Shown here piece by piece: positions 1-43,562 of a stretch of DNA of 43,562 nucleotides. This stretch comes from Eubacteriales bacterium (GTDB lineage Bacteria; Bacillota; Clostridia; Oscillospirales; CAG-272): positions 1 through 43,562 of the forward strand of contig JAZTWU010000078.1 of the NCBI GenBank assembly GCA_045636085.1. Reading direction: 5' to 3'. The position numbers and the translations under genes are program-made. The first letter of the stretch is position 1. Every line of letters begins with the position of its first letter. The notes under the pieces are model-generated. The model had not been told where the DNA came from. It worked only from the letters and a program-made list of their open reading frames with translations, and ran no database searches.

Positions 1-2
1 GA

Positions 3-149
3 CTTCTTCACATCTCCGAGATGAGCGACAAGTATGTAAAGCGCCCCTCGGATGTGTTCAAGACGGGTGACGTCATCGAGGTAAAGATCAAGGATGTAGA
101 CACTAAAAAGTGTAGAATTTCTCTTACCAGAAAAGGTATGAACGCATAA
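3..149 (+). CDS. 3' end of an S1-domain protein, probably Tex-like RNA-binding accessory protein (partial)
   Basis: The frame from nt 3 reads LLHISEMSDKYVKRPSDVFKTGDVIEVKIKDVDTKKCRISLTRKGMNA*, a typical C-terminal S1 domain. The gene starts upstream of the window. Confidence 0.75.
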   Translation, partial: LLHISEMSDKYVKRPSDVFKTGDVIEVKIKDVDTKKCRISLTRKGMNA

Positions 150-155
150 AAAATA

Positions 156-191
156 AAAGTTGGCGAAAACCGTTTGATTTTCGCCAACTTT
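156..191. terminator. Bidirectional intrinsic terminator
   Basis: Inverted repeat AAAGTTGGCGAAA / TTTCGCCAACTTT between convergent genes. Confidence 0.8.
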
Positions 192-228
192 GCTTTTATA
201 GCCTAAAATGAAAATAAAAGTTTGCTTT

Positions 229-804
229 TTAGTGGTGTATGCCGAGAACTCCCGATACCATCGTGGATATCTCGTACGAGAGCGCCTGTACCGATTTTAC
301 TCTACCTGTTGCATACCATTTGTATATAACGTTTGCAACACCGCCTGCGCACATAGAGGCTATTACCTCGGGCGATGCGGGGTAGGTGTGACCCTTCATT
401 ATATCCTTTACAAGTCTTTCGTAGGTGTCCTGATAGTTCTGCTCAATGAGCACTGTAAGTATGGTGGGGATAAGGTTTGACCTGAATATATTTTCAATAG
501 CCTTATCGTTCTCGGTGATATATCCTACGATCCTTTCAGCGTACGCGATGTAATACTCGGGCGTAGTTGCCTTTGACTTCCATATATTTGTATCAAATCT
601 GTCGCGTAGCATATGTGTGAATGCGGTGAAGAACGCAAGCTTATCGTTGTAATGCTTATAGAAGGTCGCCCTTCTTATGTCCGCGCGCTCACAGATCTCG
701 TTTACGGTTATATCCTCGAAAAGCTTTTCCGAAAGCAGATCGAGAAATGCGCCAAAAAGCGCTGCCTTGGTTTTTACTATTCTGCGGTCTTCTCTGACTT
801 TCAT
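229..804 (-). CDS. TetR/AcrR family transcriptional regulator
   Basis: N-terminal DRRIVKTK...FEDITVNEICERADIRRATFYKHY HTH. ATG at 804 is preceded by a GAGGTG RBS. Confidence 0.92.
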   Translation of the reverse strand: MKVREDRRIVKTKAALFGAFLDLLSEKLFEDITVNEICERADIRRATFYKHYNDKLAFFTAFTHMLRDRFDTNIWKSKATTPEYYIAYAERIVGYITENDKAIENIFRSNLIPTILTVLIEQNYQDTYERLVKDIMKGHTYPASPEVIASMCAGGVANVIYKWYATGRVKSVQALSYEISTMVSGVLGIHH

Positions 805-846
805 AGTACACCTCATTTTGTTTGATTTTAAAAACAACCGAGATTT

Positions 847-875
847 ATTTTACCCTTTTTTTCGCCTTTTGTCAA
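847..875 (-). promoter_or_regulatory. Sigma-A promoter of the TetR gene
   Basis: TTGACA-17 bp-TAAAAT on the minus strand. Confidence 0.7.
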
Positions 876-957
876 GGGGTTTGGGCGAAAAAATTAACAT
901 TTTATCCTATTTTGTCAATTTATTTTAAATTAGCGTTTATTTTTTAACAAATCTCTA

Positions 958-986
958 TTGACTAAACTTAAATAATATGCTATTAT
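958..986 (+). promoter_or_regulatory. Sigma-A promoter of pgk-tpiA
   Basis: TTGACT-17 bp-TATTAT with an extended TGn motif. Confidence 0.7.
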
Positions 987-1023
987 TATAGAGTGAAAAA
1001 TTTATTTAAAGGAGTATATTCCG

Positions 1024-2340
1024 ATGGCAGCTTACAATAAGAAAAACATCGAAGATATTGAGGTTGCGGGCAAGACTGTGCTTGTTCGTTGCGACTTCAA
1101 CGTACCTATGAAGGACGGCGTTATCACCTCTGATAAGAGAATCGTTGGCGCACTTCCTACCGTAAAGTATCTTCTCGACAACGGCGCGAAGGTTATCCTT
1201 TGCTCCCACATGGGCAAGCCCCACAGCATCTTTACCGAGGGATTCGGTCTTACCAAGAAGGAGAAAAAGGCAGTTGAGGCTCTTCCCGAGGGCGAGCGCG
1301 CTGCAGCAACCGAGGAGTACCTCAAGAAGGCTCTTACCTCTGATAAAAAGAAGCTTACTCTTAAGCCCGTAGCGGCAAGACTCAACGAGCTTCTCGGCGC
1401 AGAGAAGGTGGTATTTGCAGAGGATATTATCGGTCCTGATGCAAAGGCAAAGGTGGCAGCACTTAAGCCCGGCTACGCAGTTCTTCTCGAGAACACCAGA
1501 TTTGATGCAAGAGAGACCAAGAACGGCGCTGATTTCGCAAAGGAGCTTGCATCCTACGCTGATATCTTTGTAAACGATGCATTTGGCGCAGCTCACAGAG
1601 CACACGCATCTACTGCAGGCGTTGCAGATTACATTCCCGCGGTTTGCGGTTACCTCATTGAGAAGGAAATCTCGGTAATGGGCAAGGCTCTTGCTAATCC
1701 CGAGCGTCCCTTCGTTGCTATCCTCGGTGGCGCAAAGGTTGCTGATAAGCTTAACGTTATTGATAACCTTCTCACCAAGGTAGACACTCTTATCATCGGT
1801 GGCGGTATGGCATTTACCTTCGCTGCTGCAAAGGGCTACTGTGTAGGTAACTCTCTTCTTGACGACACCAAGCTTGACTACTGCCGTGAGATGATGGCAA
1901 AGGCAAAGGAAAAGGGCGTAAACCTCCTTCTCCCCGTGGATACCGCCGTTGCCGCATCCTTCCCCAACCCCATCGATGCTCCCATCGATGTTGAGTATGT
2001 AAGCGTGGATGCAATCCCCGCTGATAAGGAAGGCCTTGATATCGGCCCCAAGAGCGCAAAGCTCTTCGCTGATGCCGTTCTTTCCGCAAAGACCGTTGTT
2101 TGGAACGGTCCTATGGGCGTATTTGAGAACCCCACCCTTGCAAAGGGAACCATCGCCGTTGCACAGGCTCTGGCAGACAGCAGCGCAATCACCATCGTTG
2201 GCGGCGGTGACAGCGCGGCAGCTTGCGAGCAGCTTGGCTTTGCTCCCAAGATCACCCATATCTCCACGGGTGGCGGCGCATCCCTTGAGTTCCTTGAGGG
2301 CAAGGATCTTCCCGGCGTTTCCTGCCTGCAGGATAAGTAA
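1024..2340 (+). CDS. pgk: Phosphoglycerate kinase
   Basis: [50 protein letters not shown] and [15 protein letters not shown] motifs. AAGGAG RBS. Confidence 0.98.
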
Positions 2341-2365
2341 TTCTTGAATTACAGGTGAAGCGAAA

Positions 2366-3124
2366 ATGAGAAGAACCGTAATTGCAGGAAACTGGAAAAT
2401 GAATATGACTCCCTCTGCCACGAAGGCTTTCATCGCAGAGCTTGCTCCGATGGTAAAGGGAATGGATAAGTGCGATATCGTTCTTTGCGTGCCCTTCGTG
2501 GACATTGCGACCGCTGTTGAGGCCGCAAAGGGAACGAATATCCGCATCGGTGCCGAGAACGTGCACTTCGCAAAGAGCGGTGCATATACCGGCGAGATCA
2601 GCGCAGAAATGCTCTGCGAGATCGGCACGGAATATGTCGTGATCGGTCACTCCGAGAGAAGACAGTATTTTGGCGAGACGGATGAAACCGTCAACCTCCG
2701 CACCAAGGCCGCCCTTGAGGCGGGTCTCAAGGTGATCCTTTGCCTCGGTGAGGTAAAGGAGGAGCGCCTTGCAGGTATCACCGACGAGGTTGTTACGATG
2801 CAGACCAAGCTTGACCTTGCAGGCATCACGGCCGAGCAGCTCAAGAACGTGATCATCGCATACGAGCCCGTTTGGGCCATTGGTACGGGCCTCACGGCAA
2901 CTCCCGAGCAGGCAGACGAGACCTGCGGCGTGATCCGCGCGGCCATTGCCAAGCTTTATGGTGAGGCGGCCGCAGAGGAGATCACGATTCAGTACGGCGG
3001 CTCGATGAACGATGCCAATGCCGCAGAGCTTCTTGCAAAGAAGAATGTGGACGGCGGCCTGATTGGCGGTGCATCTCTCAAGACCGATAAGTTTACCGCA
3101 ATCGTTAAGGCGGCAAACGCTTAA
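2366..3124 (+). CDS. tpiA: Triose-phosphate isomerase (bacterial type)
   Basis: AGNWKMN, GHSERR, AYEPVWAIGTG, YGGS and GGASL motifs. Confidence 0.98.
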   Translation: MRRTVIAGNWKMNMTPSATKAFIAELAPMVKGMDKCDIVLCVPFVDIATAVEAAKGTNIRIGAENVHFAKSGAYTGEISAEMLCEIGTEYVVIGHSERRQYFGETDETVNLRTKAALEAGLKVILCLGEVKEERLAGITDEVVTMQTKLDLAGITAEQLKNVIIAYEPVWAIGTGLTATPEQADETCGVIRAAIAKLYGEAAAEEITIQYGGSMNDANAAELLAKKNVDGGLIGGASLKTDKFTAIVKAANA

Positions 3125-3137
3125 TTTATATCAAAGC

Positions 3138-3184
3138 AAAGGATCCCGCTCCGCGGCATAGGCCGTCGGGGCGGGATCTTTTTT
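3138..3184 (+). terminator. Intrinsic terminator after tpiA
   Basis: GGATCCCGCTCCG...CGGGGCGGGATC stem followed by a T-run. Confidence 0.8.
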
Positions 3185-3300
3185 ACAGCGGCCTTTTTCT
3201 ATGGAGGACTTTTCGCTTTATAAAAGATTTTCGGGAAATATCGGGAATGGACAAAAAGTTTTGAAACTTGGACGAAAATTATCAAAAAAAGCGCCGTCCC

Positions 3301-3329
3301 TTGACACGCGCACGCGCGCGTGATATACT
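3301..3329 (+). promoter_or_regulatory. Sigma-A promoter of duplicate copy 1
   Basis: TTGACA-17 bp-TATACT with TGn. Confidence 0.8.
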
Positions 3330-3362
3330 TAAGGAAAATAACGCGCCAAAGGAGCACTCGCT

Positions 3363-4526
3363 ATGAATCTTGTATTGCCGCTTGCAACGCATATCCGCAT
3401 CGACGACGTGGGTTGGTTTGACGGGCGTGACCGCCGCTATTCCGGTCGCCCCTCCAGCACGGGCATTCCGCGCAACCATCACCCCTTGGATGTGCGCGCT
3501 GTCAACGAGCTTGGAAAGGCCTTGAATAGCCATATCCATTGCAATATGGTCTTTGGGGAATGGGATAAATATAACCGCCTGCGCGGCGTTCCGCACGTCA
3601 CCTGGGATGAAGCCGGCTGGGATGCGGCCGCAAATCTTGATATGAAGCTCGCCGAGGAATATTTCGAGGCATTGGAGGAGAGTGAATATATCGATTTCGG
3701 TCTGCACGGCTTGATGCACGGCTACTATGTGGACGGAAAGCAGATCACCGAGCAGCATCATTATCCCTTCCGTAAAGAATATGAGAGGGGCGAGGTGGCA
3801 TCTCCCGCGCTTCCGATCGAGGAATTTGAGCTTCTTGTCGATCTTTTCTTCAAGATCTATGATGATTGGGGCTTTAAAAAGCCCGTGATCACCTTTGGAT
3901 CGCCCAACGGATCCTATGGATTGCCGACGGATGATTTCAATATCCAAATGGCGCGCGTGATCCATAAGCGCGGCATCCGCTCTTGGAAATGGGCTTGGCC
4001 GAAGGTGGATCGCATCGATACCTGCGGCGGCATTGCTTGTATGCCCTCGGGCGAGATCGTTCCTTGGAATGCATTCGATGTCGATCCCGATCTTTTGAAG
4101 TTCACCTTCGCAGATCCCGCGGTGCGTCGCGTGCCCGATATTTGTATGCATTGGCCGAATTTCCTCAGATATAATCCCGAGAATAACCTTGAGAGAATCG
4201 AGAAGTGGAAGAATTATTATCTGCGCATCACCTCTCCCTTCGGCATGATGCTGGCACACGATGTGAATGAATCCGCATCGCAGACCTTCTATTCGAAGTA
4301 TGCCTCGGTGGATACCGTGGACGGCGGCTACCGTATCGCGTTTGACGAGGTGGATAACCGTGATACGGACTTGATCGATAAAACCTTCTATGCAAGCCTT
4401 AAGGGCGGCGAGCAGGTGAAAAAGTGCATCGGCGGCACCTTCTCGGTGTACGATGTGCGTGAGGATCACACGGTTTATAAGATCGAGCGCGAGGCAGGTG
4501 CAAAGGCTGTCGAGCTGAAGATCTGA
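3363..4526 (+). CDS. Hypothetical protein, putative NodB/polysaccharide-deacetylase-like metallohydrolase (copy 1)
   Basis: AAGGAG RBS. N-terminal IRIDDVGW and GLHGLMH resemble CE4/DUF2334 metal-binding motifs. No signal peptide. Confidence 0.55.
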   Translation: MNLVLPLATHIRIDDVGWFDGRDRRYSGRPSSTGIPRNHHPLDVRAVNELGKALNSHIHCNMVFGEWDKYNRLRGVPHVTWDEAGWDAAANLDMKLAEEYFEALEESEYIDFGLHGLMHGYYVDGKQITEQHHYPFRKEYERGEVASPALPIEEFELLVDLFFKIYDDWGFKKPVITFGSPNGSYGLPTDDFNIQMARVIHKRGIRSWKWAWPKVDRIDTCGGIACMPSGEIVPWNAFDVDPDLLKFTFADPAVRRVPDICMHWPNFLRYNPENNLERIEKWKNYYLRITSPFGMMLAHDVNESASQTFYSKYASVDTVDGGYRIAFDEVDNRDTDLIDKTFYASLKGGEQVKKCIGGTFSVYDVREDHTVYKIEREAGAKAVELKI

Positions 4527-4539
4527 TACTGAAATTTAT

Positions 4540-4574
4540 AGCGGCTTCGCAAAAAAAGCGAGGCCGCTTTTTTT
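4540..4574 (+). terminator. Intrinsic terminator after copy 1
   Basis: AGCGGCTTCGC-A7-GCGAGGCCGCT followed by a T-run. Confidence 0.8.
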
Positions 4575-4639
4575 GCGCCAAGGGCTTATGGCATCCGAGC
4601 GTATAAACGGATGAAAATTCCTAACTTATTTGACATCTA

Positions 4640-4668
4640 TTGACTTTCCTTCACGCGCGTGATATACT
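4640..4668 (+). promoter_or_regulatory. Sigma-A promoter of duplicate copy 2
   Basis: TTGACT-17 bp-TATACT with TGn. Shares CGCGCGTGATATACTTAA with the copy 1 promoter. Confidence 0.75.
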
Positions 4669-4700
4669 TAAAAAAATAATATATTGAAGGAGCACTTGCT

Positions 4701-5864
4701 ATGAATCTTGTATTGCCGCTTGCAACACACATCCGCATCGACGACGTGGGTTGGTTTGACGGTCGCGACCGTCGCTTTTGGGGCCGTCCCTCCAGCACGG
4801 GTATTCCGCGTAACCATCATCCCTTGGACGTGCGTGCCGTCAACGAGCTTGGAAAGGCCTTGAATAGCCATATCCATTGCAATATGGTCTTTGGGGAATG
4901 GGATAAATATAACCGCCTGCGCGGCGTTCCGCATATGACGTGGGACGAGGCGGGCTGGGATGCGGCCGCAAATCTTGATATGAAGCTTGCCGAGGAATGC
5001 TTTGAGGCTCTGGAGGCGAGCGAATATATCGATTTTGGTCTGCACGGCTTGATGCACGGATACTATGTGGACGGCAAGCAGATCACCGAACAGCAGCACT
5101 ATCCCTTCCGCAAGGCATACGATCGTGGCGAGGTGGCATCTCCCGCGCTTCCGATTGAGGAATTTGAGCTTCTTGTGGATCTTTTCTTCAAGATCTATGA
5201 TGATTGGGGCTTCAAAAAGCCCGTCATCTCCTTTGGATCGCCCAACGGATCCTTCGGTAAACCCACGGACGACTTTAATATTGCCATGGCGCGCGTGATC
5301 CATAAGCGCGGCATCCGCTCCTGGAAATGGGCGTGGCCGACGGTGGATCGCATCGATACCTGCGGCGGTATCGCTTGTATGCCCTCGAAATCGATCGTTC
5401 CTTGGAATGCCTTTGACGTCGATCCCGATCTTCTGAAATTCACCTTCGCAGATCCCGAGGAGCGCCGTGTGCCCGATATTTGTATGCATTGGCCGAATTT
5501 CCTCAGATATAATCCCGAGAATAACCTCGAGAGAATCGAGAAGTGGAAGGATTATTATCTGCGCATCACCTCTCCCTTCGGCATGATGCTGGCGCACGAT
5601 GTGAATGAATCCGCATCGCAGACCTTCTATTCGAAGTATGCCTCGGTGGATACCGTGAACGGCGGCTACCGTATCGCGTTTGACGAGGTGGATAACCGTG
5701 ATACGGACTTGATCGATAAAACTTTCTATGCAAGCCTTAAGGGCGGCGAGCAGGTGAAAAAGTGCATCGGCGGCACCTTCTCGGTGTACAATGTGCGTGA
5801 GGATCACACGGTTTATAAGATCGAGCGCGCGGCAGGTGCAAAGGCTGTCGAGCTAAAGATCTGA
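4701..5864 (+). CDS. Hypothetical protein, putative NodB/deacetylase-like (copy 2)
   Basis: Same length as copy 1, with about 21 aa differences out of 387 by manual count. Confidence 0.55.
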   Translation: MNLVLPLATHIRIDDVGWFDGRDRRFWGRPSSTGIPRNHHPLDVRAVNELGKALNSHIHCNMVFGEWDKYNRLRGVPHMTWDEAGWDAAANLDMKLAEECFEALEASEYIDFGLHGLMHGYYVDGKQITEQQHYPFRKAYDRGEVASPALPIEEFELLVDLFFKIYDDWGFKKPVISFGSPNGSFGKPTDDFNIAMARVIHKRGIRSWKWAWPTVDRIDTCGGIACMPSKSIVPWNAFDVDPDLLKFTFADPEERRVPDICMHWPNFLRYNPENNLERIEKWKDYYLRITSPFGMMLAHDVNESASQTFYSKYASVDTVNGGYRIAFDEVDNRDTDLIDKTFYASLKGGEQVKKCIGGTFSVYNVREDHTVYKIERAAGAKAVELKI

Positions 5865-6040
5865 TGCTTTGATTTTACGGCGGCTTCGCGAAAAAAGGCG
5901 GGGCCGTCCGTTATTTATCGCTTAATAACTTTCTAATAAATTAGAATTTAAAGTGAAGCATCGGAAGATTCAACAAACGAAACGGGAATATTTTGTTAAA
6001 AACCGACAAATAATAATCTTAAAAATCGTGATGTTGTCGG

Positions 6041-6069
6041 TTGAAAAAAACGCGGGACTTTGGTATAAT
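6041..6069 (+). promoter_or_regulatory. Sigma-A promoter of msmX
   Basis: TTGAAA-17 bp-TATAAT with TGn. Confidence 0.75.
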
Positions 6070-6108
6070 AAACAATGTAAAATTAAAAAAACAAGGAGAT
6101 TTTCAAAA

Positions 6109-7242
6109 ATGGCAGGTCTTTCTCTCAGACACATTTACAAGAAGTATCCCGGCGGCGTTACCGCTGTTTCGGACTTCAATCTTGAAATCAAGGATAAGGA
6201 GTTCCTTATCTTCGTAGGTCCCTCCGGATGCGGTAAGTCCACCACTCTGCGTATGATCGCAGGTCTTGAGGAGATTTCCGAGGGTGAGCTCTATATCGGC
6301 GATAAGTATGTAAACGATATCGCTCCCAAGGACAGAGACATCGCGATGGTGTTCCAGAACTACGCTCTGTATCCTCATATGACCGTGTTTGATAACATGG
6401 CATTCGGTCTTAAGCTTCGTAAGGTTGCTAAGGAGGAAATCAAGCGCCGCGTGGAAGAGGCTGCAAGAATCCTCGATATCTCGCACCTTCTTGAGCGTCG
6501 TCCCAAGGCTCTTTCCGGTGGTCAGAAGCAGCGTGTTGCTCTGGGCCGTGCAATCGTTCGTAACCCCAAGGTATTCCTTCTTGACGAGCCGCTTTCCAAC
6601 CTGGACGCAAAGCTTCGTGCAAGCATGAGAACCGAGCTTACCAAGCTGCATAAGAAGGTTGAAACCACCTTTATCTACGTAACGCACGACCAGGTCGAGG
6701 CTATGACGATGGCGACGCGTATCGTAGTTATGAGAGACGGTATTATCCAGCAGGTTGATACGCCTCAGAACCTTTACGACACGCCCTGCAACCTCTTCGT
6801 AGCAGGCTTCATCGGAACGCCCCAGATGAACTTCATCAACGGTAAGCTTTCCAAGAAGGGCGACGATCTGTTTGCGACCTTCGGCGTAACCGACATTAAG
6901 CTTCCCGCCGATAAGGCAAACAACCCCGCTCTGAAGGAGTATATCGGTCAGGACGTTATCTTCGGTATCCGTCCCGAGGCTATTCACGACGAGCCTATGT
7001 ATCTGCAGACGCTCTCCGAGACCACGATGGAGGTTGACGTTGACGTAACCGAGCTTATGGGTGCTGAGATTTATCTCTACCTTGGCTTCGAGGGAATGGA
7101 GGATGCAACCTCCGGCAAGAATATCGTTGCAAGAGTTTCCTCCCGTTCTCAGGCTCGCGCAGGCGATAAGATCAAGGTTGCTATCGATGCTTCCCGTATC
7201 CATATCTTCGATAAGGATACCGAAAAGTGCATCTGCCACTAA
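6109..7242 (+). CDS. msmX: Multiple-sugar ABC transporter ATP-binding subunit (MsmX/MalK/UgpC family), stand-alone
   Basis: GPSGCGKST, VFQNYALYPHM, LSGGQKQRVALGRA, DEPLSNLDAKLR and YVTHDQVEAM. Likely start is ATG 6109 after AAGGAG. Confidence 0.93.
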   Translation: MAGLSLRHIYKKYPGGVTAVSDFNLEIKDKEFLIFVGPSGCGKSTTLRMIAGLEEISEGELYIGDKYVNDIAPKDRDIAMVFQNYALYPHMTVFDNMAFGLKLRKVAKEEIKRRVEEAARILDISHLLERRPKALSGGQKQRVALGRAIVRNPKVFLLDEPLSNLDAKLRASMRTELTKLHKKVETTFIYVTHDQVEAMTMATRIVVMRDGIIQQVDTPQNLYDTPCNLFVAGFIGTPQMNFINGKLSKKGDDLFATFGVTDIKLPADKANNPALKEYIGQDVIFGIRPEAIHDEPMYLQTLSETTMEVDVDVTELMGAEIYLYLGFEGMEDATSGKNIVARVSSRSQARAGDKIKVAIDASRIHIFDKDTEKCICH

Positions 7243-7265
7243 TTCTATAAAAGCTCCACGGAGCG

Positions 7266-7305
7266 AAGGGATCCGCTTTTTCTTGCAAGAAGCGGGTCCT
7301 TTTTT
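7266..7305 (+). terminator. Intrinsic terminator after msmX
   Basis: GGATCCGCTT...AAGCGGGTCC followed by a T-run. Confidence 0.7.
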
Positions 7306-7593
7306 ATGTTTTTGTTTCAAAAAAACAATGAGAGCAGAGAAAAAAACACGCGTTTAAGGGCTAAAAAAGAGGGGGAAAATCCCTTTGCATTCGGCGAAAA
7401 AAGCGCGCTTTTGTTGTCGAAAAAGGAGGGGAAAACGGGGCGATGAAAGTTCGAGACAACTGAAGTTTACATTTTTCCACCTCGATTTTCCTGCGTTTTT
7501 TGAGCAAATGTAATCTTTTATTTTCAAAAATGCAGAAATTTTAGAAAACGCAAGAAAAAGATAAAAAAAGCGGCGATTTTTTTAAAAAATCTA

Positions 7594-7622
7594 TTGACGA
7601 AATCCGCGCTTTCTGTTATAAT
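7594..7622 (+). promoter_or_regulatory. Strong sigma-A promoter
   Basis: TTGACG-17 bp-TATAAT with TGn. Confidence 0.8.
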
Positions 7623-7669
7623 ACAGGTAGATAAAATTTATTTACCGGAAACGGAGAAAGAGGCACATT

Positions 7670-9316
7670 ATGGTTGATGAAATGAATGTATTGGGTGACG
7701 AGGCTTTGGTTGATCCCGCCGCCGATATGTCCAAGAAGGAGCGCAAGGGCGCTTACAAGGATCAGTCGAAGAAGATCGCAGGTCTGCGCCGCGGTGTTGA
7801 AAAGGAGCTGAAGCTCTATAAGAAGTCCGCCGCAAAGCTTGATAAGTCTCACGATTCCTATCAGAGAGCACAGGCTGCACTTGCATTGAAGCCTCATAAG
7901 GCGAAGAGACAGACCGCCGCTGCAAAGGCAGAGGATCTTTACAACGAGGATACGCTTGTATTCAAGAGCATCCACGAGCAGATTCTTGCCGATATGTCTG
8001 CCATCGAGCTTTCCTACGATGCACTTGCAAGCTATGCTTGGAAGATGTCTCTCAAGTTCAAGGCAAACGAAGAATTCAAGAAGTATCAGGATTACGTGGC
8101 AGAGCGTATGGTGAAGGCAGAGAAGCCCATCGTTGAGATTCTCCCCATCCTGTTCCCCGTTGAGGAAGAGCCCGCCGAGGAGGTTGAAGAGCCTGTTGAG
8201 GAGGAGCCCGTTCCCGCAGAGCCCACTGCAGAGGAGAAGCTTGCCGCAGAGCTTGCAACGATGAAGGAGCAGTATGAAGAGCTTCTTCGCCGTATGGCCG
8301 CTCCCGCCGCTCCCGCATACGGTGCGCCCACCGTTCAGTACGTAATGGCTCCCCCCGTACCTTATGGATACGGCTATCCCCAGCAGCCCGCCGCTCCTCA
8401 GGCTCAGCCCGAGGTAAAGGTGGCTCCCATTCAGGTGGATGTTTCCAAGGCTGTTGCTAAGGCAGTTGACGCTATTATGGAGAAGCTTGGCGCCGCTCTC
8501 GATGAGAAGCTTGCCGCTTATGCCGCTTCTATGCCCGCTGTTGCCGCAACCGCTAACCTTGGCCCCGCTGCAGAGGCAGTTGCACAGGTTGCAGAGGATG
8601 AGGCGTTCCTTCTTGAGAAGGTAACCGCAGTTGTTGAGAAGGTTCAGGGTATGACCGATGCACTTCTCGCTATGAACGAGACGCTTGCCGTTGCCGCAAA
8701 GAAGCAGGGCGAGATCTCCGAGCAGCAGAAGAAGACCAACGATATTCAGCGCTACACGCAGCGTGAGCAGCAGGGTATTCAGGCAACGCAGAAGGTTATT
8801 GGTAAGGATCAGATCGATCTTGCCGAGGCTCAGGTTCTCGTAACCGAGCAGCAGAAGGCCGCAACCGAGCGTCAGAAGGCCGTTGGCGAGGCTCAGCAGG
8901 CTCTCACCGAGCAGCAGCAGGCTGTTGTTGATACGCAGGGCGCTATCGAAGAGGCTATGAAGAACGTAATGCAGGCTCAGAAGGATATCGTAAACGGCCA
9001 GCAGGCTATCATCCGCGGCAACGATGCAAACATCGAGGCATCCAAGGAGCTTGTAGCTCTGCAGGGCGAGGTTAGCGCTCAGCAGAAGGAAGCTGTTTCC
9101 GTTCAGAAGGCAGTTGCCCGTGAGCAGAAGAATATCACCGACCGTCAGAAGGCTACCGCTGATTCTCAGCGCGATGTATTCGAGGAGCTGAAGGCAATCG
9201 CAAAGGAGAGCAAGAACCTTTCCGATGCAGTTGAGAAGCTTGGCAAGAAGTCCGCAAAGAAGGCAGCTCCTGTCGCTGAAGAGGCTCCCGCAGAGGAGAC
9301 TGCTGACGTTCAGTAA
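7670..9316 (+). CDS. Hypothetical cytoplasmic coiled-coil protein with Gln-heptad repeats
   Basis: 548-aa ORF with an RBS and codon bias like pgk/msmX. It has a Pro/Glu-rich linker, a long heptad region, and no signal peptide or TM segment. Confidence 0.85.
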   Translation: MVDEMNVLGDEALVDPAADMSKKERKGAYKDQSKKIAGLRRGVEKELKLYKKSAAKLDKSHDSYQRAQAALALKPHKAKRQTAAAKAEDLYNEDTLVFKSIHEQILADMSAIELSYDALASYAWKMSLKFKANEEFKKYQDYVAERMVKAEKPIVEILPILFPVEEEPAEEVEEPVEEEPVPAEPTAEEKLAAELATMKEQYEELLRRMAAPAAPAYGAPTVQYVMAPPVPYGYGYPQQPAAPQAQPEVKVAPIQVDVSKAVAKAVDAIMEKLGAALDEKLAAYAASMPAVAATANLGPAAEAVAQVAEDEAFLLEKVTAVVEKVQGMTDALLAMNETLAVAAKKQGEISEQQKKTNDIQRYTQREQQGIQATQKVIGKDQIDLAEAQVLVTEQQKAATERQKAVGEAQQALTEQQQAVVDTQGAIEEAMKNVMQAQKDIVNGQQAIIRGNDANIEASKELVALQGEVSAQQKEAVSVQKAVAREQKNITDRQKATADSQRDVFEELKAIAKESKNLSDAVEKLGKKSAKKAAPVAEEAPAEETADVQ

Positions 9317-11367
9317 GCTTTATAGCGATCTCTGAAAAAGTTTATAATTTCAAGGAAGCCGAGGGCATTCTCCTCGACTTCCTTTTCTTTTTTTTCCGCA
9401 TCCTCTGCGGTGCAAAAGGGAAGCACGGGGGAGTGAAAGCCGAGCATTTCTGCGCCATCGCGGCAATCACGGAGAAAGGCGCGGTTCTTTTGGCTCTCGG
9501 AAAGAAGCAAGCATGGGATGCGGCAAAGCAGAGAGAAGATCGCGCCGTGCAAGCGCTCGCTGATGCAAAGCGCGGCATTTTCAGCCAACGTGAAAAAATC
9601 CTCCGCGCTCCGAATCTTGCGTAAGGCTGCTCCGATCTCGGCGGCCGCCGTCTCGGCATAGGCTTCATCCTCCTTTGGAAAAAGGATGGCGAAGATCACG
9701 GTTGCGCCCGCCTCTCGCTTTTTCTTCAAAAAATCAAGCATTGCTTCGCTTGGCCTTCGGCGCGTGATAGCAAGGATCGCGCGCCCGCGCCTGCGCCCGC
9801 TTGCAGGACGGATATGCAGGCAGGGATCCGAGGTCAGAATGATCCGGCCCTTCATTTTTGGCGCAAGTCGAAGTGCAAGCGCGGCATCCGTCTGCGTGCG
9901 CAGATTGAGCGAACGAAAGCGTGATAAAAGCATCCCGCAGAGGCGCTCTGTGAAGCTGCCGCGAAAGCCGCCAAGCCCCATACCGATGCCGATGCAGGCC
10001 TCCTTTTTGCAGAATAAAAGCAAGAGACCGTAATAGAATAGGGATCGCGCAGAGGTCTCACTTTGCAAAAGATTTCCGCCCCCGAAATAAACGCGGTCAC
10101 AGCCGCGAAGATAAAGTGCCGAGCGGATCGGATGCTTGCGCGAGAGCGCACCGTTGCTCCTCTCTTGGCCAAGATGCACCGCGTTCTCCTCTCCGTTTTC
10201 GTGCAGGGCATTGCGGATGCATTTCAGCATCATCTCATCTCCGAAATTTCCGAAGCCGTAGTAGCCAACGATTGCGGTTCTGCGCGCGGCACGGTAGGCA
10301 CATAACGCATCCTCCGCCATAGACTCTGCGGAAAAATCCCTTCGCACGAGCGTGGCAATTTTGCTTCTGAGGTTTTCGCAAAGGCAATGGCTTTTTAAAA
10401 GCGTCTCTATATCCGAAAGAAGCATTTCTTCTTTTATACTTCCGCTGTTTCGACAACAAAAGTTGTCGTATTTGTGATTTTTATAGCATTCCTCGGTTAA
10501 AATTCCGCCATACCCGTCATTTCCTGCCAAAATGATCGGTAAACCGACGGCAGCCCCCTCCAGCGCCGCACGGCTCACGCCGATCAGCATTGCCCCCTCG
10601 CAGAGAGCGCTTTGCACCTCGGCAGTGCTCCCCATTAAAAAAACTACGTCGCATCCCGCCTGCCGATTGGCAGCCGCGGCCGCCGTGCGCAGATTTTCAA
10701 GGTCGTCGCCGTCTCCGTAAATGCGTATGACCGTCTCGGGAAAGCGCTTGTGCAGGGCGGGGGCAATGGCGCAGAGCTTGTGCGCGCAAAGCGAGCGATC
10801 CTTATCCAGCCGTGAAATGTGCAGAATGCACCGACCGCGCACGGGGAGAAAGCGGAAAGTGTCGGTATCGATTCCGTTTTTGGTGAGAAGAATGTTTTTT
10901 TCGTCGAAGCCGTATTCCCGCACGAGATATTCCGATAGATCCCCGCTGACGGCTAAGCTTTTTCTGCCCCAGCGGCTGAAGAGGCGCTTGAGCGGTGCGG
11001 TAGAAAAATCGAGGTGCACGGTCGTCACCAAAGGGATCCCCCGAAGGAAAAGCGTGGCAAGCAGGGCGGTATAGCGCGTGTGCGCGTGCACGGCGGTGAA
11101 GCCTCTGTGCCTTGCCAATCGCAGGATGCGCGCGCATTGAAAAAATCCGCGGGGGCTTCGGTTCCGAAAGGGGGCGCGAACGATGGAAAAGCCGCGCTCC
11201 GCCAGCATTTGCGCGTAAATCCCCCCGTCGCACATCACCTCGACGAGAGCCCCCTTTTTCGCAAGCGCCTCGGCCAGCGTGAAAAGATGCGTTTCCGCTC
11301 CGCCGATATCCATTCCGTCGATCAAAAGCAATACCTTGGTTTCTTCCTTTTGCAAAAAAACGCCCAT
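9310..11367 (-). CDS. csaB: Fused GT4 glycosyltransferase / polysaccharide pyruvyl transferase CsaB
   Basis: N-half: GGAETH, HAH, NGID and ALEG (GT-B). C-half: GYYGFGNFGDE, GGGNLLQ..TS.RSL.YY and RLHG (CsaB/PS_pyruv_trans). Confidence 0.85.
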   Translation of the reverse strand: MGVFLQKEETKVLLLIDGMDIGGAETHLFTLAEALAKKGALVEVMCDGGIYAQMLAERGFSIVRAPFRNRSPRGFFQCARILRLARHRGFTAVHAHTRYTALLATLFLRGIPLVTTVHLDFSTAPLKRLFSRWGRKSLAVSGDLSEYLVREYGFDEKNILLTKNGIDTDTFRFLPVRGRCILHISRLDKDRSLCAHKLCAIAPALHKRFPETVIRIYGDGDDLENLRTAAAAANRQAGCDVVFLMGSTAEVQSALCEGAMLIGVSRAALEGAAVGLPIILAGNDGYGGILTEECYKNHKYDNFCCRNSGSIKEEMLLSDIETLLKSHCLCENLRSKIATLVRRDFSAESMAEDALCAYRAARRTAIVGYYGFGNFGDEMMLKCIRNALHENGEENAVHLGQERSNGALSRKHPIRSALYLRGCDRVYFGGGNLLQSETSARSLFYYGLLLLFCKKEACIGIGMGLGGFRGSFTERLCGMLLSRFRSLNLRTQTDAALALRLAPKMKGRIILTSDPCLHIRPASGRRRGRAILAITRRRPSEAMLDFLKKKREAGATVIFAILFPKEDEAYAETAAAEIGAALRKIRSAEDFFTLAENAALCISERLHGAIFSLLCRIPCLLLSESQKNRAFLRDCRDGAEMLGFHSPVLPFCTAEDAEKKEKEVEENALGFLEIINFFRDRYKAY

Positions 11368-11403
11368 AATAGACTCCTTTTCGTCTATTATGGGCGTTTT
11401 TTT
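11354..11403 (-). terminator. 21-bp perfect hairpin after spoVG, containing the csaB RBS and start codon
   Basis: AAAAAAACGCCCATAATAGAC-8 nt loop-GTCTATTATGGGCGTTTTTTT. Confidence 0.8.
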
Positions 11404-11422
11404 CTTCGATTATGAGAAAAAA

Positions 11423-11722
11423 TCAAAGGATCACGGCATCGTTATCTGCGGCATCAACCTCTGCGGCGGCCAGCTGAACGTGATAAGCGTCGATCACGGC
11501 CTCCTCAAGCTCCGCTCTGAAGCTTGCGTTGATGGGGTGAACGATGTCGCGATAGGTCTCGTCAGGATTCTTGCGGGAGGGCATCACGATGAAATAGCGC
11601 TCTCTTGCATAGATCACCTTGATGTCGTGAACGGCGAGACAATCGTCGAAGGTAACGGAGACAACGGCCTTCATCGGGCCTTCGTCAAAGAATTTACGGA
11701 TCTTAATATTTGTGATTTGCAT
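11423..11722 (-). CDS. spoVG: SpoVG family regulator
   Basis: MQITNIKIRK...KAVVSVTFDD..AVHDIKVI....MPSRK....YRDIVHPIN. Confidence 0.95.
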   Translation of the reverse strand: MQITNIKIRKFFDEGPMKAVVSVTFDDCLAVHDIKVIYARERYFIVMPSRKNPDETYRDIVHPINASFRAELEEAVIDAYHVQLAAAEVDAADNDAVIL

Positions 11723-11883
11723 AGAAGAATTCTCCTGTTTTTTGTGGCATTATTTTCTATTTTGAATATATTATATAATATGTTTGTGTCATATATTCAC
11801 CATTCGTAATAATAATTTAGAAACGCTCTGTAATTTTTTTATGAACGAAAGCAAGAAATATTCAGAAATATAGGAGGTTTTGT

Positions 11884-13269
11884 ATGATACGGTCGAATTC
11901 TTGTGATCCCGAATACAGGCGCGCTCTTTTATTCGGTGAGGGGGCAAGGCTATGCTTTCTTGGGATCGGCGGCGTCAGTATGTATGCCTTGGCGTTGCTC
12001 TTTATGCGGCGCGGTACCTTCGTTTTCGGGCAGGATCGGAGGGAGGGGGAGCGAACGCGAGCTCTTGCCCGCCACGGCGTGCGCGTTTATATTCCCGAGG
12101 CGGGCGCCGCGGTGGAAAGTGCAACGGCGGTGATCGCAAGCCTTTCCGTGGAGGAGGGGGATCCCGATCTTCAGCGCGCAAGGGCGCGCGGAATTCCCGT
12201 TTTCACGCGCGGAGATCTGCTCGGTGCTTGGATGGAGGGATATTCCACCTCCGTCGCCGTCAGCGGAACGCACGGAAAAAGCACCGTCACCGCCGCGCTT
12301 TCCACGGTTTTCTCCTTCGCGGGCAGAGATCCGACGGTGCTTTGCGGTGCCAATCTTTCGCATAGTGAGGAGGCTTTTCGCATCGGCGGCGAGGAATATC
12401 TGATCGCCGAGGCCTGCGAATACGGTGATAGCTTTCTTTCCCTGCGCCCCTCGCTTTCGCTATTTTTGAATTTGGAATGGGATCATCCCGATTATTTTCC
12501 CTCGGAGGAGGCACTCGTCCGATCCTTCAGCCGTGCCGCGATGGGGAGCAAGGTCGTGCTCTATAATGCAAATTCTCCGCTTCTGTGCCGCGCGATTGAG
12601 GCATACGGCGGTCAAAACGCGCTTTCCGTCGGGTGCTCGCCCGATTGCGATTTTTGCTTTGAGACCGTTTCATACGAGAATGCGCGCGCCACGGTTCGCT
12701 TTTGGGAAAGAGGGAAAGCGCCCGTTGATGTGCCGCTTTTGGTGATCGGCCGCTTTCAGGCGGAAAATGCCGCAATGGTGCTTGCCGCCGCGGCGTATCT
12801 CGGAATTTGCCCAGAAACGGCAGGCGCGGCACTTTCGGCCTTCGGCGGTATCGCGCGGCGGATGACCCCTGTTTTTTCCGACGGCGCGCGCACAATTTAC
12901 TACGATTACGCGCATCATCCAACGGAGATCCGCGCCACGGTTCAGACGCTTCGCGAGCTTCACGGCGCGCCGATCACCGTTCTCTTTCGGCCGCACACCT
13001 TTTCGCGCACCGAGGCGCTTTTTGAGAAAACGGCCGCCGCGCTCTCCTTGGCGGACCGTCTCTTTATCACGGATATAGACGGCGCGCGCGAAAGCACGGG
13101 GCGCGTCAGCGCCGATATGCTTGCCAAGGCCGCGGGTGGCACTTATATTCCGCTTTCCAAGGCGGCCGAAATAGAGCCGCTTCCCGAGGGCGTGACCGTT
13201 TTGATGGGAGCGGGAGACCTCTCCTCCGTGCTTGCCGCGCTGAAGAAGCGGTGCGAAAAAAAAGATTGA
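11884..13269 (+). CDS. murC: UDP-N-acetylmuramate--L-alanine ligase
   Basis: GIGGVSM, GTHGKST, EACEY, DHPDYF, DYAHHPTEI, PHTFSRT and MGAGD. GGAGG RBS. Confidence 0.93.
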   Translation: MIRSNSCDPEYRRALLFGEGARLCFLGIGGVSMYALALLFMRRGTFVFGQDRREGERTRALARHGVRVYIPEAGAAVESATAVIASLSVEEGDPDLQRARARGIPVFTRGDLLGAWMEGYSTSVAVSGTHGKSTVTAALSTVFSFAGRDPTVLCGANLSHSEEAFRIGGEEYLIAEACEYGDSFLSLRPSLSLFLNLEWDHPDYFPSEEALVRSFSRAAMGSKVVLYNANSPLLCRAIEAYGGQNALSVGCSPDCDFCFETVSYENARATVRFWERGKAPVDVPLLVIGRFQAENAAMVLAAAAYLGICPETAGAALSAFGGIARRMTPVFSDGARTIYYDYAHHPTEIRATVQTLRELHGAPITVLFRPHTFSRTEALFEKTAAALSLADRLFITDIDGARESTGRVSADMLAKAAGGTYIPLSKAAEIEPLPEGVTVLMGAGDLSSVLAALKKRCEKKD

Positions 13270-13294
13270 CAAAGCTTTTTTCTTGATGTAAAAT
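13266..13294 (+). promoter_or_regulatory. Sigma-A promoter of mgtE
   Basis: TTGACA-17 bp-TAAAAT, giving a leader of about 150 nt. Confidence 0.7.
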
Positions 13295-13452
13295 AAAAGT
13301 ATAATGCGTATGCTGTTTTTTTTCAAAGGACACACTAAAACAAAGCTTTTAAGATATGGAGAGGAGTGGTTTTGCGTGAGTGATGCGGGCGATCGATGCT
13401 TGTATAAGAAAGAAAAAATAAAAAATGCAGAGCCGTTTCTCTCTGCAGGAAA

Positions 13453-14853
13453 GTGAGTTTTATGGCTGTTTTTGGAGAGCTTGATCGCGAGATGCTCCCC
13501 GAGATCGCGGCAGAATGGGAAAAGGCGATCGAGGAGCGCCGCTATGCGGATTTTCGCGTGGAGGTTTCGCGGTATCATATCGCGGATATTATAGAAATTT
13601 TTTCATATATTTCCGAGCCCTACGAGGGGCGTGCCTTCCGACTTTTGACGAAGGAGCAGGCCGCAGAGGTTTTTCCCGCCCTCGAAAGTGACCGTATGGA
13701 GCGCATACTTTCGCTCGTTTCGGATTCCGAGCTTGCACATATGCTCGATGAGATGTATCTGGACGATACGGTGGATATCATCGAGGAGATGCCCGCTTAT
13801 GTTGTGAAGCGCATTATGCGCAACAGCACGGAGGAGGATAGGGAGGCGCTTTCCCGCCTTTTGCGATACCCCAAGGATAGCGCGGGCTCGATTATGACCA
13901 CCGAATACGTCCGCTTCACGGGTGAGCAAACGGTGGAGGCCGCGCTGGCGCATATCCGTCGCGTTGCGATCGATAAGGAAACCATTTATACCTGCTATGT
14001 GACGGATAAAACGCGCCGCCTCCTCGGTATCGTCACGGCGAAAAAGCTCCTGATCTCCCCCCTCGATATGCGACTTTCCGAGATTATGGAGTCGCACGTG
14101 ATCTGCGCAGGCACCACCGAGGATAAGGAAGGCGTGGCAATGAAATTCGATAAATACGGATTTTTGGCGCTCCCCGTTGTGGATGCGGAGAATCGCCTTG
14201 TCGGTATCGTGACGGTGGATGATGCAATGGATGTCCTTCGTGAAGAGGTGGAGGAGGATATTGCCAAGATGGCAGGTATGTCTCCCACGGAGGCGCCTTA
14301 TTTGAAAACGCCCGTGCATAAGCTCTTTTTGTCGCGCGTGCCGTGGCTTCTTCTGCTTATGATCTCGGCCACCTTCTCCAGCACGATTCTGAATTTCTTT
14401 GAAAATGCGCTCCCTGCCGTTTTGGTGCTCTTCGTTCCTATGCTGATGGATACGGGCGGAAACAGCGGCGGTCAGGCATCCGTCACGCTGATTCGCGGAC
14501 TCTCTCTCGGAGAGATCACGAAAAGAGATGTGGCAAAGGTGCTTGCCAAGGAAATCTGCGTTGGTCTGCTTTGCGGCGCGGCGGTTGCGCTTGCGGCCTT
14601 TTTCAAGGTGCTTTTGATTGACCGATGGATGATGGGCAACCCCTCCGTCTCGCTTTCCGTCGCACTTGCCGTTGCACTTTCTATGCTGGCAACCGTTCTG
14701 ATTGCCAAGATTGTCGGATGTCTTCTTCCTTTCGGCGCGGCTCGCATCGGTCTCGATCCTGCTGTGATGGCCTCTCCTTTTATCACAACGATCGTGGATG
14801 CAATCGCGCTTCTTATGTACTTCTTTATCTCCGCAAATATCCTCAAAATATGA
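13453..14853 (+). CDS. mgtE: Magnesium transporter MgtE
   Basis: N-domain, tandem CBS domains (SAGSIMTTEYV, LVGIVTVDD), and TM motifs RVPWLL, DTGGNSGGQ and DPAVMASPFITTIVD. Start is GTG 13453 or ATG 13462. Confidence 0.95.
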   Translation: MSFMAVFGELDREMLPEIAAEWEKAIEERRYADFRVEVSRYHIADIIEIFSYISEPYEGRAFRLLTKEQAAEVFPALESDRMERILSLVSDSELAHMLDEMYLDDTVDIIEEMPAYVVKRIMRNSTEEDREALSRLLRYPKDSAGSIMTTEYVRFTGEQTVEAALAHIRRVAIDKETIYTCYVTDKTRRLLGIVTAKKLLISPLDMRLSEIMESHVICAGTTEDKEGVAMKFDKYGFLALPVVDAENRLVGIVTVDDAMDVLREEVEEDIAKMAGMSPTEAPYLKTPVHKLFLSRVPWLLLLMISATFSSTILNFFENALPAVLVLFVPMLMDTGGNSGGQASVTLIRGLSLGEITKRDVAKVLAKEICVGLLCGAAVALAAFFKVLLIDRWMMGNPSVSLSVALAVALSMLATVLIAKIVGCLLPFGAARIGLDPAVMASPFITTIVDAIALLMYFFISANILKI

Positions 14854-14909
14854 TGTATTGTAAATTGTTATTTTCATTATTCAAGTAAAAATGCAAAAAG
14901 GATGAAAAA

Positions 14910-15560
14910 ATGTCCCAATACGATTTGATTCTCTTTGATCTGGATGGAACGCTTTCTGATCCGGAAAGCGGGCTGATCAAGAGCTTCTCCTATGCGCTTT
15001 CCCGTATGGGAATCGATTGCTCGGATACCGATGCGCTCCGCCGTTTTATCGGCCCTCCGCTCTTTGAGGAATGGCAGCGCGTGTATGGCTTTTCACCCGA
15101 GGAATCGGGCCGCGCCTTGGATTATTTTCACGAATATTTTGAAAAGGATGGCTGGTGCGATAATCGGATGTACGAGGGAATTCCTTCTCTGCTTTCCGCC
15201 TTGAAGGGCGCGGGCAAAAGGATCGCTCTTGCCACCTCCAAGCCCGAAAAATACGCAAGAATGATTTTGGAATATTTCGGCATTGCGCACTATTTTGACT
15301 TTGCGGCGGGTGCTTATTCGGATCGCATCCGTGATAAAAAATGGGAGGTGCTTTCCTACGCTCTGGAGCAGTTTCCCGATATGCCGCGCAGTCGGTGCGT
15401 TCTGATCGGAGATCGGAAATACGATGCCGAGGGTGCCGCAATCTGCGGCATTGATTGTATCGGCGTTTTATGGGGGCACGGAAGTGCGGAGGAGCTGGAG
15501 GCGGGTGGCTTCGTCGCCCTCTTTGATTCCCCAACATCACTTCTTTCCTACTTGATTTAG
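14910..15560 (+). CDS. HAD-superfamily phosphatase (Gph/5'-nucleotidase-like)
   Basis: FDLDGTL, FIGPPL, ATSKP and IGDRKYD motifs. Confidence 0.9.
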   Translation: MSQYDLILFDLDGTLSDPESGLIKSFSYALSRMGIDCSDTDALRRFIGPPLFEEWQRVYGFSPEESGRALDYFHEYFEKDGWCDNRMYEGIPSLLSALKGAGKRIALATSKPEKYARMILEYFGIAHYFDFAAGAYSDRIRDKKWEVLSYALEQFPDMPRSRCVLIGDRKYDAEGAAICGIDCIGVLWGHGSAEELEAGGFVALFDSPTSLLSYLI

Positions 15561-15573
15561 CCTGTTTTTTATT

Positions 15574-15619
15574 AAGGAGCGCTTTTGTGAAAGTCTCACA
15601 AAAGCGCTCCTTCGTTTTT
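15574..15619 (+). terminator. Intrinsic terminator after the HAD gene
   Basis: 17-bp perfect stem AAGGAGCGCTTTTGTGA / TCACAAAAGCGCTCCTT followed by CGTTTTT. Confidence 0.75.
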
Positions 15620-15740
15620 GTCACAAAAGCGCCGCGCACGCAAAATATTTTCTCTTTTTAAAGGAAAACGCCTTTCGTTTTCTCTCCCCGTATGGTATGA
15701 TAGCATTAAATCATCTGATTTAAAAAGAGGGGGGCGCTTT

Positions 15741-18179
15741 ATGAAGCGTTTGATATTTTTGCTTTTGTGTCTTTTCTCGCTTGGTGCTATGGCTTCCTGC
15801 GGCATTGTACCGCCCGGGGCAGGCGGCCCGCCCGCGTCCGATGAGGAATACACAGTCACCTTTCTTTCGCAGAATGCGAGCGCCACGGTTTCGCAGAACA
15901 CCGTTAAGGTGAAGGCGGGGCAGAGCGCAGAATTTTCCGTTTCGCTCTCCGAAACGGCGGTATTCCGCAGTGTGAGCGAGGGTAGCTTTGATTATAAAAC
16001 GGGAAAGCTGACCGTTCCGAATATCACGAAGGATACGCGCGTCACCTTCATTGCTGAGGAGGTCGGATACGATACCACGGGCGAGTATCACTTCACCCTC
16101 AACGGTAGCGATATGGATACGACCTCACATTATAACCCGAATGCTCCGATCCAGCCGGGCACGCATATCAGCGTGCAGGCAGGGGATATGAACGCAAGCT
16201 TTCTTGGCTGGTCCTTGCATAAAAGCGCGGCCGAGGGTGGCACCGTCGTTTCCACCGAGCGCGCATATAGCTTCGATCTCTCGCCCTCCGTTGTGGTGGA
16301 CGGCGCGCTGACGCTTTACGCAAACTACACCGATACGAATTCTTATTATTACGATCCCAATGGCGGCGAAATTCTCCTAAGCAGTCAGAATATGACCGTC
16401 AAATCCACCTACCGTGCGCAACTCGAGGGAAACCGCCTTTGCGTTTCGCTTTCCGAAAGAGAAATGGAGGAGCTTGGATGCGCCTCACTTTTCTATGACG
16501 ACGGCACCTTTTACCGCGACGGCTTCGTTCTGATCGAATACAATACGCGCCCCGACGGCACGGGTGAGGGATATAGCCTCGGCTCGAAATTCCCGATGAC
16601 GGACGAGGAGCGTGTGCTTTATTGCATCTGGGCGCAGGTTGAGGCGGAATCTAAGTTTGCCTATACGGATTTCACCTTCCGCGGCACGAAGGGTGTGCAG
16701 ATCCGCTCTTATTTCGGCAATGCGGAGACCGTCGTGATTCCCGAAAAGCTCGGCGGCAAGCGCGTGATTTCCGTGGCGAGCGGCGCCTTTGACCATTGCT
16801 CGAATATGAAAACCCTCGTATTCTCCCGTCATTTGCTCTCCGTGGAGGACGGCGCCTTTAAGAATCTCGGCGCGCTCACAACGATCTATTATTCCGATGC
16901 AATCTACGATATCGGAAATGCCGTGATCGATGCATCGGGGTATGCAACGCTGAAGCACTTTATCGTCAATGCAACGACGGCACCGAGATTTTCCACGGCA
17001 GATGGCGCGTTTGCAAAAAAATTCTGCCGCCTTCTTGCAACGGCGGATCAGCCGCGCATTATAATGATTGCGGGCTCCTCTGCGCGGCAGGGATTTTCAA
17101 CGCCGTATCTTCAGAATCTTCTGGATCAGGGATATGCCGTGATCAATTTCGGCACCACCCGCACGACGCACGGCTTCCTCTACCTCGAGGCGATGCAGAA
17201 CTATGCAAACGAAAACGATATCATTCTCTATGCGCCCGAAAACAGCTCCTATATGATGGGAGAGGGAACGCTATACTGGAAAACCCTGCGCGATATGGAG
17301 GGAATGTATAACCTTTTCCGCTGTATTGATATCAGCGGATATTCCAATGTCTTCGGCGCGTTCTGTGAATTCAACAGCGGCTATGCCGAGGTTCCCGGCG
17401 TGGATAGCTGTTATGCACCTCGTATGGGTAACGCGCAGTATGATGCGATTGCTCCGAAAACCTATGAGGCGATTTTGGATGCCTCGGGTGACGATGTGTA
17501 TGGCGATTATCAGCACGCAACCCGCGCCGCCTATCGCTCTGCCTGCACGGCGGCCTATCAGGATACCTATGTGATCACCCTGAACAATCGCTTCAAATCG
17601 ATGTATGATACGGGATGGGACAATAAGATCCCCGATTATTGGAAGAGTGACGATTGGCAGGATCCGCAGAACGAAAGCTGGTGCAATATCGACGATCCGT
17701 ATTTCGTAACCAATATGAACCGCGCCATCCTTGCCGCAAGGAGCACGGGTGCAAAGGTGTATTTCTCCTTCTGCCCCGTCGATGCATCCCGTATTTGCGA
17801 GCAGGCGCTCGCGGATATTGACGCGTGGTGCGCGGACTATGAGGAAATGATCGCCTCCACCTATGCCTTCGACGGCATCCTCGGAGCTGCCAAGGACTAC
17901 ATAATGCACCACGAATATTTTTATAACAACGCCTTCCATCCAAACGATTACGGCCGCGTTTACAGAACCTATCAGGTGTATCTTGATCTTTGTGATCTTC
18001 TTGCTGTGGAGGACGTGCATCCTGTCGGCTATGTTGATTGGAGCGATCCCTCGGTTGAGGGCGCGTATTCCATCGGGATTGCTCTGAAAATGCAGTATCC
18101 CGGATGCTCCTTTGAACTTCTTCCCGTTGTGGGAACGGTGCGTGAGGAGCCGAAGTATTCCGCCTTTTCGGAGAATTGA
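15741..18179 (+). CDS. Lipoprotein with InlB B-repeat-like and BspA-type LRR modules plus a C-terminal SGNH/AlgX-DltD-like acyltransferase domain
   Basis: MKRLIFLLLCLFSLGAMASC lipobox. YDPNGG...YNTRPDGTG...YCIW repeat. VVIPEKLGGKRVISVASGAF LRR_5 module. IIMIAGSS, VINFG and FYNNAFHPNDYG blocks. Confidence 0.7.
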   Translation: MKRLIFLLLCLFSLGAMASCGIVPPGAGGPPASDEEYTVTFLSQNASATVSQNTVKVKAGQSAEFSVSLSETAVFRSVSEGSFDYKTGKLTVPNITKDTRVTFIAEEVGYDTTGEYHFTLNGSDMDTTSHYNPNAPIQPGTHISVQAGDMNASFLGWSLHKSAAEGGTVVSTERAYSFDLSPSVVVDGALTLYANYTDTNSYYYDPNGGEILLSSQNMTVKSTYRAQLEGNRLCVSLSEREMEELGCASLFYDDGTFYRDGFVLIEYNTRPDGTGEGYSLGSKFPMTDEERVLYCIWAQVEAESKFAYTDFTFRGTKGVQIRSYFGNAETVVIPEKLGGKRVISVASGAFDHCSNMKTLVFSRHLLSVEDGAFKNLGALTTIYYSDAIYDIGNAVIDASGYATLKHFIVNATTAPRFSTADGAFAKKFCRLLATADQPRIIMIAGSSARQGFSTPYLQNLLDQGYAVINFGTTRTTHGFLYLEAMQNYANENDIILYAPENSSYMMGEGTLYWKTLRDMEGMYNLFRCIDISGYSNVFGAFCEFNSGYAEVPGVDSCYAPRMGNAQYDAIAPKTYEAILDASGDDVYGDYQHATRAAYRSACTAAYQDTYVITLNNRFKSMYDTGWDNKIPDYWKSDDWQDPQNESWCNIDDPYFVTNMNRAILAARSTGAKVYFSFCPVDASRICEQALADIDAWCADYEEMIASTYAFDGILGAAKDYIMHHEYFYNNAFHPNDYGRVYRTYQVYLDLCDLLAVEDVHPVGYVDWSDPSVEGAYSIGIALKMQYPGCSFELLPVVGTVREEPKYSAFSEN

Positions 18180-18217
18180 CGTTTTATCTTTTCTAAGTCT
18201 ATAAAAAGGAGTCCGTT

Positions 18218-18493
18218 ATGCAGATTCTCTCACAACCTTTGCCGCTTGTTCTGTATGTGATCTTGCTGGCGGCGCATTTTCTTCCCTTGCTTTTTTCTGA
18301 AAAGCTCGGAAAAATTCTGCGATATGCAAATATAACATTACATATCATTCTTTTTGCTCTCCTTCTTTGGACTTCGGTTCCTATGGAGGAAACGGCGCTT
18401 CTTTATCTTTTATCCCTGCTTGTATATCTTGGATCTGCGCTTGTCGATGCAAAATTCCATCCCTCGGCCGCCGATAGGGAGGTGGAGAAATGA
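18218..18493 (+). CDS. Small membrane protein (about 3 TM), translationally coupled to the MBOAT gene
   Basis: AAGGAG RBS, three hydrophobic segments, and an ATGA stop/start overlap with the next gene. Confidence 0.75.
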   Translation: MQILSQPLPLVLYVILLAAHFLPLLFSEKLGKILRYANITLHIILFALLLWTSVPMEETALLYLLSLLVYLGSALVDAKFHPSAADREVEK

Positions 18494-19947
18494 GCTTTCA
18501 TTCGCTTGCCTTCGTGATCTTTTATCCTGCGGTGCTTCTTTTGTATTTTCTTTTGCCAAAGCGCCTGCGGCTTCCGATGCTCCTTGTATCCAGTTATTTC
18601 TTCTATATGTATTATCAGCCCTCGCTGATATTTTTGATAGTGGGAACAACGGCGGTCTCCTGGCTTTGCTCTCTTGCCATTTCGCGCACGCAATCCTTGC
18701 CGCTTCGCCGCTTGCTTTTGGCGCTGACGCTGACCGTTTGCCTCGGCACGCTCGTCTTTTATAAGTATTTTGATTTTCTTATGGAGAGCGTTTTTGCTCT
18801 CATCGGCCTCTTTGGCGTGCAGGCCGTGCCCCCCTCGCTTTCGCTCGTGTTACCCGTCGGAATCTCGTTTTATACCTTCCAGACGCTCTCTTATGTAATT
18901 GATGTTTACCGCGGGAAAATTGCGCACGAAAGAAATTTTCTTTATTATGCGCTCTTTGTTTCCTTTTTTCCTCAGCTCGTGGCAGGCCCGATCGAGCGCC
19001 CCGAGAACCTTTTGCCCCAGCTGAAGGCGGAGCATCGCTTCTGCAAGGCAGATGCCCTGAAGGGGGCAAGGCATATGCTCGTCGGCTTTTTCAAGAAGAT
19101 CTGCGTTGCGGATCTCGTTGCCGAAACGGTCAACCTCGTTTATAATTCGCCGCAGGGAAAAAGCCCCGTCGCCATTATCGTTGCAACGGCGCTCTTCGCC
19201 GTGCAGATCTATTGCGATTTCTCGGGCTATACGGATATTGCCATCGGCGCGGCACGTGTGATGGGTATCCGACTGATGCAAAACTTTGATCACCCCTACC
19301 GCGCGCGCACCGTGCGCGAATTCTGGTCACGCTGGCATATCTCGCTTTCCTCTTGGTTTAAGGATTATCTTTATATTCCGCTCGGCGGAAGCCGCTGTAA
19401 AAAATGGCGGCATTTGCTGAATCTGATGATCGTTTTTGCCATTTCGGGTCTATGGCACGGCGCGCGCTTCACCTTTGTTGTCTGGGGCGTTTTGCACGGG
19501 CTGTATCAGATCGTCGGCAACCTCACCTCGGCGCCTCGCGCCGCCCTTCGCCGCCGTCTCGGCGTGCGGGAGGATTCACCCCTGCTTCATATCCTGCAAA
19601 GGGCAGGCACGGTGCTTCTCGTTTGCTTTGCTTGGCTCTTTTTCCGTTCCAATTCAATGGCGGATGCCCTCGCGCTTTTATCCGCGCTCGTTTCTCCGAG
19701 CGCGTGGCAGATGCCGTTCTCGCTTTCGGAATCCTTGGGGCTTTCGCCCGTTTCGCTCCTTCTGATCCTCGTTTCGCTTCTGCTTCTTTGGCTTCTGGAT
19801 CGTCTGGCGCCGTATGGCGATGAAAGGGAGGAGTCCGTTCTTTTGAAAAACGGCGGCTTCGTTTATATCGTTTGGGCGGTGCTTCTCATCTATATGCTTC
19901 TGCTCTCCTCGGGCGAGGTCAGCAGCTTCATCTATTTTCAGTTTTAA
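18490..19947 (+). CDS. MBOAT family O-acyltransferase (AlgI/PatA/DltB-like)
   Basis: LPVGISFYTFQ, FFPQLVAGPI, DFSGYTDIAIG, FWSRWHISLSSWFKDYLYIPLGG and SGLWHGA (catalytic His). C-terminal FIYFQF. Confidence 0.95.
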   Translation: MSFHSLAFVIFYPAVLLLYFLLPKRLRLPMLLVSSYFFYMYYQPSLIFLIVGTTAVSWLCSLAISRTQSLPLRRLLLALTLTVCLGTLVFYKYFDFLMESVFALIGLFGVQAVPPSLSLVLPVGISFYTFQTLSYVIDVYRGKIAHERNFLYYALFVSFFPQLVAGPIERPENLLPQLKAEHRFCKADALKGARHMLVGFFKKICVADLVAETVNLVYNSPQGKSPVAIIVATALFAVQIYCDFSGYTDIAIGAARVMGIRLMQNFDHPYRARTVREFWSRWHISLSSWFKDYLYIPLGGSRCKKWRHLLNLMIVFAISGLWHGARFTFVVWGVLHGLYQIVGNLTSAPRAALRRRLGVREDSPLLHILQRAGTVLLVCFAWLFFRSNSMADALALLSALVSPSAWQMPFSLSESLGLSPVSLLLILVSLLLLWLLDRLAPYGDEREESVLLKNGGFVYIVWAVLLIYMLLLSSGEVSSFIYFQF

Positions 19948-19959
19948 AGGGGGGAGGGT

Positions 19960-21381
19960 ATGAAAAAAATCAAAACAGCAGCTCTTGCCGTTCTCCTTGC
20001 TTTCGCGATCCTTTCCGTTTTGCTTCTTCCCGCCGCCGCAGTGCTTTTGCCGCCTGCGTATTCCAATACCTTCGTCGGTGCCTTGGATGAAAAGGTGGAG
20101 CGCCTTGCCTCGGTCGAGGGTGCAAAGGTGGTTGTCATCGGTGGCTCCTCCGTTGCCTTCGGGCTGGATAGCGCGCTGATGGAGGAGCATCTCGGCATGC
20201 CCGTTGTCAATTTCGGGCTTTATGCCGCCGTCGGAACGAAGGCGATGCTCGAGCTCGCGCTTCCCTATATCGGGGAGGGGGATATCGTGGTTCTCGCGCC
20301 TGAAACCGATGCGCAAACGCTTTCGCTTTATTTTAACGGAGATAACACCTGGAAGGCGATCGACGATGCGCCCTCTCTCTTCTTCTCCTTTGGTAGAGAG
20401 AGTAAAAGGGAAATGCTCGGCAGTCTCTATTCCTATGCGGCCGCAAAGATCTCGGCCTTGAAAAGCGGTCCTGCCGATCCCGCCGGCGTTTATAACAGCA
20501 AAAGCTTCAACGAATACGGCGATATAATCTATCCGCGCGCCGAAAACGTGATGCCGCTCTATTACGATCCGAATACCCCCATCAACCCGAGCGCCTCTAT
20601 CGTTTCCGCGGAATTTTTGGATTTCGTGAACGATTATATTTTGCGCTGTGAGGCGAAGGGGGCACGGGTGTATTATTCCTATGCGCCGATGAATGCGGCG
20701 GCACTCGGCGCCGATGTCACGGAGCAGAGCGTCGGGGAATTTGCAGAGTTTCTTCGCGAGAACATTCGGTGCGAGCATATCAGCCTGATCGAGTCCTATA
20801 TTATGGATGCCGCGTATTTTTACGATACGAATTATCACTTAAACGATGCAGGCGTGCGCCTGCGCACAAAGCAGCTGATCGAAGATATTCGCATCGCGGA
20901 GGAAATTTATCAAGCGGCCGATATTGCGCTTCTCCCAAAGCCCGAACTTCCGCTTTTGGATGTGAAGTTCTTCGGTGAGGATGAAAATGCGAAGTATTTT
21001 GTATATGAAGCATTACAAAACGGCGGACTTTCCATCGTCGGGCTCACGGCGCTTGGTAAGACGCAGAAAAATTTAATCCTGCCTCTCGGAGCGGAAAATA
21101 CGAAGGTGATGCACGTTGGTGCCTCTGCCTTTGCCGGCGCTTCTGCCACGCGCATCACGATCCCCGAAGAGACGAATATCCGCACGATCGCCACGGGCGC
21201 CTTCGACGGATGCTCTGCCTCCTCGCTTTATATTCTCTATGATTTTTCGGATGAAGCGCAAAAGCTTTCGCCTCCTGCAAGCTTTGGTGGCCTTTCGGTC
21301 TTCGTGCCCGTAGGCTCTGCGTATCTGACGCATTATGACTGGACGGGTTATAAGCTCATAGCCATCGAAGCGGCCGAGTGA
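19960..21381 (+). CDS. Membrane-anchored SGNH/AlgX-DltD-like protein with a C-terminal BspA-type LRR module
   Basis: N-terminal signal anchor. VVIGGSS, VVNFG and FYDTNYHLNDAG blocks. C-terminal LILP...VGASAF...ITIP...IATGAFDGC. Confidence 0.75.
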   Translation: MKKIKTAALAVLLAFAILSVLLLPAAAVLLPPAYSNTFVGALDEKVERLASVEGAKVVVIGGSSVAFGLDSALMEEHLGMPVVNFGLYAAVGTKAMLELALPYIGEGDIVVLAPETDAQTLSLYFNGDNTWKAIDDAPSLFFSFGRESKREMLGSLYSYAAAKISALKSGPADPAGVYNSKSFNEYGDIIYPRAENVMPLYYDPNTPINPSASIVSAEFLDFVNDYILRCEAKGARVYYSYAPMNAAALGADVTEQSVGEFAEFLRENIRCEHISLIESYIMDAAYFYDTNYHLNDAGVRLRTKQLIEDIRIAEEIYQAADIALLPKPELPLLDVKFFGEDENAKYFVYEALQNGGLSIVGLTALGKTQKNLILPLGAENTKVMHVGASAFAGASATRITIPEETNIRTIATGAFDGCSASSLYILYDFSDEAQKLSPPASFGGLSVFVPVGSAYLTHYDWTGYKLIAIEAAE

Positions 21382-21518
21382 TGTATGCTTGGCGGCATAA
21401 AACCCATATTTTTGTCTTTTTTCCATTTCTTTGGAAAATATATGGAAAAGGTGCTTTTCTTGTGCTACAATTAGATTAAAATGAAGGCCGCAAAACGATG
21501 CGGATAAAGGAGAAATTT

Positions 21519-23351
21519 ATGCAGATTCAAGGACTTTCCGGAAATTTTAAAACCAGCTTTGAGGTGATGCGCGGGCATCTCGGATTGGATGCTTTTTCGG
21601 TGGATATGACCTTCGAGAGCGCAGACGGGCTCACCGTCGGCGTGAAGGACGGAAAGGGTTATATCCGATGCCGCGAGGTGCATCATATGAACCGTCTTCT
21701 CGGCCTTTTCGCGCAGTATTATAAGGGCGAGGATTTTGAGATCACGGAGAAGGCTGCCTTCAAAACGCTTTCCGTGATGATCGATATTTCCTATCGCGGG
21801 CCGATCTCGCTTGCGGGACTGAAGGAATACTTCACCTATCTTGGCTCGATGGGCTATAATCAGATCTGGTTTTATGCCGAGGATATGTATGAAATGCCCG
21901 CAAAGTACGCGCATTTCGGCTATATGCGCGGCAGATATTCCACCGAGGAGCTCAGAGAGCTGGATGATTTTGCTTATTCGATCGGTATCGAGATCGTTCC
22001 CTGTATTCAAACGCTCGGCCATATGCAGCACTATCTGCGCTGGGATGAGGCGTATTCGTACAGAGAGACCAATATGATCCTGAAGCCCGGCAGCCCCAAG
22101 GTCTATGAATTTATCAAGGATATGCTGATCGCTGCTTCCAAGCCCTTCCGCTCGAAGCGCATCCATATCGGTCTCGATGAAACGGCAGGTCTTGGAAAGG
22201 GTGCCTCCTTCAAGCCCGGAAATTACCGAGAGCCCCTCGATATTTTCCTTGAGCACCTCGGCGTTGTCGCGAAGATGTGCGAGGAGCTGGGCCTGCGCCC
22301 GATGATGTGGAACGATATGGTGTTCTGCTATTCGAGCAAAAACCATACGAAATACGCGCCCGATACCGAGATCGCTCCCGAGGTGATCGAGAGAATGCCG
22401 AAAAACGTGGATCTCGTTTATTGGAACTATGAGGTCGAGGATTGCAACGAGATGTATATCGAGAAAAACCGCGTCTTCGGCAATCCCGTGATCTTTGCGG
22501 GCGGCGTTTGGATCTGGGTGGCTGCTTTGCCCGATAATATCTTCTCCGCGAAGTTCCACGAGGCGGCCTTGTCCGCCTGCAAGAAAAAGGGCGTGGAGGA
22601 GGTTTGTATGACCGTCTGGGCATTTGGTATGACGATCTATCAGACCTCGCTTCTCGAGGCGGCAAGATATGCCGAGCTCACCTATGAGGATACGAGCGAG
22701 AAGCTTGCAGAACGCTTTGAATTCCTCACGGGCGCTTCCTTTGACGGATTTTACGATATGGCAAACCTTCACGCGCAGTATCTTGAAGGGGAGATCGATT
22801 ATGATTCGATGAACTACGAGGCGCGTTTTGACGGACATAAGCTGATGTGGCAGGACGTTCTTCTCGGCCTCTATGATGAAAACCTCTTCCGTGAGCCCCG
22901 CGCCGAGCATTATCAGCGCGCCGCAGAGAAGTACCGCCCGTTGATCGCGCGGCAGGATAAATGGTGCTGGCTCTATGAATACTGCTATGCCGTATTCAAG
23001 CTCCTTTCCGTGAAGTGCTATATTGCGGAGCGCCTCGTTCCCGCCTACAAGTCGGGGGATCGGGAAATGCTGTATTTCCTTTTGGAGGAAAAGCTCCCCG
23101 CGCTGGATAAGCTCTGGTGCGAGGTCGCCGAGCGCCACGAGCAGCATAGAATTGACTTTATGCGCCCCTTCGGCATCGAGTCCAATCACCGCAGATACGG
23201 AACGATGATCCTCAGAACGCGCTATGCAATGCGCCGCCTGCGCGATTATCTTGGCGGAAAGGAATCGCGCCTTCCCGAGCTCGAGGAGCCGAGATTCTTC
23301 CAGCCGCCGAATGCTTGGGGAATGGATTTCGGTAGCTTGACGGAGTTCTGA
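21519..23351 (+). CDS. Beta-N-acetylhexosaminidase, GH20 family (cytoplasmic)
   Basis: IEIVPCIQTLGH, IHIGLDE (catalytic DE), MWNDM and VYWNY. ATG 21519 follows AAGGAG. Confidence 0.88.
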   Translation: MQIQGLSGNFKTSFEVMRGHLGLDAFSVDMTFESADGLTVGVKDGKGYIRCREVHHMNRLLGLFAQYYKGEDFEITEKAAFKTLSVMIDISYRGPISLAGLKEYFTYLGSMGYNQIWFYAEDMYEMPAKYAHFGYMRGRYSTEELRELDDFAYSIGIEIVPCIQTLGHMQHYLRWDEAYSYRETNMILKPGSPKVYEFIKDMLIAASKPFRSKRIHIGLDETAGLGKGASFKPGNYREPLDIFLEHLGVVAKMCEELGLRPMMWNDMVFCYSSKNHTKYAPDTEIAPEVIERMPKNVDLVYWNYEVEDCNEMYIEKNRVFGNPVIFAGGVWIWVAALPDNIFSAKFHEAALSACKKKGVEEVCMTVWAFGMTIYQTSLLEAARYAELTYEDTSEKLAERFEFLTGASFDGFYDMANLHAQYLEGEIDYDSMNYEARFDGHKLMWQDVLLGLYDENLFREPRAEHYQRAAEKYRPLIARQDKWCWLYEYCYAVFKLLSVKCYIAERLVPAYKSGDREMLYFLLEEKLPALDKLWCEVAERHEQHRIDFMRPFGIESNHRRYGTMILRTRYAMRRLRDYLGGKESRLPELEEPRFFQPPNAWGMDFGSLTEF

Positions 23352-23404
23352 TTTTTCGGCTGCTTTGAAATTCAAAGCCGATTTTTGAAAATAGTTATTT
23401 ACAT

Positions 23405-23443
23405 AAAAAAGGCTTTCGCGCGTTTTTCGCGAAAGCCTTTTTT
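23405..23443. terminator. Bidirectional terminator
   Basis: AAAAAAGGCTTTCGCG / CGCGAAAGCCTTTTTT between convergent genes. Confidence 0.88.
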
Positions 23444-23456
23444 ATTTTGCTTTAAG

Positions 23457-24749
23457 TCACCAAGTGCACTCGTAAATGCCGTTTTCGCCGCGCGTGATGG
23501 AAACGCCATAGGGAAGTGAAAGCTCCTTCAGTCTTTGCATAAAGGATTCGTCCCTTGCGGGCTGTGGAAGTCCCTCCAGATGCTTTCCATCGCCAAGGCT
23601 TGCCACGATGGGCATCAGCTTCAGCGTTTTCAGCCGCTTTCCGTCGGTTTCCCAGAAGGGGATCACGGCCTCGCGCATTTCCTTTTGCGCCATAAGACCG
23701 CGCGTGAAGTCTTGCGATCGCTTTTTGAGGAGCTCCATCACGGAGTCGTCGCTCGTCATTCCCTCCTTCGCATAGAAGTCCTCGGGCGCGAAGGCCACAT
23801 CGTAAAGCTGGATAACGAAATCGCCGAGCGAATAGAAGATGGGCTTTTCCTTATAAACCTCAATGGCGCGCAGTAGGTGCGGCCCGTGGCCGATCACGGC
23901 ATCCGCTCCAAAATCCACGATCTCGTGCATCAGTTGCTTGAAAAACTGCGGCACGGCGGTCTTGTCCATTCCCTCGATCTGATGGGTATGAACCGAAACG
24001 ATCACATAGTCCGCGCTCATCTCGGCCTCGTGGATGGAGGCCTTCAACCGCTCGATATCTTTTTTATTGATATCATAGTGAACGCCGTAGTCCTCGCCGA
24101 GAAGGAACACCTGATCTCCGATCTCGCAAACGCCGTCAGCAAGCGGAGGATAATACCCCTCTGCGCGGGTGATCATCTTCGCGCAGTTGATGCCCGAGAG
24201 ATCGCCAACGCGGCAAAGCGCCTCGAATTCCGCCTTCGGAACGATTACCTTTCTCGTGATGCGAAGGCCGTTAATGCCCGGGCGCCCCGCAACGCGGCGC
24301 GCCTGCTCGCCCGCCATCATCGGCGCGCTGAAGCTCGTGCTCACGGAAATGAGCGCAATTCTTCCGTTCGGGGTTTCGAGGTAGGCGGGGGCAGAGGCCT
24401 GATGCAGGTTGTTGCCGATGCCTGCGTGAACGATGCCGCTCTCATTCAGCGTTTCCATCGTTTTCAAAAATCCCTCAAAGGAGAAATCAAAGGCGTGGTT
24501 GTTGTTCGCTGTGGTCATATTGAAGCCGTAGCGGAGCATATCGTAATACATTTCGGGATTGGTGCGCACATAAGTGCCGCCCGAAAACTGAGAAGCAAAG
24601 CATTCTCCCTCGTAGTTCAGCGTCGTTTCCAGATTGAAGAAGCGCGCGTCTCCCTGCCCGATGAAGGCCTTGATGGCATCAAAGCCATCATAGCCCTCGG
24701 CGGGAAGTCTTTTTTGAACGAGAATATCACCGACTGCTGTGAATTTCAT
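23457..24749 (-). CDS. CapA/PGA_cap family metallophosphoesterase-fold protein (no signal peptide)
   Basis: AVGD, NLET, ANNHAFD, SVHTH, GHGPH and YSLGDF motifs. ATG 24749 follows GGAG. Confidence 0.85.
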   Translation of the reverse strand: MKFTAVGDILVQKRLPAEGYDGFDAIKAFIGQGDARFFNLETTLNYEGECFASQFSGGTYVRTNPEMYYDMLRYGFNMTTANNNHAFDFSFEGFLKTMETLNESGIVHAGIGNNLHQASAPAYLETPNGRIALISVSTSFSAPMMAGEQARRVAGRPGINGLRITRKVIVPKAEFEALCRVGDLSGINCAKMITRAEGYYPPLADGVCEIGDQVFLLGEDYGVHYDINKKDIERLKASIHEAEMSADYVIVSVHTHQIEGMDKTAVPQFFKQLMHEIVDFGADAVIGHGPHLLRAIEVYKEKPIFYSLGDFVIQLYDVAFAPEDFYAKEGMTSDDSVMELLKKRSQDFTRGLMAQKEMREAVIPFWETDGKRLKTLKLMPIVASLGDGKHLEGLPQPARDESFMQRLKELSLPYGVSITRGENGIYECTW

Positions 24750-24793
24750 AAATGCTCCATTCTGCCGCCGAGGCGACTGAAAAAAACGAATTT

Positions 24794-26062
24794 TTAGCCT
24801 GCTCCGTTTTCCCTGAATTTGCGGAAGGGGCGAAGGGCAAAGGTGATGCTGAGAGCACCGAGCGCAATCATAGCGATCCAAAGCGTTGTCACGATCGGCC
24901 AGCCAAGCGATTCCGCAACAGGGCCGAAAACGCAGTATTGAAGCGTGAAGCCGAGGCTTGCCGCCGCATTCAGAGCGCCCGCCGCCGTTCCGTTCTTTTT
25001 ATAGGGTATAAAGCGCATATTGAAATGCTGTGTGAGAAGAACGGTGGGGGAGAGGAGCATCGAAATGCAGCAGAGCGCGATCACGATCAAGGCAGGCGGC
25101 AGGGCGCCGACAAAGCGCAAAAGCACCGCAAAGGGAATTGCAAGGCAGAACATTGCGATGAAGCAAGCAAGCTCGTTTTTGATGAGCCTCGGAAAAACGA
25201 GAAAGCGCACGATCACCGTGCCTGCAATGCCCGCAAAAATGATCAGCGTATTGAGAAGGTTGCCGAGCATCGGAGAGATGCTCTCATAGCTTTGCATCAG
25301 CATCGTGGAGGAAAGGGTTTTGGTTCCGTTTTCCACCATAGCGCGCAAAAGCACGGCCACCATCATCGCATAAAAGCCGCTGGCCAGGAAGAGCGCCGCC
25401 GTGCTTCTTTGCGGCACCCGCGCGCTCGATTCCCGCTTTTCGACCGCCGCCGTTTCAAGGTCCTTTTTCAGAAGAGGACTGAGCTTTTGGCAAAGGATCA
25501 GAAGCGCGATCGCCAGCACGATTAAAACGATGGAGGAAATCGCAAAATTGTATTGCCACTTGGGAACGACGGCGGAAACTGCATAGGTAATAACAAGTCC
25601 GCCCGAGCTTGCAAAGGAGATAAAGAATATCATCTGCGAGCGATCGCTGCGCACAAGCTGGGAGGAGATGATCTTGAAGATCGCGGGCCAAAGCGAAAAC
25701 TGGACCATTGCATTGAAGATCCAGGCGATCAGCATCACGAAGAAATTCTGATTGATGAAGATCACCGCGTTGGCAAGGGCGCTTCCGAGAAGGCCAATCA
25801 CGATGAGCCTCTCGGGGCTGTATTTATCTGCGAAAACGCCGCCGAGGATCTGCAAAGGGGTATAAACAGCGTAAAAGGCGGCATTGATCAGGCTCGCCTG
25901 CGTCAGCGTCAGCGCGCCCTCGTCCACGATGGCGGCAAGCGCACCGGAGAAGCAGCTTTTCGTCATATAAACCAGCGCATAGGTGATCCATATGAAGACG
26001 AAGAGCATTCGGCTGATGCGCTTGTTTTCAAGATGCACACCGGGATCCTTGAGAAAATGCAT
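24794..26062 (-). CDS. MFS transporter
   Basis: About 12 hydrophobic segments, GGVFADKYS loop and GTAAGALN. Confidence 0.88.
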   Translation of the reverse strand: MHFLKDPGVHLENKRISRMLFVFIWITYALVYMTKSCFSGALAAIVDEGALTLTQASLINAAFYAVYTPLQILGGVFADKYSPERLIVIGLLGSALANAVIFINQNFFVMLIAWIFNAMVQFSLWPAIFKIISSQLVRSDRSQMIFFISFASSGGLVITYAVSAVVPKWQYNFAISSIVLIVLAIALLILCQKLSPLLKKDLETAAVEKRESSARVPQRSTAALFLASGFYAMMVAVLLRAMVENGTKTLSSTMLMQSYESISPMLGNLLNTLIIFAGIAGTVIVRFLVFPRLIKNELACFIAMFCLAIPFAVLLRFVGALPPALIVIALCCISMLLSPTVLLTQHFNMRFIPYKKNGTAAGALNAAASLGFTLQYCVFGPVAESLGWPIVTTLWIAMIALGALSITFALRPFRKFRENGAG

Positions 26063-26066
26063 TTTC

Positions 26067-27557
26067 TTATTTTTCTTCGAACATTGCGTTGATCTCGGTG
26101 AGCGTCTTTCTCACGAGCATCTCGCCGCCGATATGTCCTGCCGTGCCGCTTCCGACGAAGGCGGAATAGTGGCTGCCCTGCTCAGCCTTCTCGGTGGGCA
26201 GATAGCCGTAGGAGCCGCAGGAAAGCTGGCAAAGGAAGGTCTGCTTTGCGAGCGAGCGCGCACGGATCTGGTTGCCGTAGTTAAGGAAGAGCTCGTAGGG
26301 GTTGGTTGCCAAAGCAATGTCGCCAAGGCGGGCAATGTGAATCTCGATGGGGTAGAGATCCATCGTCTGCTGAAGCTGATATCTTGCAACGATACCGCTG
26401 TAAATCTGCATATGTGCGTTGTCCTCGTAGGAAACGTCGCCCTCAAGGTTGTCAAAGAATTCCTTGATGGTGCGAAGCGCGCTGTTGTATTCTGCAACGG
26501 TCACGCGGCGAAGCGGCATCTCCATCGTCACATTCTTGTGCACGAACTCGGTCTCGGTAACGAATTCGGCCACGTCCTCGAGTGCCCAGAAGATCTCGTT
26601 TGCGATTCTCTTTGCGGCGAGCTCACAGCCCTTAACGTCAAACATCGAGGGATCGGCTCTTCTCGGAATCACCTTCTCGCGGTGGATGTTAGGGTCGTTC
26701 TTGCAAACGGGGGAGTCAACCCAGCGGATCAGATCGCGGGGGCAAAGGTCGCCCGCGGGAGAGATCATACAAAGGAAGTTGAGATCCTCGCCGAATTTTT
26801 CGCGCAGAATTCTCTTCACCTTGCCGACATAGTCGGAGGAAATGAAGTTCTGATGCTCCAGCACCTGTGCGGTGCAGGCAATGTTGGCAACAACACCCGT
26901 CAGCTTCTTATTCTGATCGTAGGTGAAGAGAAGCTCGATACCGCTGTCGTTTCCTGCCTCAAGCTCGGTGAAGTTCGCGGTGTTCGAGTTGCCCCACATC
27001 TTGGCGGAGCCGTCATCGTAGCAAACTCTGCGGCACATACCAACGGCCGCACGGCCGAAGCCGCAGGCGTATGCGCCCTCGGCGCGGTTGTTCCAGGCCT
27101 CCATAGCGGCCTTTGCGATTCTTTCAACGAGGAACTGCTTTGCCTCCTCGCCGCGGATGATGTCGGCGGAATCGTCGGATACGCGGGGGGCGTACTTCAC
27201 GCCCTCGGGCATCAGTGCGGTCAATGCCTTCAGGGCAGAGGAAAATCCGTCGCTTCTGTCAGCGTATGCAAAGGAGGAGTGCGTATGAATGCAGCTGATG
27301 ATGAGCTTCTCCTTGTCGAAGCCGCAGTCATCGGGAAGATAATCGCGCACGGCGCAGAGCAGCTTGTAGCTCGTTGCAACGAGGTCGCAGGCGATGAAGA
27401 TCATATGCTCCTCGCCGCATTCCAATGCCAGAGCGCTCACGGCAATGGGGGTTTCCACCTCGCCGCTGATTCTTTCGTAGAGCTGGCCTGCAAGATCCAC
27501 TCTTCTTCCGTAAGGAGTAATGTCAACCTCGCTCCAACCGATTTTAATCTTATTCAT
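26067..27557 (-). CDS. Neutral/alkaline ceramidase-like metallohydrolase, paralog A
   Basis: IGWSEVDITP, CDL, IHTHSS, SSDY, AGD, PYELF and YGYLPT motifs. AAGGAG RBS. Confidence 0.6.
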   Translation of the reverse strand: MNKIKIGWSEVDITPYGRRVDLAGQLYERISGEVETPIAVSALALECGEEHMIFIACDLVATSYKLLCAVRDYLPDDCGFDKEKLIISCIHTHSSFAYADRSDGFSSALKALTALMPEGVKYAPRVSDDSADIIRGEEAKQFLVERIAKAAMEAWNNRAEGAYACGFGRAAVGMCRRVCYDDGSAKMWGNSNTANFTELEAGNDSGIELLFTYDQNKKLTGVVANIACTAQVLEHQNFISSDYVGKVKRILREKFGEDLNFLCMISPAGDLCPRDLIRWVDSPVCKNDPNIHREKVIPRRADPSMFDVKGCELAAKRIANEIFWALEDVAEFVTETEFVHKNVTMEMPLRRVTVAEYNSALRTIKEFFDNLEGDVSYEDNAHMQIYSGIVARYQLQQTMDLYPIEIHIARLGDIALATNPYELFLNYGNQIRARSLAKQTFLCQLSCGSYGYLPTEKAEQGSHYSAFVGSGTAGHIGGEMLVRKTLTEINAMFEEK

Positions 27558-27611
27558 GGTGGTTCTCCTTTTAAAATGTAAATATTTATTTGAATAAATG
27601 ACAATAATGGA

Positions 27612-28931
27612 TTAAACGCCGACCTCGGCCGTCTCGGCGGCCTGTGCCACCTCGATGCGCAGCTTGTGCGCCTTGGAGATGACGAATTGCATCACCAGCG
27701 TCACGATGAGCATAATGCCCGCGCAAACGAAGAGGATGGGCGTATAGGTGCCAACGATATCGAAGCAGAGGTTTACGGCAGGCGTTCCAAGCGCATAGCC
27801 CGTAACGTTCACCGAAACGAAGAGACCGAGCACCTTTTCATAGGAATGCTCTCCGAAAAGATCGGAGGCATAAATGGGAAGCATAATCGTCTCCAGCGGA
27901 AGTGCCAGAGAGGAGAAAATGCTGTAAATCATCGCGATCATCATACCGATGGGGGAATTCGTGATCACAGCAAGCAGGAAGATTACGACCGCCGCCGTGA
28001 TGGAGCACATGCTCGTGGTGAATCGAAGCCCAAGCTTATCGTAGATCACGCCCGTGAGAAACTTGAAGCCTGCCAGCGCCAGCGAATGGAAGCTCATCGC
28101 ATATGCAACGTATTCTGCCGAAAGGCCAACGTCGCGCATATGCGCCTTGGCAATACCCGTGATGCCCTGAAGGCAAAATCCCGTGAGGAAGATGCAAACG
28201 AGAGCGATATAGAAATAGGACATCTTGGTGGCCCTGCTGTACGGAATTCCGGGCCAAGGTTCGCCGCGCCCCTTTTTCTTTTTGTGCACGGTCTTGCTTT
28301 CGGTATAGTATTTGGGGGATTCCTTCATAAAGATCAGCACGAGGATGCCAACGGCGAGCACCGCAACGCCGGAGATAAAATAAGCGTTTCGGTAGCTTTC
28401 TCCGCCCGCCTCAATGATGGGGGAGAGAATCTGGATGGCGATCGCTCCGCCGATACCGTTGGCGGCAAGCACCGCGCCCATAATCGTGCCGCGGTTTTCC
28501 TTGCACCATTTGTTAACCACACAGCCGATCATCGTCGTTCCCGTCCAGGAAAATCCGATGCCGAGCAAAACGCCTCCGAGATAGAACATAAAGAGGTTAT
28601 TTGCAAGCGCGTAGCAGGCCATCGAGCCGGCAAGTGCGGCGATGCCCGCCAGCATCAGATTCTTCGTTCCGAATTTAAAGACGAGCGCGCCGAAGAAAAG
28701 GTTCACGATCGCGTTTGCTATGTAGCGGAAGGTATCGTTTAAGGAGAAGAGACTGCGGTCGATGCCGAGCTTTTTCGTCACAACATCGAGATAAAGGCTT
28801 TTCGTGGAGCTGCAAAAGCCCAGCGTGATCATCACGGTGAGAAAGCAAACGCCAACGACGATCCATTTATAATCGAGGCGGAAGCCACTGCTCTTTTGCA
28901 GGCCTTTTAAATTTTTGTTTTTTTCTTCCAA
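27612..28931 (-). CDS. MFS transporter (OFA-like)
   Basis: About 12 TM segments, VNKWCKENRGTIMG and GVIYDKLG. TTG start after GGAGG. Confidence 0.88.
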   Translation of the reverse strand: MEEKNKNLKGLQKSSGFRLDYKWIVVGVCFLTVMITLGFCSSTKSLYLDVVTKKLGIDRSLFSLNDTFRYIANAIVNLFFGALVFKFGTKNLMLAGIAALAGSMACYALANNLFMFYLGGVLLGIGFSWTGTTMIGCVVNKWCKENRGTIMGAVLAANGIGGAIAIQILSPIIEAGGESYRNAYFISGVAVLAVGILVLIFMKESPKYYTESKTVHKKKKGRGEPWPGIPYSRATKMSYFYIALVCIFLTGFCLQGITGIAKAHMRDVGLSAEYVAYAMSFHSLALAGFKFLTGVIYDKLGLRFTTSMCSITAAVVIFLLAVITNSPIGMMIAMIYSIFSSLALPLETIMLPIYASDLFGEHSYEKVLGLFVSVNVTGYALGTPAVNLCFDIVGTYTPILFVCAGIMLIVTLVMQFVISKAHKLRIEVAQAAETAEVGV

Positions 28932-28972
28932 GGGGAAAAACCTCCGAAATATCCAAAAAGTGAAGAAGTGAA

Positions 28973-29647
28973 TCAGAAATCAAGGATTGTCTTATCGCCG
29001 TAAACGCCCTTCCAGTCCTTCTTGAAGCCTTCGATGGCGGCGTCGGTCATCGGGTGCGTCACGAGGCTTTTGAGAATGTCATCGGAAACGGTAACGCTGT
29101 GGCATCCGGCCATTTCGCATTTATGCACCTGCTCGGCATTTTTGAAGCTTGCGGCGAGAACCTTGCAGTCCAGTCCGTAGGTCTTCAGAAGGTTCACGGT
29201 TTCCGCAACGACGGCACAGCCGTCGCCGAGGATGTTGTCAAGACGGTTTGCATAAGGTGCAACGAAGGAGGCACCTGCGACGGCGGCAAGAAGCGCCTGC
29301 GCGGGGGTGAAGATGGCCGTGATGGTCACGGGAATGCCCATCTTCTTCAGTATCATCGTTGCCTTCAGACCTTCCTCACCGATCGGGATTTTGATGAAGA
29401 AGTTCCCTCCGAGCCGCTCCTTCAGAAGTTGTGCCTCACGGATGATGTCCTCGGCGGTTTCCTGCGTGGTCTGCACGTGGAGCATTTTCTCGGGGCCGAT
29501 AATTCTGCGGATCTCTTCAAGAAGCGGCCAAAAGTCGGTCTTTTCCTTGGAGATGATCGTGGGGTTGGTCGTCACGCCCGCAAGGGGGTAAAATTCGTTG
29601 CAATGTCTGATTGCGTTAAGATCTGCGGTGTCGAGTATGTAAATCAT
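28973..29647 (-). CDS. fsa: Fructose-6-phosphate aldolase-type member of the transaldolase family
   Basis: ILDTAD, GVTTNP, IKIP (Schiff-base Lys) and LAASFK. Has the FSA-type Gln (HVQT) and Tyr (APYANR) rather than the transaldolase Glu/Phe. Confidence 0.85.
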   Translation of the reverse strand: MIYILDTADLNAIRHCNEFYPLAGVTTNPTIISKEKTDFWPLLEEIRRIIGPEKMLHVQTTQETAEDIIREAQLLKERLGGNFFIKIPIGEEGLKATMILKKMGIPVTITAIFTPAQALLAAVAGASFVAPYANRLDNILGDGCAVVAETVNLLKTYGLDCKVLAASFKNAEQVHKCEMAGCHSVTVSDDILKSLVTHPMTDAAIEGFKKDWKGVYGDKTILDF

Positions 29648-29660
29648 ATCAAGGTCCTCT

Positions 29661-31019
29661 TTATTCGGTAACGAAGTCTACGGCAATGCCAAGGATCGAG
29701 CAAAGGTTCTTGATGCTCTTTCTGTTGTCTCCGTAGGTGATAATATAGTGCTGGCAGGCAACGTTGTCTGCAAATTTTTCAACGTCGCCGATCTTGATCT
29801 CCAGCGCGGAAAGCTGAGGCGCGGGTGCATCCCAGCCGCATTCCTCCCATTTCGGAGGATTCTTTCCTTCGCCGAGGATCACCTGCATCGTGTACTTTCC
29901 GTCCTTATAAACGAGACGGCACATCGTCACGGTTCCGGTCTTCACCTTGGAAACGTTCAGAATGCCCTGAGAGAGCAGGCCGAAGGCCGCGGGAAGCACG
30001 GTGTAGGTCTCGCCGTCCACCATATCGGCGGCAACGAAGTCGGGAACGCCGGCAAGAACGCTCTCCTCGAAGAACTCGTAAAATTCAAGATAGCCCGCAA
30101 GCTGTCCGGTCAAGCGGTGCATCATCAGCTGGGTAACGGCGCCGAGGGAGTCGTTCTCGGGCACGGTGGTGTAGCCATCCTCGGAGAGGAGCATAAAGAT
30201 GGGCGCGGGCGGGAAGCCGCAGAGCTTCTTCATTCCGTCCACATCCTTCAAAGAGATCGCCTTATAGCCTCTCTCGTCTGCAATGGCCTTCACGGCGAGA
30301 TAATAGCCTGCGGCCTTCATCATCGCCTCCTCGTTTGCGGGCTTGAGGAAGTTCCACTTGAGGATTCTTCCGTTCACGATCTCGCGCTTCTGTGCGTCGG
30401 AGAGAGCCTCGTATCTCTGCTGGATCTCCAGCATTTCGAAGGTCTCGATCTCGATGCCCGTCTGCTTCTTGAGCGAAAGGCCGTCGTAAAGCGTGCCGTA
30501 AAGGTTCATATCGCGGTAGCCTGCCATGCCCACCTTGTCCGTGAGCAGCTGCTTTGCGGCGATCGCGGCGCGGCAGTAGTCTGCAACCTCTGCGCTTCTG
30601 GTCTTCTTGCCGATGATGTCGTAAACGTATTTAAACTTGTAGCCGAGGCCCTCAAAGGTGCCGCGCAGGCCCGTCGTTCCTGCCTGATCGGCGGTCGTCA
30701 CAAGTCTGTCGCCCTCATACCAGCCGCAAAGTCCCCAAAGAACCATAGGCAGGTGGCGATAGTGCTCGGTCACCTTCACAACGGCGTGCGTGGGAATCCA
30801 GCCCGCAATGCAGACAACGAGCGCATCGAAGCTCTCCTTTGCCAGCGCATTCACGGCGCTCTTCACCTGCGTTTCCTCGTAATCGTCTGCCACGGGGTAA
30901 ACCGAAACGAGCTCAAGTCCCTCGTCCTTCAGTGCCTTTTCAGCGGCAGAGCATTTTCTGATGATCACGTCCACGGGGGTGTTTACCTCGCCGAAACCGA
31001 TAAATCCTATTTTAGCCAT
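29661..31019 (-). CDS. L-fucose/L-arabinose isomerase-family sugar isomerase
   Basis: N-terminal IGFIGFG, central PENDSLGAVT (E-x-D metal motif), TVTMCRL and C-terminal QHYIITYGD. ATG 31019 follows AAGGA. Confidence 0.7.
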   Translation of the reverse strand: MAKIGFIGFGEVNTPVDVIIRKCSAAEKALKDEGLELVSVYPVADDYEETQVKSAVNALAKESFDALVVCIAGWIPTHAVVKVTEHYRHLPMVLWGLCGWYEGDRLVTTADQAGTTGLRGTFEGLGYKFKYVYDIIGKKTRSAEVADYCRAAIAAKQLLTDKVGMAGYRDMNLYGTLYDGLSLKKQTGIEIETFEMLEIQQRYEALSDAQKREIVNGRILKWNFLKPANEEAMMKAAGYYLAVKAIADERGYKAISLKDVDGMKKLCGFPPAPIFMLLSEDGYTTVPENDSLGAVTQLMMHRLTGQLAGYLEFYEFFEESVLAGVPDFVAADMVDGETYTVLPAAFGLLSQGILNVSKVKTGTVTMCRLVYKDGKYTMQVILGEGKNPPKWEECGWDAPAPQLSALEIKIGDVEKFADNVACQHYIITYGDNRKSIKNLCSILGIAVDFVTE

Positions 31020-31084
31020 GGTAAAAATCCTTTCAAATTTTTTTGTGCTTTTGCGCCTTTGGGCGCATAGAGGAAAATCCTCTT

Positions 31085-32482
31085 TCAGTTGTTCAGAAGC
31101 TTGTCGTATGCAAGGTAGCGCGCGTAGCACTCGCTGTAATCCACGCCGCGACTTTCAAAAACCTTGTCAAGCTCAATTTTTTGCGCCGCAGCTTCAACGC
31201 TCTCGAAGGCACCGATGCCAACCGCGGCTAAAATGGCCGAGCCGAGGCAGGCGGTTTCCTTGTTTTTCAGCGTCACGAGGCGCTTATTTGTCATATCTGC
31301 CTTCATCTGGCACCAAAGGGGGCTGTTTGCACCGCCACCCATTGCGCGGATCTCGTCCACGGAAAGACCGAGATAATCCAGATTGGACTTCAGCATACAG
31401 GCAACCGATTCCATCACGGCACGAACGAAGTGCGCGCGTGTGTGCTCGGTCGTCAGCCCCGTGAAGCTACCGCGTGCGGCAGGGTTGTATTTCGGCATCG
31501 TCGATCCGCAAAGGTAGGGAAGGAAGGTGAGTCCGTCGCTTCCTGCGCTCACGCTCTCGGCAAGTGCGTCGAGCTCGCGGAAGGAGAAGCTTTCGCAAAG
31601 CGCGTTTTTGAACCATTTGAGTGCCATACCCGCCGTCGGTGTCCAGGAAAGAAGGCAATATTTGTCGTCGTAGTTATAGTGGCAAGGAACGATGCTTTTT
31701 GCATCGTATGCGGGAACGGTTTCGGAGGGGAGGAAGATCACCATCGTCGTTCCCGTCATCACGCTGACGGTGCCCTGCTTGACAACGCCCGCGCCGATGG
31801 CGCCCGCGATCTGATCGACGGCGCCCGTAACGACTCTCGCTCCCTCGTTTTCTCCACCCTCGACCGCGCTGGAATAAAGCGCGGGGAGCATATCCCTTGA
31901 AACGCCGATGAAATCCAGCATTTCATCCCACCAACAGGCCTTGTGAATGTCAAAATAAATGGTGGAGGACTGAAGGGTTTTTTCCGAAATGAATTTGCCC
32001 GTCATTTTATAAAGGATCCAGTCCTCAAGCAAAAAGACCTTTTTCGTTTTTGCAAAAACCTCGGGCTCGTTACGCTTCACCCAAAGAAGCTTGCAGGCAG
32101 GCCAGGTCGCGGTGATCTCGGGCTGACCCGTGATCTCGTAAACGCGCTGATGGCCGAAATGCTCCTCGATGATCTTCGCCTCCTCCACGGCGCGGTTGTC
32201 CAGCCAAACGATGGCAGGGCGCACGGGCGTTCCGTTTTCGTCGGTGAGAATCAGCGTTTCGCATTGCGTGTCCACGGCAAGCGCATCAAGAGAAAGCTCG
32301 GCCTTGATCTTTTCAAGCTCACCCTTCACGATTTCCCAATATTTTTCGCCGTCAAATTCCACGGTGTCGCCGTGTGCATCCAGCGTGTAATCGGCGGTGA
32401 GGGAAATTTTCTGCTCCAGAGCCTCGTTGAAGACCGCGGTTTTCACCGAGGTCGTTCCAATGTCGATTCCGCAAAAATTCAT
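31085..32482 (-). CDS. FGGY-family carbohydrate kinase (xylulokinase-like)
   Basis: GIDIGTTSVK, PAIVWLDNRA, GAVDQ, FLPYL.G...P, GGGANSPLWCQMKAD and LGSAILA. Confidence 0.92.
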   Translation of the reverse strand: MNFCGIDIGTTSVKTAVFNEALEQKISLTADYTLDAHGDTVEFDGEKYWEIVKGELEKIKAELSLDALAVDTQCETLILTDENGTPVRPAIVWLDNRAVEEAKIIEEHFGHQRVYEITGQPEITATWPACKLLWVKRNEPEVFAKTKKVFLLEDWILYKMTGKFISEKTLQSSTIYFDIHKACWWDEMLDFIGVSRDMLPALYSSAVEGGENEGARVVTGAVDQIAGAIGAGVVKQGTVSVMTGTTMVIFLPSETVPAYDAKSIVPCHYNYDDKYCLLSWTPTAGMALKWFKNALCESFSFRELDALAESVSAGSDGLTFLPYLCGSTMPKYNPAARGSFTGLTTEHTRAHFVRAVMESVACMLKSNLDYLGLSVDEIRAMGGGANSPLWCQMKADMTNKRLVTLKNKETACLGSAILAAVGIGAFESVEAAAQKIELDKVFESRGVDYSECYARYLAYDKLLNN

Positions 32483-32603
32483 AAAAGTCTCCATTCTGTC
32501 GCGGTCAGCGACTGCAGCCGCGCGATCCCCCGCCGCAGAGGGCAGGGGATGCGCTGATGTTTTTTTCGGCCGAGTGCTCGGCCGATGCAAAGAATAAAGC
32601 CGA

Positions 32604-33224
32604 TTATCTCTTCAGCTGAAGGTCGTAGTGAATATCGTAAGCCTTCTCCTCGTCGGTGAACTTGTGAAGGGTGTTCACAACCTCGCCGCCGTTCCACTTG
32701 CGATCCTCAACGTCCTCGGTCGTACCCATAACGGTAACGTTCAGCTGGCGACGGCGTGCGCGCACGTGATCCCAGTCAACGAAATAGATGTGGGCAAATT
32801 CGCCGCCATCAAGAACGCCATCCTTGATGGTCATTGCTTCGCTTCTGCCGAAGAAAACGGAGCGAAGGTGGCCGTCGGTATTCATAGAGGTGTAGTCACC
32901 GGGCTCGTTCACGTATCTGCCGAACTTGGAGTGGATGGGGCCGGGATGACGGTAGTCGCCCTCGTTCACGTAATCGGGGATCATCTTTCTCATAATGTCG
33001 AGAAGGTCGTGCTGAAGAAACTCGAGATCGAAGGAATCGATGTCGTGGGAGCACTCCTGGATCATAACGGAGCAGGTGGTGTGGTGGGATGCAAGGGTAA
33101 CGGTTCCGTTCTTAATGCCGGAAGCCTTCACGATCTCGATAACCTCCTTGGAAACATCGTGGAAGGTGGGGATCCAACCTCTGCTCTGCAGCTCAATCTC
33201 TTTCTGAAAAACCTTGAATTCCAT
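32604..33224 (-). CDS. YjbQ/UPF0047 family protein
   Basis: SGIKNG...HHTTCSVMIQE, YRH, NTDGHLRS and IYFVDWD motifs. Confidence 0.85.
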   Translation of the reverse strand: MEFKVFQKEIELQSRGWIPTFHDVSKEVIEIVKASGIKNGTVTLASHHTTCSVMIQECSHDIDSFDLEFLQHDLLDIMRKMIPDYVNEGDYRHPGPIHSKFGRYVNEPGDYTSMNTDGHLRSVFFGRSEAMTIKDGVLDGGEFAHIYFVDWDHVRARRRQLNVTVMGTTEDVEDRKWNGGEVVNTLHKFTDEEKAYDIHYDLQLKR

Positions 33225-33269
33225 GGTAAAAATCTCCTTTTAATATGTATTGTTTTTTTGATAGCAAAA

Positions 33270-33872
33270 TTATTTTTTCTCGGCGTTGAGTCGCTCGCCG
33301 ATAGCGCCGCCGGGATGGATCACGGCGAATTGCTCGTTCTGATAGCCCGTTTCCTCGATCAGCGCCGTCTGCAATGCGTGGAAGATCATAGCAAGCGCGG
33401 TGGAGGAGGTCGTTCCCTGCGAGTTGTATTTGTCCGTCTCGCGGTTCACGTATTGCTTCAGCACGACGTCTGCTCCCAAAGCAAGGGGGGAGGTGAGGTT
33501 TTCGGTCACGGTGATGACCTTCACGCCCTTTTTCTTGCAGATCTCAAGAATGGGGAGAAGCTCGCCCGTTTTTCCGCCGCGGGATGCAAGCAGCATCACG
33601 TCGCCCGCCTGCAAAAATCCCATCGCGCCGTGCACCGCCTCCGCAGGGGAAACGAAGCGCGCGGGCTGCTCGATACAGCACATCAGGTGCGCAAAGTGCC
33701 GGCACATAATGCCGGAATGACCGCAGCCTGCCGCACCGATGCGGGGCGCATCCTTCAGGAGTGCAACCGCCTTGGAGAAGGCCTCCTCGTCAAAATAATC
33801 GAGCATTCCCTTGATGCATTCGTATTCGATCTCGTAAGCCGCCTTGGCGGCGATCAAAGCTTCCTTTTTCAT
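33270..33872 (-). CDS. SIS-domain sugar-phosphate isomerase, KdsD/GutQ-like, lacking CBS domains
   Basis: GCGHSG, PAEAVHGAMG, SRGGKTGE, TTSST and HPGG.IG. Confidence 0.88.
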   Translation of the reverse strand: MKKEALIAAKAAYEIEYECIKGMLDYFDEEAFSKAVALLKDAPRIGAAGCGHSGIMCRHFAHLMCCIEQPARFVSPAEAVHGAMGFLQAGDVMLLASRGGKTGELLPILEICKKKGVKVITVTENLTSPLALGADVVLKQYVNRETDKYNSQGTTSSTALAMIFHALQTALIEETGYQNEQFAVIHPGGAIGERLNAEKK

Positions 33873-33889
33873 CTTGGTCTCCTTGCGCC

Positions 33890-34591
33890 TTAAGCGTGAA
33901 GCTCATCCCAGGCCTTGCGCAGGTTGTAGAGCATCTCCTCTACCATTGCATAAGGATCCTTCGCCTTGAGAACGCCGCTGGTCGAGCCCGTAGCCTGTGC
34001 GCCGAGCTTGATCGTGTTGTAAACGTCCTGTCCGTTCGAAATGCCCGCGCCCTGGAGCACCATAATATCGGGGTTGATCTCGCGCACGGTCTTGATCGTC
34101 TCGATCACGTAGTTGGAGTCGCTCGTCGTTCCCGTTCCGATCAGCTCGGTCGGCTCTGCAACGATGAGGTTCGGCGCCATTTTCGCAATGCGCTTCACAT
34201 CCTCCACAGTGTCGGCACAAACGATGGTTGCAAGTCCAACCTCGTCTGCGCGGCGGATGGTCTTTTCCAGCGTTTCCATATCAAGGGGCTTCTCGGCGTG
34301 GTTCAGCATAACGCCCTTGGCGCCTGCCGCCTTCACAGCCTCGGGAAGAACGCTTCCGAGACCTCTTCCGGGCACGAGCGCATCCATATGCTGTGCGAAA
34401 ACGAGAATTCTTTCGGTGTTCTCGGCCAGCATCTGAATGTCGGTGTATTGAGGGGTGACGATCACGTCCACATCGTATTTCATCGCCGTCTTATCGATCA
34501 CCTTTGCGAGCTTCAGCATCGCCTCGCCCCAAATGATCGCTTTCGGGCCGATCTCAAAAAACGGGGGCTTGATGTCAAAATTCTTAAGCAT
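33890..34591 (-). CDS. Archaeal-type triose-phosphate isomerase family protein (second, divergent TIM)
   Basis: VFAQHMD, GVMLNHAE, AEPTELIGTG, GAGIS and SGVLKAKDP. N-terminal GPK replaces NxK. Confidence 0.85.
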   Translation of the reverse strand: MLKNFDIKPPFFEIGPKAIIWGEAMLKLAKVIDKTAMKYDVDVIVTPQYTDIQMLAENTERILVFAQHMDALVPGRGLGSVLPEAVKAAGAKGVMLNHAEKPLDMETLEKTIRRADEVGLATIVCADTVEDVKRIAKMAPNLIVAEPTELIGTGTTSDSNYVIETIKTVREINPDIMVLQGAGISNGQDVYNTIKLGAQATGSTSGVLKAKDPYAMVEEMLYNLRKAWDELHA

Positions 34592-34630
34592 AAAAATCCT
34601 CCTGAAAATTTTAAATTATTACACATAATA

Positions 34631-34746
34631 ATTATACAACCGCGCCCCTTGCTTGTCAAGAAAAAACTTTTTTATTCTTTCGTTTTTTTAAAATCCGCAA
34701 GAAAAACGAAAGTTTTATTGACAAAAACGAAAGACGATGCTATACT
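34631..34746. promoter_or_regulatory. Divergent sigma-A promoters with three AAAAACGAAAG operator-like boxes
   Basis: Minus strand: TTGACA(34659-34654)-17 bp-TATAAT. Plus strand: TTGACA(34718)-17 bp-TATACT. Boxes at 34677-34687 (inverted), 34702-34712 and 34723-34733. Confidence 0.8.
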
Positions 34747-34778
34747 AAGAAAAAAGAGGAAGGGAAAAGGTGCATTTT

Positions 34779-35537
34779 ATGACCTCGGAGCAGAGAAAAG
34801 AGAAGATTTTGCAGCTTCTGAAGGAGAACGGAACCGTGCGCGTCACGAGCCTCAGCCGCCTTTTCGGTGTCAGCGAGGTAACGGTGCGCGCCTATCTTGA
34901 GGATATGGAGGGGAAGGGGCTTCTTTCCCGCGTGCACGGCGGTGCGGTGAGCACCTATAAGCCTTATTACAGTATGAATCTCGGCCAGCGCCTGGAGGCC
35001 AACCAAAGGGCGAAGGTTGCGATCGCGGAGCGCATCAGCGCGCTGATCCAGCCAAACGATACCGTGATGCTGAACGCAGGAACCACCACGCTTCTCGTTT
35101 TTCGCCGATTTCCCGCCGAATATAATCTCACGATCGTCACGAATTCGATCTCCATTGCCTTGGAGGCCTCGGGCAATCCGAATTACACGGTGATTTTGGC
35201 GGGCGGATCGGTGAATACGAAATATCAGTTCACCCACGGAAGCGATACCGTTGCCCAGCTGAAGCGCTATCACGCGGATAAGCTGATCCTCTCGGTGGAC
35301 GGGATTTCGACCGAGCAGGGCTTCACGACCTATTATAACACCGAGGCGCCTGTGGCGGAGGCAATGCTGGCACAGTCGGATTGCTGTATCGTTGCGGCCG
35401 ACCGATCGAAATTCGGCCATAGCGCCCTTGCCAAGATCTCGGAGCTTTCGGTGGCGGATTATATCGTAACGAGCGAGCGCCCCTCGGCAGAGCTTTCCGA
35501 GGCGCTGGCGGAAAACGGCGTCACGGTCTTGTTTTGA
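34779..35537 (+). CDS. DeoR/GlpR family transcriptional regulator
   Basis: RKEKIL...VSEVTVRAYL...RVHGGA HTH, followed by AGTTT, VTNS and ADRSKFG sensor-domain motifs. Confidence 0.95.
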   Translation: MTSEQRKEKILQLLKENGTVRVTSLSRLFGVSEVTVRAYLEDMEGKGLLSRVHGGAVSTYKPYYSMNLGQRLEANQRAKVAIAERISALIQPNDTVMLNAGTTTLLVFRRFPAEYNLTIVTNSISIALEASGNPNYTVILAGGSVNTKYQFTHGSDTVAQLKRYHADKLILSVDGISTEQGFTTYYNTEAPVAEAMLAQSDCCIVAADRSKFGHSALAKISELSVADYIVTSERPSAELSEALAENGVTVLF

Positions 35538-35557
35538 TACGCCGCGGAAAATTGCAT

Positions 35558-35597
35558 AAAAAACGGGCTCGCTCTTGCTTTTCGCTTGAGCGAGCCC
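35558..35597. terminator. Hairpin between convergent genes (terminator for the minus-strand gene)
   Basis: GGGCTCGCTC / GAGCGAGCCC preceded by an A-run. Confidence 0.65.
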
Positions 35598-35602
35598 TGC
35601 GT

Positions 35603-37093
35603 TTACTGTTTTTTAAACATTGCGTTGATTTCGGTGAGCGTTTTTCTCACGAGAAGCTCACCGCCCTCGTGGCCTGCCGTTCCGCTTCCGACGAAGGCGG
35701 AATAATGGCTGCCCCTCTCGGCCTTCTCCGTCGGCAGATAGCCGTAGGCGCCGCAGGCAAGCTCGCAGAGGAAGGTCTGCTTTGCAAGCGAACGCGCGCG
35801 GATCTGATTGCCATAGTTGAGGAAGAGCTCGTAGGGGTTTGTCGCAAGGGCGATATCGCCGAGGCGGGCGATATGCACCTCCACGGGATAAAGATCCATC
35901 GATTGCTGAAGGCGGTATCTGGCAACGATGCCGCTGTAAATCTGCAGGCGTGCGTTGTCCTCGTAGGATACATCCCCCTCAAGGGTATCAAAGAATTGCT
36001 TGATCTTGTTTGCCGCACTCTCATATTCCGAAACGGTAACGCGGCGCAGCGGCATCTCCACCGTCACGGTCTTGTGCTCAAGCTCGGTTTCGGTGACGAA
36101 TTCGGTCACGTCCTCGAGCGCCCAAAGGATCTCAGTCGTCACGCGCTTTGCGATCAGATTGCATCCCTTGATTTCGTACATACAGGGGTCCGTGCGCCGC
36201 GGCGTCACTTTCTCGCGGTAAATGTTGGGATCCTTTTTGAAAATCGGGGAGTCCACCCAGCGGATCATATCGCGGGGGCACATATCGCCCGCAGGGGAGA
36301 TCATACAAAGGAAATTGACCTTTTCGCCGAGCCTTTCGCGCAAAAGGCCCTTCACCTTGCCGACATAGTCGGAGGAAATGAAGTTCTGATGCTCCAGCAC
36401 CTGCGCGGGGCAGGCAATATTGGCAACGACGCCCGTGATCTTCTTCTCCTTATCGTAGGTGAAAAGAAGCTCAATGCCGCTATCGTTTCCGCTCTCAAGC
36501 TCGGTGAAGTTTGCGGTGTTTGCATCGCCCCACATTTTGGCGGAGCCGTCGTCATAGCAAACTCTGCGGCAAAGCCCGACCGCCGCACGGCCGAAGCCAC
36601 AGGCATAAGCTCCCTCGGCGCGGCGATCCCAGGCCTCCATAGCGGCCCTTGCGATTCTTTCAACGAGGAACTGCTTTGCCTCCTCGCCGCGAATGATGTC
36701 AGCGGAATCGTCCGAAACATAAGGGGCATATTTCACGCCCTCGGGGAAAAGCGCGGTCAGCGCGTTCAAGGGGTATGCAAACATATCGCTTCGGTTGGCG
36801 TATGCAAAGGATGTGTGCGCGTGAATGGCGCTGATGATCAGCTTGTTTTTGTCAAAGCCGCAATCCTTTGGCAGATATTCGCGCACGGCGGTGAGAAGCG
36901 TATAGCTTGCGGTGCCGAGATCACAGCCGACGAAGATCATATGCTCCTCGCCGCATTCCAGCGCCAGCGCCGTCACGGCGATCGGGGTTTCCACCTCGCC
37001 GCCGATGCGCTCGTAAAGCTGACCTGCGAGATCCACTCTTCTGCCCTCGGGCGTGATGCTGACCTCGCTCCATCCGATTCTGATCTTATTCAT
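35603..37093 (-). CDS. Neutral/alkaline ceramidase-like metallohydrolase, paralog B
   Basis: 496 aa and colinear with 26067..27557, about 82% aa identity by manual count. Has its own TTGACT/TATAAT promoter at 37135-37162. Confidence 0.6.
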   Translation of the reverse strand: MNKIRIGWSEVSITPEGRRVDLAGQLYERIGGEVETPIAVTALALECGEEHMIFVGCDLGTASYTLLTAVREYLPKDCGFDKNKLIISAIHAHTSFAYANRSDMFAYPLNALTALFPEGVKYAPYVSDDSADIIRGEEAKQFLVERIARAAMEAWDRRAEGAYACGFGRAAVGLCRRVCYDDGSAKMWGDANTANFTELESGNDSGIELLFTYDKEKKITGVVANIACPAQVLEHQNFISSDYVGKVKGLLRERLGEKVNFLCMISPAGDMCPRDMIRWVDSPIFKKDPNIYREKVTPRRTDPCMYEIKGCNLIAKRVTTEILWALEDVTEFVTETELEHKTVTVEMPLRRVTVSEYESAANKIKQFFDTLEGDVSYEDNARLQIYSGIVARYRLQQSMDLYPVEVHIARLGDIALATNPYELFLNYGNQIRARSLAKQTFLCELACGAYGYLPTEKAERGSHYSAFVGSGTAGHEGGELLVRKTLTEINAMFKKQ

Positions 37094-37306
37094 AGCAGTT
37101 CTCCTTTTGTAACCGAAAATGTGTTATCAATTTAATTATACCAAGGAAAAAATGGAAGTCAAGCCTCAACCCGCCGTTTTTATATGGAAAGAAAATGAAT
37201 GTTTTTCATAGGTCTGTGCGAATGCTTCACACCGGCATATTGCTTATTCGTTGCGTTCTTCGCCCTGTCTTGTACGGCAAAAGGTTGAAAGAAAGATCTC
37301 ACCTTG

Positions 37307-37337
37307 AAAAAAAGGATGCCCAAAAGCATCCTTTTTT
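37307..37337 (-). terminator. Intrinsic terminator
   Basis: AAAAAAAGGATGC-CCAAAA-GCATCCTTTTTT. Confidence 0.75.
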
Positions 37338-37369
37338 CTTTTTATGTAAATGTTTGTTTTCAAAAAAAG

Positions 37370-38269
37370 TTATTTTTCAAAGCAGCCGTATTTTTCCAGC
37401 ACGGTTTTTCCGAGCGTGAAAAGATATTTCTCGAAAGCGGCGCGCAGCTCGAACGGCGGATCGAGAAGCCTTTCATCGGGGGCAAATGGCCGCCTTTTAT
37501 CACCAAAGTTGAAAAATCTGCCAACCTCGAAGGTGAAATAGCCATCGTAGCCGATGGCGAGAAGCCCGTGCATCACATCGTCGAGATTCAGCGTGCCGAG
37601 GAAGGGGCAGAGATGGCTGTCATCCTCGCCCATATTGTCCTGAATATGCAGAGCGCGCAGATGGTGGCCGAGAAGCTTTATTTCCTCGCTTTGGAGCATC
37701 GGCTGCATATTCGCGTGCCCCACGTCCCAGATCGCATGGAAAAGCGGATGCGAAACGCTCTCCACCATCTGCAAAAGATCCCTTGCGTTATCGATCCAGT
37801 AAAGCCCCTCCACGCACATTTTGTTGAAGTTTTCGCAGAGGATGTTAACGCCGTATTTCTCCGCCCTTCGAAGAAGGGGAAGGAAAAATTCCTTGTTTTT
37901 CTCGATCGTTTCCTCTCTTGAAAGTCCTCGCAGATATCCCGAATGCACCACGAGGTTTTTGATCCCCCAGGCGCCGCAGGCGTCAACGCAGCGCATCGTG
38001 TCGGCAAGGAAGCTTTTGTCGGGATCCGAAAGCGGATCGCCCATCGGCGCGTGCGCCTGCACGAGCGTGATCCCAATGGATTTTTGCCCTTCATTCACGG
38101 CATCGAAATAAGAAAGATAATCCTTAGAATAAATGCCGCTTTGCCGATTTCGGTCAATATTGAAATTATAGTCCGCATAGGAAAATCCCGCCTTGCGGAT
38201 ATGAGCCAAGGCCTCGATCTGCGAATCCGTATAGCGGGCGAAATCCCCCGTCGTTGTTGCAAGTCTCAT
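37370..38269 (-). CDS. Sugar-phosphate isomerase/epimerase (xylose-isomerase-like TIM barrel, AP_endonuc_2)
   Basis: VVHSG, LCEN, WDVGHA, LHIQDN.G..D.H..P..G and FTFE. GGAGG RBS. Promoter TTGAAA-17-TATAAT at 38312-38340. Confidence 0.88.
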   Translation of the reverse strand: MRLATTTGDFARYTDSQIEALAHIRKAGFSYADYNFNIDRNRQSGIYSKDYLSYFDAVNEGQKSIGITLVQAHAPMGDPLSDPDKSFLADTMRCVDACGAWGIKNLVVHSGYLRGLSREETIEKNKEFFLPLLRRAEKYGVNILCENFNKMCVEGLYWIDNARDLLQMVESVSHPLFHAIWDVGHANMQPMLQSEEIKLLGHHLRALHIQDNMGEDDSHLCPFLGTLNLDDVMHGLLAIGYDGYFTFEVGRFFNFGDKRRPFAPDERLLDPPFELRAAFEKYLFTLGKTVLEKYGCFEK

Positions 38270-38407
38270 AAAAACCTCCGTGCGCATTGGCGCTGAAAGC
38301 AGTATATGGATATTATATCATAAGGAAGGATTCTTTTCAATACAAAATCCGCAAAAAAAGATCGGAGCGGCAGAGCAAGAATTTTTTTGGAAAATCTCTT
38401 TTCTCTA

Positions 38408-38470
38408 TTGACAAAGCGGAAAAACTGTGTTACAATGAAATTGTCAATTAACAATTAGGTTAAATGTTAA
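38408..38470 (+). promoter_or_regulatory. sdpR promoter and probable ArsR-type operator
   Basis: TTGACA-17 bp-TACAAT (38408-38436). Imperfect palindrome TTAACAATTAG-G-TTAAATGTTAA at 38448-38470. Confidence 0.7.
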
Positions 38471-38488
38471 ATGAAAACGGAGGAAACG

Positions 38489-38764
38489 ATGGGACTGCAA
38501 AACACGCTTCGCGCCCTTTCCGATCCGATTCGCCGCGAGATCTTGAATCTTCTGAAAAAGGGAAGAATGTCCGCGGGAGACATCGTGGATCATTTTGAGG
38601 TAACGGGGGCTTCCATCTCGCGGCATCTTTCGGTGCTGAAGGAAGCGGATCTGATCCGCGATAAAAGGGAAGGAAAGTTTATTTATTACGATCTGAACGT
38701 CTCGGTTTTTGAGGAAATTTTGCTTTGGATCAAGGGTTTGAAGGGAGAAACCAACGATGATTAA
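38489..38764 (+). CDS. sdpR: ArsR-family autorepressor, SdpR-like
   Basis: LRALSDPIRREILNLLK.G.MSAGDI...SISRHLSVLKEADLI...REGKFIYY.LN.SVFEE. Overlaps the sdpI-like gene. Confidence 0.85.
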   Translation: MGLQNTLRALSDPIRREILNLLKKGRMSAGDIVDHFEVTGASISRHLSVLKEADLIRDKREGKFIYYDLNVSVFEEILLWIKGLKGETNDD

Positions 38765-39857
38765 GAAAAATAAAATCAAGCTTATAATTGTCTCGGTGAT
38801 CACGCTTTTGCCGATGCTTCTCGGCATTATCGGAAAGGCGGTTCCGAGAGAAACGCTTCTTGCCTGGGGGATCTTCGGCGATGCAAATGTGATCACGGAA
38901 ACGGCGCTCTTCTTTTTGATCATTCCGCCGATTTTGGTTGCCCTGCATTGGCTCTTGCTTTTTCTTTCCTCTCTGGTGGAGAAAAATCAAAGTCAGAATC
39001 CGAGGATTGAGGGGATTTCCATCTGGATGATGCCCTGCATCTCCCTCTTTGTCTGCGGTATTCTCTTTTTCGTGGCTCTCGGCTATACGAGCAGGATCCA
39101 TTCCGCCATTCTGGCCGTGCTCGCCATCACCTTTATCTTTATCGGAAACTATATGCCGAAAACAGCGCGCAACCTCACGATGGGTATCAAGATCCGCTGG
39201 GCGCTTGCAAGCGATGAAAACTGGAATGCAACGCATCGCTTCGCGGGAAAGGTGTATGTCGGTGCCGGCGTGCTTTGCATCGTCGGAATGTTCCTTCCGC
39301 TCGGCACGTTTCTCTATATTCTTTTCGGCGTTATTTTGGTCACGGTCTTTCTCCCCGTGCTGTATTCCTATCTCTTTTATAAAAGGCAGCTCGCACAGGG
39401 GCAGATAACGCCCGAGACCGTAAAGGAAGGCTATCGCGAGGTTGTCAAAAACCCCAAGGCCACAAAGATTACGAGCGCCGTGCTCATTGCCGTTCTGGCA
39501 ATTGGCCTTCCCATTCTGTTGTTCACGGGCAAGGTGGAAACGAGTCTGGGCGAGGAGAAGGTCAGCGTTTCTGCCACCTTCTGGGGAAATCTGGAGCTTT
39601 CCTATGACGAGATCGATTCCGTCGAATACCGCGCAGGCGGCGTCGGTGGCGACCGAATTGCAGGCTATGCCTCCGCAAAGCTTCTGCTCGGCACCTTCCG
39701 TAGCGATGAGCTTGGCGTTTACACGCGCTATACCTATGCAAAGAACCTTCCCTGCATCGTTTTGAAGGCAAACGGAAAAACCTTCGTGATCGGAGGAAAA
39801 ACCGCCGAGGAAACGAAAGCGATCTATGACCATATCCTTGCAGAGATTTCCGAATAA
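38757..39857 (+). CDS. sdpI: SdpI-family immunity membrane protein with a C-terminal PH-like domain
   Basis: IGNYMPK..RN..MGIKIRWAL....NW..THRFAGK signature, multiple TM segments, and a soluble C-terminal YDEIDSVE...G.F domain. Confidence 0.8.
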   Translation: MIKKNKIKLIIVSVITLLPMLLGIIGKAVPRETLLAWGIFGDANVITETALFFLIIPPILVALHWLLLFLSSLVEKNQSQNPRIEGISIWMMPCISLFVCGILFFVALGYTSRIHSAILAVLAITFIFIGNYMPKTARNLTMGIKIRWALASDENWNATHRFAGKVYVGAGVLCIVGMFLPLGTFLYILFGVILVTVFLPVLYSYLFYKRQLAQGQITPETVKEGYREVVKNPKATKITSAVLIAVLAIGLPILLFTGKVETSLGEEKVSVSATFWGNLELSYDEIDSVEYRAGGVGGDRIAGYASAKLLLGTFRSDELGVYTRYTYAKNLPCIVLKANGKTFVIGGKTAEETKAIYDHILAEISE

Positions 39858-39871
39858 TCTTCAATGACGAT

Positions 39872-39904
39872 AAAAAACCGACGAGCCGAGGCTCGTCGGT
39901 TTTT
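39872..39904. terminator. Bidirectional terminator
   Basis: AAAAACCGACGAGC-CGAG-GCTCGTCGGTTTTT. Confidence 0.88.
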
Positions 39905-39945
39905 CTTTAGCTCGCGATAAGCTCGCAAGCCGTGAAGCGATATGA

Positions 39946-42867
39946 TTAGCGTGCGTAAATCTTAATGCCGTCCTGTGCGGTAATGTTGGAAACAACTGCC
40001 CAAATATAGGTGCTGCTATTGCTCAGAGTGGCTTCATCCAGTGCGTTGCCGGTCACGGTAACCTTAAGAACGGCCGAGTTCGAGTTGGATCTGATATTGA
40101 TGTGGCCGTTCTGAATCGTGTTGTTCGTAATGGTGATATTGTCGTGTGCGCTGATGTGAATGGGTGCGTTCACGAGCGTATTTCCGCCGATAAAGAAGGA
40201 CTTGGCATCCTTTGCATTCTCGTTATCGATAATGCCGCGCGTCCAGTTGATAAAGGAGGAATTGGTGATAACGGCAGAGGTGTTAAACTGCGCGCTGCTC
40301 TGACCTTCGCCGAAGATAATAGCTCTGGTATTTGTGTAAGCCGTGTTTCCGATAAAGGTGCAGTTGTCCACGGTGAGATTGTACATTGCGGAAATTGCTC
40401 TGAAGCGATTGTTTGGCGTGGTGGCCTCGCTCAGATCAAAGGTGAGGTTTTTCACAGTGGCGTCCGCTTCAAATCTGAATACCGAGTAATTGTTTGAGTC
40501 GTCAATCGCCCCGGTGAGCTTCAGCGTGTGCCCTGCACCGTCGATCACAACATCGTAAAAGGTTTTTGTGCCCTGGTAGCGGTTATCCCACTTTTCGTTG
40601 AATGTGATGTCGTTTGCAAAAACAATATTCTTCTTTGCAATGAGCGCGGTCTTGAGCTCATCTGCGGTGGAAACGAGAACCGTGGATGCGCTCTTGGGAG
40701 CGATCGTATTGCCGTTGATTGCAAAGAAATCGGCATCAGCACCGCCGTTCAGAACGGCGAGAGCATCCTCGAGAGCAACCGCGGACGTCTTTCCGATCTC
40801 AGCGAGCGTGCCCGTGGAGATGTCGTAGCTGGTCTTGTTAACATCGGATCCAAGGTAAACGGTGCCCTCGGAGGAAACCGTGCCTGCGTTCAGGCAGTAG
40901 CTTGCCGTGTCACCTGCTCCGTACTGTGCCTTGGGGGCAATTGCACCTGCGCCGTCAGCGCCGTAAATCGCGCCGTCGTTATAGCAGTAGCTTGCCTTCA
41001 CGGTGCCGTAAAGGCTATATCCGATACCTGCCGCATAAGACTGTACGGCAGTAATCTTTCCGTGGTTTGCGCAGTAGGCGAAGGTTGCGCTCGAGCCGGG
41101 CGTTTGTCCAAGAATACCGGCTGCGGAAGAGTTCGCATTGTCCGGCGTGGAGGTAACCGCACCGTAGTTCGTGCAGTATTCGTAAGTAGAAGCGGCCTTC
41201 TGAACGCCGGCGATACCTGCGGCCGGCTCGATGCCGTCAGAGGTGATCTTTCCGTAGTTCACGCAATTCTTCACAGAGCCTGCGAAGCCGTGTGCAATAC
41301 CGCTGGCGCCCGCGGAGCCGTAAACGGTTCCGTAGTTCACGCAGTCCTGAATGGATGCGTTAGAGGTCACCCAGGAAGCGATACCGGCGGCTCTGGTTGC
41401 ATTGATGGTTGCGAAGTTCACGCAGCTTTTGAGCACGGCGTTCGCGGCGTTATGAAGAATACCACCTGCATAGCTGGGTGCTTCGATCTCGCCGGAAACG
41501 ATTACGTTTTCGATCGTGATGCCTTCAGCTGCAACGCAAACAACGCCTGCGGCGTGCTTGGTGGAGGTGAGGCTCAGGTTCTCAAAATAAACGTTACGGA
41601 TGATGGAGCTTGCATCTGCGTGAGAAATAAAGGATGCATAATCGTGATTCTTCACGGTCAGGTTCGAGATGGTGTAGCCATTGCCGTCGAAGGTGCCCTT
41701 GAAGGGAGCTTCGGCGTTTCCGGCGGGCGTCCAGTCGATGTCGGCAAGGTCGATATCGTTTGCAAGAACGAAGGTGCCGCCCTTTGCAAGGTTATCAACG
41801 AGCTCGGAGGCTTTGGTGATCAGGCTCGTGTAGCTAATGATCTCAAAGGGGCTGAAGTCGCTCACGGTGAAGTAAACGTAGCCGGTTGCGGGATCATAAA
41901 CGGGGTTCTGCACGGGCTCACCCTTGTGAAGAATCTTGCTGAGGTTTCTGTTGAGACCAATGAAATAAGCGACCTCGTAGAAAACGCCGCTTTCGCTCTC
42001 AACCTTAACGCCGTCCTTCGTCAGATCCAGATGGAAGGAAATAACGTCGTTGCCGGACTCGTCAAGTGCGTTCTCAACGTTGGAGATAACGGCCTCGTAT
42101 TCGCCGGGCTCGGTGCCAATGGGAAGGGTGATGGTTGCATTACCAACGGTCATATCCTTCTCTACGGTGAGGGGCTCCTTGACCTCGGTGGTGCTTACCT
42201 CGGGATAGGTAGAGCCGCTGTCAAAGAGGTTGTCGAAGCTATCCGATTCGTGGGAGAGCTGGGTTGCAAGAACCTGAATGGAGAAGCTGGTGCCGATGTA
42301 CTTATCCATATACTCATTTCCAGCCGAATCCTGCATCTTGAGTGCGATGGTAACGGTGTCGCTCGTGTCAGCCTTCAACGTACCGTAGCCGGTGGTACCG
42401 AGGTTATTAAGCACCTCGCGGAGCGTGCCGATCTTCATATCGGCGGTGAGCTCGTCGCTGTCGGCGATCTGCACGGCAGGATCAACGTAATAAACGTCGA
42501 TCACATTGGCAAGGTCGGTGACCTCGCCGTTTGCAACGAAGTTCACCTTGTACTTAAGAGCAAGCGAACCCTCGTTGGCGATCTTCACATGGCGAACCAT
42601 CGCGAAGCCGGGCTCCCAGAGGGAGTAATCAAAGATTGCAACGGAAGAAGCATCCGCCCAATCCGCCGCGTCATCGGCAGGAACGGCCTTTGTTCCGTCC
42701 GCCCAATACATCTCAACATCGAGATTTCCTGCGGTGATGATGTTGTTTGCGCTGGCAACACTATCGGTAAACCAAGCAAACGTGGTTCCAACGAGCATCG
42801 AGAAGCAAAGCGCAATGGAAAGAACGCTTGCAACCAAAGCTCGTTTCACTGAGTAATTTTGAGTCAT
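39946..42867 (-). CDS. Large SipW-dependent (TasA/CalY-class) surface protein with GLUG-like and right-handed beta-helix domains
   Basis: KRAL...LVGTTFAWFTD....N.ITAGNLDV SipW-class signal. WEPG...VKIANEGSLALKY TasA-like domain. DWTP...FKGTFDGNGYTISNL and repeated C-x-N-x-G-x-I coils. GGAGG RBS. Confidence 0.8.
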   Translation of the reverse strand: MTQNYSVKRALVASVLSIALCFSMLVGTTFAWFTDSVASANNIITAGNLDVEMYWADGTKAVPADDAADWADASSVAIFDYSLWEPGFAMVRHVKIANEGSLALKYKVNFVANGEVTDLANVIDVYYVDPAVQIADSDELTADMKIGTLREVLNNLGTTGYGTLKADTSDTVTIALKMQDSAGNEYMDKYIGTSFSIQVLATQLSHESDSFDNLFDSGSTYPEVSTTEVKEPLTVEKDMTVGNATITLPIGTEPGEYEAVISNVENALDESGNDVISFHLDLTKDGVKVESESGVFYEVAYFIGLNRNLSKILHKGEPVQNPVYDPATGYVYFTVSDFSPFEIISYTSLITKASELVDNLAKGGTFVLANDIDLADIDWTPAGNAEAPFKGTFDGNGYTISNLTVKNHDYASFISHADASSIIRNVYFENLSLTSTKHAAGVVCVAAEGITIENVIVSGEIEAPSYAGGILHNAANAVLKSCVNFATINATRAAGIASWVTSNASIQDCVNYGTVYGSAGASGIAHGFAGSVKNCVNYGKITSDGIEPAAGIAGVQKAASTYEYCTNYGAVTSTPDNANSSAAGILGQTPGSSATFAYCANHGKITAVQSYAAGIGYSLYGTVKASYCYNDGAIYGADGAGAIAPKAQYGAGDTASYCLNAGTVSSEGTVYLGSDVNKTSYDISTGTLAEIGKTSAVALEDALAVLNGGADADFFAINGNTIAPKSASTVLVSTADELKTALIAKKNIVFANDITFNEKWDNRYQGTKTFYDVVIDGAGHTLKLTGAIDDSNNYSVFRFEADATVKNLTFDLSEATTPNNRFRAISAMYNLTVDNCTFIGNTAYTNTRAIIFGEGQSSAQFNTSAVITNSSFINWTRGIIDNENAKDAKSFFIGGNTLVNAPIHISAHDNITITNNTIQNGHINIRSNSNSAVLKVTVTGNALDEATLSNSSTYIWAVVSNITAQDGIKIYAR

Positions 42868-43007
42868 TTTTTCAACCTCCGTAAATTTTGCACTGCGCGG
42901 GCGCAGTACTATATATTATTATACATACCACAAGGGAAATGTCAATACCTTCCGGTAAAGAACATTCGCTTTTTTTTAGCCTATCTTATTGTGACAGCCC
43001 CTTTATT

Positions 43008-43348
43008 TTATTCGCAAGAGATTGCTTTTTTCTTTTCGATCGCTCTCTGCACAGCCTTAACTGCTTCCACGATCGGGATAATGAGGATCGCAAGGCCAAA
43101 GGCAATTGCGTAATCCTTAATGCCCGGCGTTGCAAGCTCGAAAGCCTCTGCAAGAAAGGGAATTTCGATCACAACGGTCGTAAGCACGAGAGAGAGAATG
43201 CCTGCGCCCCAGAGCCGGAGGTTCTGCGCTTTCATCGTGAAGATAGAGCCGCGCAGGGATCTCATATTGGAGGCGTGGCAGATCTCGCAGAGCGAGAGCG
43301 TGAGAAACGCCATCGTCGTGCCGAATTTTTCTGCATAACCGGGGATGA
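43008..43348 (-). pseudogene. 3' fragment of a P-type (Ca2+/cation-transporting) ATPase, 5'-truncated
   Basis: ...GTTMAFLTLSLCEICHASNMRS...SIF....N..LW....PFL..AF...AI....P.VE..K matches the Cation_ATPase_C region. Upstream sequence switches to antisense sdpI-derived DNA. Confidence 0.8.
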
Positions 43349-43562
43349 GAGCCTCGGCGAGGAGACGGTCAGCGTTTCTGCCACCTTCCGGGGAAATCCG
43401 GAGCTTTCCTATGACGAGATCGATTCCGTCGAATACCGCGCAGGCGGCGTCGGTGGCGACCGAATTGCAGGCTATGCCTCCGCAAAGCTTCTGCTCGGAA
43501 GCTTCCGTAGCGATGAGCTTGGCGTTTATACGAGATATACCTACGGCAAAAAGCTTCCCTGC
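43349..43562 (+). repeat. Direct-repeat copy of the sdpI 3' region (39542-39755), running off the window
   Basis: Gap-free alignment at offset 3807 bp with about 15 mismatches in 214 bp by manual count. No start codon or sdpI 5' part precedes it. Confidence 0.95.

Follow-up and report, generated by a model that had tools for sequence, protein, structure and literature searches.

Four packed genes (A, B, C, and D) on the forward strand of the 43,562-nt stretch of DNA analyzed here (the window) appear to encode an MBOAT-SGNH machine for O-acylation outside the cytoplasm, with C as a PatA/AlgI-type MBOAT fed by acyl-CoA; we put the probability of this reading at about 0.7. The evidence comprises the family and C-terminal motif of C, the predicted SGNH and leucine-rich repeat (LRR) folds of A and D, the paralogy of these two proteins, the gene order, and natural D-A fusions.

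All four open reading frames that an earlier, sequence-only reading had placed at 15741–21381 were present, and A, B, C, and D are real genes of one operon (Table 1). At least 1017 relatives of D and at least 346 of A were found at E ≤ 0.001 among the 8000 candidates scored, which argues against chance reading frames. The spacing was 38 nt between A and B and 12 nt between C and D, the start of C overlapped the stop of B (18490–18493), and a purine-rich ribosome-binding stretch was present for A, B, and D. The longest frame of A opens at a TTG codon (15618); because Met1 and Lys2 were nearly invariant and Cys20 was invariant in 32 relatives, the ATG at 15741 is preferred as the start codon. 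The hairpin after the HAD gene is the upstream boundary of the operon. Eight promoter-like sites were observed across the region against 6.2 expected, and the site listed in Table 1 is therefore weak.

Table 1. Features of the operon and its upstream boundary.
Feature	Coordinates	Strand	Description or basis
Terminator-like hairpin after HAD gene	15574..15612	+	17-bp stem, then T run
Promoter-like site	15618..15646	+	TTGTCA, 17-nt spacer, CAAAAT; consensus match only
Gene A, 812-aa lipoprotein	15741..18179	+	signal peptide with Cys20, β-rich domains, LRR, SGNH-like domain
A residues 35–300, β-strand-rich domains, possibly InlB B-repeat-like	15843..16640	+	DSSP of model
A residues ~300–415, BspA/TpLRR-type LRR	16638..16985	+	predicted fold and LRR_5
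A residues 436–757, SGNH-fold domain	17046..18011	+	VIA on predicted model
Gene B, 91 aa, three hydrophobic segments	18218..18493	+	no known family
Gene C, 485-aa MBOAT	18490..19947	+	Pfam PF03062
FIYFQF, FxYxxF acyl-shuttle motif at the C-terminus of C	19927..19944	+	Tyr482 codon 19933–19935
Gene D, 473 aa	19960..21381	+	N-terminal membrane helix, SGNH-like domain, LRR
D residues 36–318, SGNH-fold domain	20065..20913	+	VIA and Foldseek on predicted model
D residues ~340–470, BspA/TpLRR-type LRR	20977..21369	+	predicted fold and LRR_5

Gene C matched the Pfam MBOAT model PF03062 with an E value of 8.2e-25 (score 88.2 bits, cut-off 27), in agreement with its first identification. His283, His323, and Tyr482 were invariant in 31 aligned sequences, and the 78 related MBOATs ended in FIYFQF (77) or FIYFAF (1). 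The C-terminal FxYxxF is described in PMC12148441 as the motif with which DltX and the MBOATs of the PatA/AlgI type shuttle acyl groups, which is how the sequence-only reading had taken it. According to that source, PatA auto-acetylates the Tyr of FxYxxF from acetyl-CoA, PatB uses the acetyl-peptide of this motif as a donor, and MBOATs with the fused motif have neither a carrier protein nor DltX. PatA of Neisseria and Campylobacter is described there as an MBOAT with two extra C-terminal helices and an FxYxxF end, like C (NgPatA ends in FIYANF, C in FIYFQF), and the PatA/PatB pair, which serves peptidoglycan O-acetylation, works without a carrier protein or DltX, like the operon in the window. 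Genes for a carrier protein, a ligase, or a polysaccharide synthase were not adjacent to the operon in the window, as had been noted at the outset, and the absence of the first two is consistent with acyl-CoA as the donor. As for B, His42 was invariant in 26 aligned relatives, and a B-type HMM match lay directly upstream of C at 48 of the 78 loci. The C-terminus of B does not end in FxYxxF, so B is not a DltX; its probable role is that of a small membrane subunit within the complex.

The AlphaFold models of A and D were confident (pLDDT 88.8 and 90.1, respectively). Using VIA, D, which has a single N-terminal hydrophobic helix, matched 8a2n_A (Z 11.2) and the DltD structure 7dxm_A (Z 10.7, 234 residues aligned), and A matched 2o14_A (Z 10.8), 1deo_A (Z 10.4), and 6pfx_B (DltD, Z 8.8); the Z scores of 10–11 are only moderately above the background of 7–8 stated for the tool. 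Foldseek also matched D to the DltD structure 3bma_F (E 1.7e-4). Among the 50 matches listed for each protein, every one outside the LRR was an SGNH-fold protein (for D, 47 fell on the SGNH domain and the other 3 on the LRR), including DltD, OatA-C, PatB (7tjb; Z 8.4 for D and 8.1 for A), and OafA. In both models, the invariant Ser-Ser comes straight after β-strand 1, with Asn-x-Gly after strand 2 and Pro-Glu after strand 3, and the invariant His stands ahead of the final long helix. PMC9487903 describes SGNH blocks I, II, III, and V at these positions, which supports the SGNH fold predicted for both partners, as the sequence-only reading had proposed.

The residues concerned are Ser446/Ser447, Asn469-x-Gly471, Pro499-Glu500-Asn501, and Asn729...His733 in A, and Ser63/Ser64, Asn84-Phe85-Gly86, Pro114-Glu115, and Asp289...His293 in D, which give the common series GSS...NFG...PE...(D/N)xxxH. 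Block V is non-canonical in that the acidic residue stands four and not three positions before the His (DTNYH) and is replaced by Asn in the window's A. FYNNAFH in A and FYDTNYH in D were read as reported, but the Asn of the window's A is not unusual, for 11 of 32 relatives have Asn and 21 have Asp at this position. BLASTP aligned A and D with 25% identity (E 1e-15), and hhalign gave 99.8% over 284 columns (E 6.8e-28), with an insertion of about 90 residues in A relative to D in both comparisons; judged by sequence, the two SGNH domains are paralogues. Natural D-A fusion proteins of 972–1111 aa accounted for 8 of 150 listed representatives. The family is large and unnamed, with 5672 representative clusters. 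Neither A nor D reached any curated SGNH, DltD, or AlgX sequence model, and profile searching gave no match to a solved structure.

In the window's own proteins, the LRR modules were clear by predicted fold and weak by sequence. The repeats of A and D superposed on the TpLRR structure 6mlx_A (Z 12.8, rmsd 1.9, 109 aligned, and Z 10.1, rmsd 2.6, 104 aligned, respectively) and on 4oju (4oju_A, Z 9.5 for D), 4gt6, and 4fs7, which are LRR_5 proteins of gut bacteria. LRR_5 was found in all 32 members of the A family (best E 2.1e-10) and at E ≤ 1 in 11 of 31 members of the D family, and the window's own proteins fell short of the 27.7-bit cut-off, scoring 26.1 and 17.9. Unlike those of BspA/TpLRR surface proteins, the modules are short (~110–130 residues) and fused to enzyme domains. 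Their mirror-image order was also borne out: the LRR precedes the SGNH domain in A and follows it in D. The β-rich region of A had been called B-repeat-like; this label found weak support in Flg_new_2 matches in 3 of 32 A-family members (best E 0.0013) and in a Foldseek match to 2kyw (probability 0.97 at E 0.057).

The four genes were kept together as the sequence-only reading had expected. No more than 200 nt lay between the end of C and the start of D at 77 of 78 loci, and an A-like gene (≥500 aa, ending within 900 nt of C) preceded C at all 64 loci with room for one. The order was identical at all five same-genus loci, and A-B-C-D with exactly one D was nearly universal; at 2 of 80 loci (L071 and L095), D came straight after A and no MBOAT intervened. 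The module is patchy: of 24 same-genus genomes, 6 gave strong matches to D. The operon is one of uncultured gut Clostridia, and the host organisms are gut anaerobes. The flanks vary: in the window, a Mur-ligase-like gene, MgtE, and HAD lie before the operon and GH20 and PGA_cap after it, and the Mur ligase and MgtE genes were nearby at 4 of 80 loci. Across the related loci, polysaccharide and teichoic-acid genes were not consistently adjacent. The sole basis for a CsaB-polymer acceptor is a GT4-pyruvyl-transferase gene 4.4 kb away, which was near none of the 80 related loci, and SLH gave a single marginal match in the genome.

What is said here on donor and acceptor, on which way the acyl group travels, and on what B and the LRRs do is inference. 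C would pick up an acyl group, most probably the acetyl of acetyl-CoA, at the cytoplasmic face and, via the conserved His323, place it on its own Tyr482 at the outer face. The acyl-Tyr would then load the nucleophilic Ser of an SGNH domain outside the cell, and the acylated domain would hand the group to a hydroxyl of a cell-envelope molecule. D would be kept beside C by its membrane helix, and A is a lipoprotein with extra β domains. By analogy with AlgJ/AlgX, we tentatively prefer the order Tyr, D, A, acceptor, while regarding it as less than an even bet.

The two-SGNH architecture had been ascribed to both AlgI/AlgJ/AlgX and PatA/PatB. The former holds: the Pseudomonas AlgI/AlgJ/AlgF/AlgX system of alginate O-acetylation has one MBOAT, two SGNH-like proteins, of which AlgJ is tethered by a membrane helix like D, and a fourth, non-catalytic component (PMC4148444). 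The extra binding module of AlgX is a CBM, to which the β domains and LRR of A would correspond (PMC4148444). In contrast, AlgF is described as periplasmic and B is a membrane protein, and the AlgJ/AlgX triad is Asp-His...Ser with Asp and His in the cap domain (PMC4148444), compared with Ser...Asp...His here; no polysaccharide synthase is adjacent, and a match to the ALGX Pfam model was seen for 1 of 31 D-family members (E 0.36). PatA/PatB has one SGNH partner, whereas two LRR-fused paralogues are present here. PatB, as presented in PMC12148441, is membrane-anchored with the residue order Ser...Asp...His, as here; the present operon differs in its conserved protein B, its Gram-positive-type Clostridium-relative host, and the lack of a sequence-level PatB match.

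It is possible, if rather doubtful, that A and D are each charged from Tyr482 and serve different positions or acceptors, neither passing the group to the other. Such parallel partners would suit the Ser-Ser, Asn-x-Gly, and His that stay invariant in both families, and the two or three A-like paralogues at six loci (L045, L087, L088, L091, L093, and L096) look like acceptor-facing diversification. However, the two alginate SGNH-like proteins act in sequence and are not redundant (PMC4148444). The nearly universal A-B-C-D order with a single D and the D-A fusions, which suit a fixed pair, also speak against parallel use.

An O-acetylpeptidoglycan esterase is encoded beside patA and patB, and A may likewise be an O-acyl esterase that trims or removes a modification transferred by D alone, which we consider unlikely. 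The SGNH domain of A also matches 4k3u_A, an O-acetylesterase of peptidoglycan (Z 8.1), as well as many carbohydrate esterases, A bears extra putative binding domains, and the canonical block III Asn (Pro-Glu-Asn) was invariant in all 32 A-family members and missing as a conserved residue from D. The fold, however, cannot separate the two activities, for PatB, OatA-C, and DltD occur in the same list of A matches, and fusion of a transferase with its own antagonist, although possible, is less expected than fusion of two steps of a pathway.

A Dlt-like route, in which a carrier protein encoded elsewhere hands D-alanine or another amino acid to the MBOAT and D is the DltD analogue, is very improbable. 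In the DltB/DltX/DltD system of teichoic acid D-alanylation, an MBOAT likewise works with a small membrane protein and an anchored SGNH partner, DltD and D have a GSS-type block I in common, DltD chains were among the best fold matches of D with the longest alignment, and DltB was the best NCBIfam match of C. That match scored 159 bits against a cut-off of 375, however, and C itself carries the shuttle motif, which is absent from DltB by the account of PMC12148441. The D-family profile compared with two DltD sequences was insignificant (probability 3.7%). In the 85.6%-complete genome, which has one MBOAT, neither DltC, DltA over the cut-off, nor Pfam DltD was found. An AMP-binding enzyme lay upstream on the opposite strand in 10 of 131 first-neighbor ORFs scanned, all at distant relatives, and the five of these that were scanned with NCBIfam scored 284–298 bits, just below the amino-acid-adenylation cut-off of 317; the fused FxYxxF was kept in the MBOATs of these loci, and no carrier-protein ORF was seen at L073. 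We scarcely credit a reading in which the organism feeds on acetylated glycans of plants or the host with A and D as its surface esterases, and the MBOAT next to them is unrelated: many carbohydrate esterases are among their best fold matches, the hosts live in the gut, and GH20 follows D, but the gene order persists (77/78 and 64/64) while the flanks change, GH20 was near none of the 80 related loci, and D is anchored by its helix beside an MBOAT whose motif, by the account of PMC12148441, depends on an acceptor enzyme outside the cell.

The LRR modules may serve to bind the acceptor or to keep A and D in contact, and the operon, which joins a familiar type of membrane enzyme to two unusual partners outside the cell, most likely moves acyl groups across the membrane onto a cell-surface molecule.

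The lipoprotein (A), the small membrane protein (B), the MBOAT protein (C), and the anchored protein (D) are encoded by four consecutive genes, which are listed below with the other features of the window. The gaps between A and B and between C and D are 38 and 12 nt, respectively, the stop of B overlaps the start of C, and purine-rich ribosome-binding stretches lie upstream of A, B, and D. This intergenic spacing is consistent with an operon. The longest frame of A opens at a TTG codon at 15618, within a promoter-like/terminator-like region. The alignment of the A relatives begins at Met1-Lys2 of the start at 15741, and Cys20 is invariant, which indicates that A is a lipoprotein translated from this start.

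Coordinates of the four genes and of the other features of the window
Feature	Position	Strand	Description
Gene A	15741-18179	+	ORF, 812 aa
Gene B	18218-18493	+	ORF, 91 aa
Gene C	18490-19947	+	ORF, 485 aa
Gene D	19960-21381	+	ORF, 473 aa
Hairpin	15574-15612		17-bp stem and T run, between the upstream HAD gene and A
HAD_2 phosphatase gene	14910-15560	+	phosphoglycolate phosphatase/PpaX-like, under curated cut-offs
Pyruvyl transferase fusion gene	9310-11367	-	GT4 glycosyltransferase/polysaccharide pyruvyl transferase (CsaB-like), 685 aa, 4.4 kb upstream
First tandem ORF	3363-4526	+	387 aa
Second tandem ORF	4701-5864	+	387 aa
Peptidase_M73-like ORF	39946-42867	-	973 aa

On its upstream side, the operon is bordered by a Mur-ligase-like gene, MgtE, and HAD, and on its downstream side by GH20 and an opposite-strand PGA_cap gene. 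This list agrees with the sequence-only reading that a carrier protein, a ligase, and a polymer synthase are absent beside the operon. The HAD_2 gene, which a strong hairpin separates from A in the window, was also the first same-strand upstream neighbor in 16 scanned loci of D relatives (L020, L021, L022, L029, L030, L036, L042, L043, L046, L047, L048, L052, L062, L090, L092, and L097), including loci with otherwise different flanks. Elsewhere in the window, the two tandem ORFs are 95% identical (366/387) and gave no Pfam match at E ≤ 1e-5; their similarity suggests that a gene of no known family was recently duplicated in tandem. The first 120 residues of the Peptidase_M73-like ORF match the camelysin-type family (E 6.7e-10), and its remainder gave no Pfam match at E ≤ 1e-5.

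We found 1017 relatives of D and 346 relatives of A at E ≤ 0.001, each among 8000 candidates scored, and the few with a source name are Clostridia proteins annotated as “hypothetical protein” or “leucine-rich repeat protein.” When one genome per species was scanned, 305 D relatives were obtained, and the loci of the best 80 of these 305 were analyzed; according to the record titles, nearly all belong to gut metagenome-assembled genomes assigned to Oscillospiraceae, Eubacteriales, or Clostridia. The MBOAT gene was located upstream of D in 78 of the 80 loci, with the start of D <200 nt from the MBOAT end in 77 of these 78, and in the two exceptions (L071 and L095) D directly followed A. In all 64 loci with >2.6 kb of upstream sequence, an A-like gene (≥500 aa) ended <900 nt from C. 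The HMM of B had a hit immediately ahead of C in 48 of these 78 MBOAT loci; among the other 30, 7 were cut by a contig end, and a small hydrophobic ORF occupied the position in 16 of the remaining 23. Within the same genus, 5/5 loci had A, a small ORF, C, and D in this order. These results show that the four genes are conserved together. The flanks of the window, by comparison, were found near few of the 80 loci (Mur-ligase with MgtE, 4; GH20, 0; PGA_cap, 1; pyruvyl transferase fusion, 0). The variation of the flanks around four constant genes indicates that these genes move together as one module. The module is patchy within the genus, with strong D matches in 6 of 24 genomes, and no strong D match was found in 16 genomes of other families of the order. 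A search of sequencing runs listed no RNA run, and three DNA runs shared 5-6% of the sampled words, which is uninformative about habitat. Taken together, the module is solidly established as real, widespread, and unannotated.

Several variations were observed around the module. Two or three tandem A-like paralogues precede the MBOAT gene in L045, L087, L088, L091, L093, and L096, and in a genome of the same genus, G020 (locus L019), a second D-like gene stands alone on a 6-kb contig, with neither A nor C next to it. Many loci also have small predicted lipoproteins at the borders of the module: one of ~175 aa downstream of D (L029, L034, L036, L038, L040, L041, L048, L049, L052, L053, L054, L060, L086, L090, and L094) and one of ~160 aa upstream of A (L031, L035, L037, L040, L041, L053, L054, L060, L085, and L094). 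These lipoproteins gave no Pfam match (E ≤ 1e-5) and, in the five scanned, no NCBIfam match, and they are absent from the window.

C matched the MBOAT Pfam family PF03062 with 88.2 bits (cut-off, 27; E 8.2e-25) and MBOAT_2 with 38.6 bits (cut-off, 25). The DltB equivalog (NCBIfam TIGR04091) was ruled out for C (159 bits; cut-off, 375). In 31 aligned sequences, His283 and His323 (W-H-G) of C were invariant; His323/His283 may be equivalent to His315 of CjPatA. Hydrophobic segments span residues 410-428 and 455-473, and the protein ends in FIYFQF, with Phe480-Ile-Tyr482-Phe-x-Phe485 invariant in the 31 aligned relatives. All 78 MBOATs near D relatives end in FIYF(Q/A)F (FIYFQF, 77; FIYFAF, 1). 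By sequence, C has the tested features of the PatA/AlgI type of bacterial MBOAT, in which the acyl-shuttle motif FxYxxF, as defined in PMC12148441, is fused to the very C terminus behind additional transmembrane helices. B contains three hydrophobic segments and matched no family in Pfam or NCBIfam, and the atlas search gave only unnamed clusters with scores ≤ 0.87. Its conserved position and start-stop overlap suggest that B is a membrane subunit.

In regard to A and D, searches against the curated models gave no esterase, DltD, or AlgX match, and the sole Pfam signal was a sub-threshold LRR_5. The two proteins share a domain, which was detected by BLASTP (E 1e-15) and by profile-profile comparison (99.8%, E 6.8e-28, 284 columns). 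Confident AlphaFold models were obtained for D with 31 relatives (pLDDT 90.1, pTM 0.83) and for A with 32 relatives (pLDDT 88.8, pTM 0.79), and 48,161 solved chains were searched by a fold comparison independent of Foldseek, for which the stated background is Z 7-8. Residues 36-318 of the predicted D model fell among SGNH-fold proteins, with Z from 11.2 to 8.1 in 47 of the 50 matches listed. The best matches were CgnD (8a2n, Z 11.2) and DltD (7dxm, Z 10.7), the latter with the longest alignment (234 residues), and sialate esterase, RGAE, OatA-C, PatB, and OafA were also among the matches listed. Foldseek on D agreed weakly (DltD 3bma, E 1.7e-4; 5 matches at E ≤ 0.001). Residues 436-757 of the predicted A model likewise matched SGNH proteins, with Z from 10.8 to 7.6 among the matches listed (YxiM, 10.8; RGAE, 10.4; DltD, 8.8; Ape1, 8.1; PatB, 8.1). 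The Z scores of both proteins are moderate over the background, but the match lists are uniform.

These models place A and D, by predicted fold, in the SGNH superfamily with its three-layer alpha/beta/alpha architecture; the sequence tests for the DltD, AlgX, and GDSL families failed. The DltD family PF04914 matched neither A nor D at E ≤ 0.1. Lipase_GDSL_2 (PF13472) matched 3/32 members of the A family at E ≤ 1 (best, 0.01) and 0/31 of the D family. The AlgX/AlgJ SGNH-like family PF16822 matched 1/31 members of the D family (E 0.36), and the catalytic order also differs: the available text of PMC4148444 gives the catalytic residues of AlgJ as D190/H192/S288, with Asp-His before Ser, in contrast to the order Ser...His here. 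Against solved structures, the D sequence gave an LRR row at E 0.4 and nothing else, the D-family profile gave nothing at E ≤ 10, and the A sequence gave LRR proteins only. A comparison of the D family with two DltD sequences of the same phylum by hhalign was also negative (probability 3.7%). In an atlas look-alike cluster (score 0.96), 66% of the members carry the newer Pfam family PF27429 (LB_356).

The D family is invariant (31/31) at Gly61-Gly62-Ser63-Ser64, Asn84-Phe85-Gly86, Pro114-Glu115, Asp289-Thr290-Asn291, and His293, and the A family (32/32) at Gly445-Ser446-Ser447, Asn469, Gly471, Pro499-Glu500-Asn501-Ser502, and His733. According to DSSP on the models of both A and D, the Ser-Ser pair comes immediately after strand 1, Asn-x-Gly after strand 2, and Pro-Glu after strand 3, whereas the invariant His lies ahead of the last long helix. 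These positions are those of SGNH blocks I, II, III, and V, as laid out in the available part of PMC9487903. The block I Ser and the block II Gly are present in both families. In block III, the Pro-Glu of A is followed by Asn501 in 32/32 sequences, whereas Pro114-Glu115 of D has no conserved Asn there. In block V, the acidic residue is at -4 from the invariant His, versus -3 in the canonical DxxH. This position is Asp in 31/31 members of the D family, and Asp in 21/32 and Asn in 11/32 members of the A family. The contrast between Asn in A and Asp in D, to which the sequence-only reading had drawn attention, is real in the window but is not diagnostic in view of these counts. Some active SGNH enzymes have no block V Asp, as the same source reports in its available part (PMC9487903).

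The BspA-type family LRR_5 (PF13306) scored 26.1 bits in A and 17.9 bits in D, against a cut-off of 27.7, and was found in 32/32 A relatives (best E 2.1e-10) and 11/31 D relatives at E ≤ 1. In the fold comparison, residues ~300-415 of A and 340-470 of D clearly matched TpLRR (Z 12.8, and 6mlx with Z 10.1, respectively). The domain order is the mirror image that had been proposed: the LRR precedes the SGNH domain in A and follows it in D. Residues 35-300 of A are beta-rich. The B-repeat-like domain suggested for A is tentative (Flg_new_2 in just 3/32 relatives, best E 0.0013).

The SGNH-domain profile matched 5672 representative clusters at E ≤ 0.001, 1122 of them at E ≤ 1e-30. Nine of the 150 representatives listed have at least 900 aa, and eight of these are natural D-A fusions (the representative proteins P0242, P0244, P0246, P0261, P0264, P0288, P0295, and P0296), in which a chain of 972-1111 aa begins with the whole of D and continues with the A part that comprises the beta domains, the LRR, and the SGNH domain. 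These fusions argue for A and D working together.

The operon probably works like PatA/PatB and AlgI/J/X, and C shares the tested features of fused-motif MBOATs. According to the available part of PMC12148441, DltB transfers D-alanine onto the Tyr of the DltX motif FxYxxF and from there onto the Ser of DltD, PatA auto-acetylates the Tyr of its own C-terminal FxYxxF from acetyl-CoA, PatB uses an acetyl-peptide (FIYANF) as the donor, and the fused-motif MBOATs are described without a carrier protein and without DltX. In the genome of the window (85.6% complete), no DltA over the cut-off and no DltD were found, and C is the single MBOAT found; DltD elsewhere in the phylum gave a strong match in 2 of 60 other sampled genomes and one weak partial match. 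On the basis of the fused motif, the lack of DltA and DltD matches, and the single MBOAT, and by analogy with PatA, we interpret the operon as an acyl-CoA-fed relay, most likely with acetyl-CoA as the donor. His323 of C would catalyze the acyl transfer to Tyr482, from which the acyl group would pass to an SGNH serine and then to the acceptor.

Alginate O-acetylation requires two SGNH-like proteins, of which AlgJ is a membrane-tethered esterase that does not bind the polymer and AlgX has a binding module and acts as the terminal transferase (available text of PMC4148444). By analogy, D may act first and A second, like AlgJ and AlgX, a tentative order to which we assign a probability of roughly one in three. 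The two proteins might also accept the acyl group in parallel, which we consider less likely, and the view that A is an esterase opposing the transfer appears unlikely. A Dlt-like aminoacyl system is very improbable. It draws on a single finding, the amino-acid-adenylation-like (AMP-binding) gene that lies upstream on the opposite strand in 10 distant loci (L059, L072, L073, L076, L078, L080, L082, L088, L089, and L099). The MBOATs of these loci, however, also carry the fused motif and end in FIYFQF, and L073 showed no carrier ORF.

Five of these AMP-binding neighbors were scanned with NCBIfam and were amino-acid-adenylation/DltA-like, just below the cut-off. In L073, the gene adjoins ORFs that resemble, by eye only, a PLP-dependent decarboxylase and a hexapeptide transferase. 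A glutamate racemase gene follows D in L073, and a gene of the Asp/Glu racemase family follows D in L099.

Returning to the proposed relay, few clues to its acceptor were obtained. The CsaB-pyruvylated wall polymer had been put forward as a candidate; this idea draws on the pyruvyl transferase fusion, which lies near none of the 80 related loci. SLH domains are nearly absent from the genome (one marginal match, 22.9 bits). DHHW had no match in the genome, but this search is uninformative because the control matched 0/14 control genomes. No AT3 (OatA-type) acyltransferase was found in this genome. Among the 7 module-bearing genomes of the genus, this one included, AT3 was unambiguous in one and weak or broken in another, and it was present in 10 of the 18 genus genomes without the module; this pattern is too weak to use, given the small numbers, the related genomes, and AT3 frames (~330-430 aa) that are shorter than expected of a fused AT3-SGNH protein. 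One speculative and rather improbable idea is that the LRRs direct acylation toward a protein, a glycoprotein, or a non-self molecule such as host mucin or a neighboring cell surface, and not toward a wall polysaccharide made by adjacent genes. If so, this would be the first bacterial MBOAT-SGNH system in which the acceptor is selected by protein-binding repeats, and it would unite a constant pair of SGNH domains, joined in one chain in some species, with a new small membrane subunit.

MBOAT-SGNH pairs acylate bacterial envelopes, including peptidoglycan, alginate, cellulose, and teichoic acids, and the acyl groups alter resistance to lysozyme and antimicrobial peptides as well as immune recognition. 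The module represents a large, unnamed branch of this machinery, with an SGNH domain that has no curated family match, in uncultured Clostridia from the gut of ruminants and other hosts. The titles and abstract openings of the open literature found, a coverage that leaves subscription journals aside, do not describe the LRR-SGNH fusion, the fixed SGNH pair, or the small membrane protein. The double SGNH domains, the fused LRRs, and the D-A fusions make it a compact system for studying how the acyl group leaves the MBOAT tyrosine, and it suits the question, raised for AlgJ/AlgX in the available text of PMC4148444, of what makes a second SGNH protein necessary in some pathways. Knowing the acceptor would reveal a surface modification, in abundant gut commensals, to which annotation has so far been blind.

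Follow-up and report, generated by a model that had tools for sequence, protein, structure and literature searches.

Gene content of the locus

The window, meaning the whole stretch of 43,562 nucleotides analysed here, contains seven minus-strand genes (27612-34591), spaced 13-121 nt apart and divergent from a plus-strand deoR gene (34770-35537). All eight genes of the original prediction were recovered at their positions and in their families by an ORF check and by Pfam and NCBIfam searches. They are given below together with the neighbouring features.

23403..23445, no strand: strong palindromic terminator-like hairpin of 18 pairs, probable operon end
23457..24749, minus: PGA_cap, CapA/MslH-like metallo-enzyme (PF09587, 173 bits), probable final operon gene
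24794..26062, minus: second MFS transporter, distant likeness to organophosphate/Pi antiporters (PF07690, 100.6 bits)
26067..27557, minus: unk496A, 496-aa protein of neutral-ceramidase fold, probable Zn amidase (profile, predicted fold)
27612..28931, minus: MFS transporter of the oxalate/formate, lactate and bile-salt type (Pfam, NCBIfam; in 10 of the best 80 loci of 131 relatives)
28973..29647, minus: FSA-type class I aldolase (TAL_FSA) with Gln59, Lys86, Ala130 and Tyr132 (Pfam, NCBIfam, alignment)
29661..31019, minus: ISO, divergent AraA/FucI-fold aldose-ketose isomerase (PF02952, 36.1 bits; revised ATG start)
31085..32482, minus: FGGY sugar kinase, closest to XylB but under cut-off (Pfam, NCBIfam; revised start)
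32604..33224, minus: divergent UPF0047/YjbQ protein, 206 aa (Pfam, NCBIfam, alignments)
33270..33872, minus: single-domain KpsF-like SIS sugar-phosphate isomerase without CBS pair (Pfam, NCBIfam, PDB comparison)
33890..34591, minus: archaeal-type TIM paralogue, motif F-E-[IV]-G-P-K (Pfam, NCBIfam, alignments)
34631..34659, minus: operon promoter TTGACA-17-TATAAT, 12/12 to the sigma-70 consensus (sequence scan)
34677..34733: three copies of AAAACGAAAG, at 34677-34686 (minus), 34703-34712 (plus) and 34724-34733 (plus), candidate DeoR operator
34718..34746, plus: deoR promoter TTGACA-17-TATACT, 11/12, with TG (sequence scan)
34770..35537, plus: DeoR-family regulator (Pfam, NCBIfam)
35603..37093, minus: unk496B, second 496-aa ceramidase-fold gene, 82% identical to unk496A (ORF, comparison)
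37162..37135, minus: promoter-like site belonging to unk496B (sequence scan)

The operon probably extends past the first MFS gene, through the 496-aa gene, the second MFS gene and PGA_cap, to the hairpin at 23403-23445. In PGA_cap, an ATG at ORF codon 45 abolishes the overlap with the upstream gene. The protein scored 192.7 bits against the NCBIfam MslH epimerase model, under the cut-off of 700, and the second MFS transporter scored 85.6 bits against TIGR00881, far under its cut-off. Among the best 80 loci of 131 ISO relatives, PGA_cap homologues were present in 5 and the second MFS transporter in 13. The type of the first MFS transporter suggests an anionic substrate. The AAAACGAAAG triplet sits between the two divergent promoters; of 16 homologous intergenic regions, 15 contained AAAACGAAAG once or more with no more than one mismatch, and 7 had the three-site spacing unchanged.

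Conservation of the gene set and its variants

The search gave 131 ISO relatives, from which the best 80 loci were retained, with ISO identities of 62-93%. Neighbours on the same strand within 8 kb of ISO were counted in the 27 loci having at least 6 kb on either side of it (full-flank loci). FGGY was present in 26 of these, TIM-like in 21, SIS and YjbQ in 19 each and FSA in 17, the loci being related MAGs of uncultured gut Clostridia and the counts not independent. The grouping of the genes, first noticed in a single sequence, was borne out by this neighbourhood comparison, as FGGY, TIM-like, SIS, YjbQ, FSA and unk496 genes all lay beside ISO on one strand in 15 of the 27 loci. The gene arrangement is beyond chance. 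In a wider sampling of genomes, ISO turned up in 25 of 300 others of the same order and in none of 400 from the remaining phylum.

Variants of the set were also found. ISO was missing from five clusters, and minimal clusters of only ISO, FGGY and TIM-like genes made up 2 of the 27 full-flank loci (examples are L059 and L062). Glycosidases of families GH28, GH127 and GH39 were present in some related loci, and pectin-type glycosidases in several. At the locus L067, a 70%-identical ISO and a kinase adjoin split transketolase genes and two GH28 genes, which recalls the enzyme logic of the D-apiose transketolase pathway (apsI, aplK, aptA, aptB), with isomerase, kinase and then C-C cleavage, as given in PMC13001218. 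An aldolase variant of that pathway would lead from apiose via apulose and apulose-4-P to an aldose phosphate made by SIS, which FSA would split into glycolaldehyde and DHAP ahead of a TIM step; alternatively, FSA would pass the C2 unit to G3P, yielding arabinose-5-P. This chemistry covers ISO, kinase, SIS, FSA and a triose-phosphate isomerase, and the pectin-type glycosidases agree with it, but we regard it as highly improbable. The window has an aldolase in place of the transketolase, and its kinase, 24% identical to E. coli AplK, is not an AplK orthologue. An ISO homologue lay within 9 kb of AplK in 0 of 80 AplK loci, and the L067 transketolase subunit is 37% identical to AptA, split transketolase being the ordinary form in Clostridia. 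Moreover, the tertiary C3 offers the TIM paralogue no substrate chemistry, and YjbQ and the amidase are left unexplained.

Active-site residues and nearest relatives of the enzymes

None of the operon enzymes reached an equivalog cut-off in NCBIfam, so we infer every enzyme specificity below. The aldolase does carry the Gln/Tyr signature of FSA with which it had been credited: E. coli FSA Gln59, Lys85 and Tyr131 align with its Gln59, Lys86 and Tyr132, and these residues, together with Asp6 and Asn28, were kept in 37/37 cluster-linked homologues, down to 44% identity. Ala130, the counterpart of E. coli Ala129, was likewise kept in 37/37. By these residues the enzyme is of the Gln/Tyr aldolase type, not of the transaldolase type. 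It narrowly missed two NCBIfam equivalogs (220.3 vs 245.95; 206.8 vs 214) and resembles E. coli FsaA/FsaB with approximately 168 bits to 1l6w. Ala129 of E. coli FSA is associated with a donor preference for glycolaldehyde or hydroxyacetone over dihydroxyacetone. We know of no established catabolic pathway for FsaA/FsaB, whereas the present gene lies within a conserved sugar operon. Since it is the sole PF00923 gene found in the genome (85.6% complete), the aldolase could serve the pentose-phosphate pathway.

The original prediction saw in the SIS protein a KdsD-like arabinose-5-P isomerase. A D-arabinose-type aldopentose would then be converted to D-ribulose, ribulose-5-P and, by SIS, arabinose-5-P, which FSA would cleave to glycolaldehyde and G3P, with the TIM-like enzyme equilibrating the triose phosphate. 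The aldolase signature and Ala130 fit this route, as does the kinase being closest to XylB. The top NCBIfam models for SIS are GutQ, KpsF and KdsD, and KdsD His88, Glu111, Glu152 and the HPGG motif are retained; since no further transaldolase turned up in the genome, a bypass of the transaldolase step could also have value. Nevertheless, the SIS protein is without a CBS pair and has His, Ala and Lys for KdsD Lys59, Asp90 and Glu108; in the cluster homologues His was found at the Lys59 position in 34/35 and Lys at the Glu108 position in 35/35. Scores against the arabinose-5-P isomerase models were far under the cut-offs (114 vs 481; 100.6 vs 505). Among solved structures, the Listeria monocytogenes SIS protein 3fxa matched best, with 143.8 bits against 58-79 bits for the arabinose-5-P isomerases 5uqi, 3etn and 2xhz. 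One SIS domain of about 200 aa is common to 3fxa, 5uqi, 3etn and the operon protein, and position 59 is Lys in the arabinose-5-P isomerases, Thr in 3fxa and His in the operon SIS. The 3fxa protein, not an arabinose-5-P isomerase, is reported to be a glucose-6-P isomerase.

Neither the isomerase role nor the cleavage route built on it is supported, nor is the route's logic: ribulose-5-P would already be a pentose-phosphate intermediate, and the genome encodes Rpe, RpiB (3 copies) and transketolase, leaving a special ribulose-5-P route unneeded. Glycolaldehyde would in addition require a reductase or dehydrogenase, and Pfam found none in the operon. A true FucI is present elsewhere in the genome, and YjbQ, the altered TIM paralogue and the ceramidase-fold gene would be without a role. 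We consider this route quite unlikely. The combination of KdsD and FSA had been described as an engineered route, and among the matches listed in a literature search it likewise occurs only as a synthetic one (SAGA glycolaldehyde assimilation; glycolate from pentoses), so named in PMC13550131, PMC9947464 and PMC6900487. Like the operon, these routes combine an FSA aldolase with a SIS isomerase of the KpsF/KdsD family, but the operon SIS is without KdsD Lys59 and the CBS domains, and the natural cluster adds the TIM paralogue, YjbQ, kinase and isomerase.

Aligned with P. woesei TIM, the TIM paralogue has the Lys, His and Glu and retains the phosphate loops, but Gly stands at the position of the active-site Asn. 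The Gly was found in 44 of 45 homologues, the remaining one having a gap, and likewise in a second subfamily of 45-48% identity. The score against the TIM equivalog model was 104.9 (cut-off 130.6), and a canonical TIM is encoded elsewhere in the same genome (311.6 bits). The neighbouring YjbQ, which at 77-99% identity is better conserved than any other protein of the set, has an inserted Y-x-H-P-G motif, a C-terminal extension and a large number of invariant His, Asp, Glu and Cys residues; a literature search on YjbQ found no experiment establishing its role. TIM-like and YjbQ genes were neighbours in 12/12 loci retrieved via the TIM-like gene alone, 6 of them from the second subfamily, and the pair was also found in clusters without an aldolase, which argues against the arabinose-5-P route too. 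The Gly for Asn, the canonical TIM and the aldolase-free clusters speak against the proposal that the TIM-like enzyme handles the aldolase product.

The operon could also be an ordinary pentose or hexose operon with its own central enzymes: a real TIM, SIS as phosphohexose isomerase, FSA as transaldolase substitute and YjbQ as an incidental gene. Public records do label the TIM-like gene triose-phosphate isomerase, and the protein exceeds the cut-off of the NCBIfam subfamily model PRK04302 (201.5 vs 132). The presumed activity of 3fxa and the lack of a second PF00923 gene among those found in the genome point the same way, and Listeria pentitol operons carry pentose-phosphate enzymes too. It is improbable all the same, given the canonical TIM, the Asn-to-Gly change fixed in two subfamilies, the missed TIM equivalog and the invariant Gln/Tyr of the aldolase; the constant adjacency and the high identity of YjbQ are difficult to reconcile with an incidental role.

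A PDB single-sequence search with ISO gave zero matches. A profile search matched AraA (E 3e-8), with ISO Glu289 aligned to AraA Glu306, and the AF2 model (pLDDT 89.6) matched AraA/FucI in Foldseek at TM 0.80-0.82. The top NCBIfam model was SftI (41 bits vs a cut-off of 700). The sulfoglycolytic transaldolase pathway of PMC9594981 similarly joins a TAL/FSA-family enzyme with a PF02952 isomerase (SqvD/SftI) that is short, at about 445 aa. The operon differs from it by having a kinase, by the absence of a sulfolactaldehyde reductase/dehydrogenase and a sulfonate exporter, and by Gln/Tyr instead of transaldolase residues in the aldolase.

The kinase scored 318.6 bits against XylB, under that model's cut-off, 111 against fuculokinase and 69 against rhamnulokinase. 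If XylB-type regiochemistry holds, with phosphorylation of the hydroxymethyl far from the carbonyl, the phosphate would come to lie beside a carbonyl/hydroxyl pair, as in a TIM-type substrate, only in a tetrulose. In a tetrose pathway an aldotetrose would be converted to erythrulose and phosphorylated by FGGY; the TIM-like protein would exchange the 1-phosphate and 4-phosphate forms (EryH step), YjbQ would be the racemase or epimerase (EryC step) and SIS would form erythrose-4-P (EryI step), and the FSA-type enzyme would connect this to hexose and heptose phosphates in a genome without transaldolase, where it is the sole PF00923 gene found. Clusters of only ISO, FGGY and TIM-like genes would lack nothing if the last step fell to a housekeeping RpiB, of which the genome has three copies. 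The precedent is the Brucella erythritol pathway, for which PMC5992420 gives the EryA kinase, the EryC racemase, the TIM paralogue EryH/TpiA2 that shifts a sugar-phosphate carbonyl, EryI/RpiB and the regulators EryD and EryR, with a DeoR-family regulator nearby. The operon has in common with it a kinase, a TIM-family paralogue that would move a carbonyl, further isomerases and a DeoR-family regulator. It is, however, without a dehydrogenase, tetritol dehydrogenase included, and its entry enzyme is an AraA/FucI-fold isomerase; SIS replaces RpiB, UPF0047 replaces or joins an EryC-type enzyme, and an FSA-type aldolase is added. The operon TIM paralogue is archaeal-type, whereas EryH is presumably a bacterial-type TIM, and EryA we take to be FGGY-type. 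No tetrose isomerase of the AraA/FucI fold is known to us. Free tetroses are rare as nutrients, the Gln/Tyr signature favours cleavage over transfer, and the amidase-type hydrolases and the GH28, GH127 and GH39 genes of some loci are left unexplained. We hold the tetrose route to be rather unlikely, though it is the best placed of these alternatives; more broadly, the substrate may be a tetrose or a branched sugar, which the original prediction had named as its second choice.

The 496-aa protein and a proposed pathway

The 496-aa protein unk496A had no match in a Pfam search. A profile matched the neutral ceramidases 4wgk and 2zws across an HTHS motif, and the only Foldseek matches of its AF2 model (pLDDT 87) below E 0.001 were neutral ceramidases (E 3e-23 to 3e-21). 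The catalytic-domain fold (TMq 0.62-0.65) and the H-T-H motif are shared with these enzymes, but unk496A is 13-16% identical, is without the C-terminal domain, is encoded in sugar clusters and is apparently cytoplasmic. Judged from the predicted fold, it is a probable Zn amidase. An unk496 gene lay beside ISO in 20 of the 27 full-flank loci, and the loci L095 and L097 have three tandem unk496 paralogues after ISO-FGGY. Two 496-aa paralogues, unk496A and unk496B, neither of them mentioned in the original prediction, flank the cluster of the window. A second locus in the same genome contains an AraA-like isomerase, two PF04734 genes and a DegT-type aminotransferase. Related clusters contain NagA-like, CE4, M20, B3-MBL-like, creatininase and Amidohydro_2 genes. 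The idea of a conjugated substrate is circumstantial, because these hydrolases belong to many unrelated folds and are not in every locus, and because the window has no M20 or NagA-like gene.

In the reading we prefer, at a probability of about 0.45, an unusual sugar, probably N-acylated or otherwise conjugated, would be phosphorylated, rearranged through enediols by the TIM-like, YjbQ and SIS proteins, and cleaved by the FSA-type enzyme. The acyl or amide group would first be removed by the ceramidase-fold hydrolase. ISO would convert an aldose to a ketose, an optional entry since some clusters are without ISO, and the FGGY kinase would phosphorylate the hydroxymethyl beside the carbonyl region. 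The TIM paralogue would then move the carbonyl by one carbon via an enediol, as EryH/TpiA2 does on tetrulose phosphate, and YjbQ and SIS would isomerise the product further, by a carbonyl shift, an epimerisation or a ketose/aldose conversion. Cleavage would finally release a short aldehyde phosphate, which would enter central metabolism, and a C2 or C3 carbonyl compound without phosphate, namely glycolaldehyde, hydroxyacetone or dihydroxyacetone.

Literature searches returned no description of a pathway with this enzyme set, and the combination matches no described pathway in the literature searched; together with the equivalog results, this upholds the original prediction on one point, that the cluster corresponds to no characterised pathway. 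We read the operon as one of DeoR-controlled catabolism of an unusual sugar, probably imported or set free in N-acylated or otherwise conjugated form.

Operon layout, regulation and conservation

The gene set of the original prediction (TIM-like, SIS, YjbQ, FGGY kinase, isomerase, FSA-type and MFS genes, with a divergent DeoR gene) was located at positions 27612–35537. The features of the region are listed below.

Features of the operon and its flanks, in transcription order after the DeoR gene
34770–35537, divergent from the operon: DeoR gene
33890–34591, minus strand: archaeal-type triose-phosphate isomerase homologue (TIM paralogue), first
33270–33872, minus strand: single-domain SIS protein (200 aa), second
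32604–33224, minus strand: UPF0047/YjbQ protein (206 aa), third
31085–32482, minus strand: FGGY kinase, fourth
29661–31019, minus strand: FucI/AraA-type isomerase (452 aa; ISO), fifth
28973–29647, minus strand: TAL/FSA-family protein, sixth
27612–28931, minus strand: MFS carrier, seventh
26067–27557, minus strand: gene of the 496-aa protein, directly after the MFS gene
24794–26062, minus strand: second MFS gene, after the 496-aa gene
23457–24749, minus strand: PGA_cap gene, after the second MFS gene
23403–23445: hairpin of 18 pairs, beyond the PGA_cap gene

The operon belongs among the isomerase/kinase/aldolase sugar operons. Our best reading, to which we give a probability of roughly 45% and in which we infer every enzyme specificity, is that a hydrolase would remove a conjugate group, ISO would make the ketose where needed and the kinase would phosphorylate it; the TIM paralogue, YjbQ and the SIS protein would then rearrange the ketose phosphate via enediol chemistry and the FSA-type aldolase would cleave the product.

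The intergenic gaps between the minus-strand operon genes are 13–121 nt. A perfect TTGACA-17-TATAAT promoter is directed at the operon and a separate promoter at deoR. Since no strong terminator was found after the MFS gene at 27612–28931, and three further genes on the same strand precede the 18-pair hairpin, the transcription unit is probably ten genes long. Between the two divergent promoters, AAAACGAAAG is present three times. Of 16 homologous spacers between DeoR and TIM-like genes, 15 contain at least one copy with at most one mismatch, and 7 keep the 21 and 26–27 nt spacing of the three sites; AAAACGAAAG is a candidate DeoR operator. The operon is flanked by two paralogues of the 496-aa gene (82% identical), one inside the probable transcription unit and one past deoR, at 35603–37093, which has a promoter-like site of its own. 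Upstream of the latter copy lies a PF01261 xylose-isomerase-like TIM-barrel gene (37370–38287), which has several paralogues in the genome; none of the 80 ISO loci described next contains a homologue of it. Elsewhere in the window, an ORF of 685 aa (9310–11367) encodes a GT4 glycosyltransferase fused to a polysaccharide pyruvyl transferase domain.

Relatives of ISO were sought in one genome per prokaryotic species. The best 80 of the 131 loci found were kept; all belong to MAGs of uncultured Clostridia from gut or rumen, and their ISO identities are 62–93%. ORFs in these loci were picked by a codon-usage score, the DNA being GC-rich. ISO and the TIM-like gene occurred in 25 and 29, respectively, of 300 other genomes sampled from the order, 17 having both; 400 genomes taken from elsewhere in the phylum yielded no ISO. 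Gene neighbours were counted on the same strand and within 8 kb in the 27 loci whose two flanks each reach at least 6 kb; as the loci are kin, the counts represent conservation and not independent origins: FGGY 26, TIM-like 21, 496-aa gene 20, SIS 19, YjbQ 19 and FSA 17. All six were found beside ISO in 15 of the 27 loci.

Aldolase, sugar isomerase, kinase and SIS protein

The alignment of the aldolase with E. coli FSA is full-length (approximately 168 bits; short transaldolases 113–140 bits), and its Gln59, Lys86 and Tyr132 correspond to FSA Gln59, Lys85 and Tyr131, a numbering checked on chain 8s7h_A. The exchange of Glu/Phe for Gln/Tyr is an established marker of FSA aldolases as opposed to transaldolases. 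All 37 cluster-linked homologues, with identities down to 44%, have Gln and Tyr where transaldolases have Glu and Phe, so that the predicted FSA signature was borne out; the Schiff-base Lys, Asp6, Asn28 and Ala130 (FSA Ala129) were likewise kept in 37/37. The protein scored narrowly below the NCBIfam equivalog cut-offs (TIGR00875, 220.3 vs 245.95; NF009299, 206.8 vs 214) and no other PF00923 gene was found in the host genome, which is 85.6% complete. Biocatalysis relies heavily on FSA-type aldolases, as do synthetic pathways for glycolaldehyde and formaldehyde, and we know of no natural role for them. The combination of KdsD and FSA had been described beforehand as an engineered and not a natural route, and this agrees with the publications found, which in their available parts present synthetic pathways only.

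A PDB search with the single ISO sequence gave no match. The ISO profile finds L-arabinose isomerases (E 3e-8), with the invariant Glu289 and Asp291 placed on Glu306, the catalytic/metal Glu of E. coli AraA, and on Asp308; at the second Glu (AraA Glu333) the alignment is without confidence. The ISO model (pLDDT 89.6) matched AraA/FucI in Foldseek with TM 0.80–0.82 and E 1e-28. ISO scored far under the equivalog cut-offs for AraA (26.6 vs 622) and SftI (41 vs 700). One related full-set cluster (L103) contained a second FucI-family paralogue at 7247–8653 (98.6 bits to the sulfoquinovose isomerase model), adjoined by M20 and GH3 genes. Four substrates were rejected: sulfoquinovose, by the SftI score of only 41 bits, the absence of sulfonate genes and the presence of a kinase; L-fucose, by a true FucI elsewhere in the genome; L-rhamnose, by RhaA with a class II aldolase elsewhere; and hexuronate, by UxaC elsewhere.

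Both FGGY domains are present in the kinase, which scored 318.6 against the XylB equivalog cut-off of 380.25. It is closer to XylB than to the C1 kinases, and this counts against our best reading. Its identity to AplK of the D-apiose transketolase pathway is 24%, the AptAB-type transketolase of that pathway is absent from the window, and ISO was not found beside AplK in any of 80 AplK loci. An aldolase variant of the apiose pathway, lacking orthology support, is therefore extremely unlikely.

The SIS protein consists of the SIS domain alone, the two CBS domains of classical KdsD/GutQ/KpsF being absent; single-domain arabinose-5-phosphate isomerases exist (5uqi, 3etn). Its best NCBIfam models are GutQ (114.2 vs 481), KpsF (113.7 vs 203.7) and KdsD (100.6 vs 505), all far from the cut-offs, and among solved structures the Listeria SIS protein 3fxa comes closest, with 143.8 bits against 58–79 bits for the arabinose-5-phosphate isomerases 5uqi, 3etn and 2xhz. 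KdsD His88, Glu111, Glu152 and the HPGG His are kept, each in 35/35 cluster homologues. The position of Lys59, an important residue of E. coli KdsD, is occupied by His here and in 34 of 35 cluster homologues, by Lys in 5uqi and 3etn, and by Thr in 3fxa. Ala is found at KdsD Asp90, and Lys at KdsD Glu108 (35/35). By these scores and residues the protein is a KpsF-clade sugar-phosphate isomerase; an identity as arabinose-5-phosphate isomerase is not demonstrable, given the His at Lys59 and the low scores. The chain originally predicted, ribulose-5-phosphate to arabinose-5-phosphate followed by FSA cleavage to glycolaldehyde and G3P, is consequently quite unlikely: the SIS residues do not fit, Rpe, RpiB and transketolase are present in the genome, glycolaldehyde is left without a fate, and YjbQ, the TIM paralogue with Gly for Asn and the probable amidase (the 496-aa protein) are given no role.

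A TIM paralogue paired with YjbQ

The modified TIM paralogue and UPF0047/YjbQ are two components of the operon without known physiological function. The TIM paralogue gave an alignment of 161 bits to Pyrococcus woesei TIM. Compared with 1hg3 and 2h6r, its catalytic residues (Lys, His and Glu) and phosphate-binding loops are intact, and they do not vary in A3 and A5. Two positions ahead of the Lys, Gly takes the place of the active-site Asn in this protein (motif F-E-[IV]-G-P-K), in 44 of 45 homologues and also in a second subfamily. The protein passes the cut-off of subfamily PRK04302 (201.5 vs 132) and stays under that of equivalog TIGR00419 (104.9 vs 130.6), and a canonical bacterial TIM is encoded in the same window (2378–3115, plus strand; 311.6 bits to PF00121). 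Public records name close homologues "triose-phosphate isomerase", which is probably an over-annotation in view of the Gly.

Loci were also retrieved with the TIM-like gene as the only anchor, and in 12 of 12 YjbQ adjoined it. Five of these (L185–L189) have SIS and FGGY genes without ISO, and FSA in four of the five, which makes ISO an optional entry. Six others represent the second subfamily (TIM-like 45–57% identical, YjbQ 42–53%); they are without FSA and mostly without SIS, and carry other AraA/FucI-like isomerases, other FGGY kinases, and Amidohydro_2, NagA-like, creatininase or MBL genes. An insertion in YjbQ (Y-x-H-P-G) is common to both subfamilies and absent from classical YjbQ proteins. 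YjbQ is the most conserved protein of the set (77–99% identity), with many invariant His, Asp, Glu and Cys residues. It matched PF01894 (83.6 vs 27), scored 62.9 against 67.75 for TIGR00149, and belongs to a distinct clade with the insertion, which is rare: 30 representatives, many of them fragments, at E ≤1e-30 among 1.84 billion. Complex prediction for the TIM paralogue with YjbQ gave no verdict, with a score of 0.00 against a mark of 0.32.

The fixed pairing, which extends to loci without FSA, the shared Gly and YjbQ insertion, and the conservation of YjbQ argue that the TIM paralogue would act on the kinase product together with YjbQ and not on the aldolase product. The latter role, assigned to it initially, is not supported in view of the Gly for Asn, the canonical TIM in the genome and the occurrence of the pair without FSA. 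That the operon is an ordinary one with spare central enzymes is distinctly improbable: the pairing of TIM-like with YjbQ contradicts it, and so does an Asn-to-Gly change that is fixed.

UPF0047/YjbQ proteins are widespread and have solved structures, and to our knowledge their function is not known. Literature searches found nothing on UPF0047 function, nor on UPF0047 with an aldolase, kinase and isomerase, and a search on YjbQ with sugar, operon or isomerase gave one useful source. In its available part, E. coli yjbQ in multicopy suppresses a pdxB deletion by a route that seems to make 2-oxo-3-hydroxy-4-phosphobutanoate (PMC3010111), a weak hint, by analogy, that YjbQ may act on small hydroxy-keto phosphates. 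For the TIM paralogue step, Brucella EryH/TpiA2 may serve as a precedent: as described in the available part of PMC5992420, this TIM paralogue shifts the carbonyl in a longer sugar phosphate and lies beside a DeoR regulator. Of the parts of the erythritol-type tetrulose phosphate pathway, a TIM paralogue is present here; RpiB is absent from the cluster, which has a SIS enzyme instead. As regards an EryC-type racemase, the PF01261 gene at 37370–38287 lacks counterparts in the 80 ISO loci. A tetrulose route to erythrose-4-phosphate has the best precedent among the rivals and accounts for clusters with ISO, FGGY and TIM only, but would leave a cleaving aldolase and the hydrolases unexplained, and we consider it unlikely.

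Hydrolases, carbonyl movement and biological meaning

The 496-aa protein had no match in Pfam. Its profile touches neutral ceramidases across the H-T-H motif, its model (pLDDT 87) matched only neutral ceramidases below E 0.001 (E ~1e-22), and an Atlas lookup through a homologue gave only "hypothetical" or ceramidase-like clusters. In two related loci (L095:3500–6513 and L097:12156–16300), three tandem, mutually divergent paralogues (27–32% identical to the window copy) follow ISO-FGGY, with a LacI regulator and a GH28-like gene nearby. In another locus of the same genome (L201, G000:C154:5000–20500), two tandem PF04734 ceramidase-like genes occur with an AraA-like isomerase, a DegT/DnrJ/EryC1 aminotransferase, an AraC regulator, a GH106-like gene, an FAD oxidoreductase and GH20, a gene content that suggests catabolism of an N-acyl amino sugar. 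The association of the ceramidase fold with AraA/FucI-like isomerases thus recurs. Among the 80 ISO loci, M20 ArgE/DapE-like deacylases are found in 10, B3-MBL-like genes in 5 and PGA_cap/MslH-like genes in 5, and GH28, GH127, GH39 and GH29 are found in some related loci. Together with the recurring association, these hydrolases and glycosidases suggest, circumstantially, that the sugar arrives N-acylated or otherwise conjugated, from plant or microbial glycans. For the PGA_cap gene, the top NCBIfam model was MslH, which epimerises the C-terminal Trp of a lasso peptide (192.7 bits, below cut-off), a hint that this sugar operon includes an activity directed at peptides or amino acids.

A more specific pathway, which we hold to be improbable, would move the carbonyl of a ketose 1-phosphate stepwise before an FSA-type split. 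The ceramidase-fold amidase would free a rare, possibly deoxy- or amino-, sugar from its N-acyl form, and a ketose 1-phosphate would be made from it; the TIM paralogue, the UPF0047/YjbQ enzyme and the SIS isomerase would move the carbonyl along the chain, and the aldolase would release hydroxyacetone or glycolaldehyde and leave triose phosphate. The finishing step would fall to an Amidohydro_2 enzyme, in place of SIS and FSA, in the sister clusters. For uronates or 6-deoxyhexoses, such a carbonyl movement is possible only for the rarer stereoisomers or amino derivatives. If true, FSA-type aldolases would have their first natural catabolic pathway and UPF0047/YjbQ its first physiological function, as a metal-dependent sugar-phosphate isomerase partnering a TIM paralogue.

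The cluster was also compared with characterised pathways. None of the operon enzymes reached an NCBIfam equivalog, no published description of the gene set was found in the literature searched, and none of the titles retrieved for FSA with FGGY and SIS in a gene cluster was relevant.

The conserved operon embedding an FSA-type aldolase offers a direct way to the physiological substrate of this enzyme, and a concrete, testable hypothesis of function follows from the fixed pairing of UPF0047/YjbQ with a modified TIM paralogue. If the TIM paralogue is mislabelled, reconstructions of the metabolism of gut MAGs would be distorted. In the guts of ruminants and other animals, the cluster may point to a nutrient niche that has escaped current models, for instance an N-acylated sugar or a rare sugar of plant or microbial origin.
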